A DNA stretch of 64,000 bases from contig CM097887.1 in the NCBI GenBank assembly GCA_044892525.1, positions 122,552,397 through 122,616,396 of the forward strand. Reading direction: 5' to 3'. The position numbers were made by a program, and so were the translations under genes. Origin of the DNA: Schmidtea polychroa (taxonomy: Eukaryota). The notes under the pieces were generated by a model. That model had not been told where the DNA came from, did no database searches, and saw only the letters and a list, made by a program, of their open reading frames with translations. Positions 1 to 64,000 of this stretch are shown piece after piece; positions within the stretch are counted from its first letter, which is position 1; the number at the start of each line of letters is the position of its first letter.

Positions 1-1
1 C

Positions 2-3000
2 TATAAGAGAGAAAAGAAAGTAAATTGGAAGTTGATAGTAGGTTTTCTACCATTTTTGGCAAAAACAATGGTGTTGCACGGTCATTCTAAAGACATACAT
101 AGAATAAAACGATTGATCAAAATACTGACAAAAATAAAAGGAACTGACGAGGAAGTCGGTAGACGATTTCGGAAAACAATGTATGATGAGGCAACGAGAG
201 CGCAACTGAAAAAGAACAAACCAAAATTCCTAGACAGATTTAGAAATCGATCAAACAGCAGCGATAGTGATGATGACGACAACGGGAATGACAAATACCC
301 ATATCCAAGTAGAAACCCGAATGAAAAGCCAATAGAAACAGCGCCATACTGGGAGAAAGAAAAAACAAATACCTGGATAGCCAACGGAAGTTATATACCA
401 CCGGATATCGTTGGACAACAAGCAGCGCTAACCATGACACAAAATATGTATCCACAGTTACCAAGTCAACCAGGTATGAACTATATGCCGACCCGAAGAA
501 CGAAAAGTGTAGACCAAGCGGACGACGTAAGAACGATAGCAGTGATGAGTTCACCAGGAGGTGCGGCAGTAACAGTCATGATCCAAATCAACGGGAAAGA
601 GACAAGCGCCATGATAGATACCGGAGCAAACGTATCAGCAATAGCAATAAACCAAATACCCAGTAAATGTTGGAAAGATATCGAACAAACAACTATCCAT
701 ATCATCGCATGCAGTAAAGAAACCGTAGACGTAGTAGGAAGATGGTGGACTACGTTACGATATCAGGATAACGAAATTGAAACGTATCTAGCGGTGATAC
801 CCAAACTGAGTGAACCATGTATAATCGGAACGGATTTAATGCCGGAATTGTTTAAGGAAGTAGTAATCGATTTAACAACAATGTGTCTAAAAGACAAAAT
901 GGGTAGAATATGCAAGATGAACGCAATAATTAGATGCCCGGAGAAAATAATTGTACCCGCAAAATCACAGATGATATGTCAAATAAAAGTGGATGCAGGA
1001 ATGGAAGGAGAAGTCATTTTTGAGCCAAGCAAATCATTCGAAAAACGACGAGAATTACCATTGGCAAGAGAAATAATAACAATAAATGAAGACGGGGAAA
1101 TACCAATTAACATCACAAATTTCGAGGAAGAAGACAAGATCATATATGAAAATGAAAGATTGGGTAGATTGACACCCATGATAGACATCGAATTACCAAA
1201 AATCACCAACGAAACAACGAAAGCGGACGAATTATGGATAATTGATAGCACCTTGCTAACGGAAAAAGAAAAGGAGAGACTTCAACAATTATTGATAGAA
1301 TATAAAGATATATTCGCAATTTCGGATTTAGATTTGGGAGCATGCGATGTTACACTACACGCAATACCATTAATAGACGAAACTCCAATCGCACTACGTC
1401 CATACAAACTAGCAGAGAAGCAAAAAGAGATAGCCGAGGCAGAAGTACAAAAAATGCTAGATGCACAAGTGATCGAACCAAGTTGTTCGCCATGGCAATT
1501 TCCAGTAGTCATGGTGAAGAAAAAAGATGGTACTCAGAGATTCTGTATCGATTATCGGAAACTAAATGCAGTAACAAAAAGAGACACATACCCATTACCA
1601 GACATCAATGAGATGTTACTTATGTTACAGGGGGCCGCATATTTTACATCTTTAGATCTGAAAAGTGGATATTGGCAGATCAAAGTCAAGGAGGAAGACA
1701 AAGAGAAAACAGCATTCACATTGGGCCGAGATCTATACCAATTCAGGAAAATGCCGTTCGGACTGACCAATGCCCCAGCATCATTCCAGAGATGTATGAA
1801 TTTTGTCACACACGGGATCAAGCAATGTATGGTATATATTGATGATTTATTAATATATTCAGCAACTTTCGAACAACATTTGGAGGACATTAGAAACGTG
1901 TTCATCCGATTACGACAATGGAAACTGAAACTTAAACCATCCAAATGTGATTGGGCAAAAGAAAAAGTTACGTTCTTAGGACACATAGTGTCAGCAAAAG
2001 GCAAAGAACCAGATCCAAGAAACATAGAAAAAATAAAAACATGTCCAGCACCAAAAACTGTCACCCAAGTTCAAGAATTTCTCGGATTATGCGGATATTA
2101 TCGAAAATTCATCAAAAACTATGCAGGCATTGCGAAACCAATACAAGAATTAGTGAAAAAGGATATTTCATTTATTTGGGGTGCAGAACAACAAAAAGCG
2201 TTTGAGACATTGCGAGATAAATTAATTGAAGCCCCAATACTAGTACATCCTGATTTCAAGAAACCGTTCTTATTAGCAACAGATGCAAGTGGATATGCAG
2301 CCGGAGCAATATTGGGACAACTCGACGAGGAAGGGAAAGAAAGAGTGATTGGATACTACAGTAGAACGTTTAAAAAGCACGAGAAAAACTATTCCGTAAC
2401 CGAGAGAGAAGCGTTAGCAATCATACAAGCAATTAAACATTTTCGATATTTGTTATGGGGACACGAAATATGTATCACCACGGATCATCAACCATTAGTA
2501 TGGCTTGGTCAACACAAAGAAGCTTCAAGTAGATTGATGCGATGGGCAATGCAGTTACGAGAATATTCACCGTTCATAAAATTCAAAGCGGGAAGAGCGA
2601 ATGCCAATGCGGATTGTATGTCCAGATTTATCTTTCCAGATTTGGTAGATCACGAAATGCAACGAATATGTCTGATGGTAGCAGAAGATTTAGATTTTTG
2701 CCAATTACGGAAAGACCAACAAGAGGATACAGAGTTGAAGCAAATCATTGAATATGTGAAAACAGGGAAAGCAGAGGTATATGAGAAAGATCAAAAATTG
2801 AAGGAGCATATGGATAAACATCGACATCGATATATTATCGAGAAGGACTGGTTATTGATAATGGATGGCGAGAAAAGACTGATGTGCATTCCCGAGAATA
2901 GACGTAAAGATCTACTAACACAATACCATGACGGAAGACTCGGAGGACATATGTCATCTAAAAAGACGTTGGCACGAATGAAACAAAAATATTTTTGGCC

Positions 3001-5698
3001 TACATTGACCGAGGATGTAACGGAATGGGTGAAAAATTGCATAACTTGCGCAACCAGAAAAAACACGGGAACAAAATGGAAGGCACCATTAAAACCAATG
3101 CCAGTACCAGCAGAACCAATGACTATGATATCTATGGATGTAGTCGGTCCATTACCAGAATCAGATAGAGGGAATATATATATATTGGTGATTACGGATT
3201 ATTTGACGAAATTCCCCGAAGCATTCGCAATGGCAGATCAGAAAGCAAGAACAATCGCAAAAATACTAGTAGAGGAGATATGCTGTCGATATGGAACACC
3301 GAAACGGATATTAACCGATCAAGGGACAAATTTCATGAGCGAAATAATGAGCGAAGTCACCAACTACTTCAAGATCGCAAAATTAAGAACATCACCGTAC
3401 CATCCACAAACTAATGGTATGACAGAAAGATTCAATGGAACACTGATTCAAATGTTATCAAATTATGTCGATCGTCATCAACGAGACTGGGATGAATATA
3501 TAAAATTATGTCTAATGGCTTACAGAATGTCGATTCACGCGTCCACAAAGATGAGTCCGTTCAAGTTGATGTACGGCAGAGAATGCAATATGCCAATGGA
3601 TTTAGAATATCAGCCACCAATATCACAATACATGGAAATAGACGATTATGTAACCAAGTTCAAGGAAAGAATGCAGGAAATCTGGGAAACTGCAGGATTG
3701 AATATAAAATTTTATCAAGAAAGTTACAAAGATCTACATGATAGAAAGAAAAACGTCAAACAGCATACGTTTCAAACAGGCGATTGGGTGATGATCGAAA
3801 CACCAGAATTAATTCCAGGAACCACCAAAAAATTACAACGAAACGGTAAAGGGCCGTATGAGATTCTATTCGTCGGAGAAACTAATGTAAGAGTACGATT
3901 AATGAACAACCCTTTTACAAGACCAATATACGTAAATGTTGCACGATGTAAGCCAATTCCGAAAACCGCCACCAGTCAGCCAGAAGGACGTACATTAACG
4001 ACAAGATCACAAACGTATAGAATAAACATGTTACAGCAGATAAACGAACCAACAGGTAATCGATTAGGGTTACAACCATCAGAAGCCGAGAAAATCATAA
4101 AGGAAGTAAAAGTTAAAATGCCCGGATGGGCAGAAGACAGATTAGATTTTGAGATATTGGGAGGTCTGCTAACAATGATCGAAAATTATGCAAACCGAGA
4201 AAGAACACACCCATTACTCAGGGTAGTAAAAAGTCAATGGCCTATATTATTTACGATCACAGACCACTATGGAGATACACCGCTGCACAAACTTTTAAAG
4301 GTCGGGAATAATGAACAAATACTGGAAACGATCGAAGCATTTCGCGATTGTAACATTTCGACGGATCAAGAAAACAACCAAGGTTACACCCCACTAATGA
4401 TAGCAGCCAATCGGGATAAAGCTAAAGATATTATCATCGCATTACTTGAAACTGGGTCAAAGATAACCACACAAGACCACAACCAGAAAAATGCACTACA
4501 TCATGCAATCGAAGGGAAAAGTACGGAAGCCTTCATAATCTTAGTAGATCTATTATCATATGAGGATAATAGGGAGATAGGAAACATGTATGACGGGTTA
4601 TTAACTGCAATCAAAGAGAAATTAATAACAATTACTGGAATACTAATTGCGTGGAGGAACCCGATCAAAAACGATTATATGGTAGATATAAACGAAACAT
4701 TTACCAAAGGAGAAAACACCTTGATGAGAGAAGCGATGAGAGGACATCACCTATTCGAAATTCCAAAACAACTACTACAACGTGGCATAAAGTTCTCAAA
4801 TCACAAAGACGAACAACTAATCAGAAAACGAATTACCAACTTAGAAAAAGCTATATCTCAATTTACCGATAAAGTACAAGTAAAATTTTGGGAAACCGTG
4901 AGTGTTTTACATATGATGGAAACTATGAACAACATTCGAGAAAACTACCTAAGTATTATTCAAGTTCTAACGGCAGAGGAACGCATTAACAGTTCGAACA
5001 AGAAAAAGATAAAAATAAAGAAAGTAAAAGCAAGAGAGTCTGAGGAACAAGTCGATCAAACAATAACCGATATAGCAACAACAAGTAAACCAAAGACAAT
5101 AAACTCCGACCAAGAGATAGTAGTACGTAAGGCTAAAGAGGTATTCTTTGAAGAAATGCAAGATCTATCCGATGAAGCGATACTATCAAAAATAACAAAA
5201 ACAGTACACACCTACGCAAGAGACCAGACCACAAATCTAGACATAGAAAAAATAAAAACATTTATACCACTAGCATTCACCTTACCAACAAAAGATTCAA
5301 GAACACCATTACAACAAGCCATTTTAGCAGCAAAAGAAAACAGAGCAATAACCATCATAAGAATCCTCAGGGACTTCGGAGAAGAATCTAATGCAAAAAA
5401 TGAACAAGGAGAAACGGCAATGATGTATGCAGCAATAACAAAGATACACCCGAAAACCTTACATATACTACATCAATCAGGTTCGAGACTGGATGAAATA
5501 TCAAACGAAGGAAATTCTACCATGGATTGGGCAACAATACAACCAAACTTGGAAATGATTAGATTCATTTGTAAAAATGCTACAAGAGCTGAGGTAGAAA
5601 ATATCTGTAAAAACACGTCACAGTTCCAATGGAACGATACGGATGAACTTAGAAGCTATGAAGTTATTGCTAACATGGAGAATACCACAAAGCAATAA
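2..5698 (+). CDS. pol: Retrotransposon polyprotein: aspartic protease, reverse transcriptase, RNase H, integrase, plus C-terminal ankyrin repeats (5'-truncated by the window edge)
   Basis: Frame is open from position 2 (the track's start at 32 is TTG). Protease SAMIDTGANVS (DTG at 617-625); RT RFCIDYRKLN, MPFGL and YIDD (1835-1846); RNase H LATDASG, EREALAI, TDHQPL; integrase HDGRLGGH...CITC, MDVVGPLP, TDQGTNF, ERFNGTL, GPY; ankyrin-like GDTPLH, GYTPLMIAA, QKNALHHA, RTPLQQA, GETAMMYAA. Confidence 0.97.
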   Translation, partial: YKREKKVNWKLIVGFLPFLAKTMVLHGHSKDIHRIKRLIKILTKIKGTDEEVGRRFRKTMYDEATRAQLKKNKPKFLDRFRNRSNSSDSDDDDNGNDKYPYPSRNPNEKPIETAPYWEKEKTNTWIANGSYIPPDIVGQQAALTMTQNMYPQLPSQPGMNYMPTRRTKSVDQADDVRTIAVMSSPGGAAVTVMIQINGKETSAMIDTGANVSAIAINQIPSKCWKDIEQTTIHIIACSKETVDVVGRWWTTLRYQDNEIETYLAVIPKLSEPCIIGTDLMPELFKEVVIDLTTMCLKDKMGRICKMNAIIRCPEKIIVPAKSQMICQIKVDAGMEGEVIFEPSKSFEKRRELPLAREIITINEDGEIPINITNFEEEDKIIYENERLGRLTPMIDIELPKITNETTKADELWIIDSTLLTEKEKERLQQLLIEYKDIFAISDLDLGACDVTLHAIPLIDETPIALRPYKLAEKQKEIAEAEVQKMLDAQVIEPSCSPWQFPVVMVKKKDGTQRFCIDYRKLNAVTKRDTYPLPDINEMLLMLQGAAYFTSLDLKSGYWQIKVKEEDKEKTAFTLGRDLYQFRKMPFGLTNAPASFQRCMNFVTHGIKQCMVYIDDLLIYSATFEQHLEDIRNVFIRLRQWKLKLKPSKCDWAKEKVTFLGHIVSAKGKEPDPRNIEKIKTCPAPKTVTQVQEFLGLCGYYRKFIKNYAGIAKPIQELVKKDISFIWGAEQQKAFETLRDKLIEAPILVHPDFKKPFLLATDASGYAAGAILGQLDEEGKERVIGYYSRTFKKHEKNYSVTEREALAIIQAIKHFRYLLWGHEICITTDHQPLVWLGQHKEASSRLMRWAMQLREYSPFIKFKAGRANANADCMSRFIFPDLVDHEMQRICLMVAEDLDFCQLRKDQQEDTELKQIIEYVKTGKAEVYEKDQKLKEHMDKHRHRYIIEKDWLLIMDGEKRLMCIPENRRKDLLTQYHDGRLGGHMSSKKTLARMKQKYFWPTLTEDVTEWVKNCITCATRKNTGTKWKAPLKPMPVPAEPMTMISMDVVGPLPESDRGNIYILVITDYLTKFPEAFAMADQKARTIAKILVEEICCRYGTPKRILTDQGTNFMSEIMSEVTNYFKIAKLRTSPYHPQTNGMTERFNGTLIQMLSNYVDRHQRDWDEYIKLCLMAYRMSIHASTKMSPFKLMYGRECNMPMDLEYQPPISQYMEIDDYVTKFKERMQEIWETAGLNIKFYQESYKDLHDRKKNVKQHTFQTGDWVMIETPELIPGTTKKLQRNGKGPYEILFVGETNVRVRLMNNPFTRPIYVNVARCKPIPKTATSQPEGRTLTTRSQTYRINMLQQINEPTGNRLGLQPSEAEKIIKEVKVKMPGWAEDRLDFEILGGLLTMIENYANRERTHPLLRVVKSQWPILFTITDHYGDTPLHKLLKVGNNEQILETIEAFRDCNISTDQENNQGYTPLMIAANRDKAKDIIIALLETGSKITTQDHNQKNALHHAIEGKSTEAFIILVDLLSYEDNREIGNMYDGLLTAIKEKLITITGILIAWRNPIKNDYMVDINETFTKGENTLMREAMRGHHLFEIPKQLLQRGIKFSNHKDEQLIRKRITNLEKAISQFTDKVQVKFWETVSVLHMMETMNNIRENYLSIIQVLTAEERINSSNKKKIKIKKVKARESEEQVDQTITDIATTSKPKTINSDQEIVVRKAKEVFFEEMQDLSDEAILSKITKTVHTYARDQTTNLDIEKIKTFIPLAFTLPTKDSRTPLQQAILAAKENRAITIIRILRDFGEESNAKNEQGETAMMYAAITKIHPKTLHILHQSGSRLDEISNEGNSTMDWATIQPNLEMIRFICKNATRAEVENICKNTSQFQWNDTDELRSYEVIANMENTTKQ

Positions 5699-7253
5699 AT
5701 ATGCAATAAATATAAATGAGTTCTACGAAAACGGAGAAAATGCTATGGTTAAAAATACACTAACAAAAGGAGGAACTCCGAAAATCATAATGATCGTATT
5801 AAACAGGGAAGATCTCAAATTCACGCAGAATCTAAACGAACAAAAGCGAATCGGGAAACATCGTCGGATACAATTAAGAGAATTAGTGAAAGAATGGAAT
5901 AGAAAGAGACATGTAGCAACAGGCAGAAAGGAGTTCGAATTCGAAGCAAAATTAGCAAGAAACAGAGTGCTAACGGCATACCGCAGATTGTTGAATGATA
6001 TAAATGTCGAGGACGACATTTTAAACGATAGCGGGGGAGATAAAGACGATAAAGACGACGATAATAATGAAAAAGGTCGAAACGGGAATAAAGAGAAAGA
6101 GAAATCAGAGGAGAATAATCAAGAAAATAACGACGCGAGTAGGAAAAAAGAGGAAAATAACCCGAGAAACCGAATAAAGCAAGAAGAAAAGACGAATAGT
6201 GGAAAACAGAGGGTATGCCTACTTTTTACCAACAAAGAAATGGAGACAAATATGATGATAATGATACTCGTATTAACAATGGTGGAAATGATAACAGCCC
6301 AGGGAGGAATGAGAACGATAAAAGAAGCCAAAGAAACGGAAAATAAGGACAACAAAGAAGAAGAACTAAAACAAGAAAAGAAAAAACAAGTACAAGAGCA
6401 GCAATGGGATCTAAAAGAAGAATGGGATTTAAAAGAAAGGTGTATATTAGGAAGATGTATGTCTAGAGCTTATCAGAGACTAGTGTTAAAAAATGAAGAT
6501 GCAGAACCAATAACGGAAGTAAGAATACAAGAAGCATACCGAAATCGAGACGGAAAGAGAATAACGAAAGTCAAAGGGAAGGAGGTACACCTGGGAAAAG
6601 GAGGTGAGGTAGTGATAACGCAACTCCAGCCAAGAAAAGAACACAAAGTCTGCATTGCAAGATTAAGACCGGGTGAAGACTGTCTACAATATGTAATACA
6701 GCAACAACCTCCAAAAGAATACACAATATGCATCTGGAGAAAAGATACAGCGAGAGAATGTCGACGATACCCTGGGAAAAGAGGGAGGAAAAGAAAAATC
6801 AATGATGAAAAAGATGAGCAAGGAAAACGCAAGAAAAACAGTGAGAAACATCAAGACAATTATGTATCCGAGGAGGAGATGGAGAAAATACAAAAAATGG
6901 CAAAGGAAGGTATGAACGAGGAAATAGCAAGAATACGAGGAATGATGAAAGGAAATGGCAAAGAAGGTAATCTAAAAAGCACAGAAGCAATATCAACAAT
7001 AACGAACAAGGAAAAAGCGGAAATTATAAGCGTAAAACAGATGATGTGGATCAGCGGCATAATAATAACAGGGGCCTTTTTAATCATAACGGGGGGGACA
7101 ATAAAAATAATCAAAGATAGACGGCATCGCGGAGAACTAGAAATGGCCAGAATAAGAAATTTTCAACATCGTGTAAAACGACCAAGTAATATCAAGCAGG
7201 AACAGTGGGTGGAGGCCTGGAATGCTCAGCGCCCTCCAAGCTCACGTATATAG
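5643..7253 (+). CDS. ORF2: N-terminus continues the ankyrin array of pol; the C-terminal part (from ATG 6240) resembles a type I membrane protein
   Basis: LLLTWRIPQSNKYAININEFYENGENAM matches ILIAWRNPIKNDYMVDINETFTKGENTL in pol. Hydrophobic MMIMILVLTMVEMITA, a six-Cys region, TM-like WISGIIITGAFLIITGGTI and a basic tail. Confidence 0.75.
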   Translation: MNLEAMKLLLTWRIPQSNKYAININEFYENGENAMVKNTLTKGGTPKIIMIVLNREDLKFTQNLNEQKRIGKHRRIQLRELVKEWNRKRHVATGRKEFEFEAKLARNRVLTAYRRLLNDINVEDDILNDSGGDKDDKDDDNNEKGRNGNKEKEKSEENNQENNDASRKKEENNPRNRIKQEEKTNSGKQRVCLLFTNKEMETNMMIMILVLTMVEMITAQGGMRTIKEAKETENKDNKEEELKQEKKKQVQEQQWDLKEEWDLKERCILGRCMSRAYQRLVLKNEDAEPITEVRIQEAYRNRDGKRITKVKGKEVHLGKGGEVVITQLQPRKEHKVCIARLRPGEDCLQYVIQQQPPKEYTICIWRKDTARECRRYPGKRGRKRKINDEKDEQGKRKKNSEKHQDNYVSEEEMEKIQKMAKEGMNEEIARIRGMMKGNGKEGNLKSTEAISTITNKEKAEIISVKQMMWISGIIITGAFLIITGGTIKIIKDRRHRGELEMARIRNFQHRVKRPSNIKQEQWVEAWNAQRPPSSRI

Positions 7254-7421
7254 AAAGGATTATGACTGTATATAGATTGTAAAAAGTAAGTAGGTAATAT
7301 TTATTTATATAACAGTATTCTATATTTTTATATAAGCGCGGTATCAATAGTATATAATGATGGGGATAATTAATATGAAAATAAAATTAGATAAGGATTG
7401 AAAAGTATATATAAATTAAGA

Positions 7422-7781
7422 ATGGAGCGAATAGGCGAGGAAGTAAATCACAGTACAACAACCGAGGAGATGTGGAAACAACAATGTGCAATGTTAACTC
7501 AAGTGATTTCGAATTTACAGGAACAAGGACTCGCTGTACAAAGAAGCTTAGTCGAAAGTTTAAATAAAGGCTTCAGTTATGTAAGAATAATCGAAGATCA
7601 ACGAATAAAAATAGAACAAATGCAGCGAGAGATAGACCGAATATCACGATACAGCCAGGTGCAAGAAGAGGAGTTAATAAGAATCGCGGAAGAGATGGAG
7701 CGAGAGGAGATAGAAGACTGGTCAGAATGGTTAACCAGCAGGGAAGAGGGCGGACAAGAGGCCGACTCTTCCAGCCAATAA
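7422..7781 (+). CDS. Small acidic coiled-coil accessory protein (119 aa from ATG 7422)
   Basis: Open frame with the element's A-rich codon bias, Q/E-rich helical sequence, flanked by AT-rich spacers. The track start at 7398 is TTG; the first ATG is at 7422. Confidence 0.7.
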   Translation: MERIGEEVNHSTTTEEMWKQQCAMLTQVISNLQEQGLAVQRSLVESLNKGFSYVRIIEDQRIKIEQMQREIDRISRYSQVQEEELIRIAEEMEREEIEDWSEWLTSREEGGQEADSSSQ

Positions 7782-7870
7782 ATATAACCTAAAATAGCAA
7801 TGTAAATAACTGTAAATAAAAATACGAAACTGTACCAGTAACGAATATATGTATATATATAATTATAGAA

Positions 7871-9258
7871 ATGGATAAGCGACAACGAGAAGAATTCAAA
7901 GAAATTGTTGAACAAATCAGAAAGTCCACCACAATTCGAATACACAACCATGTAACGTGTGGAATATGCAAGAGCTTATTAAGAGAACCTCACCAAACCA
8001 GATGTGGATGCAGAATGTGCAGAGAATGTGTAGAGGAGATAATAAAGAAGGGACCACAATGGTGCCCAGTATGCAAAGAAACAATGATAACAAGTTTGGG
8101 AGATACAAACGAAGATAAAGCAGCTGTAAAAGATATGTCGAATGCAAACCTAGGATGTAAAAACACCCATGTAATTGGCGAGGAGTGATATGGGAAGTGA
8201 GGCAACATATGGAGCAATGTGAATATAAAATCAGTCAATGCAAACGTTGCCAAGAAGAGATTAAAGTCAATGAAGAAGCAGAACATCAAAGTCGATGCGA
8301 AGAAAGACTGGAGAAATGTGAGTATTGCGGAGAAACCGACACCTGGAAAAAACTAATCAGTCAACATCACAACATACAAGAGGAGAAAGTGTGCGCAGAA
8401 TTCAGAGGAGAATGTCCCAATAAATGCGATAAACCCGGAGTAATAAAACTCGCTCAACATCTGAAAGAATGTGAAAGGAAAAAGATAAGGTGTGTGTTAG
8501 GAAAATGGGGATGTCAGAAACAATTACACCGAGGGGAATTACCCCAACATCTAGCAGAAAACGTATCAACACACGCGGAAATATGGTCAACGGTATTACA
8601 AGAAAACGAAAGGAAAACCGAAAACTTAGAAAGAGAAATAGTCTCGCTAAAAGCGTTGGTAAAGGAACTATTGGAAGAAAAGGAAGCATTTGAAGAGGCG
8701 AGAACAAGTACAAAGATACAGACAAATCTAGTAGAAACTAGCAACATTATGGTGAAAGAACTACATCAAAAAGTAAGCGAATTAAACCTCAACGAATTAA
8801 TACCTACGGCTCCATACATATGGAAAATAACGGGAGTAAAAGAGAAGATGCAGAGAGCGAGAAATGGAAAGGATACAACCTTACTAAGTCCAGCATTCTA
8901 CTCATGGAAAAACGGGTATAAAATGAAAATGAAAGCATACCCCAATGGGGATGGAAGTGCATACGGAACGCATTTCTCAGTATTCTTCTTGATGTGCAAA
9001 GGGCCATACGACGAGTTAATAGAATGGCCATTCAAAGCAAAAATAGACCTCGCAATGATGAACTATCAAAGTATACATGAACAGAGTTTCCATACAGCGG
9101 GAAACCTCGTATGTTACCAAAGGCCCTTGGAAGAAGAAGGACCAGCAACTGGAGCACCAAATTTCATCCTACAGCGGAAAGTAGAAGACATGACGAGAAA
9201 CGACACTATATACATAAAAATAGCGGTGAGGCGAGACGGGAAGAGTAGGACTGAGTAG
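7871..9258 (+). CDS. TRAF-family protein (RING, TRAF zinc fingers, coiled coil, MATH/TRAF-C), intronless, split by a 1-nt frameshift near 8160-8170
   Basis: RING CGIC...QTRCGCRMCREC...CPVC in 7871-8188. In the other frame PCNWRGVIWEVRQH, then C/H zinc fingers, a coiled coil and MATH motifs YIWKI, SPAFYS..GYKM, YPNGDG..GTHFSVFF..KGPYD..EWPF, YQRP. Confidence 0.92.
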
Positions 9259-9473
9259 AGAGACGAATAATTTTGTATATACTAATTGTAAATATCGGCG
9301 TATATATCCAGTAAAATATTATATAATAGTGTAGAAAACCCCAAATCTACCAAAGGTAAACTTAAGCGAAAAACTCCTAAAACAACTCCTATAACGAATT
9401 ATAAAAATAAATAAATAATAAACCAGATATAAGCGTACAACGTTAAGTTAATGATATCGTTATTTAGACAAAG

Positions 9474-10511
9474 ATGACACAAGAAGGAACTGAAGCCCCA
9501 AACCACGAAACCAAAGTCAATAAAATCCATAAGGGAAAATGGGTCAAAGTAATGTTACAATTGACGAACCAGACCCACAACCACCTCGAAGAGGCCAGGG
9601 AATACGAGAATAACAAATATCAGTGGTTAGTAAACAATTTAAGAGCCGAAGCAGAAGCATGCAAAAGAGCCTCTAAGTGGGCATCATTGGAAAACACTCG
9701 CCAAGAAGCGCACAGCCACTATTTAAAACAGTTAGTGCAGGAAGCACGGAAACGATTGACGGACGAAAACACAAAACGAGAAGCAGAAAAACAAAAGGAA
9801 GGAAGGAAAATGAATCACCTATTGGCAGAAGCCCGAAACTGGAAGCGGCAGAACAAAGAGATGAAAAAAGAAATGAAAGAATTGCCTATGAGATTAGAAT
9901 ACGAAAGCGAACAAGGCAAATGGGAGGAAAATCTGGTCATAAGAGAAGAACTGAAACGGCTCAGAAAGATTGCGGCCCGAAGCCAAACATGGCAGACCAA
10001 AGCCATGGAATTTGAAAGACATCTAGCCATGAAAATCTCCATAAGGGAGCACGAGAATGCCGCAATGGAAGAACTGATACTTCAACAGTCAGGACGACTC
10101 GTGGAACTGGTAAATAAGGTCGCAGAACTAGAACGAGATGTCAACGGATACCAAGGAGCTCTGGAGCAGAGAAATATGGTACTGGCGGGGAAAAACAAAA
10201 AGTTAGAAAACGAAAGGAAAATGTATAACGAAAATCTCAAAAATCTGGAGATAGAGATCAAGAAATGGGAAAACGGCGAAAAAGCGGAAGAGTTAGAAAA
10301 ACAGATAGAGGTACGGGATGACGAAACTAGGTATTTAACCTACCTATTGGACGAGGAACTCAATGTGTCAAGAGCGCTAAGAGACGAAGTCCAAGAACTT
10401 AGAGCGCAGATTCCCCGGTACTACATCCCATTTGATCCCATCGCACTCCAATTACAAACGTCAGTAGAAAGCGATGAAGGATATGTAGGCCAGGAAGAGA
10501 CCTTTGTATAA
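9474..10511 (+). CDS. Long coiled-coil accessory protein (345 aa)
   Basis: ATG-to-stop ORF, E/K/R/Q/L-rich helical sequence, element codon bias; no catalytic motif recognised. Confidence 0.8.
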   Translation: MTQEGTEAPNHETKVNKIHKGKWVKVMLQLTNQTHNHLEEAREYENNKYQWLVNNLRAEAEACKRASKWASLENTRQEAHSHYLKQLVQEARKRLTDENTKREAEKQKEGRKMNHLLAEARNWKRQNKEMKKEMKELPMRLEYESEQGKWEENLVIREELKRLRKIAARSQTWQTKAMEFERHLAMKISIREHENAAMEELILQQSGRLVELVNKVAELERDVNGYQGALEQRNMVLAGKNKKLENERKMYNENLKNLEIEIKKWENGEKAEELEKQIEVRDDETRYLTYLLDEELNVSRALRDEVQELRAQIPRYYIPFDPIALQLQTSVESDEGYVGQEETFV

Positions 10512-10684
10512 AGATAAAGGGGAAGATAAAAAATATAAAAATCGGGACCTGTATCCCAACCAAAAAATTAATGGTACGGTAAAAGTATGAAAGGGACTGT
10601 AACCCTGATTATAAAATAACATATAAATGTATAAGTATAAGCCGCACTGTAGCGCAATTATTAATTACGTATATATTATAGAAA

Positions 10685-11386
10685 ATGAACGCTGAGAACG
10701 GACAATCTATCATAACACCTATAATTGAATTAGAAGAGGGGGAAATTGAAGTTGATGAAGTGGAAAGGAAGAAAACTATCAAGGAAGAATTACAAGAAGA
10801 GAGACAGGAAAACGAAAGATTAGTAGAAAGGTGGAGAGATAATCGAAAAATGATTAAAGTATTGAAAAGAGAATATATCTTGTTAGAAGGAGTAAAGAAA
10901 GAAGTAGAGGAAGAAAACGAATGGCTTCACGAGCAAAGAAAGCGAGGGAGAAATTGGGAAAAGATCGCGGAAGAATTATGGCAGGAGAGGGCCAGTCGAA
11001 AGGCCGACGAAGTGATTAGTGACTATTGGAAAACCGAGGCACGGAAACACCAAGAAAGCCTGAAAGAGTTACAACTCCAACTACACCAAAAACAGAAGGA
11101 ATGTGAGATAATGAGACGAATGAACAACAAATACCAGGAAATAGACAACGAAGAAGACGGGGAAAGGGAAAATGATTTTCTACAGATAATGAACCATAAA
11201 AACCTCGAAAGAGCAACACAAGAAATAAAAGCACTAAAAGAAAAAATAATAACCCTAAAGCAACAGTTAGACGAAAGAGACAAACAATTAAAAGTACTAC
11301 CCGAATTGAGAAAACGAGTAATAAAAGCAGAAACGAGAGTGATGAGAACATCCGAGAAAACCCGTAAAAAGAAAACCCGGCAATAA
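10685..11386 (+). CDS. Coiled-coil accessory protein (233 aa) with a basic C-terminus
   Basis: ATG-to-stop ORF, E/K/R-rich, ends RKKKTRQ. Confidence 0.78.
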   Translation: MNAENGQSIITPIIELEEGEIEVDEVERKKTIKEELQEERQENERLVERWRDNRKMIKVLKREYILLEGVKKEVEEENEWLHEQRKRGRNWEKIAEELWQERASRKADEVISDYWKTEARKHQESLKELQLQLHQKQKECEIMRRMNNKYQEIDNEEDGERENDFLQIMNHKNLERATQEIKALKEKIITLKQQLDERDKQLKVLPELRKRVIKAETRVMRTSEKTRKKKTRQ

Positions 11387-11441
11387 TTAAAGATGAATGA
11401 TCAATGTAAATAATTGTAAATAAAAATTTTCGTATAGTAGT

Positions 11442-12077
11442 ATGTGGTTCGGAACAACCCTGATGACAATAATGATGATAGCGATAAACGGAATACCCAT
11501 GGGGCAGCCAATCCCAACACTCTGGGAGAATCCCGAGAAACAGCAAAACCCGTTAACCAAACTGAAAAGCGAAAGAAAGCTCTCCAACAACATCCCGAAG
11601 CAATGCTGGAACAAAGCCGTCTGGCAAAAACTTCAAATGCAACTCCACCTACAAACCCAAAAAATCGAACAGCTCGAAATTCTCTTACAAGAACAAACCA
11701 CCCAACAATCCTTGAAGGAAATCATCGTGAAGAAGGAAGTAAAAGAAAGCCAAGTCTTACTCTATGCTACCATCAGTGAAACCCTTATCATCTGCGCATT
11801 AGTCATCTGGAAAGCATATGATATTCATCGAACATGGAGAAGAAACCAGTCACTATCCGAGAAACACGAAAGAAAGAACCCACGACCGAAAAATAAACAT
11901 AAACGAGCAGTACATTTTCAACAACCAAACCCACCCGACCAAATGCAACTAAATCTATCTCCTGATCAAATGCCTGTTACAATCCAGCTCCCCACGATAA
12001 CAACTTCAACCAGCCATCCGACCCAGAATTCAACCAACCAAGACAGTAATAACATTCCGAACCTTGAGATCATGTGA
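11442..12077 (+). CDS. Putative type I membrane accessory protein (211 aa)
   Basis: Signal-peptide-like MWFGTTLMTIMMIAING, Q/L coiled coil, TM-like VLLYATISETLIICALVIW, a basic stretch and a P/Q/T/N-rich tail. Confidence 0.72.
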   Translation: MWFGTTLMTIMMIAINGIPMGQPIPTLWENPEKQQNPLTKLKSERKLSNNIPKQCWNKAVWQKLQMQLHLQTQKIEQLEILLQEQTTQQSLKEIIVKKEVKESQVLLYATISETLIICALVIWKAYDIHRTWRRNQSLSEKHERKNPRPKNKHKRAVHFQQPNPPDQMQLNLSPDQMPVTIQLPTITTSTSHPTQNSTNQDSNNIPNLEIM

Positions 12078-12839
12078 CATCGACCATTCATAAACTTTGT
12101 GTGTATAAATCCGGTCACCTAAAGTGGCCACTGCTTGCTTATATTTGTCCTTTTATCTGTTTAATTAAAGTATTATTTAGTTATTTTAATTTTATGTTTG
12201 TGTGAATGATGATCGTGAAATTAGTTGTTATGCCGAAAAAAGGTATGATTTAAACGTATGATATTATGTGAATTGCGGGGCGCAATTTTAACGGGCCCCG
12301 GAGTGATTTGTTGGGCTAAAACGTGGAGTTTCGAAAACTGGAGCAAATAGAAAAGTAATCCTTGAAAAATTAACGAAATAAAATAAAAATATAAAGTACC
12401 ATCAAATTCTCACTAATAAAGCAAAAAGGAACAATAAAATATCAATAAGAGAATAAGAATAAGTAAAACAAACTAAATAAAACCCAATAAACCCCTTGAG
12501 ATTTAGAAATAAAGCGATTTAGGACCCAGCAGATGAAATAGAATAAAATAAGTAAAAAAGTGACAACAAATAAACGAGAAATTTAAGAAATAAATAAAAA
12601 AAAATAAAACTATCTTTAAGTCTAATTAAAACAAAAAATTATATTACAATAAAAATAGGAGGAAAATAATAAAAATAAGAAAATAAATAAAATAATAATA
12701 AGAAATAAGTTAAGTCATTAAAATCTAATATATTATAATAAAAAACATAAAAATAATAATAAATAGTAAAAATACAAACAAGTCGTGTCCTGATTGGACG
12801 AAAAATAATATATAAGGAACGGAAAATATCTGTAGATTA

Positions 12840-12919
12840 CCATTTTTAAAAAATATTCTACAGGTGACCATTTTTAAAAAATATTCTACAGGTGACCACT
12901 TTTAAAAAATATTCTACAG
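12840..12919. repeat. 28-bp tandem repeat, about 3 copies (CCATTTTTAAAAAATATTCTACAGGTGA)
   Basis: Units start at 12840, 12868 and 12896 (third unit partial, one mismatch). Confidence 0.92.
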
Positions 12920-15219
12920 ACTTGACAGATTTCGGAACCTTTAATTAGCCTACAGCGAACTAGTTCAGAGATTTCCAAACCAAACCGAGGAAGGAATATA
13001 TAGAGGCCAAACTACAAATCCATTCGGGAAAAAATCTTAAATTCAACCGATTTTAACTTCAGTTTTCGAAACTCAAGGTATGCCTCGACAGTTGTTTTAT
13101 TTATGGTTATTAGGTTAATTTCGTTAATTATTATAAATATAATAAAACAATTTCATATAATAAATTTATTTAAATGAAAAGTTGCCTTTCTTCATGGTAC
13201 CGGCGACTGTACCATCTGAGAGCTCCCAGTATGATGTGGACGAGTTGGAATTGCACTGCAGTTGAGGACACCACCGTGGAAAGGTTGGTATGCATAAGAA
13301 ATCACGAACATGCTGAAAGGAGAATGTGATATTTGTAGAGAGTGATATTGTCATATTAGATATCCATCAAGGAGACGAGGAGGTTTCGGTTACGTAGGAG
13401 GAGCAACATCATACTCGGAGATCCAAATGATATGGTCGCCGGGTAAATTTTATTTATGCATTTTTCTATCATTCAGTTTGATTATTGTATTGTTGATTTG
13501 ATTGCATGGAAACGAGTTGATTGGTCCCTCATGACGGTGCAAGGAGGCGGCAGCAATGAATGCCTTCTTGGGTGTGTCGTGAGGGGTGAAGAAACTCAGT
13601 AGGTGGAACATCCAGTTGATAAGTGAAAATTTCCTTCATCAAGCGCGATCGTCCATAGAGCTTACCATCGATTCATTTAGCCCAATCGAGATTTCCAGTA
13701 GATGTAGAGATGATTTGAATTCCGAATGCAGGCAGTTCAGAGCGAGATAGGCAGTGACGATAATAATCCACATAGCTAGGAGAAAGATTTTTTTTTTGAT
13801 ATTCAGCCGGTCAATCGACGTAGCTAGGAAAGAGTAGTGTTGACCATGGATTGCAAGTAAATCCAACGATTTTTCAGTGACGCTCTGTGTTTGCAAGGTT
13901 CTGTCTGATTTGTGCCGTCATGATGTTAGTGGTTACATCCATTGCCGATGTACTCTTACGATTTGATTGTCGTCCGTGAGTCGCCAATGCTAGTGATAAA
14001 AATCTCTCGCTGACAGGGAAGTAAACATCTTGTAGGGAAATTATCAAAATTCTTACTTCGAGCTCGCAGACAGTAGTTGCCAACGATAACGAAATCAGTT
14101 GATTTACATTAGCCAGCGTAGAGTTAGTCGACAGGAGATATCTGATAATGTCCTGGAGAAAGAGATAACATGTTAGTTTTTCTGGGGAAACGTCAAATGG
14201 ATAAGCTGATAGTCATTGATCTGAATTTAGATCGTAAAAGGAAATTAGATGATAATGTTGAGCTTACCCAATAATCTATGAAGTTGTCGCCCACTCAGAT
14301 TGAATAATCTGCTTTTCCAATTCATCTACGGCTGCTTATTTGAGGGATCTATTACGCAACCACTATTATTCCGACTTGAGCATGCACATACACACGCACC
14401 ACAGTCAAATATACATAGGGCAGTGTAAAAGTAAATACACAATTTTTGGTGAGGTAATAGCGGTATGATGATGTGAATTTTTCTAGAACGGTGAGATAAT
14501 AGGATGAGGTAAAGGAATGGATTTCCCCTACACAACTCGATATATCATAATTTCTCACAACAGCATAAACCATCATTCGCAGTGATAGCCAACATACAGT
14601 TACAGATACCACCAGGAGTAATGACACACCTACACAGTCAATCATAATGCATAATCACAAGTGAACGTTTTCCATGACGACGATTTCGACGCGTTATTGG
14701 AATTAATTAGATGTAGATTTAGAGCAGAATTTTCAACTGATCACTTGATCAATTCCATAATTTTGAACGAGATAAAAACATAAATAATCTATTCCGTCGC
14801 CGTGAATTATTTCTCTGTACTTTTAGGTACGCCTACATCGACGGATTGCCATAATGATATCGGCAAATTTTTAAATAAAAATATACTAAGGGGAACAAGG
14901 TGGAAGGGTTTTTCAGTGAGAAAGACGAGTTTTACCTGGGGATGGTCCCATCCGAAAGTAAACCCAAAGGGCGAGGTTCATGTAGAGAGAATTTTCCGTA
15001 TGAAATCCCCGTTTCCTTTTCTTAATTTACACGAATTAGGTGAAGAGATTTGAATGTTTACAACTGAATGACTGCGTATAGAGATGGATGAAGAAGTGTG
15101 TGGGTCATCGTTGGGTGGTATGCTTGATAAACTCCAAAGCCACGCTCAAAAATTTGATTATTCTTTTCTCACTAATAGAGGTTTTTCCGAGTAAATATAA
15201 ACAATGATTGATTTTCTAG

Positions 15220-15981
15220 ATGGCTACATCGTCCAACCACGCCAAAGAACTTCGCCCGTGTTTTTCTTGTGCGGACAAGAACGCGGATATCGCCCAACTG
15301 CATTTATATATCGGGGCTCTCAAAAAGAGAATTGATCTCTATGAAGGAACGTGGTTCTCCCCGCCACAAATGAAAGAGGAACGCAAGAAAATTCTCCGAT
15401 TAGAGCATTGCAGGGACAGCCTGCTAGAGGAAAGCCGGTGTCAGCGGCTCACCATCAAAGCGCAATCGGAAGCCCTCCATAAGGTGTATACGGAGGCAGA
15501 ATTGGCTAAGCGGGTGCGAGAATTTCCCGTTCTAGAGGGGACGAATGTCTTTCCCCCTCACCACCCGTCTCCTACTTCTTCCAGCTCGCACTGCCAGGGG
15601 CACGGCTCACAACTGCCGCCCATTCCAGCCCCGGTGTTGTCAAGTCACCAGCCAAAGACAGGTGGACCTACCAATCCCATCGTAGCTCCAATCCTGGTAG
15701 CACAAATCGGTACCACGAACACCGAAAACCCCCCGACTACCCGCAAACGGAAACGGCCAACTCGAGCCGAGAAGAACCAAAAACGCCGAGATGCGATGAC
15801 AGCACTCGAGACGTCCTTATCGGCGGCGAATTCAAAAATCCAAGAGATAACGTCCTCCCATTCAATCCCCTCAAAGGAAGTCTTCCGCATTGTTCCAGCT
15901 GAGGGCATCAAATACATTGTAGATAGCCGATTACCGGTCGACATAGATGAGATACTGGCCGATGGAGATAACTTTGTTTAA
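15220..15981 (+). CDS. ORF inside the candidate LTR (253 aa): CxxC, coiled coil, P/S/H-rich linker, basic NLS-like segment
   Basis: ATG-to-stop ORF directly preceded by TTTTCTAG. Contains PCFSCAD and RKRKRPTRAEKNQKRR. Visibly more GC-rich than the upstream ORFs. Confidence 0.7.
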   Translation: MATSSNHAKELRPCFSCADKNADIAQLHLYIGALKKRIDLYEGTWFSPPQMKEERKKILRLEHCRDSLLEESRCQRLTIKAQSEALHKVYTEAELAKRVREFPVLEGTNVFPPHHPSPTSSSSHCQGHGSQLPPIPAPVLSSHQPKTGGPTNPIVAPILVAQIGTTNTENPPTTRKRKRPTRAEKNQKRRDAMTALETSLSAANSKIQEITSSHSIPSKEVFRIVPAEGIKYIVDSRLPVDIDEILADGDNFV

Positions 15982-16805
15982 CGTGACGTACAATTGAGTT
16001 TGATTTCCTCTTCATTGAGTTGTAAATTATCTTGTGAATGTTGCTAATGTTATGTCTTTTTGACTGCTGTTGATCTGTTAGTAGTAACGATATTTTTATA
16101 GTTTCAGCGTCAATAAAATTTTTTTGTTTGATTTCAGTTTTGTCGAGTTTTCATATATTTGTTTGTGCAATTAGGATAAATGAGATAATGCTGCGGAATG
16201 AAGGTAATTAAAGTTGAAGGTCGTTCCTTTGGACCAGGATCAGACTGAGTGACACGCATGTATGTGGGTAAGTCCTTCTAAGGCACCGTAGGACCCGAAC
16301 CGAGAAAGGGTTAGGAGTAGTCCTAAGGCAGGGGCTCACCTGCTAACTTTTTCCGACCCGTGTGAGCAGCACCAACATGGAACATCACCATGGGCTCATA
16401 CGTGGGAATATGCAATCGATCATTTGGAGTATGTGTAAGAAATGTATAACTGAGTAATGATGCTTGATAGGTGTGATGGAAAGGCATGCATAATTTTCTT
16501 TCTTCTCCACATACGCCAACACGTATGAAAACAGAAAACGTTAATTAATTAATTAATTGGCTAATGGAAAACCCGAGCCAATGGAGAACCCGAGAGATAA
16601 AGGAAACCCGAGCTGGGTAAACAAGAAGAAAGGCAAACAAAAGGAAAATTTGGGCCCATTAGCTTGACACAATGATTAATGGGAAAAGAGTAAGGAGAAG
16701 ATAGCGCGCGTAGGAAGACCGGTAGGGCCATTAATTATCTGGATTCGTTGGACCATTATGGATGACAGCCGAAGCAAACACGTAGGAGAAAATGTCAAAC
16801 GAAAG

Positions 16806-16909
16806 ATTGGCTCGGCAATAACCATTTGTCATCCTGATTTCGAGGAGTATATAAGCAAAGGGAAAATCAGAGAAAATCGGCATTTTGCCTCAGGTAGGTT
16901 AAGAAGAAT
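16806..16909 (+). promoter_or_regulatory. Putative LTR promoter (CCAAT box, TATA) and downstream splice donor
   Basis: ATTGG at 16806, TATATAA at 16848-16854, TCAG about 30 nt downstream, CAG|GTAGGT at 16901-16909. The TATA and donor are not conserved in the related LTR at 42.8 kb. Confidence 0.4.
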
Positions 16910-17421
16910 TAGACTGTAGGAAAAGTGGTAAACGAATTAGGGAAGTAGGGAAAAGAAGAAATAGAATTAAGAATACGGAAAGGCGAAAAGGGATCAAACC
17001 AAAGAGAAACCGAGGAAAAAGAGAGTCGAGATAACTAAAGGATCAAAAGGTGAATATTGTTTGTTTGCAAAGCATCAACGCCGAGCGGAGAATCGTATAA
17101 AACTTTGATTGGTAATTGTAGCGTGATAATAAATTGTGAACTTGTTGTTTCAATATACGTTGGGTCGTTCATTGTTTTACTTTAAAGAACACCAGGAGTC
17201 AGAGAGAACCGACTTGAAATAATCCAAAACCCAACAGACTAATGAAATCAACAAAGTATTTGATCTTTTGTCAAAACAAAAATAGAAGAAATGACAATTA
17301 ATCTCAACAATTCTTTTGAAATAAGTAATGAGTAAAATCTAGTTATTTTTTTTATTTTAGTATGAATCTGGACATTTAAAACAAATATCAAGTAATATCA
17401 ATATTTGATACAACCCATTAA

Positions 17422-18288
17422 CCTCTTAAGTGACTATGACGGATATATACGCCATCAACTAAATTGACCTAAATTGACAAAATATGTTAAAAATTTAACA
17501 TAAACTTTTGTTAACATATTATCTTAATAAATATTATCCAATAAGATATTATTTTATTTTTTGTAACACTATGCCCATATATGCCTATATATACGCTAGC
17601 GAATAACAAACTCGCCACCGAGGAGCGCATTTCGTTTGACGGAATAAACCACTTAGAAGTTAAGCTAGAAAGGAGGTCTAATGTTGTTTTAGATTTTTTC
17701 TTGAAAACATTACAATCCAAAATTACTTTCGAATCTGAATTCATAATTCTAAACCTGATAGAATAATGGACCATCAAAATATCAGTTTAATAGCTCCTAT
17801 AAAGATCAGTTTTACATTGGGATGTAATACACCCTGGCGGAAAATCAAAAATCTGGTCAAAATATAAAAAAGTATTATATTTTGTTTTGTAGCTGGCTCA
17901 TTACAGGGCCCTACTCTTTATTCGTTTTTTTTATACAACGTTATTTTAACTTTCACTTTGTATTGTATTTATTGTACCAGTGGCATTATATAATTCACGG
18001 ACTTTTAAACTAAGATTTTTCTTCTACCAACATCTACGCAGAGAAAAATTAAAAAAAATATTACTATCTTAATAAAAGAATATCGCTTTTAGAAGATTGT
18101 TATTTGAAATAATTTATAAATAAGTTATTCCGAGTGATATCTAGTAATAACAGTAGTAAATCAAGACCACGAAGTTTAATAATGTCGAATGCAAGATCTA
18201 TTACATTTATGCTGAAAAATTGTAACAAAATGACAAGATAAAGGTAATTTTCACATGACATGTATAGACGTCTATCGTGTTTAATAGG
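17422..18288 (+). mobile_element. Possible decayed piggyBac-derived element
   Basis: TTAA|CCTCTTAAGTGAC left end and a degenerate ...TTAATAGG|TAAA right end. The internal fragment RISFDGINH resembles the RFDG..H segment before the piggyBac C-terminal Cys-rich domain. Confidence 0.35.
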
Positions 18289-18394
18289 TAAAAAGTTGGG
18301 CAATTCACCTCGGTTTTATATACCCTAGTTAAAAGCTATTTTTTACAAAATATTTTCCACAGCAAATAGAATTCCAGAACAATAAAAACAAAAT

Positions 18395-19642
18395 TTATTT
18401 ATTCGGCACAAACATTTTAATCCCCTCTCTCTCGATTTCTGTATAATTCAATATATCCAACAATTCTTTATCAACTTCATCTGTTTTAGTTAGCGACGAA
18501 ACTCGATCACAGGCCAGTTTGTTCGCTGTGCAAATGTTCTTGATGGCCAGAATGGCATGCTGCTGGATATAGGGATTGCATAAATCGATTCTTGTGCTCG
18601 ACATTACAAGTTCCAATCCACCAGTGTCAACGACAATGTCTTGAATTGATTTATTATCATGGACTAAGTTAGAAATTAATTTGATAGTGAATTTTTTTAT
18701 GTTGAATATTGGTCGATCTATAAAAGTTTCATTTTTACTGAATGAATAATGGCTTTTAAAAATTTTATTTTCTTGAGGATCTTCATCGTATTGACGGAGA
18801 ATTCTTAGAACTTCTAACAATGACTTGATAAGAGCAGATTGTATTTCACATGAAATTATTTCTTTGATGTTATGAATATTGGATAATATCATAAGAGACA
18901 ATTTAATTATATCCAATTGCGATTGGTCAGATTTTTTAAATAAATCTTTATCGTCTTCTACTTTCAATAGCAAATAATCGACTAAAAATTTCGTATTTTC
19001 GATAGACATGTCAATATGTGCTTCATCAATAAAATATAACAACTGTACAATTACAACAGGATTACAAAATTTGAAACAATTTCTAACAAATCTAGAAGAT
19101 TTTTCCAACATTTTAGTTAGTAAAATATTACCATTTTCTATTTCAGATTCGTCAACTGCTTTGAAAATATTAGATATTAAAGAGAAATTTATACATGAAC
19201 AAACATAATCACATGAAAATATTTTGCTACTGTAAACATGCAATATCAGCCAAATAATAGTTCTGATTTCAGTGGAAGTTGAAATTTCAACGCAAACAAA
19301 AATTAAAGTGTTCAATATTTTTATAAGGCGATAATCGTATTGGTGCAAATTATCTTCAGAACATAGAAAGTTGTGTAACGTTTGGGATGCAACTAACTTT
19401 ATTGTTTCATCATCACATTCAAATTTAAATGATAAGCAGCAAAATATGAAGTCTAAAAGTTCTGTGAAACATTCGGAAGGAAATTTTTTCAATCCTAATG
19501 AATTTCTAAAAATTTGAATTGACTTAATTAGCAATTTTATATTATTGCAAGATTCTGATTTCAATAATGGTTGAACCTCTTTGAAGATTTTTAAAATATT
19601 CTGTTTATTGTAACTATCGATGTCTTTCAAATTAAAATTCAT
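18395..19642 (-). CDS. ATXN10: Ataxin-10 homologue (ARM-like repeat protein), single exon, 415 aa
   Basis: C-terminal KKFTIKLISNLVHDNKSIQDIV...GGLELVMSSTRIDLCNPYIQQHAILAIKNICTAN matches the ataxin-10 signature domain. Confidence 0.85.
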   Translation of the reverse strand: MNFNLKDIDSYNKQNILKIFKEVQPLLKSESCNNIKLLIKSIQIFRNSLGLKKFPSECFTELLDFIFCCLSFKFECDDETIKLVASQTLHNFLCSEDNLHQYDYRLIKILNTLIFVCVEISTSTEIRTIIWLILHVYSSKIFSCDYVCSCINFSLISNIFKAVDESEIENGNILLTKMLEKSSRFVRNCFKFCNPVVIVQLLYFIDEAHIDMSIENTKFLVDYLLLKVEDDKDLFKKSDQSQLDIIKLSLMILSNIHNIKEIISCEIQSALIKSLLEVLRILRQYDEDPQENKIFKSHYSFSKNETFIDRPIFNIKKFTIKLISNLVHDNKSIQDIVVDTGGLELVMSSTRIDLCNPYIQQHAILAIKNICTANKLACDRVSSLTKTDEVDKELLDILNYTEIEREGIKMFVPNK

Positions 19643-20075
19643 TAATTAATTTAAATGCAACTGCGGTTTGCTTAATAATATTTAAACAAAGTTTGAGAAT
19701 GAAATCCTTAATTAATTTTTAATTGAAAATGTTTAAATAATTAGAATATATATTTTTGCAATGTTAAACAAGTCTCTTATAATGTTGTAATTTTCAATCC
19801 AAATCAATTAACTTTAAATGTTTATTTAACTTTTTGGTATTTTTAAAAAAATGTTTATTTCATAATTGTGTTATAAAATAATTTTAATTTTATTTCCAAA
19901 ATCTGAAATAAAAATTATTAAACTTCACTAAAGAAAATATTCTGAGAGTAACTTATTTATTCTATAAGTCAAAAGTTTTAAACAGTCAAATAAAATGACC
20001 TTCATATATTTAGTTGTTATTATTTGCAAATTTTAATTTCAGAACAAAATTTTAAAATATATAATTTAAATTTTA
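19643..20075. promoter_or_regulatory. Probable bidirectional promoter between ATXN10 and TRIM37
   Basis: The two start codons are head-to-head with only 433 nt between them. Confidence 0.6.
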
Positions 20076-21460
20076 ATGGCATCTGGAGGCGGAGATGGAG
20101 AATTTAATTTTAAAAGAATAATCGTGAAGACAGATGAAACTTGTGTGGAAGTATTATTAAACTTCGACAAGTTAATTTCTTTTTTAAATCTTATTTATTT
20201 TTAGAGTCTCAATGAAGTATTTCGGTGTTTTATTTGTATGGAAAAATTAAAAGATGCAAGACTTTGCCCGAAATGCTCAAAACTTTGCTGTTACTTGTGT
20301 ATTCGAGTTAGATAATTTTTTTCTAGTTAATACTCAATATATTGAGCAAAAATAACATCAGAAATTATCAAAAAAATTACATTTTCCGATTATATTTTCT
20401 CATTTTTATTCATTTAATTTATAAATATTTAAATTTAAAAATATTTTTAAATATATTTAATTTTATGATTTTGATTTTTGAATACTATTCTGGTGTTATT
20501 ATTATTTAATTTTCATCATTAACTAGATAGTTAAATAATGCCGTCGCCATGAAAATTATTTAAATATTTTTCATGTACTTTTTTACTTGACACGAATGTT
20601 ATTTAACCCGTGGAATATTTCATCAATTAATTTAATCCTTTTAACACCAAATATTTGAATTAATTTGTTTGCTATAATATAATAATTCGTGCATAAACTT
20701 AATCTGGCGACGCATGGATAAGTATCTATACTGTTACTCAGAAGTTACAACGGAAAAAAGTGAAATAAATAAGGATGGAAACTATTAAACTTATTATTTT
20801 CCCCCTAAACCACTGTAGTTAACAGAGTATTAAATTTAGTTCTTCTATTCTTTCCTTGGAGCTTTATTATTGGAGCTTTCGTATAATTATTTGATGATGA
20901 ACTATAACAAAGTAATTCAGATTAGGTTAAAAGGTAATTCAAATTCCTATGTTGACTTCCTTTGAAGATGTTAGCTAGAACTTTGTTTTTGGTGATACAT
21001 ACATATTTTCTTGAAAAACAATTCAAAATCAAACAGTATTCATGTTTCTATTTTATTTCCAGGACTTTATCCACAAACATCTGGCTTAGACAATTTTCAA
21101 ACTCGTAAAACTCAATAAGAAACTATTATATTGAGTCAATTTTCTTGATTAGAATAATGAATATTAAAAAAATTAAATAAAAATCATTACTTTTACAATT
21201 GTCATCATAAAAAGCAAAATAAAAGTACTGTGCGAATTTCAAATAACTCTCTGAACTATATTATATATTCGTTGTAAGCAATGAACTGGCTTGAATTCAT
21301 AAAATTGCAAAACGGACAATTTATTTTTCTTCAATTTATCTAAACTAATAATTATAATCTGAAATGCAACATTTGCTAATAATAATAAAGAAATAGTTAT
21401 TCTACTAAGACAAATAGATCAAATTATAATTACAATGAAATTACTCTGCCGAGTATTAGC

Positions 21461-21514
<54 letters not shown>

Positions 21515-24500
21515 ACTATTATAACAAATGAATAGATGAACATAAAAAGATTTTTAAGAAATTCCATTTAAAAAAAGTAATAAACTAGCAACTGAAGAAC
21601 ATTTGTAGATCGTTTTGAAAACCTTGTTCATTTTTTGTTATTTCACCCTCCCTTGGATATTCACTAAAATATTTGATTATGTAATAATTACACAATCCTT
21701 TTCGCACAGTTGAATAATTGTTCTAAATTCCCAATATCATATTTGTACATTTTTTCAGTATTACTTCCGTCTTCTCTTGCAATTAATGCCTAGGTCTTTT
21801 ATTCGAATAGCCCAAAACAAAAAGAGCTGTTTAACAAAAATAACTTCTTTATTACTCAAAGGTATTAAATAACCCCAACATCTTACCAAGGCGAGCTGTT
21901 TGTATACATTATACCACAAGCATCTTGAAGTAGTACTTTAGGACCCATCATTTATTGGGTCACGCCCTATACTCCATGATCCTCATTTTCTTCTGAAAAA
22001 TATTTATAGATATAAGTAGATTCTAATTTGTTCAATGCCAGACTATTTATATTTTTGCCAGTATCGAAAGTTGGGGCTCTAAGGCTAGAAATTAATCCTA
22101 TAATACTGTTATACCCTCTTTTTCCTACTAATACTGTATAAATATGCATGATGAAAAGAATAAAATAAGGTATGGTGAGGTTTATTTCTAGCCTTATAAC
22201 CCCAGGTTTCCACACTGGTAATTTTTTATATTATAACCCCAAATCCCCTCCCCCACCTTCAAACTTATAATTTATTATAAACTAGCTGGGGTACCTGGTG
22301 TTGCACGATTTAAAAAATAGTAAACAGATTCAAATAAAGAAATTTATTTCAATTCATTCATTTAAAAAAAATAATTTAAAAAATACATAAAAATTTAATT
22401 AAAAAAAGTACATATAATTTATATATCTCTTATATCTATTTAAATGTAAAACTTAAAACGGCAGCCAGCCGGTAAAAAATGTGTCAAATGAAAAATTGAA
22501 ATAATCCTATTTTATAAACCTAACATGATCTACAACTTTTATTTGTAACATTGTTGCTAATTTCAGCTCCTTGGGGTATCTACTGTAGTAAATCAAGGTG
22601 ACCCTGAGTAGTGTTAGGGTACCCTAGGGGTGGTAACCTGGGGTTGAAACATAGCCTATGACCTGTCCCGAGTCAAATGAGGGTCACATGCAAAATTTCA
22701 GCACCCTAGGTTCAACGGTGGGGAATTCTATGGGTAACAAACTAACAAACTTGCATCTTTATATATTAGATAATGATAAATTATCCCAGAACTATACGTT
22801 TAAAATTAATAATTTTTCAAATTTTTGTAAATTAAGCGGGATTGACTGTATTGAAAGCAAATAGTAATTTCATATTAAATAATTTTGTTCCATACAGAAA
22901 ACCTCTAACATAACGCCTGGGAATTAAGCTAAAAAATTTAGAATTTAATTTCCAAATCATGCTTTTTTTCTCTATTGCGAGTACAGTGCCCAGGCGTTAT
23001 TTTCGGGAAAGACTGTAGGGTTGGCAACACTGTCATTTTTTTCCAAAGATTCCGGACTTTGAGTTTTCAGTTAAATCATTTGAATTAACTAAATGTTCAA
23101 ACTCATATATGCGAAAAGCTACCCTGAAACGTATTTGCACTCTATCTATCTATAATATAGATTCTATATCAACCACCGACAAACTCCACCTGTATTTATA
23201 CCTTTTATTTGAATTGAGATGGTCACCTGGCGGATATTGTAGATAGTGGCCGTGCTTACAACTGTGTAGCAGTAAATTAGAGAATAGTAATATAGAATAA
23301 TAGTTGAAAGAAATATATAATTATTAAAGCAAGCTATCATTTACAAATACTGAGAATTGTTAAGATTTAATTTTATATCATGAATAAATATTTTATTTTT
23401 AATCCCACGTTTTCCTCCGCATTGAAATTATTTTTCTTCAGGACGTATCAGCGCAATGTTATCAACTCTAATTACTACTATTTATTTTTCATTACATTAT
23501 AGTTGGAAATACTCCTTTTCTAGGATGCACCTAAATTCCCATTATGATCAATTCTATAATATTTTCATAATCTTCATACAATTTCTTTTTCAAACGAATA
23601 TTTCTCTGCTAACGAAGTTTTGTATTTAGAGATGGATAACCGAACAGAGGTCTCAGTGTCCCCATTGTAGGTTAGTAAATAATAAATTATAGCGTTATTA
23701 TCTCATATATGATTAAGATCTTCATTGCACTTGCATGAGCTAATCAATTGTCGATGGGTTGATGAAGTAACTCAGCAGTTAGACTCATTGCAAAAAACTC
23801 ATTCTACTATCTTACAAAGGTCTCTCGAAAATATTCACCGTGACATTGACAATGGGTAATAGTAACAATTTCTCATTATTTCTAAGTTTTATCTCTTACT
23901 CTCTACATATGGGACAGATGTGAGATGCACGATGAGAAACTATCAGTTTACTGTTTGACATGCTCAAAGGCTATTTGTCATCAATGTGCCCTATTTGATG
24001 GCCAACACAGTCAGCACTCATTCAAACCGCTCAATGAGATCTATGAGAGTTATGTGGCACAAATACAAATAAAAGCCAATCATTTAAAGCGAAGACATGT
24101 TGAATTGATTTCTCTAATTCAAGAAGTGGTAATTGTTCGTTTTTTGTGTTACTAATGTTTGTTAATCACTGCACATGGGAATAAGTTATAACTTGATCGA
24201 TTTTTCTAATTGTGCTGTTTTTACACAAACTCTTACCAGAGCACATCTGTGAATTTATTTGTCTTGGTCCCTATTCTACTGAATTACCAAATATCATACA
24301 ATTGTTCACTTACCGTTCATTTATTGTTCATTTTCCTATACATATATTTGATATTCATAATTAAAAGTCAAGTTATTATCAAATTTTATTAATTCAAATA
24401 AATAATATTCCTTCAACATCTTCCGAGAAAAATCTTCTAAAGTAGTAATGTAATCATTAGGAAATAGACAAACAGTATCATACATTCACACAATTTTTAA

Positions 24501-27500
24501 TCAAATTGTTAGTAACATTAATAAAAATAATTAATCACTTTAATTAATTATTTAATCCTAATTATNNNNNNNNNNNNNNNNNNNNNNNNNNNNNNNNNNN
24601 NNNNNNNNNNNNNNNNNNNNNNNNNNNNNNNNNNNNNNNNNNNNNNNNNNNNNNNNNNNNNNNNNNNNNNNNNNNNNNNNNNNNNNNNNNNNNNNNNNNN
24701 NNNNNNNNNNNNNNNNNNNNNNNNNNNNNNNNNNNNNNNNNNNNNNNNNNNNNNNNNNNNNNNNNNNNNNNNNNNNNNNNNNNNNNNNNNNNNNNNNNNN
24801 NNNNNNNNNNNNNNNNNNNNNNNNNNNNNNNNNNNNNNNNNNNNNNNNNNNNNNNNNNNNNNNNNNNNNNNNNNNNNNNNNNNNNNNNNNNNNNNNNNNN
24901 NNNNNNNNNNNNNNNNNNNNNNNNNNNNNNNNNNNNNNNNNNNNNNNNNNNNNNNNNNNNNNNNNNNNNNNNNNNNNNNNNNNNNNNNNNNNNNNNNNNN
25001 NNNNNNNNNNNNNNNNNNNNNNNNNNNNNNNNNNNNNNNNNNNNNNNNNNNNNNNNNNNNNNNNNNNNNNNNNNNNNNNNNNNNNNNNNNNNNNNNNNNN
25101 NNNNNNNNNNNNNNNNNNNNNNNNNNNNNNNNNNNNNNNNNNNNNNNNNNNNNNNNNNNNNNNNNNNNNNNNNNNNNNNNNNNNNNNNNNNNNAAAGACT
25201 TTATTAATAAAAATCGTCATTCGTACATCTTTTCAATATTTATTATTTAAAATTGTTATTTATAATTTAAAAATTTATAGATTTAATAATTTGTTTATAA
25301 ATTATCAAAATTGTAGTTATTCATCCCTAGTGAATGTAGATAGTGATGATGATAGTGATGCTAACTAAATAAATAGTGAAAAAGATGTGCGTAATAATAA
25401 ATAATATTAATAAATAGATATTAAACAATTGGAAGCAAATATATATTTATTTTTATTAAGTTTATCATTATAAAAAATTCTAAATTTACTTTTATTTCAT
25501 TTATAGTAAATTACGATTTAAATTTGAGTTATCTTTTATCAATTTATGAATTCTTGAAATCTTTGAATGAAATCTTTGAACTTATTTTATTGTACAAATG
25601 TTTTTTATTTCAAATTAATAATAGTGTAATAAAAAATAATGTATTTTGTGAAGTCCGGTGTATCTCTATATATAAGTGCTTAAACTCTAGTGAACTTCTA
25701 AAAGTTCACAGGCAAACCAAATCAAGTATCTTGCCAAAAATGCTAATATTTCCTAAATTTTTCAATTGATCAATTATATTTCATTCTTAAATTTCAATAA
25801 ATAAAATAAAAATGAATTTTTCATCACCAGCAGCTTAGAATTGAAAGTCTCCTTCAGTTTTCATGTTTAATTTCACGTTACAGAATTACTGCTTTTACTC
25901 AATCGTTTATTCTCTCGAATTCTTGAATAGAGATGACACGCAACCTTTCCTTTATATGTAGCTTATGTTCAGTACCGATTTTTTACTCTTGTAAATTTCG
26001 AATTATTTAAGTTGATATTAAATCAAATCATATTTGTTTCCTAACAAAAGTAAAGTGTCATTGACGCTATAATTTAACCCGAAGATCATTTATGTGTTGT
26101 ATTAATATGTTTAGGAGAAAAACGTTGATTTAGTCAAGCAAGCTAAAGATGAGAGAGTTCGAGAAATTCGAAATGCTGTCGAATTGATGATTGCTAAATT
26201 AGAAGCCCAATTGAAATCCAAATGTTTGACATTAATGGAACAGAGAAATAATTTGGCGGAAGTGCTTTTGAAATGAAATCATGTTTTCAAATTTGATATC
26301 TATTTCAGGAAACAGAAATAATGGAATCATTATTACAGGATGTAGAACAATCTCTTAATCGTTTCAGTAAGGCTGAACTAATAGCTAAATCATTAGATAT
26401 CCTCAATAAATTTGATGAAGTTCAACGGAAACCGATTCCATCTATTGTCAGTGCTCCAGTTCTTTCTGAATTTGTCAGGTGGGTCTTTAATATGTTTCAC
26501 AGATTTATTACAATAACAAACAAAATTGCATGTTTAAATATATTTCTTTGATTTAGTGAGATAGTTCCACAATATGATAGTACGACTTTCGTTATGAATA
26601 ATTTTTCTACTCTTCAACAAAGCGCAGATCCCGTTTATTCTCAAGAGTTGCACATTTCTGGCCTTAGTTGGCGTTTAAAGGTTTATCCTGACGGAAACGG
26701 CGTAGTTAGAGGTCATTATTTATCGGTTTTCCTGGAATTATATGCTGGATTACCGGAAACATCAAAGTCCGTAATTATTTTCCATCTTTTATGAAGTTTA
26801 AATATTAAATACAAATTATTAAATAAAAATATTAATTATTGAATATTAATTATGAAGTTTAATCATTAAATTTTTGGAATAATTTAGGTATGAATATCGG
26901 GTGGAAATGATTCATCAAATTAGCCGAGATCCATCGAAGAATATCGTTCGTGAATTTGCGTCTGATTTTGAAGTCGGTGAATGCTGGGGATATAATAGAT
27001 TTTTTCGTTTGGATCTCCTAGCTAGCGAAGGTTATCTTGATCCTGAAACTGATATTTTGATATTAAGATTTCAGGTAATAGTAATTAGTAACTTATATAT
27101 AAATGTGTGATTAATTAATTTAAATGACTACACTTTTAATTCCTGATTAAATTACACTACATTATTTATACACAACACTAATTACTGGTTCTCCGTCAAG
27201 TACTCCTGTTTTCTTTCTAAAATCATCCTTAGAATGTATGTGGTTGTTACTTTGGTTTTTCTGTTATCTTTCATTTTAAAAAAAAACTTTGTGTATTCGT
27301 CATGTCCTGGAGTATTTCCTTGAGAACTGTTTTAGGGTGACCTACCTCTGCTCTTTGTCATTGGTATGCATCTAAACTAAATCGACTAACAAAATCAATT
27401 AAAATTTACAATGTTGACAAGCTGATATTTAATTAGCACAATTTGTTGACAGGTTAGACCACCAAATTTCTATCAGAAATGTCGTGATCAACAGTGGTAC

Positions 27501-30500
27501 ATACAGCAGCTTGAACACTCTCAAGCTCGTTTATTGACACAAAACAATGAATTAAAAGACAGGCTTAATATTGAACTCGGCAGAAATGCACATCATAACT
27601 GTGATTCCAATTCAATGGTAGCGATCGATTCTGAAAAGGCGCAGGTTTGCATTAATATACACAACAATCCCGTGGAATTCGGTGCCAATTTACAAGGCAA
27701 CACTGATAAAGAGATAGGTTGGGTTTACATAATTCAATTTCTCCCTGCATTTCAACTGCATTTTCAAAGACCTATCAAATCCAGAACAACATATCGATGA
27801 TTGTGCTCAACAAGATAATAACCATCCAATAACTCAGCTGCACTCTACTGATCACTCAAGTAATCAGAATCATGAATGTGAGTCTGTTGAATTGAAGGAA
27901 TTCGACGTAGGAGATTCTAGTTCACTGATTAATGACGCTGACAGTGATAATGACGAAGATACGGACCAATCAAGCATAGATGGAAACGATGGGCAAAATT
28001 TACCCATTGGACTAAANNNNNNNNNNNNNNNNNNNNNNNNNNNNNNNNNNNNNNNNNNNNNNNNNNNNNNNNNNNNNNNNNNNNNNNNNNNNNNNNNNNN
28101 NNNNNNNNNNNNNNNNNNNNNNNNNNNNNNNNNNNNNNNNNNNNNNNNNNNNNNNNNNNNNNNNNNNNNNNNNNNNNNNNNNNNNNNNNNNNNNNNNNNN
28201 NNNNNNNNNNNNNNNNNNNNNNNNNNNNNNNNNNNNNNNNNNNNNNNNNNNNNNNNNNNNNNNNNNNNNNNNNNNNNNNNNNNNNNNNNNNNNNNNNNNN
28301 NNNNNNNNNNNNNNNNNNNNNNNNNNNNNNNNNNNNNNNNNNNNNNNNNNNNNNNNNNNNNNNNNNNNNNNNNNNNNNNNNNNNNNNNNNNNNNNNNNNN
28401 NNNNNNNNNNNNNNNNNNNNNNNNNNNNNNNNNNNNNNNNNNNNNNNNNNNNNNNNNNNNNNNNNNNNNNNNNNNNNNNNNNNNNNNNNNNNNNNNNNNN
28501 NNNNNNNNNNNNNNNNNNNNNNNNNNNNNNNNNNNNNNNNNNNNNNNNNNNNNNNNNNNNNNNNNNNNNNNNNNNNNNNNNNNNNNNNNNNNNNNNNNNN
28601 NNNNNNNNNNNNNNNNNNNNNNNNNNNNNNNNNNNNNNNNNNNNNNNNNNNNNNNNNNNNNNNNNNNNNNNNNNNNNNNNNNNNNNNNNNNNNNNNNNNN
28701 NNNNNNNNNNNNNNNNNNNNNNNNNNNNNNNNNNNNNNNNNNNNNNNNNNNNNNNNNNNNNNNNNNNNNNNNNNNNNNNNNNNNNNNNNNNNNNNNNNNN
28801 NNNNNNNNNNNNNNNNNNNNNNNNNNNNNNNNNNNNNNNNNNNNNNNNNNNNNNNNNNNNNNNNNNNNNNNNNNNNNNNNNNNNNNNNNNNNNNNNNNNN
28901 NNNNNNNNNNNNNNNNNNNNNNNNNNNNNNNNNNNNNNNNNNNNNNNNNNNNNNNNNNNNNNNNNNNNNNNNNNNNNNNNNNNNNNNNNNNNNNNNNNNN
29001 NNNNNNNNNNNNATAAAAGTAATAAAATGTAAAAATATAAAAGTAATATAACGATAATAAAAAAAAACTTTGTCTATGACTTGGTAATTTATGCAAATTC
29101 TCGATAAGCTTGACGTGGATCTTTTTCTACCTTCTTCCATTTTTCAAAAATAATAAATGCTTTAAATGCTTCGAATTTCAGATAAACCCCTTGTCCAATC
29201 ATCGAGAAGATGGACATAGTAGTCACCATTCAAACGCATCTGACAATTATTCTTCCGATAGGTCATTGAATATTTCCCCCGATTCCATAAATAACAACAA
29301 TGAATTATCGATGGCAATTTCTCGCTCGATACACAACAATGGCATTGAAACTGAAGATTGTATTTACATGAAAAATCCACAAACACTTTTCCCTTTGTCA
29401 ACATTTGAGTCATCTCGTTCAAAATCTAAACAATCAGATGGTCAAAATCAACAAGACAATCATACGATTTCCCTAAATGCCAACAACAGTAACAATCGAA
29501 ACACATATTGCGATGAATCGAAACCAACCTGGATGTTGTTATCAGAAACAGATAAAGTAGTAGCTGAAAGTTCAAGCTTGGCTTCATCTGGGGAAATTGA
29601 AGATCTTCTACGACTTCTTGAAGTTCGATATGAATCAGCTGATCTTTCTTTTCGTTCTACAGCCCACAAATTTGGCGCGGAATCAAAGTAATTCCTGATT
29701 TTTCGATCTTCTTTTAAACAAGATATGTAATTATTGATTGTAGACAAGCTCAGGAATTTACCGAGTCTCCAGATAATCATACTGCATTCCTTGAATTAGG
29801 CAGACGTGTTCAATCACTTGCCAATGATCCTTTGAGATCTATTGCTAAAGGAGGTTACTCAAACAATTGCTCATCAAAGCATAGAGAAGAATACGATATT
29901 GACGATGAGACAATGAGTGTTGATTTTGATGTCATGGAAACTGTCATGGATCCCGTCAATGAAATTAATTCCTCGAATATATTTAATCCTACAAACAAAC
30001 CATTATTAGACAAAACTAGTTGGTGGTGCAGTTCAAGATGGCGTAGACCTTTCCTGGGTAATAATTCTCCGAATAGACAACCAAATATTAGCAGGTAATA
30101 ATAATAATAATATTATAAATAATACAGAAACGCCAACTCAATAAATTCAACATAAACGCGATATATTTCAATTTTACAACAATCTTCGTCAGGCCGCAAT
30201 CTGGATAATCAATAATAAGACATANNNNNNNNNNNNNNNNNNNNNNNNNNNNNNNNNNNNNNNNNNNNNNNNNNNNNNNNNNNNNNNNNNNNNNNNNNNN
30301 NNNNNNNNNNNNNNNNNNNNNNNNNNNNNNNNNNNNNNNNNNNNNNNNNNNNNNNNNNNNNNNNNNNNNNNNNNNNNNNNNNNNNNNNNNNNNNNNNNNN
30401 NNNNNNNNNNNNNNNNNNNNNNNNNNNNNNNNNNNNNNNNNNNNNNNNNNNNNNNNNNNNNNNNNNNNNNNNNNNNNNNNNNNNNNNNNNNNNNNNNNNN

Positions 30501-33066
30501 NNNGATGTAATGAATTATTTATGTTATATAGTAAAGAAGCTTTTTATTGCTCATTTTCATTTATAAAGTTACTCATTGTGTCAAGTAATGAATTTAGAAG
30601 CATATGATATTAATTTGCTTTTGATCTCTTTAGTGATGCAAAAAGTAAACCAAAATGGATTCCGAATTCTAATTCAGAAGCTCCCGTAGATCAAGCTCCT
30701 TTCCCCAGTTCATCAGGACGAAATATTTCAGAACAAATGCAGTACTTCCAGGTTAAAATACCATCATCAGAAAGCGAGAATCAAGGTTATATTTATGTCG
30801 ACAATATTTCTATTTTATATTTAAATTTACTATCAAACGTTATTTGGTAATATCTTATTCAGTTATTCGGTGATTGAATGTATTTATGTTGGTAACTCAT
30901 CTTGTAGTGCTAATACTCTTTTAAGTATCTTTCCGCCAGATAACCAACGAACTTTTTTATTGTACAGAAAATTTTTGTGACTGGTAAAATAATCTATATT
31001 ACGGTGAGATTAGATCTGAGCGTTTGACGCCACTGTGTGATATGTTTCAAAACCACTCCATTTTCAAGGTCAAGTCGCGATTATTGATTTTTAAAACTTT
31101 TTATTATAAAAAAAAGTGCAATTATTGATTTGAAGTATAATTTTACATTTTTTTGTTTATTCGTACTATAACGCGGGCCTCTGAGATTTTCAAAATTTTA
31201 TTTGGACAAAATTATAGTGTATGACGTCATCTATATTTTTCCTGACCACAACATTTTCGAATTTCTGCAAGATTTTTATGTCGAAAAATTTTAATTTTTC
31301 AGAGAAAAACCTAATTAGAAAAAGAATCGGACATTTAAAAAATTTTTCAAAATATTTCAAAACTTTATTAACCGCGACTTGTTTGAAATTTCATTGGAAG
31401 TTAGTCAAAAATACAAAAAAACGAAGGTTTTATATCCAAATTGGAACCAGACTCCAGAACCCTATCGCACGTCGTGCTATTCAATTATTGAATCCTTTTT
31501 TGTTTCAATCAAATCAGCGGGTCCAGAACTTTGATTAACAGTCAAACGGAACCAATTTAATTATTTCTCTACAACTATTGTGTAATTGTAGATTGCTATG
31601 CACTGTGCCAATAATATATTCTATTATATAATTACGCTCATCAATGATTCACTGACTGATTCTATAACGCTCGCTGATTGGTTGATCCTGACAATATCAT
31701 AAAAATATTCTCTCACTAATACTATCATAGAATTTTTACACGAATAACTAAGCTTTCTAAGTTTATTTTGCAAAATAAAAATTAATTCGATTTTTCTATG
31801 TAATTATAAATTAAATTAATCGACGCAATCAAAAATAACTTGAATTTACTTTTAGGCATTCTTTACAACAATATTTATTATCACAAAGTTAAATTTAATT
31901 TCTAAAATGAATGTAAGTAAAAATTCAAATTGAAAATTCAATCTGAATCATCATGAATTTTTTTACAGAACTTTAATTTTCATCGCTTCATATCTTCATC
32001 ATTATAGTTATTACATTATCAATCGTGTAGTTCATAGTAAGTATTGGTAAGGTAATTTGCGCAAAAACATGAGTAAATCTGTGTGTGTTTGACTAAATCT
32101 GTGTGCATGAAATTTAAGGGGAACATTATGATATTTTGTAAGTGATTTAGATTAGGATTAGAATGCTTGATTCCGTATGATTCTGATTGAGTAAATTATT
32201 TGTCAACGGGCGCCTTAGGCGCCTTGCAATTAACTAGTATATATACAACATAGTTGATAACAATATTAATCTCAGTAGAAATCTGAATGTCATTTGCAGT
32301 AACATTGATGTAATGTTACAAAACAATTATTCATCATACTTTAAGATCTCTGAAATTATTTTCTCAATTGATCTTGATTCATATAATTGTAATTTTTGTA
32401 TATAACGAATTTTTGCTGAACTCTTTTCTGTTTCTTTTAAAAATTACTATCGTTTCCAGGATCTAATGTCACTGATGCTGCAAAAAAATCCGCGAAAAAT
32501 AATTTAAAAAGATTGCAAGACGCTATTAAAGAATTAACAGGAGAAAACTTTGACCACAGACGATCATTAATTGCGGAATCGGGGCTAGATTTATCAAATA
32601 GAACAAATTTGTCATTAGCTAGACACAATATTCATGGTAGGTGATTGGTGATTCAGTATTGATTTGTTTGCTTTCAATTTCAATGGTCATGTTTTAATGA
32701 AGAATTTTTTTGGTTTCTGTTATACTTTATTCTAGGAACGGATAGTCAGCAACATAACCAACAAGAAATGCGTGATATTAGAAAAAGATTGATTAAATGC
32801 GTTGATAAGCTACGAAATTCCTCCGGTACTAATCATGACGCTAATTTAGCAATTTTTGATTCGTCGAATTTCTCAATCGTTCGAGATTCCGATTCGACCA
32901 CTGATGGGAATGAGTCCCCGGACACAGTGGCTCGAAGATCTAGGTGAACTCTGATACGCATTCTGTAATTATTATATTATATAAATTTCAGGTCAACTTC
33001 ACCTTAAATTTTAGAACTTTATCAGCATTCCTTCAATATCAATATTGTTATTTTTTTTTTACAAAA

Positions 33067-33097
<31 letters not shown>

Positions 33098-33651
33098 GAA
33101 TGATCTATTTGCTGATTTACAGAGTATTTACAGAGGTTTCATTTTCGATCTCAATTTTCGATTCTTGATTGGAGTGGAGTAACTGAGTTAGATTATGAAT
33201 GTTTCGGATATGTTGTATTGCATATCGAATGTTGAAAAATGTATGAAACTTTCCAGTGTAGCAAATAANNNNNNNNNNNNNNNNNNNNNNNNNNNNNNNN
33301 NNNNNNNNNNNNNNNNNNNNNNNNNNNNNNNNNNNNNNNNNNNNNNNNNNNNNNNNNNNNNNNNNNNNNNNNNNNNNNNNNNNNNNNNNNNNNNNNNNNN
33401 NNNNNNNNNNNNNNNNNNNNNNNNNNNNNNNNNNNNNNNNNNNNNNNNNNNNNNNNNNNNNNNNNNTACGGTTTATTTATCATTTATTATTATTTATTTA
33501 TCATGATTATTATTATTAATATTAATCATTATTATTTATTTATCATTTGTTATATATAAATTTTTATTATTATTATTTTTTATTATTACCATATTTTTAC
33601 GCTTATAGGAAGCACCTGATTACGAGATGCAGGTTACAGGGCTTTCAGTAA
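20076..33651 (+). CDS. TRIM37: E3 ubiquitin ligase TRIM37 (RING, B-box, coiled coil, MATH, low-complexity tail), multi-exon; 3' end uncertain
   Basis: GT-AG exons with consistent phase: 20076-20150, 20205-20306, 23630-23670, 23718-23855, 23918-24128, 26115-26261, 26309-26478, 26557-26766, 26888-27074, 27453-27717, 27770-gap, 29182-29687, 29744-30094, 30634-30785, 32460-32636, 32736-32943, tentative last exon 33609-33651. Peptides [51 protein letters not shown] and [25 protein letters not shown] are diagnostic. Confidence 0.95.
21464..21512. repeat. (TA)n microsatellite
   Basis: Pure TA run; similar runs near 33066-33092, 56804-56827 and 58259-58316. Confidence 0.95.
22281..22772 (+). mobile_element. 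Non-autonomous helentron-like (DINE-1/Lep1-type) element in TRIM37 intron 2
   Basis: Starts ACTAGCTGGGGTACCTGGTGTTGCACG and ends ...AACAAACTAACAAACTTGCATCTTTATATATTAGAT, resembling the ends of HINE/Lep1 elements from memory. Confidence 0.45.
22895..23015. mobile_element. Short Tc1/pogo-type MITE
   Basis: TA|CAG...ATAACGCCTGGG and CCCAGGCGTTAT...CTG|TA imperfect inverted ends. Confidence 0.45.
31620..32237 (+). mobile_element. Non-autonomous Helitron in a TRIM37 intron
   Basis: 5' TCTATTATATAA; 3' GC-rich hairpin GGCGCC-TTA-GGCGCC about 10 nt before CTAG, followed by T. Confidence 0.55.
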
Positions 33652-33679
33652 AAGATTAAACGTTCTTTGGGAAAATGTC

Positions 33680-35700
33680 TAACGCTATTTACAGAAAAAT
33701 AATGTATAATTTAATAAATTATCCAGGTTTCTGTTAAAATTCCTCATAGAAGGTGATTGTCTTTAGCTATGGTCACAGCAATTTTTCGGTTTGTCTGCGG
33801 TCTTGACGAAATCGTTTTAATTCACACAACAATTCGAAAATTTTGTGCGTTGATGGGGACTTTCTTTTCATCACTAACTTGGGAATTTTCACTCCGTGCA
33901 TAGTGTCTTCCACCACAATCGACCAGAAGAGATTTCCATATACAGCTTCAGTAAATCCATAGTCTAGAAGACCATCTTAAATGTGGACGTTTCTCAAGTC
34001 AACACTCAAAATTTTAACGGTTTATGTTCTTTTCCAGGTGCCTGAAATATTTTTTAATACATATATTATTTAATACGTCCTTTAAAATTAACTATCCTCA
34101 TCATTCTCATTCAAATCCCCAATCTCACACAGCTATGTGTTAGCATTCAAACTCTTTGTTTGCGGCTTGATACAAATTCATCTCATTGATATCACCGTTA
34201 TTATAATAACAGTTTTTATATACAAATTGAACTGTTATTTTCCTCGTGATTGTTTAATTATGTATCGTATTCACGCTCTAAAGACGCTTTAGACTTCAGC
34301 CATCTATTTGAAACGAGAATCAGTATATCTGCTTTGTTTTTGACTGATTTCACTATTTGTACATAAATGGAAATTATGTGATTTTCGGTGCTCTTCTATT
34401 ATTAACAAGCGACGTCTAATTAGAGTCTCTGAAACCTCGCCTTCTTTGTTAAGAACTGTTCTCAGCCAGTCTACCACAGTGGCTGAGTCACCATCAGTTC
34501 GATTCTTCTAAAGCCTCATCGGATTGCTAAGTTTACGCCTTTAAGAACTGCATCAAGCTCAGCGACTTTTATATGTGAATGGTCATCACATTTTCTGAGT
34601 TAAATTGCATCCTCCACAACGTGACCATTTATCACCGATACAACCCCCAGAGCAATACTGCTAGTATCTCACCATAACGTACAGTGCTTCTTGATGTTTA
34701 CATACCAGCTCCCTTTGACTGGATCGTCCAGTTCAATGAGACTTATTGCTTCAGTCAATCTTGATTCGCACTCTACTCCGACCAGATCGTCCCAATTTGT
34801 ACCATCGCCAATTCTCTTGATAAAACTACAAGCCACCTCACGACCGGATAATGCTCGATAAACTTTCCACGGATGGAAAACAATTTACGCTGAGTAACTT
34901 TACCTTTAATTGAGTCAACTGCATTTCCTCTATATCATAACAGGTTACCACGACCATTGCGTTCAATTTTAAGACCGATAACTCTTGTATCAACTAACGA
35001 TTCCACTGGCTTTGTTACCAAATTCGCTACCTCATAAATACTGACCAAACACGTGTTAACAACTATGTTTAAAGCACAACTAAGACTAAATCAAGTCTTG
35101 TGAAAAGGTATGTCTTTATTTTGTAGCAAATCTTTTGGAATTCCTAAATATCTTTGCTCACATGTAACTGCAAATAATCATTTTTTAAATCAAGCATCAA
35201 TAACTGTTCTCCATCTGTATCCATTACATTTGAAGGGTGGTAACAAATCCGTTGGTGGTCACATACAACCTATATGCTTTTGAATTATTAAGGAAGTTTA
35301 ATTTCTGTTTGTAATAACAAATATTTAGGTAAATGTCGATGTTTTTTAAAAATATTTATATACTTTATAGGTAATAAATCGAAATAGAATTTGTACTCCC
35401 AAAACCTTTTAGAAGAAGGACTGAAAAATAAACTTTCCGACCCTGAGTTTGATAAGGACGAGTTCTCCCAGGTGATTAGTTTAGTGGACGTCATTTGTCC
35501 TGCCAAGAATTAGACAAAATCCTTGGAATACTAATCCACTGCTTTCTGCACAGACAATGAATGCGAAACGGTTCGTCGTAATTTTACTGTCATAAACAAA
35601 TGTAGGAGTCCTGGATGGTATCAGGTTGGATAACATCCATCGAGATAAAATATTAGATTTTTCTAATTTTTCTGAGGCAAACAAAAACATATCCAAAAAT
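33680..35700 (-). pseudogene. Decayed gypsy pol (RT, RNase H, integrase remnants)
   Basis: Minus-strand fragments across frames: MLDLKNDYLQLHV, VACSFIKRIGDGTNWDD, DTSSIALGVV, HIKVAELDAVLKGVNLA, DSATVVDWL, ETLIRRRL, KSVKNKAD. Many stops and frameshifts. Confidence 0.75.
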
Positions 35701-36039
35701 AAAATTATAGTAAATATGGAGTAAAGTTAAATTTCCTTTCCGAGTTTTGTGATCAAAAATTTCTTGCTTCAAATTATTATTTTCCAGTTCTGTTGATATT
35801 GGTTTCATTGGTGTCGTTGAAATGAGTTCGAATACTTCTTTTCTTGATTATTTTTCTTGTTAGGTGTGGTTTTCTTGAATTTTGGTTTCGTAAAGAGTTT
35901 TTATCGTTTTCTTGAGGTTAAGACTGTTTGACAGTTTTGGCTGTTTAGAAGTGTTGATTTTTTTGCGTTTGAAAGTTTTTCGTTTTGAAATAATTTACTA
36001 TCAAATTAATTTCTAACTTAGTCGATAATAATAAATCAA

Positions 36040-36700
36040 TTCTATCTGGGAAGTAGAAGGAGAAAAGGACGAATCAGTTGCAAGGTTGACGCCACTAGGA
36101 TGGACATGTTTGGGTAAGATCAACAGAAATCAAGCTCCAAGATATTCGATTTTGGTACAGAGCTATTTTTCGAAAACGGAAAAGTTAAATGAGTCGCGGC
36201 AATTTTGGGAACCTGACATCCGAAGAAGCAGTTAATATTATCCAAATCCTCGAAGAGAAATTCAATCGACTAAAGGACGAGCGTGAGAATGTAAATTGAT
36301 AGTTAATGCGTCAACTGTGGAATTAAAATCCGAAGCAATCAAAGAACAGCATTGGTAAATGCTTATGAGAAAATTAAATGTCAGATGCTCATTAAATGAA
36401 CTGTAACTGGGAAAAGTGTGGGATATTGATTTGGTGAAAAATTAAGAAATAATAAGGGAGATTTCATATCTAAATCAAATAAGATGTGGCTCTTGTTTAA
36501 CAAAATATGCAAGGTTGACGCCACTAGGATGGACATGTTTGGGTAAGATCAACAAAAATCAAGCTCCAAGATATTCGATTTTGGTACAGAGCTATTTTTC
36601 GAAAACGGAAAAGTTAAATGAGTCGCGGCAATTTTGGGAAATTGAGGAAAGCCAATAGGACAGAAATGAGTTATCTAATGAAATGCCAAAAACTTGAAAC
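36040..36700 (+). pseudogene. BEL/Pao retrotransposon fragments containing a 133-bp direct repeat (36079-36211 and 36508-36640)
   Basis: ARLTPLGWTCLG...QFWE is the typical BEL/Pao protease-RT linker. The two copies differ by one base. Confidence 0.65.
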
Positions 36701-37739
36701 GAACTGGAACAGTAATCAATCAATTCTGGAGAAACTAAAAAATCCGTTAAAATCCACATTGCGGTGCGGCAGCCTACATTAGAGAAAGATGGGCATGTGA
36801 GGGTTATAAAGATTTGTGTAAATGAAGAAAATTGCTGGAACCAGTGATCGGGGTTTGTCCAATAGGATTAAACAATGTAGTTGATCCATTAGTGAGGATC
36901 AAAGAGGGGAAAATGTGCAGATTTGAATTGTTGGTTTTAACCCTTATTTCCATGGATTCCTTTGGGGTAAACAACTTTGGGGTAAACAAGTCCCTACAAT
37001 GACTCTTTTCTTTGGTCTTTTTCCTCGACTCTTTGTTTTGCAATGTTGGTCTGGGTTTTTTAATGCTTTATTGTTTTTAACTTGTTATTTTACTATCATT
37101 ATTCCAGTCTATTTCTGATTTTTAAATTTTTTAAATTTTCAAGCTATTAATTTTTTGTTTTAATCGATAGTTATTTATTTTCATATTTTTGATGTTTTTA
37201 ACTTAATAATTATTATATTCTTTGTTTCTTTCTTTTTATTTATGTTTTCCTTAATTTCCTTCTATTCTAATTTATTTTAATCCAATTTATTTATTTATTG
37301 TATCCTTTAGCTATTATTCTTTTTATGATATGAATTCTTCGCATTTTTTCTCGTTGTTTTTTTCGTTTTGATTAAAGAAATTATTTATTCTTCCAATTTT
37401 TGCCCATTCATTCTAATGCATAAAGCATTCAGATAAAAGAAATTTTGATAACAATTTTATAGATTAAATGAAAAATTTATTTAAAAGGATACGGTTATCA
37501 TTATGAAACTTAATTTATTTTATTCTTATTCCATTGCTCTAACAATAAAGATTGGCGAATAAATATTTAATGAAATTTATTATCCGTAATATGTCATTGA
37601 AGTTGTTTTAAATAGTCAGCATAATCATTCCGCCAATTATAATTTAAATTTGGAAGATTAGTTAATTTTTCTGATTACTTAATAATTTTCTATTCATTAT
37701 TGAAACTATCGTTTTCCCGATCCAAATAAACATTTAAAT

Positions 37740-40700
37740 ATGACTAGTCTCAAGGATTCAGTTTTTGACCGAAGAAAAATCATGTCAGATAATGAAGTAA
37801 TAATGCTAAATTATTTATGATATTTTAATGAGTTCTATTGAAAGATCTATCCAAATTACGGTAGTATTCACAGGAGGCATGCTCCCATAATATCACAGTC
37901 CGTTGAAGCGGATATCGATCCGGAACTGATGCTTAATCAAGATATTGAGGTTGGTTATTTATTCACAACTTCTTGTTTGACGTCTTCCTTGTCTAGGGAT
38001 TTGATTATGACACAGTTCAAAATGAGATAATCATCAATGAAAAAATCAATAACGCTAAAAGGGTATGAAAAATTAGTTATAATATATTAATGTATTGGAT
38101 GTCAGCACCAACTGCGAATTGCAGTGTCACGATATGTGATTTTGTTCTTCATTGGATTTTTCACCGGTCTAGCGGCATTCACTTTCGATTTTTGCATAGA
38201 ACAATTGGCCGGTAAAAAATACGAATTGTTGAAAGGAAGTCAGTGAAAATAGATCGATATTGTTTTTTATTGGGTTTAATTGAATTGTTTAGTGTTTTCT
38301 ACATATTCCGACAATCCATTCATAACGGGTTTCATATGGTGTCTCATCAATGCTGCATTAGTCGGAATTGCATCGATTCTAGTTGTTTATATTGCTGTAA
38401 GTTATGGATTTAATGATGGGAAATATATTAGTAATAATTAATTATTACATAATAATTTATTTCGATTTTGTATCTATTAGTAGAAAATAATAATTCACTT
38501 CTATATAATTGACATAATAAATCAATTCTATTGACCAATATTTAATTGATTTGATTGGTTGTAGCAACTTCCTATTAATTATCGCTCTATATTGATGATA
38601 TTGCTAATTAATTATTACTCAATCTTCCTATTTATGCTTAATATAATTCGATTTTAATTCTTTCAAAATTAATGGTAAAATTAATAATATAATATATAAT
38701 ATAATATATAATATAATATCTATCACGTGATCTTATTTGTGATTGCGATTCGGATTTAGTAAAGTTCATTAAATTTAAATATAATTATGTCTGTAGAGAA
38801 TTTTTAGTATAATAATTTATTGAATGTCATAAATGTTTTCTGATTAAATTTCTAAAAATTAAAATTAAAAAGTTTTACTGNNNNNNNNNNNNNNNNNNNN
38901 NNNNNNNNNNNNNNNNNNNNNNNNNNNNNNNNNNNNNNNNNNNNNNNNNNNNNNNNNNNNNNNNNNNNNNNNNNNNNNNNNNNNNNNNNNNNNNNNNNNN
39001 NNNNNNNNNNNNNNNNNNNNNNNNNNNNNNNNNNNNNNNNNNNNNNNNNNNNNNNNNNNNNNNNNNNNNNNNNNNNNNNNNNNNNNNNNNNNNNNNNNNN
39101 NNNNNNNNNNNNNNNNNNNNNNNNNNNNNNATTATCGTTTCAACAGTTGCGTATAAATAATAAGATAATACATAATATGATAAGTATTTTGCCTTGCTAC
39201 GTGAATTGTTAGACATTTCACATTTAAATGTTTGTCCGACCATCGTTTCCTACGTTTCTACAACTTCATCACCTTTCCTCGGTTCTTACTGAGTGCTAAA
39301 CTTTACTTTTTTATTCGAATATCGGGTTTGTCATCCAGGGGATAACTCAAAATGAAAACAGAACAGAAATTCATATCGTAATATTGGTATAGAAAATTCT
39401 AACTTGTATATTTTTATCCAAATTTCATCATTATTAGGTGATTAAATTGACTTTCAATTCCTTATCAGATTTATTAAACATAATAGTTTTTGTTTCGGAT
39501 TAGTTCATAAGATATCATATAATGAATCGTTATTGGTTGAGCCATAAGAATTTGATCAGATTTAAACTTATGAAATCTCAGAAATATATCCATCCTTATT
39601 TCATTATATAAAACAGGATTTCTGTAATTAGTTGCTACACAAGCTCAGGAAGTCACACTAATGTATAGGGTTTTAATTCATTTTTATTAGCATAATTTTC
39701 TTGGTTATCTTCATTATCAATTGCGAGTTCCTCACGGATTTAAATTATTTCATGGTCTCTAGTATCTACTTCGGTTATAAGTTCTATTTTCTTCAAACCA
39801 GAGATATCCATTTTCAAAAGAGGCAATTAACAACGTTTACAACAAAAAATAAATTCAACGTTATACTGTAGATACTCGAGTATACTGCGAGGTTTTTGTG
39901 ACACAAAATTGGTTAAAAACTTGTGGGTTGCGTAACACGACTCGCGTTACATTCGATACACTGTAGATATAAAATTGTAAGTTTTATGTACCGAAATGGT
40001 TTTTGTCCTTCGCGTTATATTCGCGTCTTGAACTTTTCGTCCATTTCTGATGTAAATTTCTATCTCTCACGTTATACGGTATTATAAATATCTTTTAAAA
40101 TTCTCTACCGACAACTCCATTATAATTTTTATCTTTTTAAACAAGAACATTTTATAAAATTACAATTTTTTTACAACCTATTTTTTATTAAAGATTAACA
40201 AAATATTGGTTTATCAATTATGACAATTAATGACCCAAATCATCAGAAACTTTGACTTGTTTTTTGTTTCAGATGGCTCATCAAAGGTAAATGGTATTGA
40301 AAGAACAAAATTTTCAGACTTATCTAAATACTTCAATGGTGTTATCGTATAATACTAAATACCCGACCCGAACTAAAACCATTTATATTTATTGAGATAT
40401 TTGTAGTTAAAACAGTTTTGGTTTTTAAACCTTTCGAGAAAGAAAATCACTTTCTATTTCCCTTTGTTTCATTTATACCTTGATTCCATTATCAATTACA
40501 CAAAATGATGCATTTCTGTCCAACTAAAACAGTATTCTTTATTGGTAGGATTAAGAGTCATTACTGAAGAACTACCATCTTAACAAGTATTGATAAGTAC
40601 TCTAAACGGATTGTAATGCTAGTGTATCATAAATGAAAATAAAATTAAAATGGACGCCAACATTTTTAATTATAATTAGTGTCTAGGTGAAACGGAATTC

Positions 40701-43700
40701 TTTGTGTGGAAATGCAATGTACAAAATTGAAACTTCTAAAGTTGTATTAAATGAGAAAGACTTTAATTTCTTTCATAATATTTTTGGAATTGTGGCTCTT
40801 ATTCTTATCACTGAGGCGACAGACTTTTTGTCTGGCTGCTAGCTTAGTAAAATTGGATATTCTTCACTACACTGTAATAAAATTTTATGGAATTTTTTGT
40901 TACAATTTTGTCCATATTTTTAGAGAATATGGGATAAATTTCGCACTTTTTAATGATGAGTATTGCACTTGATAGTTTCTCACGTTGTTACTCTTGTATC
41001 TAATAAATCCTGGAATTTGTTCCATCTGTACGTCTATGTTGGCAGTGTTAATTATTATGGTTGTTTGTGGAATAAAGAAATTTGAAGAGCCCAATAGAGT
41101 CTCCTTTAAAATTTGAATCGGGATTGTTGAAGTGGATGTGTATTTGATTTGTGTGTGCGTGTGCTTATTTTAGATGTGTAACAGATAAGTAAAACTAACT
41201 TCAATTTAATGCAAAAACGTAATAACAACAAATGTATACAACTTTTTTTCAAATATAAAAAGATAAACCTTAGTCCTTGGCTTTTTAAATAAACATGTGC
41301 AATTCAACATTTCATTATTGCATCATTTTGTATCCTTTCTTGTATTTGGTTTGTCTAATGTTAAGGTTTTGATAGATTGTTTTCTGTTTTAATTCCCACG
41401 TTGATTTGTAGTCTTCTAGATTCTTTTGGTTTCTATTTATTTTTGGATCGTTTCTGGGATCTTCTTTTAATTTTTGCTATGGTAAATTATAATTTTTATT
41501 GATTTTGGATGATTCTTACTTTTAGTTATTTTTAAATTTATAATTGCCAGAATTGCAATATCTCACATAATAAAAAGGTACCAATAAAATTATTCACAAC
41601 ACATTCCCATAACGAAATACCACTATAATTACCAAATATTGGGATGGCACACCTAGATCATGTTGGAGTGGAAATGATTATTTCATCACAAAATAACAAA
41701 ATTAAGAATATCACATACGGTACAATGAACATGTCCGACAGTCAAATTTTAGATGTTTTGTTTATTGGTTAAAAAATGTTATCCCAAATTAGTTTTACGT
41801 TTTCATATTTATTTTGATATCATTTTTCTATTTTGTAGCTCTATATATCTCTATAATGATGGAGAACAAACAGCAATTGTATATTATTCCCATATATTAT
41901 ATTATTCTCTACTAATCTATGAGTTAAAATAAATACCAGTTTTTATTACTATTTTTCATGCATAGGAAATAATTTTAATAATCCAAGTAAATGTTATTAT
42001 TTTAAATGTTTAGAGGCCTTTTTACCTCCTCCGTTCCTTAATGACTTCATTGACACCTTTATTACGACTAATATGTGTCATAGACCTAAATAAATAATCT
42101 AAGGAAGGTAAGTCTAAACTATAAGGCGAATGAAGTAATAATTTAATAGTATAAAAATGTTGAGGTCAGTAAATTAAAATAAATTTAAATAAAATTTAGG
42201 TTGAATAAAAAAGATAAATAAAAGTGTGGTCATACACTGAATTGATAGTAAAGTTATTTATGATGGAAACAGTATTAGGAAATAGCAAAAGCAGTTACGA
42301 AAGGCAAAAATCCGAAAATTCGAAAAAATCAATAAATTGTAAATTTATCGAAATTGAATCGGAAAAACGGGACAGGTATAGATGAGCTAATGGTCAACAA
42401 GATGATGATTAATGATTTATCAGAAAATAGTTAAAAATGGTCGAAAAGCATTCGAATGTGTAAAACAGAAATCATTAATCAATTAATTGATTGGATAATA
42501 GGAAACCCGAGAGATGAAGGAAACCTGAGCCAATGGAGAACCCGAAAGATGATAGAAACTCGAACTCGGTTAACATGGAAAATAAACAAAATGAGAATCT
42601 CGGAAGGCCAATACCATGACAGCATGATTAATTTAGACAAACAAAGTTTAGGACTATTACGAAGGATTAACAAAAGGAGGCAATTAATCACGATATGGTT
42701 CAAACAACATTCGAGGAACCGGTTGTCGAACCATTGTCAGATAGAAGCAATCCGGTCAAAAACCAACTAATCAAAGTCAAAATTCAAAATAATCGGCATT
42801 TAGCATCAGCTAGGAATTCGAAGAAAGCGAGTGTAAGCAAATGGAAATTCCAAATTAGGGGAAAAGAAGATATAGAACCTGGGGATACGTAAAAAGTGTA
42901 AAAGAATTAAATCTAATAGAAAAGGAAAGAGGTGATCAAAGAAGCTATGGAATAAAAAGGTGAATATTATCTTTTGTCAAGGCATCAACACCGAGCGGAG
43001 GATCGGTCAAACCCATACAATTTTGGTTATTGATTATTTGGTGTAGAGAAAAATATATTTTTGTGATTTAAATATACGCTGGGTAGTCTGTTAGTGGCGA
43101 TTTTCAATTAAAAGGACAGTGGAGTCAGAGGTTACCGACTTGAATTAATAAAACCCAACAAAACGCTTTGATTTCCTGGTTCATTTACAGAGTATAGAAG
43201 ATAATACAATTTGATTTAGATGCCTTACCACCATAATCTGATAATACATGAGGATGGATGTTAAATTTTAAGTAGATTTTTTAGACCCACCTGAACTATA
43301 TCCTTCAAAGGATTATCATTATCTAAACTATTTGTCTTTTTCACATTTGATGTTTTTGTCTATTTAACACAAATCTTCAGCACTACGTTTTGATGTATTA
43401 TTTTAATAACACTTAAAATGCTTATTGCTGAATATTAATGCAATTTAAGAACAAAAATGAAGATAAATGACATTATCTACACGTTAATTAATTTCCAATA
43501 AGTTTAAAATGTTTGAAATATTTCTTTCATTATTAATTAAATTAGAATAGTGAATTTATTTCCTCAAAAATAATAACTTATTGCTCGGAAAATAATTCCT
43601 TGTAAATCGCATGCACGTTGGACCATATCTTCGTATGAGAGAGAAAAATGTTTTTTATATTAATATTTGAATTCGTATATAACATATTTTTTAAATTAAT

Positions 43701-46700
43701 TTTTAAACTTGCATATTTATTAAAAACAAACAGTTTTTTGCGACTAACTATTTTAATAAGTTTGAAATTGGTTCCTGTATGGTTTTCTGTTTCTCAGTTT
43801 TGATTTAACCTAATACAAGGTTATTGTTATTATTGTTGATTTATCATATATTTCCAGCCGATAGCTGCTGGAAGTGGAATTCCACAAATCAAATGTTTCC
43901 TGAATGGAATAAATGTTCCGAAAGTAAATCGATTCACCACTTTAATAACAAAAGGTATTGGAGTTGTGTTGAGTGTATCGGGAGGTTTGGCAGTCGGTAA
44001 AGAAGGACCAATGATTCATACGGGCTCAGCCATTGCAGCTGGGTTGTCACAAGGCAGACTAACGTTTTGCAAGCTCAGTTCTAGTTTTTTTAGAGTTTTT
44101 CGAAGTGATCAAGAAAAAAGAGATTTTGTCAGTGCTGGTGCTGCCGCTGGGGTCGCTGCGGCTTTCGGAGCTCCAGTTGGTGGACTGCTTTTCAGTTTGG
44201 AAGAGGGTGCCAGTTTTGTAAATCAGCGTTTGACATGGAAAATTGTAAAATTTCGTTGTTAATTATAGTAATATATTTGATAATTTTATTTTTAGTTATT
44301 TAGTTCTATGGTGTCTTTTGCCACTTTGGCATTTTTCAAAGCCGTTAAGGATAAAAATCCAACCAAATTTAATGAAGGTGGACTGATTAGTTTTGGATCA
44401 ATGGAGGTAAGTCGATTTGCGTTTACACAACATTTATATTTGTGAAGCTTTGTTAATAAAGTCATTGGATACGAAAAAATAATGTGCAAAATGCTGTGAA
44501 AACTTGTATTTTTAATGTTTTTAATAGTCTGGAGTCAAATTGATGATATGTGGATTGTTGTTGTTTTCAAATGGATTGAATAGTTAAATAATTTTGTTTT
44601 TTTTAATTTATTTGTTTAGTAAAATTAAAATTATAAAATATTAAAATAAATTTTTAAATATACTTAGGAATATTTTAAATGAAAAATAATTAATTATTTA
44701 AATTAAAGAAATAATTAATTAAAGTTTTTATAATTAATAATTGTCTTATTGGTTTATTTAACCCATGTTATCTATAGCTTTTTATCCAACCTGATGGTGA
44801 CAGGGAAACCGTAGAAATATATCGTGAAACGTATTTTTGAATGTCGCTTTCTAATAATTAGATTATTGCTTTGCTTATTTAATTATTTATTTATATATAG
44901 CATTGCTTCATATCCTGAATGACTGTTAAGTTACAAGTTCACATTCTTAACTAGATACTATTAATAGTTCGGAGTAAATGATTTAATAGTTACTATATTA
45001 TTCAATCTGAAAATGATATTTCTCCATTTTCATTCTGACTAAAGAACAAAAATTAAATTTTTGCAACACAAATTTTCAGTTTTCTTTATAATATTATTGA
45101 TATTTTGTCAGAATTAAAATGAATGAACAAGAAAAAAGAAAACATATCAAAAAAGAGATAATCTTTCTCCCTCATTAAAAAATATTGGCACTCGTTAAAG
45201 ACTTTTATCGCTGTACCCAACTTCTAGGTATTAAAAATCTTCGCTTGCTCTTGACGTCATAAAACTCAATGAAGTTTAACCGTCGCTCGTCTTTCATTAT
45301 GAAGTAGAATATGTTCAAGTTTCTAAATTTACTTTAAATCTTTGCGAAATATCTATTTAGGCTCCGCGGAACATAGTTTGGGAAACCCTGGCTTAAGTAA
45401 TACAGAAATTACATTTAATGCTATTTATAATAAATCATTGGTAAATATAAATAATATAAACGCAATAATATAAACAAATTCTTACCTTTTTTCGTAGATA
45501 AATTTTCTTTATTTTATCTTGAATTACCAGAGAATCAACATGACAAAATGAATTTTCGTTTACTAAATATTATTGTAAACTTTTCATACGCAAATACACA
45601 ATTTCTTTTTTGAATAAAACTATTTGGAATTTGACATTAATTTGAATTTCTGTTGAAAATTCAACGCAATGAACAAAAATAAATTCAAATTAGTCCTAAT
45701 CATTATGATTAATTAGTTATTGTGTGCCTGTGGTGAACTTGTCCACACAATTAGCAACAAGTCTGTGCCTTATTTTAACTTATATCAGTAAGTATGGCGT
45801 TTTACAATATATAAATATTTTATAGAACTGCCAACTTAGCAAAAAGTCACACGACGTACTATGTACACCATATCAATATTTGGTATAGATAGCAGTTGAC
45901 GTATATAGTACCTTATTCCAGCAAAATTGGATAATTGAGTAAAAGTAAAGTTGATAAAATCAGTGCCGAAAACTTGTGTTACATAGGAAAAAATTGATCT
46001 ATAGTAGTGTTAATACAATTACGTCGAAATATTACTTATTGCGTATAATAATAGTTTTATGCATATGTTGTTTGTAGAATACAGCTGTAGTTTTGGGACA
46101 GCTGTGGTGAATGTTGAATATGTAATATACGTGGAGAAATTACTATATTAAGACCTTATCATTAATTCTTTATAAACGACTTTCCAACTAGTTACTAAAG
46201 TTTCATGGTAGATCTTACGGGGAAAAGTTAGGCATAGTTATTTTCAATTTACAAACTTTATTAAACTAACAAATATTACTTATTCATTTAGGTCGGCAAT
46301 GTTCATGCGGATTTCTCCAGTGTACGTGTTATAACACCCATTATATAACAATTGATAAACGAGATCAGAACACAAATCAACCATTGCGTGGGATTTATTA
46401 GCAAACTTACTATTATTTTATAAATTAGACATTATTTCAATTTTATACTGTATAGAGCCTGTTAGAGCCTTTTGGAGGCCCAGGTCTGACATTATATGTG
46501 GCCCCCTATATAATGAAAAATATACAAAAAATGAAATTTTTACTGATAAAAAATTTATTTCAAAAATAAAAAATATATTCCGAATATCAAAGTATAAATA
46601 ACCTATTTTATCTTAGAAAAAAAAATTGTTGCCCTACGTAAAAGTGCGAAATACATTTTTTGATCGTTTGGTGTAGCTTCAAATAGTGTTATTTGGGGCC

Positions 46701-49700
46701 CCCTAAATTAAGAGGCCCATGCCAAAAGACCCTCATGTCCCCCCTCTTCCGGGGCCTGGTTATGATTATGTTATGTTTCAAAAAATTTTAACCCTCAAAA
46801 TAAGTAATACCGATACATTTGATTCAGCAATATATTTAGATTCATGATATTCAGAACTTAATGTGGTAAAATTTGCTGCTATTTTAATCCAATAATCCTA
46901 CATATACCACCATGAAGTTCTCCAGTGTTACCATAAATTTTTTGTGATTTAGTTGTATTGGGATATTTTATTTCCCTGTTCCCTGTATTATGTAATTAAC
47001 CCTGATAATTAATTTATATGAATGCCTGCATGTTCGATTGATTATTCGGGTCCTCGGATTATGTCATTGCTAATTATCACTTCAAATGATGCATATATTG
47101 TATTATATATAATGTCTCCTTTCCATTTCTAACACTTTTACGTATTTTTATTTAACCAAATAACATTTATAAAAATAAATTTAATAATAATTTTATTTAT
47201 CAATTAGTTATTTTTCAAAATTTAATATTTATTAATCTTTTAAAAATAAAATATCTGAAGTTAGACATGTGAAAATAGTCATTAAAAATGCTTTTACTTC
47301 CAATTGTTTTGTTTTGCAGACAAATTACTGTTTTAAAAAATGTTATTTTTGTACAAATTAATTTGAAATTTATTTTTTGTATTAATTTTTTCAATTTCCT
47401 TTATCTTCATTTCTTTTCAGATTATTTATTAATCTTTTGTTTTATATTTAATACTAATTTTAATATTGATCTGTTAACTGAAAGGAAAAGAAGAAAAAGT
47501 AAATTAAAAGTGGAAATAGACCAATTATGAAAGAAGCAAATAAAATATATAATTAATTCAAATTATATTTAGTTCTTAAGTTCCTATCAAATTGTTGATA
47601 TTCCTATATTTATCGTGCAAGGAGTTATTGGAGGTTTACTTGGAGCCCTATTTATCAAGGTTAATATAACTTTGACAAAGTTTCNNNNNNNNNNNNNNNN
47701 NNNNNNNNNNNNNNNNNNNNNNNNNNNNNNNNNNNNNNNNNNNNNNNNNNNNNNNNNNNNNNNNNNNNNNNNNNNNNNNNNNNNNNNNNNNNNNNNNNNN
47801 NNNNNNNNNNNNAAAAAGTTACCAAAGTGTTGGAAGCGATGCTAATTGCAGCTTTAACGGCTTCTGTAGGATTTACTTTTATCTCATTTCAAAGCGACTG
47901 TTGGCCTCTCAATGCAAAAACCATGGAAAATTCTCTTCAAGTTATATTTAATTTCATTCTCAAATATTAATGAAATTTTGAATGGATAGATGTTCTGTAG
48001 CGCCAGCGAATATACATCTTCGTCAGAATTGTTTTTCCAGACTCCAGAAAAAACTGTCCGATCACTTCTTCATTCAGAAACGTTTAGTGTCACAAGTCTA
48101 GTGATATTTGTTCCACTTTATTTCATTTTAGCTTGTGTCACATATGGATTGTGGGTGCCATCCGGCTTGTTTATTCCTTCCTTGCTTATTGGTGCAGCTT
48201 GGGGACGATTAATTGGTAAGGTTCACATTGTTCAAATTTATCCCATTATATTTCATAAATTTGTTTGAATAACTCTAAATTACGATTTAAGATGGGTTTT
48301 AATCAATATAGTTTTTATTTCACATTTCTAGGTACCGTAATTATCCGAATATAAGACGCTTTTTTTTCATCACTTTTGGGGATGATAATCGTGGTGCGTC
48401 TTATACATGGGTATAACAGGAAATATTTTTTCCTACTCAGAAAATTTTCTGAAAACCCGGTATGGGCAAGGGAAATAAAGCATAAATTAATACAAAATAT
48501 TTCTTTATTAGTTACAGAATGTTTTTTTCATTACAGAGATCATTATTTTCATCTTCACTTTTTATCAAATTCTCAATCTCAATGGACTCGTCCACTTCTT
48601 CAAACATTAATTCATTTTCCATATCATCATCCTCATTCCCTACATCAGATATATCGTCCTGCCAAATAACATCGTCTTCTGATCCATCCATAGCATTACT
48701 CAAACAACATTTCTTGAATCCTTTGATAATAATTGCCTCACTAACTGCATCCCATGATAATTGAATCCATTTGCAAATAGTTTCTAAATCAACCTTTCGT
48801 CTGTTTCCAGAAGCAGTAAATGATGGAGCTCCAGAAAAAAACCACTCATTCCATCTCTTTCGCATCTCTTGTTTAAATGGCCTATTGCAAACTACATCCA
48901 TAACTTGGAGTTGCCCGGTCATCCCTCCAGGAATAATCACAAGATCTGTTTTGTTTTTTGCCAAAATTTCCTTTACGCATGGCATACGGTGGCATCTAAA
49001 TGCGTCTAATACCAGTAACCTCCTTGAATTTCGAAATTCATCTTTTCTATCATTACACCAAATAGTCTTAATCCAATCCTTAGTCAACTCCTCATTCATC
49101 CATCCATTTTCTTGTGCTTTAACAATCATACCAGCTGGCCAATGAATGTTCTTTGGTAAAGATTTTCTTTTAAAAATTACATAAGGCGGCATCTTCTTGC
49201 CGTCACCATAAGCTCCCAACATAACTGTAAACCGATTCTTTTCGTTGCCTGTAGTTTTAATAGGTACGGACTTGACTCCTTTGAAATCCAATGTCTGAAA
49301 TGAAGGTATATCAAAACTTAGTGGAGTCTGATCCCCATTTGCTATGCAACTAATTGGATATTCATGCCTTTTCCTTAAATTTATTATATATTTCTGATAG
49401 TCGAGCAGCTTATTTTCTACATCATCCGGCAGTCGCTGTGCAATCGAAGTCCTTCTTCTTATAGAAATATCATTCCTTTTCATGAAGAGCTGGCACCAGC
49501 GCGCCAAGGCTTTAAATATTGAACCAGGATACATCTCCTTGACTAACTCTAAAGCCTTCAATCTAACTTCTACAGTGGATATTGAGGAACCTGAAAATCG
49601 CCTTTCATGAACATATTCAACTAATTTTTTCTCCACGTCAGGAAAAAATAATTTCCTCCCTCTGCCAGGGGCCTTTGTAGAGGATCTGCACTCTTTTAAA

Positions 49701-52700
49701 GTATTTTTATTATTTCTCCAATGCCTTACATTAGCTTCACTGAGTCCATATTCTCTAGATGCTCCTCTATTTCCGATACGTTCGGCTGCTTCAATTACCA
49801 TCAATTTGAAACCTGTCGTATAACTGCAGCGTTTAGAAGACATTATAGGGAAATAAAAATTTAAATTTAAGTAACTGAAATTTTAATTTTAAACAAAAAA
49901 TAAATTTAATGTAATATAAATTTAATGTAATATAAATTTAATGTAATAATTATACATGCGTCTTATATTTGGGTTACTTATATTTTCTTGAATTCAGTCA
50001 ATTTTTAATGATGCGTCTTATATTGGATGCGTCTTATATTCGGATAATTACGGTAATTCAGTTTAATTTCAACAAAATGTCTTAAGTGTTTTAGTGTTCT
50101 CGCTAGTCTGTAAGTTTATATATTGTTAATAGCTGTTTTTTTGCAAAAAATAATCTGCCACTGATTATTTTTATAATTGACACGTTGAGTGCTCCAATAC
50201 TGCCCAGAGCCAAATATCTTTGTGAAATTCGATATAACTTGCATGTAATTGAGAAGCGATTGGTAGGATATCAAACCGATTAATTGAATATCACAAAAGA
50301 CAAAGTCAATGATATATTAAAGGCTACTGGCATTGGTTTTGTTACTGATTAGTTCGAATGGTCAAATTTGATCAGAGAGAATAAAATGACAAGTTAAAGT
50401 TTTTTTAATCATTCAAGCTCAATTTTTTTGCCAAATCTTTAAGTGAAATTATATTAACTTTTATTAAATCTGAATTGTGTCCAATTGTTTATTTTGTCAT
50501 CTATTTTATTAATGCTTTCTTACGTGTATTTGTTTTAGGTTTATTATTGTATAAAGCCAACAGTGATCTTTTTCCTGATCCAGGAAAATTTGCTCTGATC
50601 GGTGCTGCTGCCAGTTTAGGTGGAATAGTGCGAATGACTGTCAGTTTAACTGTTATTCTTATGGAGGCTACTGGAAATATTATAGTGGGGTTACCGTTGA
50701 TTTTGACATTAGTCATCGCTAAATATGTTGGAGATGCTTTCAATGAAGGTATTTATGACAGTCACATAGACCTTGGTGGTTTTGCTCTATTGCCATGGGA
50801 ACCCGAAGAATTATCTGTTACTAAAAAAGCATATGATGTGATGTCTAGTCCAGTGGTTCATCTGGATCCAGTTATGAGAGTAGTAGACCTCGTAGAACGA
50901 ATTAAGGGCAATGGCCATCATGCATATCCAATAACTGATGGTGAAATCGATCTTGAAAACCACAGATTCGGAACTCTATATGGGATTATTTCGTCAAGAG
51001 ATATTGCATTATTACTCGATAAAAGGGTCTTCAGTGGCCATGAGTTGGATATGAAACATGAAATTACTATTGAAGATTATGATTCAGCTTATCCAAGATA
51101 TATACCATTAAAAGTAAATTTAATAATCTCAATATATCAAATAAAACTTATTTCAGGATGTTATTACCTTTTTGACAGATTCCGATTATCAGGAAATTAT
51201 TGACCTACGACCCTATATGAACCATGCACCTTACAGAGTGCAAGAAGTAAGTTTCTTAACAAATAAAATGAAATACTAAATTATACTTTAGATGATGACT
51301 TTAGATAGAGTGTTTCACTTGTTTAGACTACTGGGCCTGAGACATTTGCCGGTGGTTGACAACGCAAACCAGGTAATTCTTTTTATTTTTCTCAGTTATT
51401 TTTATTTTATTTATTGATTCACACATATTTGAAAAAGTTTTCTTTTAACCTTTCCACTTTTAATTTTTTCAATTTTGTTTACATTCAATTTTTCAGACTG
51501 TATATGAGGAAGCAAGACTTTACCCCCTCCCCCGTCAATTACCCCCTGCCATTAGCTAATCTTATTGTAATACTTAATGAGATTAATACAAACACTTATA
51601 AAAGAACTCAAGGCATTTTTCAGAATTCTTTCTCAAATATTTACATACCTGACATAAAAAGGAGAGGAATTATTAAAGACATTTTCTTTTCGTTATATGG
51701 GAAAACTTTTTATATGTTTGGACAAAAATTAATCTTTCTCGGAAATTTAAAAATCAGAAAAATAACATCATTTTCAATGACAATTTTCAAACTAATTCTA
51801 GTGGTGACAGTTTTTTGTAAATTCAAAGAGGAATTCTAATCTTTGAAGATGATAGTTATCCACAAATGGAAAATGAGCCCACTTTTGGAAAATGACTGAT
51901 AAATGGAGTAAAGGAGAATCAAAGGAAAAATAAAGAGAAATAAAGTTATCGGTGTAGAAATTGATCGAAAAATACTTTTTGTTGGAGTTGTGTAGGTAAG
52001 TGTACAGAAAACTGTGCAAAACTATTAAAAAAATTAAAATTTACAATATTTAAAAAGGTAAATTGAAGTGCAAAATAATTCAATTAAAAATGGAAAAGAT
52101 TAAAAAGTCAATATTTTTTCGGGGGAAACAGGTATGAGGGATGAAAAGATGACAACGAATATGATAATTTCAAATCGATAGGGTAGCAGTTCATAAAATA
52201 AGTTAATTGATACAAACCAATTTATTTAATTAAAACTAAAATCCCCAAGTTTGATATGCACGGTAGCTGTTTGTCAAGCTAAAGTAAAATAATTAAATTT
52301 CATTAGATTTTTTCCAATTTCTCTTTGACGAATAACTTAATTTGTGAATAACTACCGAGGATAAGGCTCTATTAAAGAATTTTTATTTAGTTGTCACAAC
52401 GGTCAAAAATGAGAAAGCATCCAAACAATTAAATGAAAGCAAAAAAAATAAAGTAGTCAGAGAGAAATTTTCTTTAGAAGCTAAATCAGATTCGTTAAAC
52501 TTGATGTGGTTTCTCCTAAGGTCACATGCCCCTAGTATCAAGCAAAAAAGGTTTTATTATATCAGTAGAAATTGTAACAAATGTGATTTTCGAACACACA
52601 TAAAATTAATTGTGATTGAGAACACGAAGAGTTAGATCATAAATTCTGTTCTAATGAATAGTAATATTAATTCAACATTTTACATGTGCTAGATGGCCTG

Positions 52701-54417
52701 AATAATATAATACTTCATAGTTATTACAAGCCTGGATTTCTTCTTTAATATTCAATATTAAGCTGTAGTTCAGTAATGACCAATATTTTACCAAGCTATG
52801 TATACTCTTATATCCATTATTTTTTAAAAAAAAATTGATTTACTTGAAAATATTGATTATAATTTTTAAGAATATTAAGATTGTTGAAATTCTTATTTTT
52901 ATTCATAATTATTACTTTCAAATATTCAAAAAATTTATTTTCAAAAGAAATTGCTGACTAAAACTTAGAGAATTAAAATTATGTATTTTCATATTATGAG
53001 CGATTTCAACATACAACGATCATGGAAATATTATTTAATATATAATATTATAAATTTAGCATACATATTTAAATTAACGATAAATATATTGTTAGATTTA
53101 AATAGTGATGGGATTCCGCCGGTACTCACCAGTACGCCCGTACTGGTTCTTAATAAGTTCTAGTACATAAGGATATTTCATTTTACAAATCAATACAAAT
53201 TTTGAAAGCATACCGGTTCCAAAGAAAATTAAATCCCATCACTGGATTTATCTCATAAGGAATTTAAAAAATGAACATCAGTTTTGAAATATTTCCAAAT
53301 TTTTGTAGCTACACGAAATTAATTAATTTTAATATGAAAAAAATTAATAAATTTCGGGAGAAACGATGGAAGTAAATGATTACTGCTAAAATAAACAAAT
53401 AACAAAAATGATGTTTAAGACACATAAAATATATTAATTAATTCAAATTCTTTTATAATCATAAATCATTGCAATCGGATTGACAATAAAAAATGAAAAA
53501 CATCAATTATTTGTTTTATGAAAAACCCGAGAATCTACAATAGTTAACTACTAGGGAAAATTTAACCATATAAAATAGGAAATATTTTAATTACATTACC
53601 GTTTCGGTCAAATAAAGAGAGGCACAAACTTTTAAGAAATGATTAATATTATATTGAAATGTTATATTATATTGAAATTTCATTGACCTATCTGATTAAA
53701 TAAAAATGTGTCCTACATTCGAGAAGTGTTACCAATTGTGCAGAGAAAGTACAAGATTGTGAGTTGTTTATCACTTTGAATATATGTTGTAAAACAGGGG
53801 TTTCAAACTCAAACGGGCCTGCGGGCCGCATTAGACTAGTATTATGAGCCGGCGGGCCGCAACATAAATAATTGTTTTTCAGAACATGTGGAGTCTGAAA
53901 CTCCGACGTTAATATTTATTTAATTAAAAACTCAACAAAACTAAAANNNNNNNNNNNNNNNNNNNNNNNNNNNNNNNNNNNNNNNNNNNNNNNNNNNNNN
54001 NNNNNNNNNNNNNNNNNNNNNNNNNNNNNNNNNNNNNNNNNNNNNNNNNNNNNNNNNNNNNNNNNNNNNNNNNNNNNNNNNNNNNATAAAAAAAATTAAA
54101 AAGATTAATTTATACAGCCAATTATGATTTTAATTGTTAAATAAGTTTGGTTAAATTACAAATCTATGTTTTTTCGTTGCGGGCCGCGTGTTTGAGACCC
54201 CTGTTGTAAAAGAATATTATGTAAATAAAGTACTTAATTATCATGTTACATATGATTTTTATTTCAAAATTTCAATTAACATGCTGATTAATATTTGTAG
54301 TTAAGAGGTATTATTACGAGGAAAGATATTCGAAGATTCAGGTTCGAGCCGAAAAATGGTAAAATTATAGTCGAAGAACTCTTTTTTTCCAAACACATAG
54401 ATCCAAATTCAGCATGA
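37740..54417 (+). CDS. CLCN7: Lysosomal 2Cl-/H+ exchanger ClC-7, multi-exon
   Basis: Exons 37740-37796, 37845-37949, 37997-38062, 38106-38238, 38293-38396, 43858-44244, 44296-44406, 47573-47940 (contains a gap), 47990-48215, 50539-51113, 51157-51246, 51292-51372, 54301-54417. GSGIP, GKEGP, FSLEEG, GLFIP and GIYD motifs plus two CBS domains without the long ClC-6 insert. Confidence 0.93.
39866..40079. mobile_element. Degenerate pogo-type MITE
   Basis: TA|CTGTAGATACTCGAG left end, ...TATACGG|TA right end, internal CGCGTTATATTCG motif shared with the MITE at 57830. Confidence 0.4.
42158..43160 (+). mobile_element. Solo LTR or LTR fragment related to the giant element, in CLCN7 intron 5
   Basis: Shares blocks with 16550-17236 (AACCCGAG/CCAATGGAGAACCCGA, AAAAGGTGAATATT, GCATCAAC.CCGAGCGGAG, GGAGTCAGAG...CCGACTTGAA...AAACCCAACA). 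The 5' end (TGTTGAGG at 42158, or TGTCA at 42076) is uncertain and no clean target-site duplication was found. Confidence 0.75.
48512..49843 (-). CDS. pogo-type transposase, 443 aa (Brinker-type HTH, CENP-B-type HTH, DDE_1 domain, DD35D)
   Basis: [11 protein letters not shown]...VRHWR; LVEYVHERR...RWCQLFMKR; catalytic residues in [15 protein letters not shown] and LQVMDV, with 35 residues between the second and third Asp. Confidence 0.93.
   Translation of the reverse strand: MSSKRCSYTTGFKLMVIEAAERIGNRGASREYGLSEANVRHWRNNKNTLKECRSSTKAPGRGRKLFFPDVEKKLVEYVHERRFSGSSISTVEVRLKALELVKEMYPGSIFKALARWCQLFMKRNDISIRRRTSIAQRLPDDVENKLLDYQKYIINLRKRHEYPISCIANGDQTPLSFDIPSFQTLDFKGVKSVPIKTTGNEKNRFTVMLGAYGDGKKMPPYVIFKRKSLPKNIHWPAGMIVKAQENGWMNEELTKDWIKTIWCNDRKDEFRNSRRLLVLDAFRCHRMPCVKEILAKNKTDLVIIPGGMTGQLQVMDVVCNRPFKQEMRKRWNEWFFSGAPSFTASGNRRKVDLETICKWIQLSWDAVSEAIIIKGFKKCCLSNAMDGSEDDVIWQDDISDVGNEDDDMENELMFEEVDESIEIENLIKSEDENNDLCNEKNIL
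49901..49948. repeat. 16-bp tandem repeat x3 (TAAATTTAATGTAATA) upstream of the transposase ORF
   Basis: Read directly from the sequence. Confidence 0.85.
53103..53244. mobile_element. hAT-type MITE
   Basis: Ends TAGTGATGGGATT / AATCCCATCACTG; flanks GATTTAAA / GATTTATC (6 of 8 match). Confidence 0.55.
53795..54203. mobile_element. hAT-type MITE with a perfect 8-bp target-site duplication
   Basis: Ends CAGGGGTTTCAAAC / GTTTGAGACCCCTG, flanked by TTGTAAAA on both sides; contains an N gap. Confidence 0.88.
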
Positions 54418-57400
54418 AATCTTTCCTAATTATTGTTCACAAGCATAATCCAGATTGAAGAATTAAAAATATCACTGACTTTTTATTTATTTTGATTTTT
54501 TATACAGGAAATATGATTATTATTTGTAATTTTTTTATCCACAATAAAATACTTTTCTACCTTTTGAACTAAATAATACAAAATTTCCTTATAAAATGTT
54601 ATTCTCATGAAATTATGCCGAATTTTAAATGATAATAGAATCACATTTGTTGGAGGATCTCGTGTTCAGGTGGCTATCATAATTTCATAATTATTACTTT
54701 ATATTCATAATTTTGTGTTTTCTACTTATTTTATTCGCTAAATTCTTTTCAGTAATGATTTTAGAAAATGTTGTTTTGTTTTTTCAAAAGGTTATACCTT
54801 TTCCAAATTCAATCAACAATAAGCAAAAGAATCTATGTACTGTTCGATGTATACACATATTAGTGGCATAGAGTGAGAATTACGGAGCGATTGTCAAATA
54901 TTTTCAATTCTATTCATATCTACCAAAATGAAAATTGAGCATGCAATTTCGAGTTGATTTCGAATTAGTGTATTTTCATTACAGCCATAAAATGTCACGC
55001 GAGTGTGAAGTATCAGTTTTCAACTTATAGAAAATTTGATTTGAAAAGGATGCATCTTAAAATATTAGTTTAAATAATTTTTATTTTCCAAATTTTATAC
55101 CGGATTTTTACAGATTTATTAATAGAAACTTAGTCAATTATTATATTATGTAATGATGGCGTCATGTTTCAAAAGAGATTATGTAATCATTAAACTCGTA
55201 TGACAAATAACTCACTTTGATCTTCATTCGTGAAAACAATTGTGGCCCAAAGTGAATTCAGTATATATTTTTATAATGGAGGATTAAGTCTCATTATCTA
55301 CGATTAATTATCCAAATTAGATGTGTAAATACGATAGAAAGGTTTAAACATTGGACTTTTATGGTATTGCATTTTAGTAACAATAAGATGAACTAATATT
55401 TTAGTTAAAGCCGAAAATTTCTGTAGCTTAGTATTAAATTTTTCATCTTTTTTTCAGAATGAAAATAAATGAAATAACATCAAAAAAAGCTAACAGGTCA
55501 AAGTTGACCAAAAAAATAAAAATTTTTACTAATAATGAACAATTGTAACAAATAAAAATATCTATGGGAAAGACAGTACTATGTATTTATTTTGATATAA
55601 TTTACAACATTTTCATTACAGCTGCGTCGTTATTCTTTCAATTTTTACTGATTTGTAGCAAGGTTTCTGATGAGACGTTGAAGCACCACTTCGCATGACC
55701 TAATAAAAATATTTAATTTTCATGATTTTTACACAAAATTTTCTACATTAATTTTAATCGTTACGGATTATTAAACAATTCAATAAGATTCAAACAACTA
55801 TCAATATTAATTTTATTAAATGCCGCTTTTAACCGGATGCAGATTCCATTTAAAACGGAAATTGCTATTCTATTTGTTTTAACTTTCTGATAAATTTGTT
55901 TTGAAACTTGCCTTTTTGCATTAACTCGTAAAGCTTAACTATGTTCCCGCAGTTAATGTCTTTTAAAATCTTCCTCAACTTAACAGAGATAGGAATTGAA
56001 AAAATTTGTAAAAATAAATTTATCGATAAGTTGAAAATGAAATTTCAACAGTTTTAATTAATTTTATTTAATAAATATATTTAATAAATTTCTACTTAAA
56101 TTAAAAATTAACTTAAAAATTATAATGGATAATATAGAAATTCAATTTGTCAATCACATCTAAGTGATTTAGTAATATTATAAGAACTTTTTTCAAATTT
56201 CACCACTGAAATGGCTTTTCTCAACTTGCTGATTCAAGCCAATGGGATTCTTTCTCTGCTGAAAGGAAATAGGTGCAAACGGTTTAATGGATATATTCGG
56301 TTGTAATTATATGTGAAATCAAAGTTCAAACTTGCACATATTAACTGGGATGTGTAGAAATAATTTCGTTTTTTACACAAGTTAATGCAGTTGAGTGCGT
56401 TAGTGGGTTAAAATGGTAATCGAAATTTTAAAAATTTTAGAATAAAATTTAAAATTTTTGGTAAAAATGTATCCAATAAATTTGAAATAAAGTTTAAACA
56501 ACATCACAAACTCAGATAGAGTCTGTTTTGATTGGATAAGTGACTTTTACATTTATTTGTATCGAATGTTGATATTTTATTCCATTTTTCAGATCTAATA
56601 TTATCATCGCGTATCTTCTTTTAATTGATGATAAAAATTAACGAAACAGTTCTTATGGTTTCATCCATAACGGCGTTTTATGTTATATTCCTTTACCACA
56701 AAGATAATTTGATGATATATTAAGTCTTTTAGTATTTTATTTAAAATGTTGGTAGACAAAATATTTGATCGGTAATTAAAATTGAGTATCAGTATGTAAT
56801 AATATATATATATATATATATATATAATATCGATTTTTTCGGTTACTTCAACTTCAGCTTCGACTATTGATAATTCGACTTCTTGAGCAACTTCAGTGAT
56901 TTCGTTAGACATGTTTGAATTGAATTTTGAATTTCTGAAAGTAAATTATAGTATATAGATAAACAAATAATATTTAAATATCCTATAAATAATAAAAAAT
57001 TTTGTATGATAATTATGATATTTTTATCACGTCGTTACGGCGTAGTATTGGAACACGTACGTTACACGATGTAATTTACTAATGTGAATTTTTGTGTAAA
57101 TTTAAGCTATGACTTTTGCATATTTTATTTTAACTATGAAACTTTAAAGACTAATTGATGCCCATGGTTATTCTCTATAAAGACGCTAGTGGGTGAAGTA
57201 AAACATATAAGTCAATTTATCCGACAGTTTTAAGTCATCTTTAGACTTACTTGATAATTATTAACTTCTCTCTGCCGTTTGATGGAATTGAAAATGAAAT
57301 AAATTATCGGATTAACTGCAGAATTCAATGGAGCTAGATTCTAGAAAAAAGTATATTAATACAATCAAAGATTTTAAATTAATAGAACAAAATTAAAATA

Positions 57401-57829
57401 CTTTTATTGCTATTTTTAAATATAGTTATAAATTGTCGTTACAGCCTTTATCGAGTAACAGTAAACCAATCTTATTTAATTTATTGCTCATTTTGGATTG
57501 ATTTGATTGGGTAATTATATTATTTATTTTTAAAGCATTAAAAAATATTAAATTTTGTTGGATGACAATAATTAAATATTGAATAATAACCACACAAAGG
57601 CGAATTATTTAAATTGATGGTATGCGTATACCTAATCCCGGTACAGTAATACTGAGGACACTTAATGTTGTAGACAGTTAATCACGGGGATAGATAATCC
57701 CAATTTCTGATAGTCAAATATTTGACATAAATAATATTAATTATTTTCATTTCGTTTTAGAATTTAAATAATAAACAATAAAATAATGGATAATTGAAAA
57801 AACATGCAGTGATGAAATTTTGTGTTATA

Positions 57830-58044
57830 CCGTATTAGCCCGAATATAACGCGATAATTTTTAACATTTTATTTTTATTAAATTTTGGTTTAAATTAATT
57901 AAATTTATTGTCATGAATATAACCTATGTATTACTTTTAATTACCTAACCAAACACTTATCTGATTGAATTTCCCTTAATTTTAATTTTTTTATGAGTAT
58001 TTTTTTTCTAAATTCGGGGTCGCGTTATATTCGGGCTAATACGG
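57830..58044. mobile_element. pogo-type MITE (215 bp)
   Basis: Perfect 25-bp inverted ends CCGTATTAGCCCGAATATAACGCGA with TA flanks; the ends resemble those of the 48335 element. Confidence 0.88.
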
Positions 58045-58254
58045 TATTAATGAAAATATTTACATAAAGTTTTAAATAAAGATAAATGAAATTCCAAATG
58101 AAAATTAATCAATGGAGTAAAGGAGGCTTATGGGCAACCAGCTACTGAAAATAGACTTTCTTGTGGTGATGAAAACAATTCCTCGTAATTCACACGAGTA
58201 GCGACAAGTATGCTATCTGGTGTACTTTTGCTACCCTCTCCTACTACTTACTAA

Positions 58255-58322
<68 letters not shown>

Positions 58323-58417
58323 TTTTATGAATACTACTATTATTATTTATTATGAGAACTTTTTGCTCCACTTTCACCACTGATTATTTTTTCCATTGAA
58401 TTTAGTAAAAAGAGAGT

Positions 58418-58595
58418 TTGAAGATTATAAATCAGTAATATATCAATGTTTTTTGATGCTCACGAATTTTTGGCACTACCTTTTTCAAGTGAATTTTCTA
58501 ATTTTTTCTAATTTTCAAATTCACTTGAAAATGGCAGTGCCGAAAATTCGTGAGTATCAAAAAACATTCATATATTACTGATTTATAGTCTTCAA
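58418..58595. repeat. Fold-back palindrome with ~75-bp arms; related partial copy at 61941-62054
   Basis: The left arm ATCAGTAATATAT...GGCACTACCTTTTTCAAGTGAATT pairs with the right arm with about 6 mismatches. The second copy shares GGCACTGCC...CAAGTGA / TCACTTG...GGTGCC. Confidence 0.85.
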
Positions 58596-60056
58596 GCTCC
58601 TGTTCCTTTACGATTACAATGACAGCACATCTAGTCTATATATACTAGTATCTGATATAGAGATCAAATCCCATCCAACTTTTCATGGCATTTCATCACT
58701 TTTTTTATCACGTTGACATTTTATCACGGTCAACCTATCACGTTGAATAATAATTGTAAGATAAAAATCAAATTAAAAAATTGTATAAAATAAAATAATA
58801 TAAAATTAATAAAATTAAATGTTTCATTCATGTGATAAAAAAGCGATAGCTCTCAGAAAATCAACGTTAACATCCTACTGTTCCTTGAAACTGTTGTTTC
58901 CACTCTTCTGCGAATATATCGATATCTTACAACCAAACTTTGGATAAACTGACATCTCCACTGAATGTACCATATTTGTTGTTTCAATGCTTATTATATT
59001 CAAAATTTTCAAAAATTACTGTTTGTTTTCCCCTTGAAGAAACTCCAAATTCAAATGAATCCATTTGTAATCGTTTATTTAATAAAATTGTATTTATTAA
59101 TTAAAAATATATAAAGTGATAAATTGTCGCGTAATAGAATGTCACGTGATAAATTGTCTGTACACGGGTTTATTAATAAATTAATTATAATTTTTTTATG
59201 AATATATATTTCTGAAATTTAATTTAATTTAATTAACTTCTTCTTAACTATCCAACCGAAAATTGCAAAATCGGAAAAGACAGTTTATATTTTATAAAAA
59301 ATTAAAGTCTATCCATCAATAATTATTGTGGAATTAATAATTATTATGAATAATTTCACATTATTCGACAATGTGTTTATTTCAAGCTATGAAGACAGAA
59401 AGATTTAATTCGTTGCTGAAATGTGATAAAAAATAAATAAGACTCTATTAATCAACGGGTCACTCCCAATTTTCGAGGAAACATTTTGTCATGTTTTGCT
59501 CACAAACATCAGAAATGATTAATGGGAACTTTTGTCAACCGTCGCATCCAGTAATGAAATATGTAGAAAATGGATTATTTTCCTAATTTTATCAATTATC
59601 TATGACAGTCTTTTAAAAAATATCCCGATGCGATCTATTAAATTCTTTGATTATAAAAAAATATTAATTTATTAATTTCATTTTATTAATTAATTGATTA
59701 AATATTGATTTATGGATAAACTACCCAAGCTGCTTAAGATTTAATTTAAAAAATTATTTTTGTCGAAAAATAATTTAAATATTTTCGTTTTAATAAATTA
59801 AATTAGCATTTTATAAGGAATAATTTAATGGAGAGATTATTTGTCTACAATTCTAGTCATGAATTGTATTATTNNNNNNNNNNNNNNNNNNNNNNNNNNN
59901 NNNNNNNNNNNNNNNNNNNNNNNNNNNNNNNNNNNNNNNNNNNNNNNNNNNNNNNNNNNNNNNNNNNNNNNNNNNNNNNNNNNNNNNNNNNNNNNNNNNN
60001 NNNNNNNNNNNNNNNNNNNNNNNNNNNNNNNNNNNNNNNNNNNNNNNNNNNNNNTG

Positions 60057-61680
60057 TTATGAAATATATTTTTGGTAGATTTCAAAGGAGACTGAATGAA
60101 GATCAATACAATAAAAGAAAGATAGCTTCAATTGAGAATGAAGATGAAAGATCATCGACAATATATGGAAATGTGATAGATCAATTCGATGACAACTACA
60201 CAAAAGAGCGAGCTTCTTCATGAGAGACATATGTTAAACAATTTTGATACTGGTATGTTCGCCTTTTGTGATTGTATGAATGGAATGACTGCGAATGATA
60301 ATTGAATAATGAATGTGAGTTCTAGTGTGGATAACCCTAACATTAATAATGAACTTCAGACAAATAAGTCGTAAAACTTGACAGAAACAGATAACAGGAC
60401 GCTGGAAATATTATACAGGTTCTTACAAAAGAAATTGAATGAATCAATGAAGATGCCGTCATGAGGAGGACTCAAGAGCTATTAGAAATATGTTACTTCT
60501 GCAAACATTTTGATCATTATTTATACTAGCGAAGATTTCCATTTCGAACAGACCTTTATCTTAACAACATAAAAAACTAATAACAGCACAATGCCAAATG
60601 TGGATTAATTATTTAAGTAGTTCCGATATAAAGATTGAATTCAGAAAGAGTTGACCATGCGAATGCAGATATGTTGTCAAGAAAAACATGCGGAACATGT
60701 GTTCAAGACATATTTGATAAAGNNNNNNNNNNNNNNNNNNNNNNNNNNNNNNNNNNNNNNNNNNNNNNNNNNNNNNNNNNNNNNNNNNNNNNNNNNNNNN
60801 NNNNNNNNNNNNNNNNNNNNNNNNNNNNNNNNNNNNNNNNNNNNNNNNNNNNNNNNNNNNNNNNNNNNNNNNNNNNNNNNNNNNNNNNNNNNNNNNNNNN
60901 NNNNNNNNNNNNNNNNTACTAAAATCAAAAAGACAAAATATCCTAAAAGAGACGCATGCGTTTTTCTGTCATGCAGAGATGCCGAAATTAATTAACTAAA
61001 TCCAGTGAAAATTTATCATGGTGGAGTTTAATAAAAGAACTGTATTTTATGCTAGAAATCGAAGACACTCATTTTAAAAACTAAATTGGAAACAAAAACA
61101 AACATAAATTTAAAACCTTTTTTGAAAAGATTTATATGGATATATCATATATGTAGATCAACGAAAGAAATATTCATTATAGGAAAATATTTATACAACA
61201 TTATCAATCATTTATGCAAATATATTTTTCTCTCGGCTATAGTGAAACAAGATGAAAATATAATCATTTCTTGTTAAATAAATAGATGTTGAGATTTGGA
61301 CCACCAAAAAACTTCGCATGAATGGTGGGAAATGTTTCGAGTCAAACGGTCATACAAGTGTTTTTTAAATTAGTAAAAATTAAAATAGTCTTCTCAAGTC
61401 CATGTTTTCCTAACATCAACAGGTTAATGAAAAACTGAATAGATACATTGCCAGAAGTTGACTACACGTTGAATGCTACAATTCAGAAAACGGTGGGAGT
61501 AAGCCCAATAGAAATTAACACAATAAATAAATAAAACACAAAGACGCAGAAGCAGCAAAGGATAAAAAAGCTAAAAACAGTTAGACACTTTGAAAAAGAA
61601 AATACGATGCTAATAAAACGCGAGATTTGAAATAACGACCAAGAAAGATATGAAGGACTGTATACGATAATAAGAAATAT
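60057..61680 (+). pseudogene. Decayed gypsy pol fragments
   Basis: DHANADMLSR (end of RNase H), MLRFGPPK (integrase core) and LPEVDYTLNATIQKTVGVSP (integrase C-terminal part), interrupted by stops and gaps. Confidence 0.65.
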
Positions 61681-64000
61681 AATGATAATCAGAAAAAGTT
61701 ATTTATATTTAAATTAATATTTCTAGGTTGAGATTTTAATTTTAACATTTTGATTTACAAGTTGAGGTTTATAAATTTTAAATTTATAATTATAAATTTA
61801 TAAATTTTAAATTTATTATTGATTTATGATTTTAAATATTTTAATTTTATGAATGCCTGATATAAATTTAAATATTTTCATTGTAATTTTAAAATTTAAG
61901 CACAGTATCAAAAATGAAGTATCGAAAAATTTGGTTGAAAATTTTCGGCACTGCCTTTTTCAAGTGATTTTGGATAAAAATCACTTGAAAAAGGCGGTGC
62001 CAAAAATTCGCGAATATTAAAAAACAACATCGATATCTTTACTAATTCATAGTCAAATACAATAATATTTTTATATTTATTATTGTTATTATTATTTTAA
62101 AATTTAATGGTTAATTAATCCATGTTAATACATAAGAAAAATGTCTAAAGGAAAAATAATTACTATTTAATCTCAATTTCTTGTTTTACTATTCATAATA
62201 TTTTTTCATTTCGTTAGTTGAAATGTTACAATTAAATCCATTGATTTATTATGTAAGGTTTGCATTTGGCCGACTCAAGTCAACTTCGACTGAAACATTT
62301 CTAGCAATTAATTCTTGAATAACTTACTTTTTCAATTAATTGAAATTCTATCCAATGGCTTCGTTAAATTTTGTAATCAATTTGTTTTAATTTTTGAAAT
62401 TATTATTGTTTAAAATTTTCTATAGATTTTTTTTATTAGATATATAAGAATTTTCATTAATATCTTTATTCTTTTCTCATCGATTATCAAATATATCATA
62501 CATTCCTTATTTTTTCAATGAGTAGGGACACAATAATAGGCCCCTAATGGGTTATGTAAGGTATTTATATAGGTTCTCTATATTATTTGCTATGGATGTG
62601 ACACAAAATTTTCAGGTACCCCACTGCCAATCATAATCAACCAATGATATATTACTCGTGCATGGTACTGATGAAAGCCAAATATGCTCGTGACTAATCT
62701 TCCATTAGAACTTGCATCACAGTGCACAGGTAGTTTAATTATGATACAATTTCTTTAAATTGTTGGCTAACCAAAATACTGTTAATTAATATTACTTCAA
62801 AACAAATATCGTGATTTTATTTTTTTATTTAAGATTAATTAAAAGATTTTATTGTAAATGAAGCAAGAAATAATTGCTAAATAACATGCAAATCCGTTAT
62901 AAAATATTTTCATTATCACCTACAACTTCCTAAGAATGACAAATTAAATCTTTTGATAGAGAATAATGAAATAGAAAGATTATTTGTCTACAATTTGTAT
63001 GTGCTTGGCCAAATTCTAGTCATGAATTTTGTCATCAAGTATGATTTAACTGGCTTCAACCAAGCATATATTAATTTCATATTTCTTTATATATAATTGA
63101 AAGAACGTGCCAAACAAATCGAAGCATCACAAATTATTTATTCACAACATTTTTGGTCTGTGCTCCGTATTAGAGATAACCTAAAATTTACAGACAAATT
63201 CATTCCCAGTAATAATGATGGCGAATTCATTGACTCAAGATGCAATAAACAGACAATGGGTTTGTGCTGGTCGGAACAATCATTATGGCACTTTGGGGAA
63301 TGGATATCATAGCTCATGGTAAAAATGATATAGCGAACTTAAAATAATCACTAAAAATTACAGATAAAAACGGTGCGCAAATTTCACGACCCCTCAGCTC
63401 ATCGATCGAGTTTTGCTACTTAAGACAAACAGTATGTTAAATTGAAAAAAACCTTCGTGACTACAGATAATATTATACCATTTCTAAATTGAATCTGCTG
63501 ATATACGCAAATAAAATATTAGTAATACTCATATGATATATTTTATGTAAGCTATTTGTAAATAAATTATGTATTTAATCTAGGATTGAATTTAATTATT
63601 CACAAATATATATTCACGAATCCATTTGTTTTTATATTTTTTAAAAATATTTTCAACGTGAAAGAAAGAGAGAAGTTGCTTGAATTTAGAAACGATCTTG
63701 AATATTAAAGCTAATTTCATGGAAAAGGTGCTCTCCGAGTTTTGGATTTCAATCCAACCACAATTTAATTTGGACTTAAAAGCCATCAAAACTTTACCAG
63801 AGTTTGGTTCATTATGTCTACGTGAGTTTGGATTTTCAACTTTAACTAAGTTAAAGTCTGTTAATATCTTCTTTGCATCGATCATTAAATTACAAGTAAA
63901 TTCATGATTTCAATGAAAATGTATTTTATTACACATTATTTAAACAAAGTTAAGAGAAGCCAAACTATGGAATTTTTCTTAACATGATCTTTTTACATAC

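Follow-up and report, generated by a model that had tools for sequence, protein, structure and literature searches.

A Burro-like Ty3/gypsy element of Schmidtea polychroa with a TRAF gene and other accessory ORFs under purifying selection

The window analysed here is a stretch of 64,000 nucleotides from Schmidtea polychroa, and of a Burro-like gypsy element it contains only the 3' 16.5 kb (Table 1). The whole element is 30,595 bp long with an internal region of 22,171 bp; its 5' end precedes the window by 14,073 bp, and its 3' end is at position 16521. An earlier sequence-only reading had proposed a giant, Burro-type gypsy element, which is borne out by this length, the paired LTRs and the gag-env-pol domains; the extent it gave (1..17236) has to be corrected at both ends, for the remainder after 16521 is LTR of another element, X. 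This remainder is 99.6% identical to L004:7599-8317. Element X has gag, ubiquitin-like, env and PR-RT-RH-IN domains with its own duplication GACT, and the Burro-like element has jumped into the LTR of this second env-bearing gypsy element. The two LTRs of the Burro-like element show three differences (two indels and one substitution), and no clear polypurine tract is found ahead of the 3' LTR. The paired LTRs with TG..CA ends, the short target duplication and the succession of Pfam domains (gag, PR, RT, RNase H, integrase) are those of Ty3/gypsy; the RT tree holds nine rows only, all from the genome searched here (G000). The copy, a recent insertion of a multicopy, env-bearing Burro-like Ty3/gypsy element, is broken at two places, near 5640 in the polyprotein and near 8160 in the TRAF gene.

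Table 1. Features of the Burro-like element and of its insertion site (window positions unless a locus is named)
Feature	Position	Strand	Remarks
5' LTR	L002:5927-10000 plus L001:1-137		partner of 3' LTR
ORF1 polyprotein, 3' part in window	1..5698	+	Pfam and translation
env cytoplasmic tail	ahead of PR	+	
PR	575-850	+	Pfam, ORF1
RT	1514-1990	+	Pfam, ORF1
RNase H	2252-2566	+	Pfam, ORF1
Integrase	2888-3406	+	Pfam, ORF1
Ankyrin repeats	best 4325-4549; second cluster near 5225-5617 (by eye)	+	ORF1
ORF1 C-terminal part	5643..7253	+	frame shift private to this copy (break near 5640); begins ankyrin-like
Signal-like hydrophobic stretch	~6252-6308	+	in 5643..7253
Cys-containing beta-rich domain	~6429-6782	+	in 5643..7253
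Transmembrane segment	~7032-7115	+	in 5643..7253, hydropathy; short tail follows
ORF3	7422..7781	+	119 aa; helical / coiled-coil-like by composition; no known family
TRAF gene	7871..9258	+	RING, zinc fingers, coiled coil, MATH (Pfam); here two frames, 7871-8188 and 8209-9258
ORF5	9474..10511	+	345 aa; long, charged, coiled-coil-like; no known family
ORF6	10685..11386	+	233 aa; coiled-coil-like; no known family
ORF7	11442..12077	+	211 aa; predicted type I membrane protein (hydropathy)
Spacers	7254-7421, 7782-7870, 9259-9473, 10512-10684, 11387-11441	+	five, AT-rich, 700 nt total
3' LTR	12309..16521	+	4,213 bp; termini TGTTGG / CCAACA
LTR ORF	15220..15981	+	253 aa; no known family; TAG immediately before ATG
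Target-site duplication CGTA	16522..16525	+	4 bp; second copy L002:5923-5926
Remainder of 3' LTR of element X	16522..17236	+	LTR of 1,041 bp; outside the Burro-like element

The frame of ORF1 starts upstream at L001:3402. It runs for 3,332 codons without a stop across the window start; counted from its first ATG, it has 4,098 codons up to the break of this copy, with the stop at 5698. Its upstream half encodes gag (E 6e-10), three CCHC knuckles (E 1.5e-8, two passing Pfam), a stretch weakly resembling Bcl-2 and an env of the mononegavirus fusion-protein type (PF24664, E 3.8e-72), which lies in the same frame after gag and ahead of protease. The PR-RT-RH-IN core recognised earlier is indeed open (2-5698), but it is the back half of this longer gag-env frame and not whole; the in-frame env, out of sight of that earlier reading, strengthens the virus-like interpretation. 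The polyprotein, about 4,600 aa long in sister copies, follows the order gag, env, PR, RT, RH, IN, ankyrin and in 18 of 18 sister copies extends into a membrane domain. The ankyrins (Ank_2, E 1e-17), once taken for an accessory ORF, sit within the pol frame. The ORF at 5643 shares one frame with them at all 18 sister loci holding both parts, so that of the two membrane proteins proposed before, the hydrophobic segments are found in two ORFs while the first is a polyprotein part. The frame break near 5640 is private to this copy against three of three close copies. Programmed frameshifts at 5640 and 8160 are ruled out, because the sister copies read continuously. The C-terminal part (residues 196-536) has dN/dS of 0.10-0.15. 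For its Cys-containing domain, Pfam, PDB, Atlas and a model-based fold search give no family or fold: the single-sequence model reaches a pLDDT of 43 and matches no fold at E 0.001, and among 1.84 billion representatives there is one marginal match (E 5e-4), to a protein with SpaA-type Pfam domains. Fibronectin-III, suggested by eye, is rejected, having no Pfam or PDB match and no usable Atlas match. The Bcl-2-like match is in the expected place at E 0.036 (15 bits, cut-off 31.4); it is absent from the counterpart in a sister family (family B, below), and the PDB sequence search is blank for it. A ubiquitin match is likewise in its expected place, below cut-off (E 0.092). By Pfam there is no dUTPase match between PR and RT (published motif calls used HHpred), no MATH inside ORF1, which family B does have, and no BIR in any ORF scanned. 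The frames themselves are observed, the polyprotein processing and membrane topology predicted.

The small ORFs comprise five stand-alone genes downstream of ORF1, one in the LTR and one upstream, the last an IAP-type RING. All downstream ORFs are single-exon and on the same strand, as had been proposed, though the stand-alone number is five instead of at least six; the ORF-bearing LTR is confirmed as well. The TRAF gene is in accordance with the earlier proposal in its domains, namely RING, zf-TRAF and MATH (MATH E 1e-25), but is split in this copy alone, since at 19 of 19 sister loci the RING and the rest form one frame of 462 aa. The closest solved structures are TRAF3 (E 2e-28) and TRAF2 (E 1e-27), and a protein homologue search returns 17 TRAFs alone, at 24-29% identity. 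The element TRAF reads NLVCY where human TRAF3 has NSSSF, a stretch we take to be tied to mammalian receptor-binding logic, and because of this replacement that logic may not carry over. ORF7 is predicted to have an N-terminal hydrophobic stretch, a short helical ectodomain, one TM and a polar tail; it occurs as two swapped allele types, about 25% identical. A four-helix cytokine was considered for ORF7 and rejected, as the model is too weak (pLDDT 47, 9 sequences) and two helices precede the TM; the Atlas gives matches of 0.85 or less only. The LTR ORF is interrupted in this copy's 5' LTR; subfamily LTRs without blastn similarity retain it with a length of 249 aa, at 36-43% identity. No family or fold was found for ORF3, ORF5, ORF6, ORF7 or the LTR ORF, nor for the Cys domain, which leaves the label signalling-type without warrant for the greater part of the cassette.

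The element belongs to a numerous group. With a 2.1-kb query, 40 of 40 scored DNA matches, from 389 candidates, are at 98% or above, and 116 scored TRAF matches have identities of 71-100%; in 94 of the latter the frame stays open over 461 aa or more, without stop (our own count), and 22 are short or have stops. The accessory ORFs are present in other copies, and 17 of the 19 sister loci chosen show them in the same order. The gene order is also common to family B, a Burro1-like sister family with an RT 90-92% identical, which has a 4,791-aa frame with internal MATH and, added after the TRAF, a BIR-RING IAP (BIR E 9e-16). Family B has homologues of ORF3 in the same position (E 4e-12) and of ORF5 (E 2e-14), and a weak one of ORF6 in the same slot (E 2e-4). 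All accessory ORFs are under purifying selection, with dN/dS mostly 0.05-0.2 and higher in the last, ORF7: ORF3 0.06-0.14, TRAF 0.05-0.18, ORF5 0.03-0.09, ORF6 0.12-0.20, ORF7 0.23-0.45 within allele types, LTR ORF 0.07-0.35. Against the two loci L038 and L045, where dS is mostly 0.15-0.7 and all intervals are below 1, the values are 0.13-0.14 for ORF3, 0.05-0.12 for the RING and 0.13-0.18 for the remainder of the TRAF, 0.06 for ORF5 (there with dS ~1.5), 0.12-0.18 for ORF6 and 0.28-0.41 for ORF7; dS is saturated in the most divergent pairs. These selection tests show that the cargo matters to the element. That the ORFs are neutral captured host genes, or the array a chimera that the assembly made from a transposon and host genes, is hardly credible: the element TRAF is indeed related to host TRAFs, but dN/dS far below 1, an order fixed across families, many dispersed copies, matched LTRs and the target duplication refute it. 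Since single insertions decay, as the 22 damaged TRAF matches and the two breaks of this copy show, the pattern fits selection during replication of element lineages and not after insertion.

The spacers between the small ORFs are also of interest. On the sense strand they carry eight copies of TGTA[ACT]ATA, a Pumilio-type motif, and none on the antisense strand; shuffling gives a mean of 0.56, and 0 of 300 shuffles reach eight. The motif was first noticed in this very copy, where one of the five spacers lacks it. Four other loci have 10, 10, 8 and 7 sense copies, giving sense to antisense ratios over the five loci of 8:0, 10:0, 10:0, 8:0 and 7:1, and all three middle letters are used. There is no sense-strand motif in about 15 kb of ORFs and LTR, and one in 30 control stretches after non-element TRAFs. 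In addition, an acceptor-like AG stands at most 6 nt before the next ATG in all five spacers (random mean 1.1), in five of five in L034 and in five of six in family B, and TAG stands before five of the six accessory ATGs as compared with four of 69 internal ones, an enrichment that extends to the LTR ORF and the upstream RING ORF. Such an AG is absent within 6 nt from the LTR ORF of a divergent subfamily (2 of 2) and from the chosen ATG of some spacers in L101 and L040. Together, the spacers look built so that each gene gets its own messenger RNA. It is also conceivable, though less likely, that the ORFs are expressed from internal promoters or by re-initiation, with the motif a DNA site or a leaky poly(A) signal and the AGs no acceptors. 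The AAA form of the motif overlaps AATAAA in several spacers, contains what we take to be a Forkhead-like site, and as a doublet is frequent in the genome at large, with 2,224 matches as compared with 418 of the reversed control; the strict sense bias, the use of all three middle letters and the TAG enrichment, by contrast, speak against this alternative. According to the relevant part of PMC5068929, planarian 3' ends are generally without UGUA, so the motif would not be a routine poly(A) feature, and a reading of UGUA by CFIm is weakened. Our preferred account, messenger RNAs processed at the spacers, resembles the flatworm spliced-leader operons, for which the part of PMC8629364 considered here gives an intergenic spacing peak near 100 bp: the ORFs are on the same strand, 55-215 nt apart, with acceptor-like AG before their starts. 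Unlike those operons, this one would be part of a retroelement, the full-length RNA of which has to survive as well.

Actually, the Burro family itself is not new. The Burro section of PMC6431247 (2019) describes Burro/GYPSM1 elements with env, MATH, ankyrin and BIR, citing for Schmidtea mediterranea the Burro1/GYPSM1 element and Burro-2 to -4 (the work of Jurka 2007 and of Grohme et al. 2018), and proposes them as proviruses tampering with apoptosis and ubiquitination while calling for confirmation; this idea of the cargo is thus already in print. As in that description, our element exceeds 30 kb with an internal region within the limit of 25 kb, has long LTRs, many copies, accessory ORFs and one polyprotein in the 4,000-5,000 aa range (gag at its N-terminus, with three CCHC knuckles), a mononegavirus-like env in frame between gag and protease, PR-RT-RH-IN, ankyrins and TRAF/MATH cargo. 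Unlike in Burro1/GYPSM1 proper, as described there, MATH is confined to a full-domain TRAF with RING that follows pol, being absent from ORF1, and no ORF scanned has a BIR; family B, compared by description only, is closer to Burro1. The Dugesia tigrina element in the same source likewise has an ORF1 without MATH, a separate MATH accessory ORF and env in frame, but its MATH ORF is upstream and its gag has two knuckles, whereas here the TRAF comes downstream and an IAP-type RING occupies the upstream ORF. With complex retroviruses and foamy-like fish ERVs (the latter mentioned in PMC6431247) the element shares env, small ORFs 3' of pol and an LTR ORF, and probably also spliced sub-genomic RNAs and a variable surface protein. 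It differs from complex retroviruses in the gypsy-type pol, in cargo from host TRAF and IAP families, and in env, which in Retroviridae is a separate gene downstream of pol and here lies upstream of PR in one polyprotein. New here are the selection on accessory ORFs, the order common to family B, the ORF7 allele swapping, the spacer pattern and the TRAF nesting. The Burro section of PMC6431247 does not mention selection, allele swapping or the spacer pattern, and among the titles, abstract openings and passages covered by our literature search, nothing ties the TRAF expansion to Burro or deals with Pumilio sites, splicing or selection in the cargo of Burro. Grohme 2018, figures or supplements may already show downstream ORFs.

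The TRAF gene connects the element with its host. A midpoint-rooted tree with two outside rows only shows the element's MATH domains nested within the non-element TRAFs of G000. Two solo TRAFs in tandem at L102 belong to the clade of element MATH domains, as would be expected had the cargo been kept for host benefit, the element spreading partly domesticated survival genes; this we regard as very unlikely, considering the decay of single insertions noted above. Among the best 150 MATH matches in G000, about 50 are in frames of an identical length of 487 aa and 13 in frames above 2,400 aa (both by eye). The four checked are all element-borne, and part of the planarian TRAF expansion (99 MATH transcripts in PMC6109357; 282 contigs in the part of PMC7586133 considered) may therefore be retroelement cargo, our counts coming from G000 and not from S. 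mediterranea. The TRAF clusters of one contig (C2) are not of this kind: adjacent Burro-type pol or cassette genes occur in 0 of 12 ten-kb stretches, where a short fragment of RT appears once and a decayed env, on the opposite strand, once, and in most of these stretches RING and MATH are in separate pieces.

The reading we favour, with a probability of about 60%, is a Burro-like element with selected cargo, using sub-genomic mRNAs made via the AG before each ATG, PUF-type control and pro-survival signalling. The element replicates by reverse transcription and integrase-made insertion, as the paired LTRs, the 4-bp duplication and the dispersed copies show, and the seven small ORFs are kept by selection on replicating lineages. 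They are probably translated from processed sub-genomic RNAs, to which the observed pattern points: a leader would be joined by splicing, either in cis or in trans from a spliced leader, to the AG before each start codon, and PUF-type elements in the spacers may control stability or translation. The RING, TRAF, Bcl-2-like and ankyrin modules would most likely act via ubiquitin-dependent stress and death signalling that keeps the producing cell alive, while the variable ORF7 may contact a host surface partner. Purifying selection leaves the selected function unsaid, and with three coiled-coil-like ORFs, two membrane-bound modules and env present, the cassette could instead serve the particle cycle (Gag ubiquitination, trafficking, membrane anchoring, budding, entry) and not host immune or death signalling. 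We judge this the poorer account, with perhaps one chance in a few, for the recognisable cargo is one-sided (TRAF, IAP-type RING, the BIR-RING IAP of family B, weak Bcl-2) and planarian TRAFs are reported, in the part of PMC7586133 considered, as regulators of cell survival. An IkB-mimic or NF-kB role finds no support here, the ankyrins being inside the polyprotein; a Rel-domain search of G000 is blank with its control equally silent. A wider version of the pro-survival reading remains speculative and rather doubtful as a whole: Burro-type elements would be complex, infectious gypsy viruses of planarians that bear env and an anti-death/stress operon, resolved by spliced leader and gated by Pumilio, and that exchange a variable surface gene by recombination, make up a large share of the TRAF expansion and have returned TRAFs to the host. 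For planarian biology, part of the multi-mapping signal in TRAF studies may come from retroelement cargo, and the spacer pattern, which gives exact junctions and binding sites to seek in RNA data, makes the question directly testable.

The ORFs listed in the sequence-only reading are present in the window (C3:122552397-122616396 of the assembly G000), as confirmed by a sequence and ORF check, while the 3' end given there, 17236, is wrong. By comparison with four upstream 10-kb stretches, window 12309-16521 is found again 26 kb upstream as an LTR pair, with two indels and one substitution over about 4,213 bp. The LTR ends are TGTTGG and CCAACA, and CGTA flanks the element on both sides. With a length of 30,595 bp, the element is a very young one. 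The adjoining 16522-17236 is a 99.6% match to a different LTR farther upstream, which belongs to another gypsy element, X, having its own GACT duplication and an env-bearing polyprotein. The window element is thus inserted in the 3' LTR of X, and 17236 is the end of X. The polyprotein of X has gag with two CCHC matches, a ubiquitin-like stretch and a mononegavirus-type env in frame before pol, with a stop within env; its RT is 51% identical to that of the window element, and the domain search gives no ankyrin match. X is a smaller env-in-polyprotein relative of Burro.

Coordinates of the features in the window and in other stretches of the assembly G000 (L, fetched stretches; C, contigs)
Feature	Location	Strand	Remarks
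Pol-ankyrin frame	window 2-5698		Pfam: protease, RT, RNase H, integrase, ankyrins
ORF3	window 7422-7781	+	
TRAF	window 7871-9258	+	Pfam: RING at 7871-8188; zf-TRAF and MATH at 8209-9258
ORF5	window 9474-10511	+	
ORF6	window 10685-11386	+	
ORF7	window 11442-12077	+	
LTR ORF	window 15220-15981	+	
Primer-binding-site-like motif	L001:138-170		7 nt past 5' LTR; presumably of the proline-tRNA type (putative)
79-bp tandem array	L001:1662-2170		about 6.5 copies, in 5' leader
Element X	L004:7277 to window 17236		about 19.4 kb without insert; 1,041-bp LTRs about 99.6% identical
Degenerate X-family LTR	window 42158-43160		67-74% identity; probably a solo LTR of old age
Ataxin-10-like host ORF	window 18395-19642	-	
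pogo/Tigger-type DDE_1 transposase	window 48512-49843	-	
CBS-domain exon	window 50634-51203	+	
Family B	L097-L100 and L092-L096		ORF1 (4,791 aa), ORF3-like, full TRAF (474 aa), BIR-RING IAP (392 aa), ORF5-like, ORF6-like, type I membrane ORF
Copy without ORF3	L043:271-5547		polyprotein frame continues directly into TRAF (1,759 aa open)
Tandem solo TRAF pair	L102:2193-5635	-	in AT-rich DNA
Non-element TRAF clusters	C2, about 1-5 Mb and 105-124 Mb		big; RING and MATH in separate pieces
Copies with other ORF7 allele, examples	C1:72665735, C2:17631886, C3:124863846, C1:63455334		
Tandem alternative-type ORF7	C1:186484199-186500096		eleven copies, spaced about 1.5 kb

The pol frame stays open over the window start, for 3,332 codons free of stops, and the whole polyprotein frame of this copy has 4,098 codons counted from the first ATG. 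Its upstream part includes gag, CCHC knuckles, of which Pfam finds two and inspection by eye three, and env, a fusion protein of the mononegavirus type (Pfam E 3.8e-72), together with Bcl-2 and ubiquitin matches, both below the cut-off, at positions corresponding to published elements. For comparison, 19 sister loci were picked from 116 TRAF matches to span 71-99% identity. The ORF at 5643 and the ankyrins are in one frame in all 18 sister loci holding both parts, as are the RING and TRAF in 19 of 19; the breaks near 5640 and 8160, due to mutation or assembly error, are private to the window copy against three close relatives. At the family level the polyprotein has about 4,600 aa, its end made up of a signal-like stretch followed by a Cys-containing domain and then a TM segment, and we infer the membrane topology of this C-terminal part.

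The overall architecture is already known. Burro/GYPSM1 exceeds 30 kb, with BIR, accessory ORFs and an ORF1 of 4,873 aa that includes gag, MATH, ubiquitin-like, BCL2-like, in-frame env, pol and ankyrins (PMC6431247); in the parts seen, Burro is named once each in PMC11410931 and PMC13309565, and BURRO1 transcripts are described as tissue-biased and increasing upon PIWI loss (PMC8532177). The window element adds a new member to the Burro-like group and is not Burro1 itself, because it lacks both the internal MATH and the BIR that Burro1 has. A Burro1-like sister family, B, has RT 90-92% identical to that of the window element and the same downstream order with the BIR-RING IAP added; the MATH internal to its ORF1 differs from its other MATH domain.

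The accessory cassette is characteristic of the family and evolves under selection. With a 2.1-kb query, all 40 scored matches, out of 389 candidates, have at least 98% identity. Among the 116 TRAF matches, scored with a bias toward intact copies, 94 by our own count are open over 461 aa or more with no stops, and 22 are not. The order ORF3-TRAF-ORF5-ORF6-ORF7 is held in 17 of the 19 sister loci, the exceptions being L039, without ORF5, ORF6 and ORF7 in the fetched stretch, and L043, without ORF3. Pairwise Nei-Gojobori dN/dS against two copies, L038 and L045, is 0.13-0.14 for ORF3, 0.05-0.18 for TRAF, 0.06 for ORF5, 0.12-0.18 for ORF6 and 0.28-0.41 for ORF7, all with intervals excluding 1; for ORF7 in the near-identical pair with L044 the interval spans 1. 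Against a divergent subfamily, where dS is saturated, ORF3, TRAF, ORF5 and ORF6 give 0.04-0.17 and RT 0.00-0.01. The upstream RING ORF has 0.30-0.35 (dS saturated) and the LTR ORF 0.07-0.35, the latter persisting at 36-43% identity in LTRs beyond blastn alignment. ORF7 comes in two allele types that share about 25% identity, and the other allele is found, matched by position and by eye, in at least 10 copies with a TRAF matching that of the window at 98-99% identity, which points to module exchange, the alleles probably having been swapped via recombination. Apart from the pol-ankyrin frame and TRAF, the other six window ORFs have no Pfam match above the cut-off, and no known fold was found for the coiled-coil and membrane ORFs in Pfam/PDB, Atlas and structure-model searches.

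For the element TRAF, the closest solved structures are human TRAF3 and TRAF2, with database relatives at 24-29% identity. A tree of 45 MATH domains, rooted at midpoint with only two outside rows past the filter, clusters the three element-borne types with the solo pair at L102 (support 96/89), nested in a clade that also includes further non-element TRAFs of this genome (97/95). This nesting fits a putative capture from the host's own TRAF family. The solo pair may be either the donor lineage or genes returned to the host. The C2 clusters are a true host expansion, beside the element-borne one.

The five AT-rich spacers between the downstream ORFs (700 nt) have eight sense and no antisense TGTA[ACT]ATA, which we take to be the Pumilio element. 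The dinucleotide-shuffle expectation is 0.56, and none of 300 shuffles reaches eight; sense motifs are absent from the ORFs and LTR, and flanking DNA has the motif at 0.11 per kb. The motif was first spotted in the window copy, so that other loci, three of them kin, serve as the test, giving 10 in L034, 10 in L101, 8 in L040 and 7 in family B, with one across thirty control stretches downstream of non-element TRAFs. An acceptor-like AG lies within 6 nt before the next ATG in 5/5 window spacers, 5/5 of L034 and 5/6 of family B, where chance would give 1.1, 1.4 and 2.2 on average. TAG directly precedes 5 of 6 accessory ATGs versus 4 of 69 internal ATGs. In both families a TAG likewise stands before the upstream RING ORF, and it is absent before the divergent LTR ORF. 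The simplest reading would be that a leader is spliced, in cis or trans, onto each small ORF, the resulting sub-genomic RNAs being the source of its expression. In the portions available, flatworm operons are reported as resolved via spliced-leader trans-splicing with a spacing peak near 100 bp (PMC8629364), and a general UGUA signal as absent from planarian 3' ends (PMC5068929).

The element replicates as an LTR element, has an env and carries selected cargo. The main rival explanation for this cargo is that it serves particle assembly and entry. We infer instead an anti-death or stress-signalling role, in which the TRAF, the IAP-type RING and the Bcl-2-like stretch, with the IAP in family B, would act on stress and death pathways that depend on ubiquitin and may thereby let the producing cell survive; no support was found for a link to NF-kB. 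Passages of PMC7958881 place TRAF, TAK1, JNK and p38 in planarians, and those of PMC7586133 report planarian TRAFs as cell survival regulators. Numerous planarian TRAF/MATH transcripts are described in passages of PMC6109357 and PMC7586133, which do not link them to retroelements, the strings 'transpos' and 'retro' being absent from PMC7586133. Burro elements have been proposed to be proviruses that meddle with apoptosis (PMC6431247). In the literature text examined we found no mention of selection on the cargo, allele swapping, the spacer pattern or a possible share in the TRAF expansion, and it is these that make the 2019 hypothesis testable.

Follow-up and report, generated by a model that had tools for sequence, protein, structure and literature searches.

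A doubled ankyrin cassette behind the integrase of a Burro-type giant gypsy element in Schmidtea polychroa

The window, a 64,000-nucleotide stretch of the S. polychroa genome, raises the question of what ankyrin repeats do when they are read in one frame with the integrase of a gypsy-type retroelement. The original prediction was that two duplicated ankyrin blocks occupy the place where other gypsy elements often hold a chromodomain, and that they could tether the integrase or act as a released IkB-like effector. Our best reading, to which we give about an even chance, is a protease-released doubled ankyrin adaptor that would act on host signalling.

A giant Burro-type element

The ankyrins belong to a giant gypsy element of 30,595 bp, the 3′ half of which lies in the window (Table 1); its 5′ LTR and the rest of its giant ORF are present in the DNA upstream. 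In the window copy the giant ORF starts upstream of the window and is frame-broken (4,283 aa), and ORFs of 4,724-4,817 aa (threshold at least 4,700 aa) were found in 40 of 150 scored copies drawn from 979 candidates. The N-terminus of the ORF matches retrotrans_gag and CCHC knuckles (E 6.4e-10 and 1.6e-8), and a fusion glycoprotein (Monjiviricetes_fusion, E 1.3e-72) follows in frame between gag and protease. Matches to BCL2 (E 0.039) and ubiquitin (E 0.064), both below cut-off, lie at the expected place ahead of env. The interval between protease and reverse transcriptase (RT) holds a conserved spacer of ~160 aa, for which a Pfam scan gave no dUTPase match (the published Burro call used HHpred). 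No BIR domain was detected in the frames scanned, the upstream accessory ORF yielding a RING finger only.

Table 1. Features of the giant gypsy element, in window positions
Feature	Position	Strand	Remarks
Giant ORF, 3′ part	2..5698	+	End of env-like region, protease, RT, RNase H, integrase, ankyrin cassette
Aspartic protease	575..850	+	Pfam RVP, E 1.2e-7
Reverse transcriptase and RNase H	1514..2566	+	Pfam RVT_1, RT_RNaseH
Integrase	2888..4018	+	H2C2, core, GPY at 3851; without chromodomain
Protease-site-like motif, integrase/ankyrin border	4019..4033	+	Putative cleavage site
Duplicated unit A, ~340 aa	4091..5113	+	Approximate limits; cap-like segment, then five ankyrin repeats (first at 4268, shared motif at 4643) and a helical tail
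Duplicated unit B	5114..6080	+	Approximate limits; five repeats, the first at 5294, with the shared motif at 5667; window copy frame-broken near 5635
Second, weaker protease-site-like motif	6210..6224	+	Ahead of signal-like stretch; not top-ranked in subfamily 2
Membrane-protein-like tail	6252..7253	+	No family match
Accessory ORF, 128 aa	7395..7781	+	Kept in 6/6 sister copies
TRAF-like accessory gene	7820..9258	+	RING, zinc fingers, MATH; frame-broken near 8160-8188 in window copy
Three accessory ORFs, 347, 234 and 217 aa	9468..12077	+	No family above cut-off
3′ LTR	12309..16521	+	4,213 bp, TG...CA; 1 mismatch and 2 single-base gaps vs 5′ LTR
Target-site duplication, 4 bp	16522..16525		Target is LTR-like stretch of sister giant gypsy family

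Giant gypsy-like elements called Burro or GYPSM1 have been described from planarians (Jurka 2007 and Grohme 2018, via PMC6431247, section 7). As described there, Burro elements exceed 30 kb with LTRs, have an internal region of up to 25 kb and encode an ORF1 of ~4,900-5,100 aa, the polyprotein domains of which include ankyrin repeats; BCL2-like and ubiquitin-like motifs before env, a dUTPase-like region between protease and RT, and BIR are also listed, and the cargo domains are flagged as needing experiments (PMC6431247). The window element resembles this description in its length of >30 kb, LTRs, single ~4,800-aa ORF, Gag and CCHC knuckles, in an env between gag and protease, in the order protease, RT, RNase H and integrase, and in its ankyrins and MATH/TRAF cargo. 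No BIR match came from the frames scanned. The element's TRAF, complete from RING to MATH, is a gene of its own placed downstream of ORF1, whereas that of Burro1 lies within ORF1 and that of Dugesia tigrina upstream. Judged by its domains, the element is a Burro-type gypsy, a fresh member of a known planarian group whose architecture is itself already known. The Burro text of PMC6431247 section 7 mentions neither a doubling of the ankyrin unit nor a border motif or membrane tail, the comparison being with Burro as described there.

As the LTR pair is near-identical, the insertion of the window copy is recent. It went into LTR-like DNA belonging to a sister giant gypsy family (window 16522-17240; segments L022, 1-5723, and L023), 49% identical to the element over RT-integrase. 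Two frame breaks (5635 and 8160-8188) and two single-base LTR gaps stand against one LTR substitution, an indel excess that may be an assembly error. The 3′ LTR also contains a 253-aa ORF (window 15220-15981) without Pfam match, which is two split frames in the 5′ LTR. A primer-binding-site-like sequence 3′ of the 5′ LTR (segment L021, 35-60), identical in six of six 5′ LTR ends, resembles a tRNA-Pro site.

An old duplication read in frame with the integrase

Each ankyrin block on its own passes the Pfam cut-off for Ank_2 (A, E 2.5e-10; B, E 2.1e-8), confirming the predicted ankyrin identity. The predicted internal duplication is likewise borne out by self-alignment, in which the two blocks match in the same register (23% over 155 aa, E 7e-11). 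Over the full units there are 64 identities in 288 aligned residues (22%), a score reached by none of 1000 shuffles. The offset from A to B is 340-342 aa and is equal at repeat 1 and repeat 5 in all three copies compared, with repeat spacings of 37-34-36-39 and 36-34-36-39. The motif said to end both blocks is indeed present in A and B, and in none of 164 other ankyrin proteins, but it lies in repeat 4 of 5 rather than at the block end. The "charged linker" between the blocks consists in part of the flanks of the duplicated unit, and its charge is mild (K+R 0.17, D+E 0.14).

The signal of common descent is unevenly spread along the unit. The last 59 residues of A and B score 79 against each other (the highest scores from 164 other ankyrin proteins are 55 and 46) and repeat 4 scores 56-67 (best 45-52 of 167 others); for the 60 residues ahead of repeat 1 the score is reached by 0-10 of 1000 shuffles, with unrelated proteins reaching 45-47. 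No duplication signal is found in the first three repeats alone, where the A/B score of 67 is below the generic ankyrin median of 89-93, and the segment 45-115 aa after the start of repeat 5 is not above shuffles (60-283 of 1000). As no similarity between A and B was found at the DNA level, the duplication event must be old. Taken from these alignments, the ankyrin cassette is an old tandem duplication of a ~340-aa unit, each with five divergent repeats. In a search of 1.84 billion representatives the best 150 matches were all to generic ankyrins, and homolog and Atlas searches gave generic ankyrins or nothing, with no Burro protein among the matches; since the libraries seemingly do not contain this family, the lack of close matches is not a sign of novelty.

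The frame was predicted to run about 600 aa beyond the integrase GPY motif, and it does so, with 615 aa from GPY to the stop at 5698; the block starts YGDTPLH (4268) and DSRTPLQ (5294) were also correctly placed. That the integrase frame includes the shared motif of block B is true of the family and not of the window copy, in which the match to a sister copy follows the first frame until ~5635 and the second frame beyond, leaving the shared motif of B in the second frame. Among the 19 nearest copies by DNA similarity (40 of 352 candidates were scored and 20 fetched, including the window copy), 17 keep a single frame from GPY through both blocks and two break at another nearby position. With the block B motif in frame in these 17 copies, the in-frame reading holds at the level of the family. 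A stop between integrase and ankyrins in the family, proposed as the observation that would count against the fusion, is not what is seen, as 17 of the 18 nearest copies covering the junction are open across it. In subfamily 2 the junction is open in 10 of 10 fetched copies and both blocks in 8 of 10, these copies having been picked partly for long frames. The frame of unbroken copies extends ~520 aa further, into the membrane-protein-like tail. A programmed frameshift was considered and rejected, as most copies need none and the breaks of other copies fall at different positions.

Cleavage or tethering at the integrase border

A protease-site-like motif starts 56 residues past GPY. Scored with 8 upstream sites only, of which 5 are themselves putative, and with a motif defined after inspection of the sequences, this border motif ranks first of 1,123-1,131 positions in three of three copies; with the 4 sites that lie at Pfam-defined borders it comes first in two copies and is tied first in the third. 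All 17 of 17 aligned copies retain it, one with a gap immediately behind it, and its variation in subfamily 2 stays within the motif alphabet. The strict motif, a pattern chosen after inspection, has 9 matches in three frames against ~0.7 in shuffles, and the matches include the C end of the protease and the RNase H/integrase border. With the 8-site score, no position between A and B comes near the border motif. Applied to the integrase end of the ankyrin-less sister family, this score yields no site. On this sequence pattern, the aspartic protease of the element probably cuts the ankyrins from the integrase at the border motif.

The ankyrins could instead remain on the integrase and steer insertion. 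Chromoviruses carry a chromodomain at the integrase C terminus, and the window element is like them in having an extra in-frame domain past GPY, with an open junction in nearly all covering copies. It differs in that this region is ~735 aa rather than a small domain, in the protease-like site at the border, ranked first or tied first, and in the spread of its copies; no chromodomain was matched by Pfam in 3851-4300 or beyond. The 144 copies are dispersed over the lengths of all four large contigs (KS p 0.11-0.49; p 0.75 for the largest 10-Mb bin), and their distribution does not differ from that of 65 sister-family copies (p 0.28), in a coarse-scale test that omitted the copies on small contigs (6 of the element and 3 of the sister family). 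Contig C4 is mildly under-represented (chi-square p 0.039), which could be taken to favour steered insertion, but sister-family copies are likewise low on C4. Twenty-four insertion flanks (21 distinct) have no common site, and 5 touch giant-gypsy DNA among the sequences compared; such dispersal tests would miss targeting to chromatin on a fine scale. The insertion-site bias suggested as a check was not seen at the coarse scale, either as clustering or as a difference from the ankyrin-less family. Given the border motif, the lack of a chromodomain match and the unclustered copies, tethering appears quite improbable.

The ankyrin-less sister family is abundant in the genome and has an env. Immediately behind its integrase lie a signal-like stretch, an unclassified ectodomain and a transmembrane helix; its membrane tail does not align with that of the window element (E 4.4). 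An Ank_2 scan of the genome surfaced no further Burro families, and an env scan of the genome together with five fetched loci gave ankyrin-less sister families only. One sister-family locus (L045, 6168-7625, minus strand) has a 486-aa accessory ORF without Pfam match above cut-off; by eye we take its motifs to be DEDDh exonuclease-like. At C2:37.30-37.36 Mb, three LTR ends (L053-L055) share one flank at ~27-kb intervals, which reflects either a tandem segmental repeat or an assembly duplication.

Selection and possible functions of the ankyrin protein

In 17 aligned copies (11 of them in pooled pairs), picked partly for long open frames and so favouring low values, dN/dS within subfamily 1 is 0.065 for block A and 0.12 for block B, and within subfamily 2 it is 0.064 for both; within-subfamily values are ~0.2 for the spacer and 0.01-0.06 for RT and integrase. 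Between subfamilies the values are 0.038 (A) and 0.026 (B), with dS near saturation, several values undefined and 95% intervals for single pairs of 0.019-0.088 and 0.013-0.051. As estimated from these substitutions (dN/dS 0.03-0.12), purifying selection acts on both ankyrin blocks. The ankyrins might instead be a functionless passenger captured from the host, which would fit the broken unit B of the window copy and of two of the 19 nearest copies. At the level of the family this neutral explanation is refuted by the dN/dS values and by the 84-89% protein identity of the blocks between subfamilies whose synonymous sites are near saturation, and we regard it as extremely implausible.

By analogy with viral ankyrin proteins, the ankyrins are most likely a two-armed binding adaptor on host signalling proteins. 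The region would be a cargo module, translated within the ~4,800-aa polyprotein, for which the open frame is observed, and freed from the integrase by the element's aspartic protease at the border motif. The product would be a protein of ~735 aa, made up of two ~340-aa units in tandem, each carrying five divergent ankyrin repeats, its C end either freed by a second cut or anchored through the signal-like stretch that follows. Its two arms might bind host proteins of cell-survival, ubiquitin or innate signalling, as suggested by analogy and by the company it keeps, and together with the TRAF, RING, ubiquitin-like and BCL2-like cargo it may keep the cell permissive for the element.

Poxvirus ankyrin/F-box proteins are viral ankyrin adaptors that act alongside ubiquitin-ligase functions, and the window element similarly places ankyrins beside ubiquitin-ligase-type cargo; Pfam scans of the element gave no match to F-box, PRANC or SOCS-box. 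A scan for RHD_DNA_bind was blank, as was its control, and one for RHD_dimer found a single gene, which we take to be NFAT-like from its motifs; host RHD-ANK genes were not recovered by these scans. The ankyrins in the polyprotein of the planarian nidovirus PSCNV, related to host RHD-ANK proteins, have been proposed as immune modulators or IkB mimics (PMC6211748). Both systems have divergent repeats next to a hydrophobic stretch in the polyprotein of a planarian parasite, processed in PSCNV and putatively cleaved here; the window element has two five-repeat units against three repeats in PSCNV, and closeness to RHD-ANK is a result for PSCNV. Divergent RHD factors are present in S. mediterranea, and the NF-kB homologues of planarians are divergent and poorly assigned (PMC13563047); with the kinship of the nidovirus ankyrins to host RHD-ANK this indicates that a class of targets exists. 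Of the two predicted roles, that of a released effector fits better than that of a tether, but nothing points to IkB in particular, as the best solved-structure matches are to generic ankyrins, with no IkB or NF-kB protein among the best 60 of 148 PDB matches. We consider it unlikely that the released doubled protein specifically blocks a planarian Rel-homology factor or TRAF/ubiquitin signalling. If true, the element would have in it, together with the TRAF, RING and BCL2-like genes, an immune and cell-death kit in the style of DNA viruses, and one that arose independently of the planarian nidovirus.

The ankyrin protein might also serve the element itself. Once cut from the integrase, it could be held by the signal-like stretch on the cytosolic face of a membrane and link capsids to the element's membrane proteins. 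The ankyrins adjoin the signal-like stretch and the membrane-protein-like tail, which has two borderline hydrophobic stretches (Kyte-Doolittle 1.66 at ~6252-6308 and 1.73 at ~7032-7088); the second protease-like site scores weakly, a fusion glycoprotein is encoded in frame, and a TM+ANK product has been proposed for the planarian nidovirus (PMC6211748). However, the abundant sister family has an env and a membrane tail behind its integrase but no ankyrins, so assembly in general does not require them. Such a scaffold is conceivable, though on balance rather unlikely.

An adaptor acting on host proteins, the reading we prefer, lends itself to experiment, as purifying selection, a defined doubled unit and a predicted N-terminal cut together specify a protein for expression and pull-down. 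Binding to host signalling proteins, if it occurs, would be a pointer to parts of planarian innate immunity. BURRO1 is expressed and is repressed by PIWI, its RNA rising upon piwi-2 RNAi (PMC8532177). We found no paper on the doubling, processing or function of Burro ankyrins, in a search that lay outside most subscription papers.

The TRAF-like gene of the element is one frame of 478-479 aa in five of six sister copies. Element-borne copies of this kind could inflate planarian TRAF gene counts; the words transposon and retro- are absent from the main text of PMC7586133. Farther upstream, an accessory ORF (L021, 479-973) ends in a RING finger (E 3.2e-8). By its pattern this ORF is presumably IAP-like.

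The genome is AT-rich, and the window contains several N stretches (24500-39250 and 59870-60050) and no tRNA genes in its 64,000 nucleotides. Beyond the element it holds a host ataxin-10-like gene (18395-19645, minus strand) and CLC chloride-channel exons (43840-44262 and 50409-51203, plus strand), with a Tc5/pogo-like transposase (48512-49882, minus strand) between the latter. A long frame on the reverse strand, to the left of the 5′ LTR (L022, 8463-9734, minus strand, in reverse-strand positions), looks to us by eye like a fragment of a hAT-type transposase.

What the first reader, a model, noticed from the sequence alone, without database searches (positions are those of the whole stretch)
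7414..15222. Each accessory ORF has an acceptor-like AG just before its ATG
TTAAG|A-ATG (7422), TTATAG|AA-ATG (7871), TTTAGACAAAG|ATG (9474), TTATAG|AAA-ATG (10685), TATAGTAG|T-ATG (11442), TTTTCTAG|ATG (15220). Downstream ORFs of one long RNA need separate mRNAs. Options are alternative splicing from a shared leader donor (CAG|GTAGGT at 16901-16909, which would be repeated in the 5' LTR) or spliced-leader trans-splicing, which flatworms have. Caveat: AG is common in this A/G-rich strand and the donor reads CAGCTAGG in the related LTR.
Basis: inference. Interest (0 to 1): 0.7.

Follow-up and report, generated by a model that had tools for sequence, protein, structure and literature searches.

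The report
Conserved splice acceptors in giant retroelement
Every extra gene of this 30-kb Burro-type retrotransposon starts right after an AG that is kept across very diverged relatives, so the element likely makes a separate spliced RNA for each gene, as complex retroviruses do, although no spliced RNA has been seen yet.

Summary
The six AG-ATG motifs are exact. They lie in a Burro-type giant Gypsy element. An AG ends 0-3 nt before the ATG of 7 of 7 accessory ORFs here and 8 of 8 in a second family with 25-34% protein identity; background is 32%. In 20 of 20 diverged LTR copies the LTR ORF keeps a pyrimidine tract plus TAG or CAG while upstream letters change. These are very likely real 3' splice sites. 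Cis-splicing from a non-coding 5' exon fits best: one family-2 ORF begins AG|TG and needs one base from an upstream exon, a frame an AUG-ended flatworm leader misses, and AATAAA is not enriched in spacers. The donor is unresolved and no junction was observed. Spacers also carry Pumilio-type UGUAHAUA motifs. The scan noted a Burro element in this genome before (another feature), not this pattern. Known element, undescribed expression plan in my searches.

The parts
2..5698 (+). 3' part of the gag-env-pol polyprotein frame (protease, RT, RNase H, integrase, ankyrin repeats); gag, two CCHC knuckles and a viral fusion domain lie upstream in the same frame (L015)
5643..7253 (+). 536-aa frame: C-terminal piece of the polyprotein, separated by a frameshift in this copy; no acceptor before its ATG
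   Evidence: one ORF in a related copy
7286..7291 (+). donor-like GTAAGT about 33 nt after the polyprotein stop; kept in family 1b, absent from the family-2 spacer; role unknown
7414..7420 (+). likely acceptor AATTAAG, 1 nt before ATG 7422 (ORF B, 7422-7781, 119 aa); reads TTAG in a related copy and AATAG in family 2
7863..7868 (+). likely acceptor TTATAG, 2 nt before ATG 7871 (RING-TRAF-MATH gene, 7871-9258, broken by a frameshift in this copy)
9462..9473 (+). likely acceptor ATTTAG 6 nt before ATG 9474, or the AAG directly before it (ORF C, 9474-10511, 345 aa); relatives keep ATTTAG at 2-3 nt
10676..10681 (+). likely acceptor TTATAG, 3 nt before ATG 10685 (ORF D, 10685-11386, 233 aa)
11432..11440 (+). 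likely tandem acceptor TATAG/TAG, 4 or 1 nt before ATG 11442 (ORF E, 11442-12077, 211 aa)
7267..11422 (+). eight TGTA(A/T)ATA motifs in the spacers (7267, 7801, 7811, 7850, 9274, 9287, 11405, 11415), Pumilio-element-like; none in 11.4 kb of coding sequence on this strand
12309..16520 (+). 3' LTR of the Burro-type element (4212 bp, TG..CA); 5' copy 99.9% identical about 26.4 kb upstream; 4-bp target duplication CGTA
15210..15981 (+). acceptor TTTTCTAG directly before ATG 15220 and the 253-aa LTR-borne ORF (no Pfam family; basic clusters)
16112..16117 (+). poly(A)-signal-like hexamer (AATAAA, or AATATA/AATACA in most relatives) followed by a T-rich tract
   Evidence: variants listed in PMC5068929
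16213..16418 (+). conserved hairpin block near the LTR end; holds candidate donor GG|GTAAG at 16268

Best explanation
The AG before each accessory ATG is likely a 3' splice site, and the Burro-type element likely makes a set of subgenomic mRNAs by cis-splicing a short non-coding 5' exon from its LTR or leader onto each of these sites. Shown: the motifs, their enrichment, their conservation, the layout of the element. Inferred: one LTR-started RNA serves unspliced as genome and polyprotein mRNA; spliced forms each put one accessory ORF first (7 here, 9 in family 2); the 5' exon carries no reading frame, because the AG-to-ATG distance changes between orthologues; in family 2 it would supply the first base of a split start codon for the second LTR ORF; UGUAHAUA motifs after the stops would act as 3'-UTR control sites. 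The donor is open: best candidates are GG|GTAAG at 16268 in the LTR and GAAA|GTAAGT 290 nt after the primer-binding site.
For: AG 0-3 nt before ATG in 7 of 7 and 8 of 8 ORFs against 32% background; TTNYAG in 7 of 15 sites against 1.9% of all 4663 AGs and 0 of 66 other spacer AGs; T at -5 with Y at -3 in 11 of 15 against 7.6%. 8 of 15 AGs are out of frame with the ATG, and TAG is replaced by CAG in 2 of 20 LTR copies and in families 1b and 2, so a stop-codon effect does not explain it. 20 of 20 diverged LTR copies keep pyrimidine tract + YAG|ATG under about six different upstream sequences. Host TRAF exon starts placed by homology have the same AT-rich type, TTAAG included. Family-2 LTR ORF2 begins YAG|TG with the conserved coding frame two bases on, in six subfamilies (57-100% aa), about 45 codons before its first ATG; gypsy env gets its start codon by splicing too (PMC2585583). 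AATAAA is not enriched in spacers (6 vs 5.7 shuffled; 7 vs 6.8), which fits shared 3' ends. Spliced accessory or env mRNAs are shown for Cer1 and Tor3a.
Against: No junction was observed. No single donor is shared by all families: 16268 is kept in 19 of 20 family-1 copies and family 1b, but its GGGT is base-paired in a conserved hairpin block, so structure may explain it, and family 2 has no GT at the matching place. The leader donor is the top one in 6 of 9 family-1 leaders, weakened in 2, absent in 1. Family 2 has its strongest donor elsewhere, upstream of its LTR ORFs, and it ends in G, not A. The invariant TG could also be a GTG start read without a split codon. Families 1 and 2 are related, so the sites are not independent events. 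For ORF D of family 2 and for some family-1b ORFs I chose the ATG that matches the homologue although an in-frame ATG lies 15-18 nt upstream. The start site of transcription is unknown.
Confidence: 0.6

Rival explanations
1. The AGs are acceptors for the host spliced leader: the accessory block works like a flatworm operon and each ORF is freed by trans-splicing.
For: Spacers are 55-215 nt, the range of flatworm operons (300 bp threshold in PMC12582326; peak near 100 bp in PMC8629364). Flatworm SL acceptors read UUNYAG, met by 7 of 15 sites. Planarians have SL trans-splicing (PMC10899757). No donor is shared by all families. In four spacers an AATAAA sits about 35 nt after the stop. Cis and trans use often share acceptors in flatworms, so both may occur.
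Against: AATAAA counts are at shuffle level and the +35 copies mostly overlap the TGTAAATA motif. Flatworm leaders end in AUG; at family-2 LTR ORF2 that AUG opens a frame closed after 25-45 codons, not the conserved one, and it would be out of frame at 8 of 15 other sites. I could not read a planarian SL sequence itself.
Confidence: 0.17
2. Each ORF has its own internal promoter in the AT-rich spacer, and the TAG-ATG motif marks a start site or a favoured translation context, with no splicing.
For: Tor3b/4b env is made from an internal promoter (PMC4402516). Spacers hold TATA-like runs (TATAAG, TATATA). TGTAAATA also resembles a forkhead DNA site (recalled).
Against: The C/T freedom at -3, the fixed T at -5 and the pyrimidine tracts are acceptor features. 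The shortest spacer is 55 nt. The TGTAHATA motif is strand-biased (34 on +, 1 on -), as expected of an RNA element. ORF2 of family 2 has the acceptor without an ATG behind it.
Confidence: 0.11
3. Translation runs from unspliced or few RNAs by reinitiation or internal entry, and the motif is a translation signal or the relic of an upstream stop codon.
For: 7 of 15 AGs are in frame with the ATG, several as TAG.
Against: 8 of 15 are out of frame, CAG replaces TAG in several relatives, and true stops of the upstream ORFs lie 55-215 nt away.
Confidence: 0.08
4. Chance in an A/G-rich strand.
Against: Holds out of sample in 1 of 1 further ORF, 8 of 8 in family 2, 20 of 20 LTR copies; the two non-gene ATGs lack it.
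Confidence: 0.04

Closest known systems
Burro / GYPSM1 giant gypsy-like LTR retrotransposons of planarians (described in PMC6431247, section 7 read whole; Grohme et al. 2018 not held)
   Same: About 30.6 kb, 4.2-kb LTRs, gag with CCHC knuckles, fusion-glycoprotein domain in frame between gag and pol, PR-RT-RH-IN, ankyrin repeats, RING and MATH/TRAF cargo, BIR gene in family 2, many young copies.
   Different: That section lists accessory ORFs but says nothing on how they are expressed; the acceptors, the split start and the spacer motifs are not in it.
Drosophila gypsy env (PMC2585583, passages)
   Same: Gypsy-type element, downstream gene made by splicing, start codon formed at the junction (AT|G).
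   Different: One spliced gene there; 7-9 predicted acceptors here, and the predicted split is A|TG; env here is inside the polyprotein.
C. elegans Cer1 CERV (PMC10309623, passages)
   Same: Invertebrate LTR element with tRNA-Pro primer site, a spliced accessory protein, and conserved acceptors before the initiator ATG.
   Different: One multi-exon accessory mRNA sharing coding exons with gag; here separate single-exon ORFs behind a likely non-coding exon.
Oikopleura Tor elements (PMC4402516, passages)
   Same: Shows both routes for a downstream gene in invertebrate LTR elements: splicing from the 5' LTR RNA (Tor3a) and internal promoter (Tor3b/4b).
   Different: Only env is concerned.
Complex retroviruses such as HIV-1, HTLV-1, foamy viruses (recalled)
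   Same: One 5' donor joined to many acceptors, each just upstream of an accessory start codon; ORFs inside the LTR; structured RNA near the LTR end.
   Different: Retroviridae of vertebrates; this element is Ty3/Gypsy-like; no junction shown here.
Flatworm operons resolved by SL trans-splicing (PMC12582326, PMC8629364, passages)
   Same: Short same-strand spacers and TTNYAG-type acceptors near the start codon.
   Different: No poly(A) signal excess in the spacers; one acceptor needs a frame that an AUG-ended leader does not give.

Membership tests
Burro giant gypsy-like elements | total length near or above 30 kb with long LTRs | tested here: met
   LTRs of 4212 bp about 26.4 kb apart, 30.6 kb in all
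Burro giant gypsy-like elements | gag, env-like fusion domain in frame before PR-RT-RH-IN | tested here: met
   Retrotrans_gag, zf-CCHC, Monjiviricetes_fusion in L015; RVP, RVT_1, RNase H, rve in the window
Burro giant gypsy-like elements | cargo domains: ankyrin, RING, MATH/TRAF, BIR | tested here: met
   ankyrin, RING, MATH in this copy; BIR only in family 2
Burro giant gypsy-like elements | identity to a named Burro1-4 or GYPSM1 sequence | not testable with these tools
   no reference sequence held; the Nature paper is not held
Burro giant gypsy-like elements | dugesiid planarian host | tested here: inconclusive
   inferred from the layout of the element only; genome and runs carry coded names
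U2-type 3' splice sites | YAG with T at -5 and T-rich upstream | tested here: met
   11 of 15 against 7.6% of all AGs; two sites end in AAG, a type also seen at host exon starts placed by homology
U2-type 3' splice sites | junction seen in RNA | tested here: inconclusive
   only contigs of runs guessed to be RNA, tables cut
U2-type 3' splice sites | branch point | not tested
   no host branch-point model built
Retrovirus-like cis-spliced subgenomic mRNAs | a major donor in the 5' LTR or leader, downstream of the start site | tested here: inconclusive
   candidates 16268 and L015:436 kept within family 1, not shared with family 2; start site unknown
SL-resolved operon | same-strand genes at most about 300 bp apart | tested here: met
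   spacers of 55-215 nt
SL-resolved operon | poly(A) signal after each cistron | tested here: not met
   AATAAA at shuffle level in both families; variant hexamers not tested
SL-resolved operon | SL joined at the acceptors | not testable with these tools
   no raw RNA reads offered

The most novel reading that the evidence does not exclude
The giant element runs its accessory genes as an operon that the host spliced leader resolves, alone or beside cis-splicing, with Pumilio-type sites after each stop: a mobile provirus-like element that has adopted the host's trans-splicing to express seven to nine host-control genes.
Probability: 0.17. Interest if true: 0.8.

Novelty: new variant of a known kind. 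Interest (0 to 1): 0.52.

Why it matters
Burro elements are among the largest LTR retrotransposons and carry apoptosis and ubiquitin regulators in ORFs that an ordinary LTR RNA cannot translate. The conserved acceptors say these genes are likely expressed and give exact junction places to look for in existing planarian RNA data. If cis-splicing holds, a Ty3/Gypsy element has reached a complex-retrovirus-like plan with 7-9 acceptors on its own. If the spliced leader is used, it would be a mobile element organised as an operon. The predicted split start codon and the Pumilio-type motifs give two further direct tests, the latter linking the element to stem-cell RNA control (inferred).

Tried and rejected
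RNA: no RNA holder listed. Contigs of three runs guessed to be RNA and one untyped run, laid on 4000-12600, showed no GT..AG joint among 15 listed joints (24 not shown) and no loose end at the five acceptors in that range among 21 listed (431 not shown); some contigs bridge spacers, which DNA or unspliced RNA would also do. This says nothing either way. Spliced genomic copies: none at two LTR donors, at the leader donor (one match, control level, unrelated), or at three acceptors (203 unspliced matches for one of them). could only see exons not ending in G; only the family-2 ORF2 site was covered for all exon ends; such copies need not exist. Protein N-termini from public data, as a test for an SL-derived Met: no homologues found for two queries. 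Rfam: no family in the LTR region (two matches at E about 5). The hairpin block as an element-encoded SL RNA: rejected, its U-rich stretch is paired with compensatory changes; the single window sequence folds only modestly better than shuffles (z -1.7). UGUA as a poly(A) enhancer: PMC5068929 reports no UGUA enrichment before planarian poly(A) sites. GT at 16204: not kept in 6 of 20 copies and its context varies. A third, shorter Bcl-2-bearing family gave no comparable accessory block in the stretches read. Papers not held: Grohme et al. 2018 and the planarian SL3 paper; their text and supplements may already bear on Burro transcripts. No supplements were read.
Full report
What the region is. 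The window opens inside a long + strand frame with protease, RT, RNase H, integrase and ankyrin repeats, followed by short same-strand ORFs that include RING and TRAF/MATH domains. Upstream of the window the same frame holds Retrotrans_gag, two CCHC knuckles and a Monjiviricetes fusion domain. A 4212-bp LTR (12309-16520) has a 99.9% identical partner about 26.4 kb upstream, with TG..CA ends, a 4-bp target duplication and a primer-binding site that looks like tRNA-Pro (label recalled). LTR pairs about 26.3 kb apart occur across the genome, and the accessory region has at least 40 copies at 99% or more (40 of 350 candidates scored). This is the layout described for planarian Burro elements (PMC6431247, section 7 read whole). 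The host is inferred to be a planarian from that layout alone.

The observation. Tests out of sample: a seventh accessory ORF upstream of gag, outside the window, reads TTTAG|AT ATG (L015:600). A second family in the same genome, whose accessory proteins are 25-34% identical where they align (its ORF E and first LTR ORF do not align), has the same gene order plus a BIR gene, and 8 of 8 ATG-started accessory ORFs have an AG 0-3 nt upstream, 7 of them TAG (shuffle P 1.7e-6 for YAG; 1.7e-4 for 5 of 7 here). For its ORF D I used the second ATG, which is the first in one copy and lies 15 nt behind an in-frame ATG in another. Nine starts listed for an intermediate family (1b), picked as the homologous ATG, have an AG 1-4 nt upstream.

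Why these look like acceptors. Over the 15 sites of families 1 and 2, T is at -5 in 12 and at -3 in 13. TTNYAG fits 7 of 15, against 1.9% of 4663 AGs in the elements and 0 of 66 other AGs in the spacers; UUNYAG is the motif reported at flatworm SL acceptors (PMC12582326, passages). I took 20 of the 150 LTR-ORF matches, spread from 95% to 76% identity: the 35 nt before the ATG fall into about six unlike types, yet 20 of 20 end in a pyrimidine tract and YAG|ATG, 18 with TAG and 2 with CAG. CAG also appears in families 1b and 2, and 8 of 15 AGs are out of frame with the ATG, so upstream stop codons do not explain the pattern. Host TRAF genes, where I placed the last exon start by homology only, show ATTATTCAG, AAATTTCAG, CCATTAAG and AATTAAG: the same AT-rich type, including the odd TTAAG of site 7422.

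CAGGTAGGT is at 16891-16899. It is outside the element's LTR, in the 3' LTR of a smaller Gypsy (LTR about 1.05 kb) into which this copy inserted; its other copy is in that element's 5' LTR, 18 kb upstream of the Burro-type element. The CAGCTAGG version at 42807 belongs to a relative of that outer LTR. It cannot serve the family. The ORF at 15220 is inside the true LTR.

Other donors. In the true LTR a rough donor matrix (recalled frequencies) finds 16204 and 16268. GG|GTAAG at 16268 is kept in 19 of 20 copies and in family 1b, about 155 nt after a poly(A)-like hexamer; 16204 loses its GT in 6 of 20. But 16268 lies in a block of hairpins (9 of 50 predicted pairs with compensatory change in 14 sequences) in which its GGGT is paired, and the matching place in family 2 has no GT. 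A leader donor GAAA|GTAAGT 290 nt after the primer-binding site is the top score in 6 of 9 family-1 leaders, weakened in 2 and absent in 1; family 2 has GAAA|GTGGGT or GTGAGT at a similar place and a strong AAG|GTAAG (GCAAG in one copy) upstream of its LTR ORFs. The donor and the start site remain open.

Cis or trans. The AG-to-ATG distance changes between orthologues (ORF B 1 or 2 nt; TRAF 1 or 2; ORF C 2, 3 or 6), so the upstream exon gives these ORFs no reading frame. One site is informative. The second LTR ORF of family 2, homologous to ORF 15220, has a strong acceptor followed by TG and then a conserved coding frame, about 45 codons before its first ATG, in six subfamilies (57-100% identity; one further copy lacks this stretch). 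TG is fixed while the next codon varies. The simplest reading is a start codon completed by the last base of the upstream exon (A|TG), as gypsy env is (AT|G; PMC2585583, passages); the window family has AG|ATG at this place. A GTG start is the alternative. Flatworm leaders end in AUG (I could not read a planarian one), which here would open a frame closed after 25-45 codons. AATAAA in the spacers is at shuffle level (6 vs 5.7; 7 vs 6.8), against one poly(A) site per gene, though in four spacers a copy sits about 35 nt after the stop. For trans-splicing: spacers of 55-215 nt, the TTNYAG type, and no shared donor. I put cis-splicing at 0.6, SL at 0.17, internal promoters at 0.11, translation signals at 0.08, chance at 0.04.

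A second spacer signal. TGTAHATA occurs 8 times in 700 nt of spacers here (shuffle mean 0.64) and 7 times in family 2 (0.72), 0 of 1000 shuffles reaching either, and not at all in 11.4 kb of coding sequence on this strand. Over four subfamilies the middle base is A 16, T 16, C 2, G 1; most copies lie 13-30 nt after the stop; one lies on the minus strand. This matches the Pumilio element UGUANAUA (recalled; the term is in the listing, papers not opened). UGUA is reported not to be enriched before planarian poly(A) sites (PMC5068929, passages). It fits each spacer being the start of a 3' UTR; function is untested.

RNA. No junction was seen and the available data could not show one; details are under Tried and rejected. 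The claim rests on sequence conservation.

Known and new. The element is a Burro-type Gypsy. Splicing of a downstream gene is known for gypsy env, Cer1 CERV (PMC10309623, passages) and Tor3a env, and internal promoters for Tor3b/4b (PMC4402516, passages). Searches for Burro with LTR, retroelement, accessory, subgenomic, spliced or long-read terms listed no paper on how Burro accessory ORFs are expressed; PMC8532177 and PMC11410931 (passages) do not treat it. The original Burro paper and its supplements could not be read. The scan had noted a Burro element in this genome for another feature and nothing like this pattern. New variant of a known kind, interest 0.52.

Noticed in passing
window 16521-17236; L012:7277-8317; L014:5597-5928: The Burro-type copy is nested in the 3' LTR of a smaller, young Gypsy element (LTRs about 1.05 kb, 99.7% alike, gag and pol in L012-L013), with target duplication CGTA.
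   Followed up: yes
window 16213-16418; L053:9040-9264: Conserved hairpin block at the LTR end with compensatory changes; families 1, 1b and 2 share a short CCTYCTA..GG word in it although the LTRs do not align otherwise. No Rfam match. Candidate packaging, export or 3'-end element.
   Followed up: partly
window 15220-15981; L053:7822-8187 and 8398-8867: LTR-borne ORFs without Pfam family, with basic clusters (RKRKR, KRKR, an AT-hook-like RGRP word in family 2). Candidate regulators of the element's own RNA or promoter (speculation). The 5' LTR copy of the window element gives a shorter frame (192 aa) than the 3' copy.
   Followed up: partly
L015:2847-3402; L054:3973-4282: The gag frame is open 185 codons (family 1) or 103 codons (family 2) upstream of its first ATG, with acceptor-like sites in it; the polyprotein may start by splicing or at a non-ATG codon.
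   Followed up: partly
L120:7759 (+); L111, L115, L119 (-): A third family with a polyprotein frame of about 3050 aa and a weak Bcl-2 match has CTATAG|G directly before its gag ATG in 4 of 4 stretches read.
   Followed up: no
window 5643-5698 and 8188-8209: This copy is frameshifted within the polyprotein C-terminus and within the RING-TRAF gene.
   Followed up: yes
window 7286-7291: Donor-like GTAAGT about 33 nt after the polyprotein stop, kept in family 1b only.
   Followed up: partly
window 7782-7870 and 11387-11441: Two spacers share ATGTAAATAA.TGTAAATAAAAA, and the same unit occurs in family-2 spacers: the spacers look like copies of one module.
   Followed up: partly
L015:146; L053:9274: The primer-binding site is set off from the LTR end by several bases, and the 3' LTR is preceded by a GC-rich word rather than a clear polypurine tract.
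   Followed up: no
L015:1630-2170; window 12840-12920: Tandem repeats in the leader (about 80-bp units) and in the LTR (three copies of about 28 bp).
   Followed up: no
G000:C2, many loci (L022-L045): A large cluster of host TRAF-like genes with introns, beside intron-poor ones (L016-L019); possible source pool of the element's TRAF cargo.
   Followed up: no
window 18395-19642, 27929-29140, 48512-49843 (- strand): Three ORFs of 400-440 aa elsewhere in the window, not examined.
   Followed up: no

Follow-up and report, generated by a model that had tools for sequence, protein, structure and literature searches.

The locus raises the question of why one short motif, TGTA(A/T)ATA, recurs just after the stop codons of successive genes of a transposon, and what might read it. 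The window is the whole stretch of 64,000 nucleotides that was analysed, and all motif evidence comes from one copy of one element within it. The original prediction had described the motif as Pumilio-type and as a repeated regulatory code for a multi-gene transposon. The features of the element and of the five spacers between its genes are listed in Table 1.

The element and its host

Judging from its sequence, the setting of the spacers is the 3' part of a multi-gene Burro-like Gypsy LTR retrotransposon in a flatworm. The predicted multi-gene transposon was recovered as such by its domains and its pol relatives. The polyprotein has the Gypsy order of protease, reverse transcriptase (RT), RNase H and integrase together with ankyrin repeats, and MATH/TRAF and RING domains were found in a separate gene downstream of it (Pfam); both are marks of Burro elements. 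Of the six nearest pol relatives, two carry Monjiviricetes_fusion in frame and group with the window RT (SH-aLRT 99, quick tree of 32 rows). Burro elements have an Env/fusion protein in frame upstream of the protease, as well as Gag; in the window element this region would precede the window start. The LTR length of about 5.2 kb was estimated by comparing the one LTR present with a second, diverged LTR-like element (42074-43160), which is 67-70% identical over two blocks and has identical terminal words; the 5' LTR lies outside the window.

The ORF overlapping the polyprotein is probably the polyprotein tail, broken off in this copy, because its residues 8-67 are similar to pol residues 1547-1605 (32%, E 4e-5) and it has the C-terminal hydrophobic segment that is present in all six closest pol relatives and absent from the window's pol. 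The stop at 7253, originally counted among the accessory stops, thus probably ends the polyprotein instead. The copy holds two broken genes and is therefore decaying. The TRAF-like gene has its best match in a rotifer TRAF (27%). Five accessory proteins had no Pfam family above the cut-off, and two that were compared with the Atlas had only unnamed or low-recognition matches.

A flatworm host is supported by a CLC-7 exon closest to schistosome and Spirometra proteins (79-80% identity, against 70-76% for most listed non-flatworms), and a planarian host was inferred from the AT content and the element. Related DNA was sought by scanning GTDB contigs with the RT-integrase protein, and none of 33 pattern matches was confirmed. 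Scanning with an alignment of seven proteins turned up 28 loci in bacterial assemblies; all were distant Gypsy-like sequence, with best-segment identities of 30-51%, and 26 of them served, as a negative control only.

Table 1. Coordinates of the element's genes, spacers and LTR in the window
Feature	Position	Strand	Basis
Polyprotein 3' part, open at window start: protease, RT, RNase H, integrase, ankyrin repeats	2..5698	+	ORF runs off window; Pfam RVP, RVT_1, RT_RNaseH, Integrase_H2C2, rve, Ank_2
ORF overlapping polyprotein out of frame, C-terminal hydrophobic segment	5643..7253	+	resembles pol; hydrophobic tail as in relatives
Spacer 1: TGTATATA at 7267, near-match TGTAAAAA at 7278, TATAAGC at 7331, AATAAA at +127	7254..7421	+	
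Spacer 1 acceptor-like AG (AAG, weakest fit)	7419-7420	+	
Accessory ORF, 119 aa, no family above cut-off	7422..7781	+	ORF list; Pfam
Spacer 2: TGTAAATA at 7801 and 7811 (second overlaps AATAAA at 7815), TGTATATA at 7850	7782..7870	+	
26-nt block, twin of 11402-11427 (25/26), flanks and ORFs unrelated	7798..7823	+	
Spacer 2 acceptor-like AG	7867-7868	+	
TRAF-like gene, two out-of-frame pieces: RING (7871-8188); TRAF zinc finger and MATH (8209-9258)	7871..9258	+	Pfam zf-C3HC4, zf-TRAF, MATH_2
Spacer 3: TGTATATA at 9274, TGTAAATA at 9287, three AATAAA at +148 to +159, TATAAGC at 9428	9259..9473	+	
Spacer 3 acceptor-like AG	9466-9467	+	
Accessory ORF, 345 aa, charged, no family	9474..10511	+	Pfam; Atlas
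Spacer 4: no TGTAHATA; four other TGTA; AATATA at +21; TATAAGC at 10636	10512..10684	+	
Spacer 4 acceptor-like AG	10680-10681	+	
Accessory ORF, 233 aa, charged, no family	10685..11386	+	ORF list; Pfam
Spacer 5: TGTAAATA at 11405 and 11415 (second overlaps AATAAA at 11419)	11387..11441	+	
Spacer 5 acceptor-like AG	11436-11437	+	
Last accessory ORF, 211 aa, one hydrophobic segment; stop overlaps inferred LTR start	11442..12077	+	ORF list
Inferred 3' LTR, ~5.2 kb, TG...CA	12073..17236	+	ends from similarity to second LTR-like element
253-aa ORF inside inferred 3' LTR, preceded by TTCTAG	15220-15981	+	sequence

Motif and acceptor-like sites in the spacers

The spacers measure 168, 89, 215, 173 and 55 nt; their sum, predicted at about 700 nt, is exactly 700. 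All eight predicted copies were found at their positions on the plus strand, and the stops at 7253, 7781, 9258 and 11386 are followed by a first copy at 14, 20, 16 and 19 nt, respectively, the same distances as predicted. The eight copies fall 14-69 nt downstream of stops in four of the five spacers; spacer 4 (10512-10684) has no copy, and it and the stops at 12077 and 15981 show near-matches only. Eight copies were reached in 0/20000 shuffles of the spacers with each of the mono-, di- and trinucleotide models, so that the predicted enrichment holds, although the 0.3 copies expected by the earlier estimate was a low figure (0.23, 0.65 and 1.47 in per-spacer mono-, di- and trinucleotide shuffles, respectively). 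There are no copies on the minus strand of the spacers, nor in the polyprotein (5.7 kb), the other accessory coding DNA (plus strand) or the LTR. Host DNA (17238-64000) has 5 copies on the plus and 8 on the minus strand in 43.8 kb, 0.56% of AT-rich 32-nt host windows hold the motif, and the window as a whole is not enriched (22 vs 16.0 expected, 10/100 shuffles). No copy was found within 45 nt of the stop in 51 ORFs of the 26 distant Gypsy-bearing loci or in three other genes of the window.

The eight copies are not independent, since spacers 2 and 5 carry one common block, each with a 10-nt tandem doublet. This block (7798-7823 vs 11402-11427) is the near-identical sequence that had been noticed in two spacers; it is 96% identical, while the adjoining ORF ends are 32-37% identical, no closer than shuffles. 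Short tandem duplications are common here (28 rows), and the doublets may therefore be slippage. Three copies are TGTATATA, which arises cheaply in TA-rich DNA, and the one at 7850 is part of a TA run and precedes the next ATG by 21 nt. Among all 8-mers with one wildcard TGTANATA ranks first, with family-wise P = 0.0135 (count) and 0.005 (position); without spacer 5 these values rise to 0.36 and 0.22-0.25. For the motif named beforehand, a copy lies within 25 nt of the stop in 3/4 spacers when spacer 5 is omitted (P = 0.00013 with dinucleotide and 0.00087 with trinucleotide shuffles), and the five collapsed copies that are left give P = 0.00017 and 0.0063, respectively. The TGTA count is nearly fixed in trinucleotide shuffles (13.6/15 kept), yet there are 8 full 8-mers against 1.47 expected, and the signal is therefore longer than UGUA. 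In the 8 stop-proximal TGTA of the four spacers, position 5 is A in six and T in two, positions 6 and 8 are A in 8/8 and position 7 is T in 7/8.

The second half of each spacer, overlooked in the earlier reading and new here, is an acceptor-like AG. With an acceptor model trained on seven introns of one host gene, the top-scoring AG lies 1-6 nt before the next ATG in 5/5 spacers and in 0/10000 shuffles, the 6-nt window having been set after looking at the data. Spacer acceptors score between -0.5 and 2.2; host acceptors held out from the model score between -1.0 and 6.6. The spliced-leader (SL) acceptor of parasitic flatworms, UUNYAG (PMC12582326), is exact in 2/5 spacers and has one mismatch in two more; spacer 1 has AAG. 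An acceptor before the next ATG bears on how the motif sites would come into 3' UTRs. No 8-mer common to the spacers and anchored to the next ATG was significant (P 0.20-0.32). An Rfam search of 5600-17400 (E up to 0.1) gave no structured RNA match, and no spacer folds better than shuffles (z -0.06 to 1.70). The motif sites are unpaired in the centroid fold of spacers 2 and 5 and partly paired in spacers 1 and 3.

Candidate readers of the motif

Each spacer looks like a cassette, in which a short 3' UTR with twin UGUA(A/U)AUA is followed by an acceptor for the next gene. Our best guess, to which we give a little less than an even chance, is that the spacers are expression cassettes, that the motif acts in RNA and that its reader is a Pumilio-type protein. 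All eight copies match the UGUAHAUA consensus of the Pumilio element (PMC12606947), as had been predicted. The pattern of a variable position 5 and nearly fixed positions 6-8 is that of UGUAHAUA/UGUANAUA (10.64898/2026.03.10.710821) and was counted for this reading, and the strand bias within the spacers, 8 vs 0, was counted for an RNA-level role. The partial pairing of the motif in spacers 1 and 3 was counted against it, though these folds are no better than shuffles. The preference for Pumilio over CFIm or forkhead factors stands as the better fit (sense strand, stop-proximal, exact 8-mer), while Pumilio itself stays a candidate reader.

In the observed layout, the 5' half holds one or two UGUA(A/U)AUA 14-30 nt past the stop (4/5 spacers) and the 3' half a host-like splice acceptor 1-6 nt before the ATG (5/5). 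Each accessory ORF would obtain its own 5' end by splicing onto the spacer acceptor; the donor could belong to a leader within the element, as in complex retroviruses, or the host could supply it by SL trans-splicing, as in flatworm operons. Splicing of this kind would place the motif at the start of the 3' UTR of the upstream message, just past the terminating ribosome. In two cases the motif overlaps AAUAAA, and a 3' UTR ending there would measure about 50-65 nt. The twin sites might then be bound by a PUF protein, for instance planarian Pumilio, which would set message stability or translation through CCR4-NOT deadenylation, and PUF proteins are known to repress through CCR4-NOT (PMC3868585). 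In stem cells the polyprotein would thereby come under common control with the TRAF-like gene and two charged proteins; RNAi of Dj-pumilio causes neoblast loss or differentiation defects (PMC3552358).

The twin UGUA with an A-rich hexamer could instead be a CFIm25-type upstream element with its poly(A) signal, so that a long transcript is cut after each gene with no part for Pumilio. CFIm25 (NUDT21) is present in planarians (PMC5068929), and twin UGUA, as in UGUAYUGUA, strengthens mammalian poly(A) sites (PMC10476966). Here too, two close UGUA stand upstream of AAUAAA, immediately so in spacers 2 and 5. In all four motif spacers, the 45 nt after the stop hold twin TGTA separated by 6-9 nt (0/20000 dinucleotide shuffles), and the operon-like layout with a downstream acceptor also suits 3'-end formation. 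However, the gap in UGUAYUGUA is 1 nt, and dimer binding takes at least 7 nt between UGUA sites (cited in PMC10476966), whereas spacers 2 and 5 have 6 nt; spacers 1 and 3 have 7 and 9. The usual place of UGUA is 40-60 nt upstream of AAUAAA (PMC12606947), whereas in spacers 2 and 5 the distances are 0 and 10 nt and in spacers 1 and 3 they exceed 100 nt. In these last two, the 125 nt after the stop contain neither the canonical hexamer nor any of the listed variants. Over the spacers, AATAAA shows no enrichment (6 vs 5.75). Planarian poly(A) sites are not enriched in UGUA; those of S. mediterranea have signals without upstream UGUA, and no confident CFIm59/68 is reported there (PMC5068929). Because of the wrong spacing and the planarian poly(A) sites without UGUA, the CFIm reading is disfavoured and we consider it unlikely. 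The motif may also have no present function. Its copies could be chance matches in spacers rich in AT, or remnants of host 3' UTRs that the element had captured, and slippage and a single short copying event would have multiplied them. The loss of family-wise significance without spacer 5, the frequent tandem duplications, the decaying copy with its two broken genes and the motif copy in a TA run would all agree with this. It is nevertheless quite improbable in view of the position of the pre-named motif (P 1e-4 to 9e-4 even without spacer 5), the strand bias, the 96% block between unrelated ORFs and a second, independent feature, the acceptor, that is likewise positioned.

Control might otherwise operate on DNA, with an internal promoter for each accessory gene in which forkhead factors bind pairs of GTAAATA spaced by one helical turn and the TATA box is TATAAGC. 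RYAAAYA is the consensus of forkhead DNA sites. The doublet spacing of 10-13 nt would suit this, and TATAAGC occurs in 3/5 spacers (post hoc; 0.14 expected, P 2e-4), with the ATG following 46 and 49 nt later in two of them, and once in the LTR, but just once in 43.8 kb of host DNA. But RYAAAYA is not enriched (7 on the plus strand vs 4.68 expected, P 0.18; 2 on the minus strand), three of the eight copies (TGTATATA) do not fit it, and the position of the motif is tied to the upstream stop (14-20 nt) and not to the next ATG (37-200 nt). TATAAGC is absent from spacers 2 and 5, the second LTR has not retained it, and the planarian Initiator core TGTTT (PMC10558129 Table S3) is absent from all spacers, which makes DNA-level control very unlikely. 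The Initiator was also tried as the identity of the motif itself and rejected: its core differs, and its sole match in 1-17240 (plus strand) lies in the LTR. By analogy with the stability element of Rous sarcoma virus, a stop-proximal protein site could protect messages whose 3' UTRs are very long against nonsense-mediated decay. The short, fixed distance from the stops would fit, and 3' UTRs would be 6-10 kb by coordinates if all messages end in the LTR. Such a shield seems highly improbable, given that PUF binding mostly destabilises, that the known shields are pyrimidine- or CA-rich, that AAUAAA in two spacers suggests short 3' UTRs and that spacer 4 lacks the motif.

The Pumilio-type cassette can be carried further, into a version that we regard as a long shot. 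The retrotransposon would be a eukaryotic operon, its transcript cut by host SL machinery and internal 3' ends into messages with twin Pumilio sites, so that its accessory genes, including a TRAF-like E3 ligase, would be plugged into the stem-cell Pumilio-CCR4-NOT circuit. At high copy number it might titrate Pumilio off host mRNAs.

Comparison with known systems

Complex and foamy-like retroviruses have accessory genes between env/pol and the 3' LTR, and we know of no repeated PUF-type sites after each of their stops. These viruses (mentioned in PMC6431247) resemble the window element in that both have accessory ORFs on the 3' side of the enzyme genes, to which splicing probably gives access, while the window element is of Gypsy type. 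In gene content the element resembles Burro/GYPSM1, giant Gypsy elements of dugesiid planarians, which exceed 30 kb with up to 25 kb internal and share the PR-RT-RH-IN and ankyrin polyprotein, MATH/TRAF, RING, charged accessory ORFs and probably a long LTR (PMC6431247); an in-frame mononegavirus-like fusion protein is carried by the window's nearest RT relatives. In contrast to the window's TRAF, a separate gene downstream of pol, that of Burro1 lies inside ORF1 and that of the D. tigrina element upstream, and the excerpted description mentions no spacer signals (PMC6431247). In flatworm SL operons, same-strand genes lie less than 300 nt from one another and an acceptor shortly precedes the ATG of the downstream gene (PMC12582326, PMC8629364); the acceptor-like AGs of the window resemble this layout, and spacers of 55-215 nt are within that 300-nt limit (PMC12582326). 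They are, however, host loci, and the excerpts of both papers mention no transposon operon. The Pumilio response element of PUM1/2 and Drosophila Pumilio agrees in the exact 8-mer (8/8), the sense strand, the place downstream of stops and the frequent occurrence in twos. It differs in that the window's copies, as candidate binding sites, recur at a set distance past one gene after another of a single transposon.

The stop-proximal signal and the acceptor-like site suggest how the element may make and control separate accessory messages. In the portions of the literature available, we found no description of how the many extra genes of Burro elements are expressed and restrained; Burro1 has been reported to support planarian stem cells via a captured IAP (described in PMC13465017), and the Burro signal is high in smedwi-2 RNAi material (PMC8532177). 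The repeated order of stop, motif, acceptor and ATG predicts the 5' and 3' ends of the accessory messages and a controlling host factor. If Pumilio is the reader, part of the neoblast phenotype of pumilio RNAi could run through a transposon, and if trans-splicing is used, a retroelement would be working as an operon.

Whole-gene duplication was tried as the source of the block shared by spacers 2 and 5 and was not supported (A2 vs A5, DNA P 0.24, protein P 0.36). A4 vs A5 gave P 0.037 against plain shuffles, a weak result where proteins are charged.

Motif copies in the intergenic spacers

The accessory genes that follow pol in the Burro-like element (window start to 17236, + strand) are separated by spacers of 168, 89, 215, 173 and 55 nt (spacers 1-5: 7254-7421, 7782-7870, 9259-9473, 10512-10684 and 11387-11441). 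All eight copies of TGTA(A/T)ATA in the original prediction (7267, 7801, 7811, 7850, 9274, 9287, 11405 and 11415) were found on the + strand, and the distances of the first copy from the stop, 14, 20, 16 and 19 nt in four of the five spacers, were reproduced. Spacer 4 has no TGTAHATA. Shuffling each spacer gave 0.23, 0.65 or 1.47 expected copies with mono-, di- or trinucleotides kept, and eight or more were reached in none of 20000 shuffles under each model; the predicted excess thus stands, with its estimate of about 0.3 expected copies widened to 0.23-1.47. No copy occurs on the spacer minus strand, in the polyprotein or the LTR, or on the + strand of the other accessory coding DNA. There are 13 copies in 43.8 kb of host DNA (both strands), 263 of 46992 AT-rich 32-nt host windows carry one, and over the whole window the count is not enriched.

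The eight copies are not mutually independent. The near-identical sequence noticed in two spacers is a 26-nt block common to spacers 2 and 5 (25/26 identical), itself a 10-nt tandem doublet, and the copy at 7850 sits within a TA run. In a de novo test of all 8-mers with one wildcard, TGTANATA ranked top (family-wise P 0.0135 for count and 0.005 for position, 4/5 spacers inside a 7-nt window); removal of spacer 5 raised these values to 0.36 and 0.22-0.25. For the motif named beforehand, the excess survived this removal, with P 0.00013 and 0.00087 for three of four spacers, and 0.00017 and 0.0063 for the five copies counted after collapsing. Second in the de novo test, and first once spacer 5 was removed, was ACTGTANC, with three copies at 7831, 10598 and 10648 (spacers 2 and 4).

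Four of nine element stops have the motif. Among the five that lack it, two (5698 and 8188) are probably due to breakage of this copy; the other three show near-matches only. None of the three other genes of the window carries the motif near its stop, nor does any of 51 ORFs (at least 150 aa) within 45 nt of the stop at 26 of 28 distant Gypsy-bearing loci, which are GC-richer. These loci (L001-L028), with Gypsy-like pol genes, lie within bacterial assemblies of GTDB and probably represent host DNA in the bins.

Acceptor-like sites before the next ATG

A 12-position acceptor model was derived from seven intron ends of a single host gene, CLC-7, with mapped exons. The top-scoring AG of spacers 1-5 lies 1, 2, 6, 3 and 4 nt before the next ATG, ranking first of 12, 3, 12, 9 and 3 AGs. 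Scores of -0.5 to 2.2 are within the range of held-out host acceptors (-1.0 to 6.6) and exceed the 95th percentile among 1018 element AGs. Such placement in 5/5 spacers occurred in 0 of 10000 shuffles, and in 4/5 in one, for a distance window picked after looking. A plain YAG within 6 nt of the ATG occurs in 4/5 spacers vs 16 of 5000 shuffles; the site of spacer 1 is AAG. Upstream of the ORF inside the inferred LTR, the ATG-adjacent AG is second of 12. SL trans-splicing occurs in flatworms, S. mediterranea among them, and operon spacers are about 100 nt according to excerpts of PMC12582326 and PMC8629364; the consensus UUNYAG (PMC12582326) is exact in only 2/5 spacers. Splice-donor-like words, GTAAGT and GTAATA, lie just after the motif pair of spacer 1 (7286-7298).

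The repeated cassette of motif and acceptor-like site in the Burro-like element is real and probably functional. The proposed repeated regulatory code is upheld for the repeated motif, with Pumilio as a candidate reader, a protein recognising the motif. Both the motif and Burro elements are already known. Pumilio sites or intercistronic signals in Burro-like elements were not found in the portions covered of the Burro, Pumilio-retrotransposon and planarian SL literature (PMC8532177, PMC13238120, PMC13465017, PMC11410931, PMC10558129); the main Burro papers, Grohme 2018 and Lee 2026, and supplements may describe accessory transcripts.

Candidate readers and alternative readings

We tentatively favor PUF-type control through the motif. 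Accessory messages would be spliced onto the spacer acceptors, the motif would lie in the 3' UTRs of the upstream messages, and a PUF protein bound there would repress them. The eight stop-proximal TGTA vary freely at position 5 only, and the full 8-mer is still enriched with the TGTA count held. The block shared by spacers 2 and 5 is 96% identical, yet the ORFs around it lack homology, pointing to constraint or to the copying of a short stretch. That the motif has no present function we consider rather improbable. A position 14-20 nt past the stop is close to the nearest spot free of the terminating ribosome (the microRNA 15-nt rule). A role in shielding messages from nonsense-mediated decay (NMD) seems remote. 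The Pumilio consensus is UGUAHAUA or UGUANAUA in extracts of PMC12606947 and 10.64898/2026.03.10.710821, neoblasts are affected by Dj-pumilio RNAi (PMC3552358, in part) and PUF proteins work via CCR4-NOT (PMC3868585, in part).

The motif could also be a 3'-end formation signal, CFIm-bound UGUA with a poly(A) hexamer, since UGUA occurs as twins, AAUAAA adjoins it in two spacers and CFIm25 is present in planarians (PMC5068929). However, extracts of that source report planarian poly(A) signals without upstream UGUA, as does the covered text of PMC6886508 for C. elegans; the usual UGUA-AAUAAA distance is 40-60 nt (PMC12606947, in part), 7 nt are required for dimer binding (PMC10476966, in part) and AATAAA is not enriched in the spacers. 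This makes it unlikely, and it is compatible with the Pumilio reading. DNA-level promoter control of the accessory genes appears quite improbable: forkhead sites are not enriched in the spacers, three motif copies fail the forkhead consensus, and motif position tracks the upstream stop, not the next ATG. For 5' ends an internal promoter stays alive through TATAAGC, found in three spacers (7331, 9428, 10636), the LTR (16850) and coding DNA (7025), and once in the 43.8 kb of host DNA searched. In two spacers it lies 46 and 49 nt upstream of the ATG, and the spacer copies are possible internal TATA boxes.

The element, its LTR and host genes

Features of the window
Feature	Position	Strand	Remarks
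ORF open at window start	2-5698	+	protease, RT, RNase H, integrase, ankyrin repeats
RING piece of TRAF-like gene	7871-8188	+	domain match
TRAF finger + MATH piece of TRAF-like gene	8209-9258	+	domain match
3' LTR, ~5.2 kb	12073-17236	+	inferred from diverged LTR-like element at 42074-43160
28-nt tandem repeat	12839-12919		in LTR; 2.9 copies, 98% matched
ORF, 253 aa	15220-15981		inside inferred LTR; no Pfam family; TTCTAG directly before
Host ataxin-10-like ORF	18395-19642	-	without introns
Host CLC-7 gene	37872-54417	+	
Tc5/pogo-type DDE transposase	48512-49843	-	within CLC-7 intron

The multi-gene transposon of the original prediction is a Burro-like element, with ankyrins in pol and a separate RING/TRAF/MATH gene, and its domain make-up agrees with Burro elements as described in part of PMC6431247. 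The TRAF-like gene (7871-9258), intronless and in two out-of-frame pieces, lies separately downstream of pol, a third arrangement beside those of Burro1 and the D. tigrina element. Among the 150 best matches listed, six single-stretch pol relatives have 48-51% identity; a Monjiviricetes fusion domain stands in frame in two of these six, and ankyrins follow the integrase in one. A quick tree places the six in one group with the window RT (SH-aLRT 99); its 32 rows comprise the window, one partial match and the 30 closest among 138 near-full RT matches. A C-terminal hydrophobic segment is present in all six and absent from the window's pol (2-5698); ORF 5643-7253, which overlaps the pol end, ends in one, and its start is similar to the stretch that follows the first ankyrin cluster. 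We infer from these similarities a single polyprotein, apparently broken near 5643-5698 in this copy, so that the stop at 7253 would be the polyprotein end. Within the same ORF, a signal-peptide-like stretch (6240-6305) starts from a Met after a pyrimidine run and AAG, and could mark where a former gene began, now joined to the polyprotein.

The LTR-like element at 42074-43160 (1.1 kb, in a CLC-7 intron) matches the large LTR over the latter's 3' part (67-70% identity), has identical terminal words, and probably represents a solo LTR from a smaller, related family. Both LTRs conserve a splice-donor-like word (17048-17055 and 42958) and a block (17143-17162 and 43068-43086). The block lends itself to two readings, a planarian Initiator-like word (17143-17154 in the large LTR) or a variant poly(A) signal, AAUAUA. 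Start-site cues in the large LTR disagree, TATAAGC at 16850 vs the Initiator-like word. A host CLC-7 exon has 79-80% identity to schistosome proteins, which marks the host as a flatworm, probably a planarian. The window contains 2993 N in nine runs, including 24566-25193 and 28017-29012, and these gaps account for two artefactual ORFs, 24558-25220 and 27929-29140.

What the first reader, a model, noticed from the sequence alone, without database searches (positions are those of the whole stretch)
7871..9258. Complete intronless TRAF gene carried by a retrotransposon
All TRAF modules are present in canonical order, and the codon bias matches the element's A-rich strand, which suggests long residence after capture. 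TRAF-like genes are reported to be expanded in planarians; some may be transposon-borne copies rather than host loci (inference).
Basis: partly seen in the sequence, partly recalled or inferred. Interest (0 to 1): 0.85.

Follow-up and report, generated by a model that had tools for sequence, protein, structure and literature searches.

The report
TRAF gene inside giant planarian retroelement
A TRAF-type signalling gene sits among the accessory genes of a giant gypsy-like retroelement; this kind of cargo is already described for the planarian Burro elements, and this copy has one frameshift.

Summary
Window 7871-9258 (+) encodes RING, TRAF zinc fingers, a long coiled coil and a TRAF-C/MATH domain in canonical order, with no intron-sized interruption. 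It is not one open frame: there is one frameshift and no in-frame stop.

The gene lies 2.2 kb downstream of an intact Ty3/gypsy PR-RT-RNaseH-IN ORF fused to ankyrin repeats. It is on the same strand, inside one A-rich block of stacked ORFs (1 to about 12,100). Its third-codon-position composition matches pol (p=0.13) and differs from host ORFs in the window (p=2e-18).

It groups inside a clade whose named members are planarian TRAFs, at only 30-37% identity. It still keeps 29 of the 30 best-conserved columns and folds confidently (pLDDT 93) like TRAF2/TRAF3. This points to an old capture kept under constraint in the element lineage.

No sister copy could be reached in any collection, so the tests across copies and dN/dS were not done, and the 3' LTR is unresolved.

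RING, MATH_TRAF_C and ankyrin domains in the giant Burro/GYPSM1 elements of Schmidtea are already published (PMC6431247). I rate this a new member of a known kind, of modest interest. The idea that retroelement copies inflate planarian TRAF counts remains open.

The parts
1..5698 (+). pol polyprotein of a Ty3/gypsy-type retroelement (protease, RT, RNase H, integrase) fused at its C-terminus to two clusters of ankyrin repeats. The frame is open from the first base of the window, so the 5' part (gag, 5' LTR) lies outside.
   Evidence: Pfam: RVP 1.1e-7, RVT_1 2.1e-36, RT_RNaseH 1.1e-38, Integrase_H2C2 9.1e-21, rve 2.6e-13, Ank_2 1.1e-17. The frame is open at the window start. There are no stops or frameshifts over 1888 or more codons.
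5643..7253 (+). Accessory ORF of 536 aa. It is lysine/glutamate-rich with a hydrophobic segment near the C-terminus. It overlaps the end of pol in another frame. No known family.
   Evidence: Codon usage correlates with pol (r = 0.80).
7398..7781 (+). Accessory ORF of 127 aa, helical and acidic, with no family above threshold.
7801..7823 (+). First copy of a 23-nt intergenic motif (two UGUAAAUA-like units plus AAUAAA), 48 nt before the TRAF start codon.
   Evidence: Exactly two matches in 64 kb, 0.04 expected.
7871..9258 (+). TRAF gene, read in two frames (one frameshift, no in-frame stop). Domain bounds: RING about 7958-8074; TRAF-type zinc fingers about 8206-8574; coiled coil about 8563-8781; TRAF-C/MATH about 8815-9234; stop codon 9256-9258.
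9474..10511 (+). Accessory ORF of 345 aa, coiled-coil-like, no known family.
   Evidence: Same A-rich third positions.
10685..11386 (+). Accessory ORF of 233 aa, coiled-coil-like, no known family.
11405..11427 (+). Second copy of the 23-nt intergenic motif, 15 nt before the next start codon.
11442..12077 (+). Accessory ORF of 211 aa with one hydrophobic segment. It is the last ORF of the A-rich block.
   Evidence: The A-skew ends at about 12,100-12,200.
16526..17236 (+). LTR-like unit of 711 bp (starts TG, ends CA, with a TATA-like and an AATAAA-like site inside). It is a candidate 3' LTR of the element or an unrelated solo LTR. This is unresolved.
   Evidence: 63-70% identical to 42459-43160. 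Sequence read. The composition falls to the host background after about 17,400.

Best explanation
The TRAF gene is a resident accessory gene of a giant Ty3/gypsy-type (Burro-like) retroelement of a planarian.

Shown:
- It sits on the coding strand 2.2 kb downstream of an intact pol-ankyrin ORF, inside a stack of at least seven same-strand ORFs.
- It shares the element's A-rich synonymous composition.
- It has full TRAF architecture and a confident TRAF2/TRAF3-like fold.
- It branches within a clade whose named members are all planarian TRAFs.

Inferred:
- An ancestor of the element picked up a processed copy of a host TRAF2/3-like gene.
- The gene then passed through enough replication cycles for its silent sites to reach the element's composition, while selection in the element lineage kept the zinc ligands and the TRAF-C core.
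- The protein acts like a virus-encoded TRAF: a trimeric adaptor or E3 ligase that plugs into, or competes with, host TRAF-dependent survival and immune signalling.
- It probably acts together with the element's ankyrin repeats, to keep element-expressing cells alive or unresponsive.
- Its peptide-binding pocket has diverged, so its partners are probably not classical PxQE receptors.
- The accessory ORFs are probably reached through spliced or subgenomic mRNAs.

At this particular locus one frameshift stops the RING and the TRAF-C domain from being made as one chain by ordinary translation. This copy is either slightly damaged or carries an assembly indel.
For: Element identity.

Same unit:
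- A-skew is continuous from 1 to about 12,100.
- Third-position composition of TRAF against pol gives p=0.13, against the other accessory ORFs p=0.53, and against host ORFs p=2e-18.
- Cellular TRAF relatives have A3/(A3+T3) of 0.42-0.55, against 0.74-0.78 here.
- A shared 23-nt motif lies on both sides of the gene.

TRAF identity.

Origin:
- The nearest proteins are P0005 (37%), Dugesia japonica TRAF-2-like A and Dendrocoelum lacteum TRAF-2/-4/-5.
- In a neighbour-joining tree the gene is sister to P0005 in 198 of 200 resamplings, inside the clade whose named members are all triclad TRAFs. Vertebrate TRAF2 and crinoid TRAF3-like proteins did not join it within the six nested clades listed (28 of 58 sequences).

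Constraint:
- 29 of 30 columns conserved at 90% or more, and 40 of 45 conserved at 80% or more, are kept.
- All eight RING ligand columns are filled.
- pLDDT is 93.4.
- The open run is 365 codons, against a shuffle maximum of 168.

Precedents:
- Burro/GYPSM1 carry RING, MATH_TRAF_C and ankyrin (PMC6431247).
- Megalocytiviruses and Klosneuvirinae encode TRAF-like proteins (PMC3352826).
- Planarian TRAFs are needed for cell survival (PMC7586133).
Against: - The gene has one frameshift in this copy.
- No second copy of the element was found anywhere. Conservation across sister elements, dN/dS and copy number are therefore untested.
- The 5' end lies outside the window and the 3' LTR is not established, so inclusion between LTRs rests on composition and context, not on mapped termini.
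- Intactness alone proves little, because pol is intact too, so the copy may simply be young.
- An intronless cellular TRAF with no RT nearby exists in a relative (L002), so lack of introns alone does not prove retro-capture.
- The three serine columns used by many non-planarian relatives carry no serine here, so function as a classical TRAF is uncertain.
- The host species was not identified by any tool.
Confidence: 0.72

Rival explanations
1. Chance neighbours: an intronless host TRAF gene, or a host retrogene, beside which a gypsy element happened to insert. On this reading the TRAF is not part of the element.
For: The LTRs were not mapped. Intronless cellular TRAFs exist in relatives (L002). 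Planarians have very many TRAF/MATH genes (PMC6109357; PMC7586133).
Against: - Third-position composition equals pol and differs from host ORFs at p=2e-18.
- There is no composition break or LTR-like unit between pol and the gene.
- ORFs with the same bias continue for 3 kb beyond it.
- The same 23-nt motif lies before the gene and 3.6 kb further on.
- No protein closer than 40% identity exists in the libraries.
Confidence: 0.06
2. Passenger in decay: the TRAF was carried into this element lineage but has no role. It is drifting, and the frameshift is the first visible damage.
For: There is one frameshift. No sister copies were available to show selection. The serine columns of the classical binding pocket are lost.
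Against: Silent sites have fully reached the element's composition, and identity to cellular TRAFs is only 30-37%. Despite that, there are no stops, 29 of 30 top-conserved columns are kept, all zinc ligands are kept, and the fold is predicted with high confidence. Drift over that amount of change would have broken the frame many times; the other two frames carry 14-35 stops. The loss of the serines is shared with most of the clade of triclad-type TRAFs.
Confidence: 0.12
3. Composite locus: the block from about 5.7 to 12.1 kb that holds the TRAF belongs to a second, non-autonomous or nested element of similar composition. It is not part of the unit that encodes this pol.
For: The termini are unknown. 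pol ends at 5698, and all later ORFs are separate, short and without known families. Giant elements are prone to nesting.
Against: No LTR, repeat or composition boundary separates pol from the block. RSCU correlates with pol (r 0.70-0.80) and weakly with host ORFs (0.24-0.42). Published Burro elements combine these same domains in one unit.
Confidence: 0.1

Closest known systems
Burro / GYPSM1 giant gypsy-like LTR retroelements of Schmidtea mediterranea, and the related element of Girardia (Dugesia) tigrina (Jurka 2007 and Grohme et al. 2018, reviewed in PMC6431247)
   Same: Ty3/gypsy pol; very long A-rich coding region; cargo of RING-type zinc finger, MATH_TRAF_C and ankyrin repeats; coiled-coil regions; accessory ORFs; the nearest cellular relatives of the cargo are planarian.
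   Different: In the published Burro1 the MATH_TRAF_C domain lies inside the 4,873-aa ORF1, followed by SUMO-like, BCL-2-like and env regions, with a dUTPase-like motif between PR and RT. In the G. tigrina element it is in an upstream accessory ORF. Here the TRAF is a separate gene downstream of pol-ankyrin. No dUTPase, BIR or BCL-2 domain was found in the part held by the window. Sequence identity to Burro1-4 could not be tested, because no Repbase or planarian genome is at hand.
Cellular planarian TRAF2/3-like proteins: Dugesia japonica TNF receptor-associated factor-2-like protein A (ADF47429.1), Dendrocoelum lacteum TRAF-2/-4/-5, and the unnamed UniParc entry UPI0006060D85 (P0005)
   Same: Same module order and almost the same total length (448-469 aa). 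Collinear alignment over both pieces. Same clade in the tree.
   Different: Only 30-37% identity. The silent-site composition is that of the element. It lies within a retroelement. It has one frameshift.
Human TRAF2 and TRAF3 (solved TRAF domains, e.g. 1ca4, 1flk, 8zuk; TRAF2 RING 3knv)
   Same: Fold of the coiled coil plus TRAF-C (Foldseek E 4e-18, TM up to 0.86) and sequence E about 1e-28. RING E 2.5e-8.
   Different: 32-36% identity. The three serine columns frequent in non-planarian relatives carry no serine here. From my own knowledge, these are the contacts for the glutamine of PxQE peptides in TRAF2. This predicts different partners.
Virus-encoded TRAFs: megalocytivirus vTRAF (ISKNV ORF111L; spotted knifejaw iridovirus and orange-spotted grouper iridovirus homologues) and the TRAF-like proteins of Klosneuvirinae
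   Same: A mobile or viral genome carrying a captured host TRAF. Fold-level match E 2e-16 and 2e-14. ISKNV ORF111L binds TRADD and alters apoptosis (PMC3352826).
   Different: DNA viruses of fish or protists. Independent captures (19-25% identity). Some lack parts of the architecture. Here the carrier is a reverse-transcribing element of a flatworm.

Membership tests
TRAF family (RING, TRAF zinc fingers, coiled coil, TRAF-C) | N-terminal RING with eight zinc ligands | tested here: met
   Pfam zf-C3HC4 26.9 bits against a cut-off of 21. TRAF2 RING 3knv E 2.5e-8. All eight ligand columns are filled; the fourth is Cys, as in 26% of relatives (His in 59%).
TRAF family (RING, TRAF zinc fingers, coiled coil, TRAF-C) | Series of TRAF-type zinc fingers after the RING | tested here: met
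   Pfam zf-TRAF E 1e-4, but 23.3 bits is below the 27-bit cut-off. Four beta-beta-alpha units at pLDDT 93-98. The nearly invariant Cys/His columns are kept.
TRAF family (RING, TRAF zinc fingers, coiled coil, TRAF-C) | Coiled coil (TRAF-N) directly before TRAF-C | tested here: met
   A single 73-residue helix abuts the beta-sandwich. It aligns to the TRAF3 coiled coil. Trimer formation was not tested.
TRAF family (RING, TRAF zinc fingers, coiled coil, TRAF-C) | C-terminal TRAF-C/MATH eight-stranded beta-sandwich | tested here: met
   MATH_2 90.5 bits against a cut-off of 32, TRAF-mep_MATH 90 against 27.4. TRAF3/TRAF2 E about 1e-28. Foldseek TM up to 0.86.
TRAF family (RING, TRAF zinc fingers, coiled coil, TRAF-C) | All modules in one uninterrupted reading frame | tested here: not met
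   One frameshift and no in-frame stop. Whether it is real or an assembly indel cannot be told from one copy.
TRAF family (RING, TRAF zinc fingers, coiled coil, TRAF-C) | Classical receptor-peptide pocket (three serine columns of TRAF1/2/3/5-type proteins) | tested here: not met
   0 of 3 serines. The shares of Ser are 76/56/80% in non-planarian relatives and 50/14/7% in the clade of triclad-type TRAFs. The role of these residues is from my own knowledge of TRAF2-peptide structures.
TRAF family (RING, TRAF zinc fingers, coiled coil, TRAF-C) | Ubiquitin-ligase or adaptor activity in signalling | not testable with these tools
   No biochemical or expression data are at hand.
Ty3/gypsy (Metaviridae) LTR retroelement | pol with the order PR, RT, RNase H, IN | tested here: met
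   The nearest pol relatives are gypsy-type polyproteins at 40-51% identity.
Ty3/gypsy (Metaviridae) LTR retroelement | Two LTRs with TG..CA ends, target-site duplication, PBS and PPT | tested here: inconclusive
   The 5' end is outside the window. One 711-bp TG..CA unit at 16526-17236 has a diverged second copy at 42459-43160, but there is no target-site duplication and no clear purine tract.
Ty3/gypsy (Metaviridae) LTR retroelement | gag upstream of pol | not testable with these tools
   The pol frame is open at window base 1. Anything upstream is outside the window.
Burro / GYPSM1 giant planarian gypsy elements | Cargo of RING, MATH_TRAF_C and ankyrin domains within one gypsy unit | tested here: met
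   against the description in PMC6431247.
Burro / GYPSM1 giant planarian gypsy elements | BIR, BCL-2-like, SUMO-like, env-like and dUTPase-like regions | tested here: not met
   None was found by Pfam in window 1-12,100. Several of them lie upstream of PR in Burro1 and could be outside the window.
Burro / GYPSM1 giant planarian gypsy elements | Internal region up to 25 kb, total over 30 kb | tested here: inconclusive
   At least 12.1 kb of coding block is in the window and it is cut at the 5' side.
Burro / GYPSM1 giant planarian gypsy elements | Nucleotide or protein identity to Burro1-4 reference sequences; host a dugesiid planarian | not testable with these tools
   No reference is available. 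The host ORFs gave no hits. The only indication is that the nearest named TRAFs are triclad.

The most novel reading that the evidence does not exclude
This is a previously undescribed architecture of giant planarian retroelement, with several possible features. A captured full-length TRAF is one of a cassette of separately expressed 3' accessory genes, reached through splice-acceptor-like sites and bounded by a repeated UGUAAAUA/AAUAAA motif, as in complex retroviruses. The TRAF and the pol-fused ankyrins form a virus-like kit for tuning host survival and immune signalling. Copies of such elements may account for a real share of the 121-282 'TRAF/MATH transcripts' counted in Schmidtea, many of which are reported as partial.
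Probability: 0.3. Interest if true: 0.6.

Novelty: new member of a known kind. Interest (0 to 1): 0.35.

Why it matters
Retroelements that keep a host signalling adaptor for their own use are rare, and they sit on the border between transposon and virus.

For planarian biology the practical point is bookkeeping. TRAF/MATH is reported as one of the most expanded families in Schmidtea (PMC6109357, PMC7586133). The papers that report this expansion do not mention the giant elements known to carry the domain. If many counted transcripts come from such elements, the size and meaning of the 'TRAF expansion' change. So do knock-down experiments whose triggers could also hit element transcripts.

For this locus alone the result is mostly confirmation of a published kind of cargo.

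Tried and rejected
- Sister copies, searched seven ways:
  - word-based protein search with the larger TRAF piece: no hit;
  - full HMMER scan of 1.84 billion representatives: no hit above 40% identity;
  - locus scans of metagenome and viral contigs with the TRAF: none;
  - protein search with RT-IN: best 51%;
  - second metagenome scan with RT-IN: three short contigs at 48-65%;
  - exact look-up of a neighbouring accessory ORF: none;
  - self-comparison of the window: a single copy.
- Host identification with the ataxin-10-like ORF and the pogo-type transposase: nothing.
- Function of the other accessory ORFs by Pfam at E up to 1 (all five) and by solved structures (two of them): nothing credible.
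- Rfam on 1-20,000: nothing.
- Pfam on the ORFs of 13.1-17.8 kb: nothing.
It was redone with my own neighbour-joining code.
- L002, an intronless TRAF with a stack of upstream ORFs, looked like a second TRAF-bearing element. I rejected it: no match to the window element's pol, no A-skew over the TRAF gene, and ordinary codon usage.
- 'TAG a few bases before every accessory start codon' looked like a splice-acceptor signal. I downgraded it to a lead, because in two of the five cases the TAG is simply the in-frame stop that defines the ORF.
- I did not read the gene through the frameshift as one protein. The pieces were always searched apart.

Full report
**What is at the coordinates.** On the + strand, 7871-9258 runs from an ATG to a stop codon and encodes every TRAF module in canonical order.
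- The RING scores Pfam zf-C3HC4 E 4.5e-6. Its best solved relative is the TRAF2 RING, 3knv, E 2.5e-8, followed by the TRAF5 and TRAF6 RINGs. All eight zinc-ligand columns are filled.
- The rest scores MATH_2 at E 1.5e-25 (90.5 bits against a cut-off of 32) and zf-TRAF at E 1e-4, which is below that family's cut-off.
- It matches the TRAF domains of human TRAF3 and TRAF2 at E about 1e-28.
- An AlphaFold2 model, built on an alignment with 39 relatives (A1), has mean pLDDT 93.4. It shows four zinc-finger units, one 73-residue helix and an eight-stranded sandwich.
- Foldseek puts it on TRAF3/TRAF2 at E 4e-18, with TM up to 0.86.
- This is far beyond chance. The longest open run is 365 codons, against a maximum of 168 in 2000 shuffles, and the other frames hold 14-35 stops.

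**The qualification.** The gene is not one ORF. Read in a single frame, the interval is full of stops. The ORF table splits it into two pieces in different frames. I count one frameshift and no in-frame stops.
- The two pieces match the same relatives collinearly, and their lengths add up to that of full-length relatives of 448-469 aa. Nothing seems to be missing or inserted, and there is no intron-sized gap.
- As it stands, the RING and the TRAF-C domain cannot be made as one chain by ordinary translation.
- From one copy I cannot tell a real mutation from an assembly indel.
- The tool tables show the bounds of the pieces.

**The carrier.** The window opens inside a pol ORF that is open from base 1 and runs to 5698 without a break. 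It holds protease, RT, RNase H and integrase, then two clusters of ankyrin repeats in the same frame.
- After it come same-strand ORFs at 5643-7253, 7398-7781, the TRAF gene, 9474-10511, 10685-11386 and 11442-12077. None has a known family.
- The whole block from 1 to about 12,100 is strongly A-rich on the + strand, with AT skew 0.27-0.43 against about 0 in the rest of the window.

**Is the TRAF part of the element?**
- Third codon positions of the TRAF gene are 48% A and 15% T. They do not differ from pol (p=0.13) or from the other accessory ORFs (p=0.53), and they differ sharply from the host ORFs in the same window (p=2e-18).
- Three cellular relatives whose DNA I could fetch have A3/(A3+T3) of 0.42-0.55, against 0.74-0.78 here.
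- No repeat or composition boundary lies between pol and the gene.
- A 23-nt motif found only twice in 64 kb (0.04 expected) lies just before the TRAF gene and again 3.6 kb downstream, before the last ORF.
- I take this as good evidence that the gene is internal to the element.
- It is not proof, because the termini are not mapped. The 5' end is outside the window.
- On the 3' side, the A-rich block ends near 12.1 kb. Then comes an A-rich non-coding stretch with a 28-bp tandem repeat, then 4 kb of different composition. Last comes a 711-bp TG..CA unit at 16526-17236, with a diverged twin at 42459-43160. Which of these, if any, is the 3' LTR is open.

**Origin and constraint.**
- The HMMER scan of 1.84 billion representatives gave 4952 relatives, none above 40% identity.
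- The nearest full-length ones are an unnamed UniParc protein (P0005, 37%), Dugesia japonica TRAF-2-like A (33%) and Dendrocoelum lacteum TRAF-4, -2 and -5 (about 30%).
- In a neighbour-joining tree of 58 sequences the element's protein is sister to P0005 in 198 of 200 resamplings and sits inside the clade whose named members are all triclad TRAFs. A vertebrate TRAF2 and a crinoid TRAF3-like protein did not join it within the six nested clades listed (28 of 58 sequences). The source was therefore a planarian-type TRAF2/3-like gene.
- The protein keeps 29 of the 30 columns that are at least 90% conserved among relatives, and 40 of 45 at the 80% level.
- The A-bias is concentrated at silent sites (0.48 against 0.21-0.27), with only a modest shift in amino-acid make-up.
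- Fully element-like silent sites, deep protein divergence and an intact fold together argue for long residence under purifying selection in the element lineage.
- The frameshift concerns this copy only.

**Likely mode of action (inferred).**
- TRAFs are trimeric adaptors and RING E3 ligases that couple receptors to NF-kB/JNK and cell-death decisions. In Schmidtea, TRAF knock-down causes cell death (PMC7586133).
- Viruses have captured TRAFs before. Megalocytivirus and Klosneuvirinae proteins match the model. ISKNV ORF111L binds TRADD and changes apoptosis (PMC3352826).
- Burro elements are noted for apoptosis- and ubiquitin-related cargo (PMC6431247), and BURRO1 is expressed and held down by SMEDWI-2 (PMC8532177).
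- I therefore propose an element-encoded TRAF that engages or competes with host TRAF signalling, probably together with the ankyrin repeats.
- The three serine columns common in non-planarian relatives carry no serine here, and they are already rare in the clade of triclad-type TRAFs. The partners are therefore likely to differ from classical receptors.

**Comparison with what is known.**
- RING (AIR1), MATH_TRAF_C and ankyrin domains in GYPSM1/Burro1, and in Burro2-4, are already published. In the G. tigrina element the MATH_TRAF_C domain sits in a separate upstream ORF.
- The arrangement here differs from both written descriptions: a discrete gene downstream of pol-ankyrin. No dUTPase, BIR or BCL-2 domain was found in the part of the element that I can see.
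- I cannot compare with the Burro2-4 sequences or name the host species.
- My rating is a new member of a known kind.
- The papers reporting the TRAF/MATH expansion (121-282 transcripts, many partial) do not mention these elements.

**What could not be done.**
- No sister copy of the element was found in the window or in any collection.
- Presence across copies, copy number, dN/dS and LTR age are therefore all open.
- The host ORFs gave no hits.

- The pieces of the gene were always searched, aligned and folded apart.
- Two points for the record. While reading the ORF table I worked out for myself, and noted at domain level in notebook entry 1, roughly where the frame change falls. I stopped there and do not give it.
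- One search printed, for a few columns, the relatives' commonest residue beside the element's residue. None concerns the break, and I use only the counts.

Noticed in passing
window 7801-7823 and 11405-11427: An identical 23-nt intergenic motif, apart from one Y position. It holds two UGUAAAUA-like (Pumilio-element-like) units and an AAUAAA. It lies just after one accessory ORF and just before the next. There are two matches against 0.04 expected. It could be a processing, poly(A) or regulatory signal between the element's genes.
   Followed up: partly
window 7390-7397, 7860-7870, 9460-9473, 10675-10684, 11430-11441: Each accessory ORF start is preceded within 2-9 nt by an AT-rich stretch ending in TAG. 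This looks like a splice acceptor, for cis-splicing or spliced-leader trans-splicing. In two cases the TAG is just the in-frame stop, so this is only a lead.
   Followed up: partly
window 16526-17236 and 42459-43160: Two copies, 63-70% identical, of a unit of about 700 bp that starts TG and ends CA. It has TATA-like and AATAAA-like sites, so it is LTR-like. No target-site duplication was seen. The relation to the giant element is unknown.
   Followed up: partly
window 12360-12920: An A-rich non-coding stretch with many AATAAA, then three exact-to-98% copies of a 28-bp tandem repeat (12839-12919), then a TATA-like site near 13,000. This could be the start of a long LTR (U3).
   Followed up: no
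window 15220-15981: An ORF of 253 aa in a locally GC-rich patch (up to 57% GC). It has no family and codon usage unlike both the element and the host ORFs (r about 0). Origin unknown.
   Followed up: partly
window 5643-7253 and 11442-12077: Two accessory ORFs each carry a single hydrophobic, membrane-anchor-like segment. The first overlaps the end of pol in another frame. Neither resembles a known env.
   Followed up: partly
window 18395-19642 (-): An intact 415-aa ORF with an ataxin-10 domain (Pfam E 1.4e-20). It is presumably a host gene and marks the outer limit of the element's 3' side.
   Followed up: partly
window 48512-49843 (-): An intact pogo/Tigger-type transposase (DDE_1, HTH_Tnp_Tc5, BrkDBD). 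This fits the DDE_1 expansion reported for Schmidtea. A CLC chloride-channel exon lies next to it at 50475-51203 (+).
   Followed up: no
L002 10001-11602 (ENA ERZ25069859 ctg23303): A single-exon 533-aa TRAF in a 445-kb contig of an unidentified eukaryote. It has no match to the window element's pol nearby and ordinary codon usage. Intronless cellular TRAFs therefore exist in this clade.
   Followed up: yes
window 58414-58599: A 90-nt inverted repeat, 89% complementary, with a 6-nt loop. A related segment lies at 61940-62054. It looks like a MITE-like hairpin.
   Followed up: no
window 24566-60916: Nine runs of N (128-996 nt).
   Followed up: no

Follow-up and report, generated by a model that had tools for sequence, protein, structure and literature searches.

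The question raised by this locus is how far the long terminal repeat (LTR) that begins at position 12309 extends, to which element it belongs, and on which side of its promoter the gene that it carries is situated. In the window (i.e., the whole stretch of 64,000 nt that was analysed), a sequence-only reading had taken 12309..17236 to be a single 4.9-kb LTR with a GACT target duplication, and the landmarks that it relied on are indeed present, i.e., a perfect 7-bp inverted pair (TGTTGGG at 12309 and CCCAACA ending at 17236), TATATAA at 16848 and AATAAA at 17128 near the end, and GACT at 17237. Its expectation of a multi-kilobase LTR starting at 12309 with an upstream twin was borne out as well, in the form of a 5′ twin located 26.4 kb upstream (G000:C3:122538323-122542533) that differs by one substitution and two one-base indels. 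This twin, however, matched only positions 1–4213 of the 4,928-nt query and not 1–4928, and the true LTR is 4,213 nt long (12309..16521, TGTTGG…CCAACA; plus strand, as for all features given below except the strandless target duplications), with its 3′ end at 16521 (…CGCCAACA). Among the 33 other matches to the query, 30 spanned position 1 to 4213–4218 (the rest being one partial and two short matches), and past position 4218 the window itself was the sole match. The same ends were common to 39 delimited copies of 4.13–4.25 kb. Moreover, the flanks of the 12309 LTR proved not to match the proposed GACT: CGTA follows it (16522..16525, the right copy of the target duplication) and also precedes the 5′ LTR. 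All 11 LTR pairs that were delimited show a 4-bp target duplication (three further pairs could not be delimited), and the anticipated solo LTRs exist too, with such a duplication in 12 of the 13 solo loci examined (three loci being copies of one duplicated locus).

The remaining 715 nt (16522..17236) come from another element, the outer one, and make up the 3′ portion of its 3′ LTR, into which the inner element was inserted. This separate LTR family yielded 40 scored genomic matches at 96–100%, and the 715 nt show two mismatches against an intact outer 5′ LTR of 1,041 nt (G000:C3:122519673-122520713). The same length is obtained when the two halves of the split outer 3′ LTR are joined, i.e., 330 nt to the left of the inner 5′ LTR plus 715 nt, minus the 4-nt duplication. 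GACT (17237..17240) also stands before the outer 5′ LTR, and is thus a true target duplication, albeit that of the outer element rather than of the 12309 LTR. Since GACT, the TATA at 16848 and the AATAAA at 17128 (positions 653 and 933 of the outer LTR for the latter two) are all owned by the outer LTR, the layout built on them, with a U3 of 4.5 kb, an R of 270 nt and a short U5, does not hold, and a single 4.9-kb LTR, already refuted by the absence of any other copy beyond position 4218 and by the differing duplications, retains next to no probability. The R and U5 of that layout describe the outer LTR. The outer flanking LTR was also considered as a solo LTR and rejected as such, as it forms the 3′ end of a complete element whose 5′ LTR is intact. 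Nesting of LTR elements within each other is ordinary.

The inner element shows the features of an LTR retroelement (Gypsy), i.e., direct repeats with TG…CA ends, a short target duplication, and a tRNA primer site of 18 nt, which begins 7 nt past the LTR and corresponds to the last 15 nt of a host tRNA-Pro plus CCA. No polypurine tract precedes its 3′ LTR: 12268..12308 is without a purine run, unlike the corresponding place in the outer element, which has one. Instead, a G+C-rich inverted-repeat stretch occupies this usual place of the tract, and is near-identical in 6 of 6 copies compared.

With a total length of 30,595 bp (~30.6 kb) and an internal region of 22,171 bp, the inner element encodes a single polyprotein frame (ORF1) of 4,098 aa. 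Its 3′ part lies at 2..5698 and contains protease, RT, RNase H, integrase and ankyrin domains (Pfam), the frame being continuous upstream of the window, where Gag, CCHC and a fusion glycoprotein are encoded. Specifically, Retrotrans_gag, zf-CCHC, RVP, RVT_1, RT_RNaseH and rve were matched, gag and CCHC being in frame with PR-RT-RH-IN, and an Env-like fusion glycoprotein (Monjiviricetes_fusion, E 1e-72) was found in frame between gag and pol, upstream of the protease. Accessory ORFs follow in the internal region (5643..12077), including RING (7871-8188) and zf-TRAF/MATH (8209-9258), and the cargo domains of the element comprise Ank_2 (E 1e-17), MATH_2 (E 1e-25) and RING ORFs. For BIR, BCL2-like and Ubi/SUMO-like motifs, a Pfam scan of 12 ORFs gave no match at the E 0.05 threshold.

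This architecture identifies 12309-16521 as the 3′ LTR of a young Burro-like Gypsy element, of a planarian kind already known, the assignment being based on domain set and length against the description in section 7 of a review (PMC6431247). Burro and GYPSM1 are giant Gypsy-like planarian elements (Jurka 2007; Grohme et al. 2018, reviewed in PMC6431247), for which that section gives a total of >30 kb and an internal region of up to 25 kb. As described there, they share with the inner element a total of >30 kb, RING and MATH/TRAF cargo, and a single very large ORF that encodes Gag, CCHC knuckles, protease, RT, RNase H and integrase as well as ankyrin repeats, with a fusion glycoprotein situated between gag and pol. 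The likeness is incomplete, as ORF1 measures 4,098 aa versus 4,873 aa for the Burro of that section, MATH/TRAF sits in downstream accessory ORFs unlike in that Burro, and BIR/BCL2 were without Pfam match in the scanned ORFs; according to the same section, some of the BIR, BCL2-like and Ubi/SUMO-like motifs in Burro were detected only via profile-profile search (PMC6431247). The review also describes Ogre of dicots, likewise a giant Gypsy element with multi-kilobase LTRs (1.9–6.5 kb), so 4.2 kb is no length record; the extra ORFs of Ogre are placed there in the internal region, in contrast to the LTR-borne gene of the inner element (PMC6431247).

That the LTR contains a real gene, as first proposed, was upheld. 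An ORF of 253 aa (15220..15981) is open in 49 of 50 loci and under purifying selection, with dN/dS values of 0.06–0.16 versus 17 divergent copies and of 0.16–0.42 within the young group. Its changes comprise 225 synonymous, 182 nonsynonymous and no stop changes, as compared to 57 synonymous, 203 nonsynonymous and three stop changes in a control antisense ORF of 97 aa. Antisense LTR ORFs were rejected as genes, since subfamilies do not share them and the 97-aa example is without synonymous excess.

The gene had been placed in U3, whereas conservation puts it downstream of the promoter, likely in U5. The only promoter-like module kept in all 11 aligned LTR copies (which are related, not independent) is a reverse CCAAT box (ATTGG) followed by TATATAA (12793..12815), and 10 of 20 distant loci have a clear copy of this predicted promoter 1.9–3.2 kb ahead of the homologous ORF. 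AATAAA at 13159..13164 is likewise kept in 11/11 copies, as the only one of 181 pure-A/T hexamers between 12830 and 15210 and as one of five among all 2,381 hexamers. In seven of the ten distant loci with the module, AATAAA follows TATA at 300–371 nt, the other three lacking it there, and the TATA-to-AATAAA distance is similar in the inner and outer LTR (350 and 280 nt, respectively). From the kept module and AATAAA, we predict a U3 of ~0.53 kb (12309..12840, as placed by the module, very A-rich with 53–55% A), an R of ~0.35 kb and a U5 of ~3.3 kb that contains the gene. Transcription would start near 12840, behind the module, and the genomic RNA would terminate in the 3′ LTR near 13185, ~25 nt past the AATAAA, giving an R of ~350 nt and a minus-strand strong-stop DNA of ~3.7 kb. 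Recombination mapping was tried as a means of placing R (21 copies, 220 sites) and was saturated, with mostly 30–75% incompatibility everywhere and no breakpoint.

A second, degenerate poly(A) signal follows the gene at 16112..16117, and if the genomic RNA from the same promoter were to end there, R would be ~3.3 kb long with the gene inside, leaving a U5 of ~390 nt. Such a U5, with conserved hairpins, would be of ordinary size, and an AATA(A/T/C)A variant with a T-rich tract is retained in 11/11 copies amid a poorly conserved stretch. The exact hexamer, however, occurs there in only 3/11 copies versus 11/11 at 13159, a strong donor-like site 155 nt downstream would be present in both LTRs, and retroviral R regions measure 15–250 nt according to a review (PMC12789967), all of which make the long R unlikely. 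It would also have the AATAAA at 13159 serve only a short RNA or always be spliced out.

Even less probable is that the upstream TATA drives the gene only, while the genomic RNA originates from a TATA-less promoter at ~16.0–16.3 kb with a short R and U5, so that the gene would lie in U3. This arrangement has precedents in MMTV sag and HIV nef (as given in passages of PMC12789967), its short strong-stop DNA would be easier to copy, and the block at 16265-16405 is highly conserved. Yet the stretch downstream of 16117 yielded no conserved TATA, CCAAT or poly(A) hexamer, hexamers in 15990-16220 are kept in at most 5/11 copies, and the genomic RNA could be completed only by reading past the canonical signal at 13159.

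The preferred layout, with the gene in U5, is compatible with a number of splice-like sites. A candidate donor (AAG/GTATG, 13075..13083) is located ~80 nt before the conserved poly(A) signal, with AGGTAT in 8/11 copies, and a splice-acceptor-like tract (TTTTCTAG, 15212..15219) abuts the ATG of the gene in 11/11 aligned LTRs, AG being immediately 5′ of the ATG in 48/50 loci. Splicing from a donor at 13078 or 13443 to the acceptor at 15219 would yield a short mRNA for the LTR gene, which may end at the weak signal at 16112 or run on into the element. In the 5′ LTR, the AATAAA at 13159 could be suppressed by U1 at the nearby donor, or be spliced out. Foamy viruses, the U5 of which is short and non-coding, unlike the ~3.3-kb gene-bearing U5 predicted here, offer a parallel for such suppression. 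Their 5′ polyadenylation is suppressed by a splice donor that precedes the signal (PMC3694450), and the candidate donor of the inner LTR, likewise placed before the poly(A) signal within R, could act in the same way. Searches of the element's own genome for retrocopies of the spliced or polyadenylated form gave no matches for each of three patterns, and are uninformative.

Two blocks of RNA structure accompany the gene. A long conserved hairpin at 13514..13597 (z −6.55, 0/200 shuffles) is covarying, as 11 of its 28 pairs show two-sided changes across 17 copies, with 98.9% of cells paired and 0/500 shuffles, and it is a candidate response element. The second block (16265..16405) consists of a donor-like GGTAAG (16267) followed by two hairpins and is the best-conserved interior block of the LTR, with 93% mean identity over 16309-16408 across 10 divergent copies; 4 of its 30 pairs show two-sided changes (99.3% paired), and its z-score is −3.56 on the plus strand versus +0.37 on the opposite strand. 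G-U-compatible changes assign both blocks to the plus strand as RNA. An Rfam search with the LTR hairpin gave no matches. The hairpins would be transcribed in any case, be it in U3, R or U5.

The LTR protein is laid out as a CxxC motif, a predicted helical hairpin (residues 17–101), a low-complexity linker, a basic helix (RKRKRPTRAEKNQKRR, predicted at 174–190) and an acidic tail, the helices being taken from an AlphaFold model with a pLDDT of 62.8. It had no match in Pfam, PDB sequence, Foldseek (PDB and viral), Atlas (leads only) or word searches, and no leucine-rich CRM1 export signal was obvious by eye. HMMER searches gave 10 and 8 matches, partly the same, all single-member records without names; in these the domain is nearly always fused to unrelated housekeeping domains, and they are probably mis-predicted gene models. 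Distant homologues carry an Arg-rich motif, and one of 25 aligned homologues matched the REV profile of Pfam (E 0.0013) without reaching the curated cut-off; the LTR protein itself gave no such match.

Together, the covarying hairpin and the basic helix suggest a Rev/Rex-like regulator of the element's own RNA. In its most speculative step, which we deem rather unlikely and which is drawn by analogy with Rev, Rex and Rem, the basic helix would bind an LTR hairpin and promote export or stability of intron-containing RNA. Since the protein is without database match, this Rev-like step rests on the basic motif, which is possibly a plain nuclear localisation signal. The chances are close to even that the protein is instead a transcriptional activator, an anti-silencing factor, or a host-acting factor like the apoptosis- or ubiquitin-related cargo, for which the location of the gene would be irrelevant. 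Its coiled-coil-like helices, basic stretch and acidic tail fit a nuclear transcription factor, bZIP is among the nearest named Atlas clusters (0.76–0.82, scores that count as leads only), and RING, TRAF and ankyrin domains are part of the element's cargo. Against such roles stand the lack of a match to any DNA-binding family and the fact that, judged by the GTAAG motif, 11 of 20 distant loci keep the structured RNA block 1.0–1.2 kb past the gene. Taken as a whole, we assign a probability of roughly 0.6 to the reading of a 4,213-nt Burro-like LTR, nested in an outer LTR, whose conserved 253-aa gene likely resides in U5, is likely spliced, and encodes a predicted nuclear RNA-binding regulator.

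Retroviral LTR genes resemble this predicted arrangement in part. In the review passages on MMTV sag, rem exon 2 and HIV nef, an LTR accessory gene is reached by splicing, as predicted for the inner LTR gene, and Rem is a regulator whose partner is a structured RNA element that overlaps the LTR, a candidate likeness to the present case (PMC12789967). The LTR genes named in those passages, including these three, are located in U3 and read from the 3′ LTR (PMC12789967), unlike the inner LTR gene, which is predicted in U5, past the start site, and read from 5′ or solo LTRs. Neither sequence nor fold homology was detected between the LTR protein and MMTV or HIV LTR gene products. The Burro section of PMC6431247 mentions neither an LTR-internal gene nor a U3/R/U5 map, and no LTR ORF, long U5 or Rev-like Gypsy protein was found described in the literature, although a description may exist in the original Burro publications or their supplements.

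The element family being known, what would be new, if true, is an LTR layout in which a protein gene under selection follows the start site. Each reverse transcription cycle would then duplicate the gene, and solo LTRs would retain it, resulting in many scattered expression cassettes, and first-strand copying would extend over kilobases before transfer. In its furthest and rather doubtful form, Burro-type LTRs would be self-contained cassettes with a U3 of ~0.5 kb, an R of ~0.35 kb and a U5 of ~3.3 kb that carries a spliced Rev/Rex-like gene and its hairpin response element. Such cassettes would need a minus-strand strong-stop DNA of ~3.7 kb, would be expressed even from solo LTRs, and would bring a complex-retrovirus-style export switch to an invertebrate Gypsy element. 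Since one Burro family is reported, in a second-hand mention (PMC13465017), to protect planarian stem cells, an LTR-encoded regulator would provide a direct handle on how such an element controls its own RNA.

When 12309–17236 was searched against the own genome (34 matches from the best 32 of 5,698 candidates scored), only the window's own match reached query position 4928, and 30 others covered positions 1 to 4213–4218. The sequence-only reading had taken this interval for a single gene-bearing LTR with the same 4.9 kb upstream; such a long LTR and its twin do exist, but both are shorter. The twin, the best upstream match, lies on the same strand 26,382 bp upstream of the window copy and differs from it by one substitution and two 1-base indels, both in homopolymer runs, one of which cuts the upstream ORF to 192 aa. 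CGTA lies in front of the upstream copy, behind which comes the primer site, and occurs again after the end of the window copy at 16521. These limits give an inner LTR of 4,213 nt within an element of 30,595 bp. Both end motifs delimit 39 of the 50 loci examined (4.13–4.25 kb). Four-base duplications flank 11/11 delimited LTR pairs and 12 of the 13 solo loci, bearing out the expectation of solo LTRs. Three solo LTRs on one chromosome (G000:C2:37305375, 37332771 and 37360213) share identical flanks at 27.4-kb spacing and are a tandem segmental duplication rather than separate insertions.

The remaining 715 nt (16522–17236) gave 40 scored matches (96–100%) to another family, whose intact LTR is 1,041 nt long. 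The first 330 nt of this split LTR adjoin the inner 5′ LTR on its left (330 + 715 − 4 = 1,041), and the intact partner sits another 18 kb upstream behind GACT, the letters also found at window 17237. The inner element is thus inserted into the 3′ LTR of the outer element, the whole nest spanning 49,960 bp. GACT, previously assigned to the gene-bearing LTR as its duplication, belongs to the outer element, and the TATA and AATAAA motifs cited alongside it are present but sit in the outer LTR; the two LTRs were read as one because both families end TGTTG…CAACA. The outer element likewise has a gag-env-pol layout (pol 41% identity over 881 aa), and its ORF1 is broken by a stop within env. It also contains a minus-strand 424-aa ORF with DUF4371 (L070:3864–5138, a fetched stretch of G000:C3 at ~122.533 Mb), probably a DNA transposon forming a third nesting layer. 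A diverged (67–77%) outer-family LTR copy of ~1 kb at 42158–43160, flanked by AAAA and AAAC, is probably an old solo LTR. Elsewhere, one fetched stretch (L088) has a distant version of the LTR gene preceded by an outer-family 1,041-nt LTR, a reciprocal nesting, and another (L103) two gene-bearing LTR pieces in opposite orientations. Outside the nest, minus-strand ORFs of 415 and 443 aa lie at 18395–19642 and 48512–49843.

The inner element belongs to an already known kind. Its ORF1 (4,098 aa, unbroken across the window edge) encodes Gag, CCHC knuckles, a fusion glycoprotein, protease, RT, RNase H, integrase and ankyrin repeats, and is flanked by RING and TRAF/MATH ORFs, all of which fits the Burro/GYPSM1 description (PMC6431247). 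The TRAF-like accessory gene (7871–9258) comprises two ORFs, one with RING and one with zinc fingers and MATH. The primer site begins 7 nt past the inner 5′ LTR (L011:8535–8560, own-genome stretch) and agrees with the 3′ end of host tRNA-Pro, tRNA-Pro(TGG) being the predicted primer. From ~130.90 Mb on G000:C1 (L066), tRNA-Pro(TGG) is arrayed in tandem every 475 bp, in a pattern that has 2,190 matches genome-wide. TGATT adjoins both inner-side LTR edges. Before the 3′ LTR, no polypurine tract was found but a conserved G+C-rich inverted-repeat stretch (12268–12308), and plus-strand priming may be unusual.

The LTR gene (15220–15981, plus strand) is real. Among the best 150 of 7,086 candidates scored in a protein search (76–100% identity), 144 lacked an internal stop, although best-scoring matches favour intact copies; an open frame of 240 aa or more was present in 49 of the 50 loci fetched, and more distant versions are spread across the genome. 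Comparison with the window copy showed purifying selection, with dN/dS of 0.06–0.16 in 17 divergent copies (dS 0.86–2.6, near saturation, with one shared reference) and 0.16–0.42 in close ones; an antisense ORF used as control gave no synonymous excess. Upstream of the gene, LTR DNA aligned at only ~35–50% across most of 13.6–15.2 kb, and a pyrimidine tract and AG directly precede the ATG in 48/50 loci. AlphaFold predicts confident helices at residues 17–41, 49–89 and 182–212 joined by disordered linkers, and no family or fold was recognised by Pfam, word search, PDB sequence or Foldseek (PDB/viral). The N-terminal domain is common to 10 unnamed database proteins, most with an Arg-rich motif at the position of the basic helix in this protein. 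The database homologues (P0001–P0015) are mostly fused to unrelated housekeeping domains, reflecting either mis-predicted models that took in the acceptor-led exon or genuine chimeric transcripts of LTRs lying in introns.

The U3/R/U5 layout was drawn from conservation across 11 LTRs, related rather than independent, that span subfamilies (three close, eight divergent). A reverse CCAAT box (12793) and TATA (12809) are kept in all 11; one further TATA-like site passes the scan (12388, A-rich start, 8/11). Directly past the predicted start site lies a 28-nt tandem repeat (2.9 copies, 12839–12919), and divergent copies show a similar duplication. Only 5 of 2,381 hexamers in 12830–15210 are kept in all 11, namely AATAAA at 13159, the sole one among 181 pure-A/T hexamers, and four within one hairpin. 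The promoter pattern matched 12 of 20 distant loci; once a poor match and an inserted LTR of the outer family had been excluded, the module lay 1.9–3.2 kb upstream of the gene in the other 10, with AATAAA 300–371 nt past TATA in seven (two being the LTR pair of a single element). The simplest reading, at a probability of roughly 0.6, is a U3 of ~530 nt, an R of ~350 nt and a U5 of ~3.3 kb that would hold the gene. A long R enclosing the gene seems rather doubtful: AATAAA at 16112 is exact in 3/11 LTRs and variant in the remainder, and retroviral R spans 15–250 nt (PMC12789967). The LTR genes named in that text sit in U3, where the sequence-only reading had also put this one, but conservation places the promoter module upstream of the gene, and no hexamer in 15990–16220 is kept in more than five of the 11, making that assignment quite improbable.

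The hairpin at 13514–13597 (folding z −6.55) shows two-sided changes in 11 of 28 pairs over 17 copies, equalled in 0/500 shuffles, albeit with a structure derived from that very alignment, a bias in its favour; slid controls fell to 41–54% paired. A second block (16301–16405) is 99.3% paired with 4/30 pairs covarying, within a wider 216-nt stretch of not unusual stability (z −0.47). Neither block has an Rfam match.

Under the gene-bearing U5 reading, transcription would start near 12840 and the genomic RNA would end near 13185, the poly(A) signal at 13159 being suppressed or spliced out in the 5′ LTR, for which foamy viruses offer a precedent (PMC3694450). Splicing to 15220 would yield the gene's mRNA, with a weak stop at 16112. 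More speculatively, the basic helix would bind a hairpin and license export of intron-containing RNA; a sub-threshold Pfam REV score in one distant homologue is the only sequence hint of this, and a role in transcription or one directed at the host is no less likely. No gene-bearing U5 was found described in the literature searched, nor an LTR map in the accessible parts of PMC13465017, PMC11410931 and PMC8532177; Grohme 2018 and Lee 2026, with their supplements, may already show the ORF. The predicted gene-bearing U5 would be a variant within a known kind of element.
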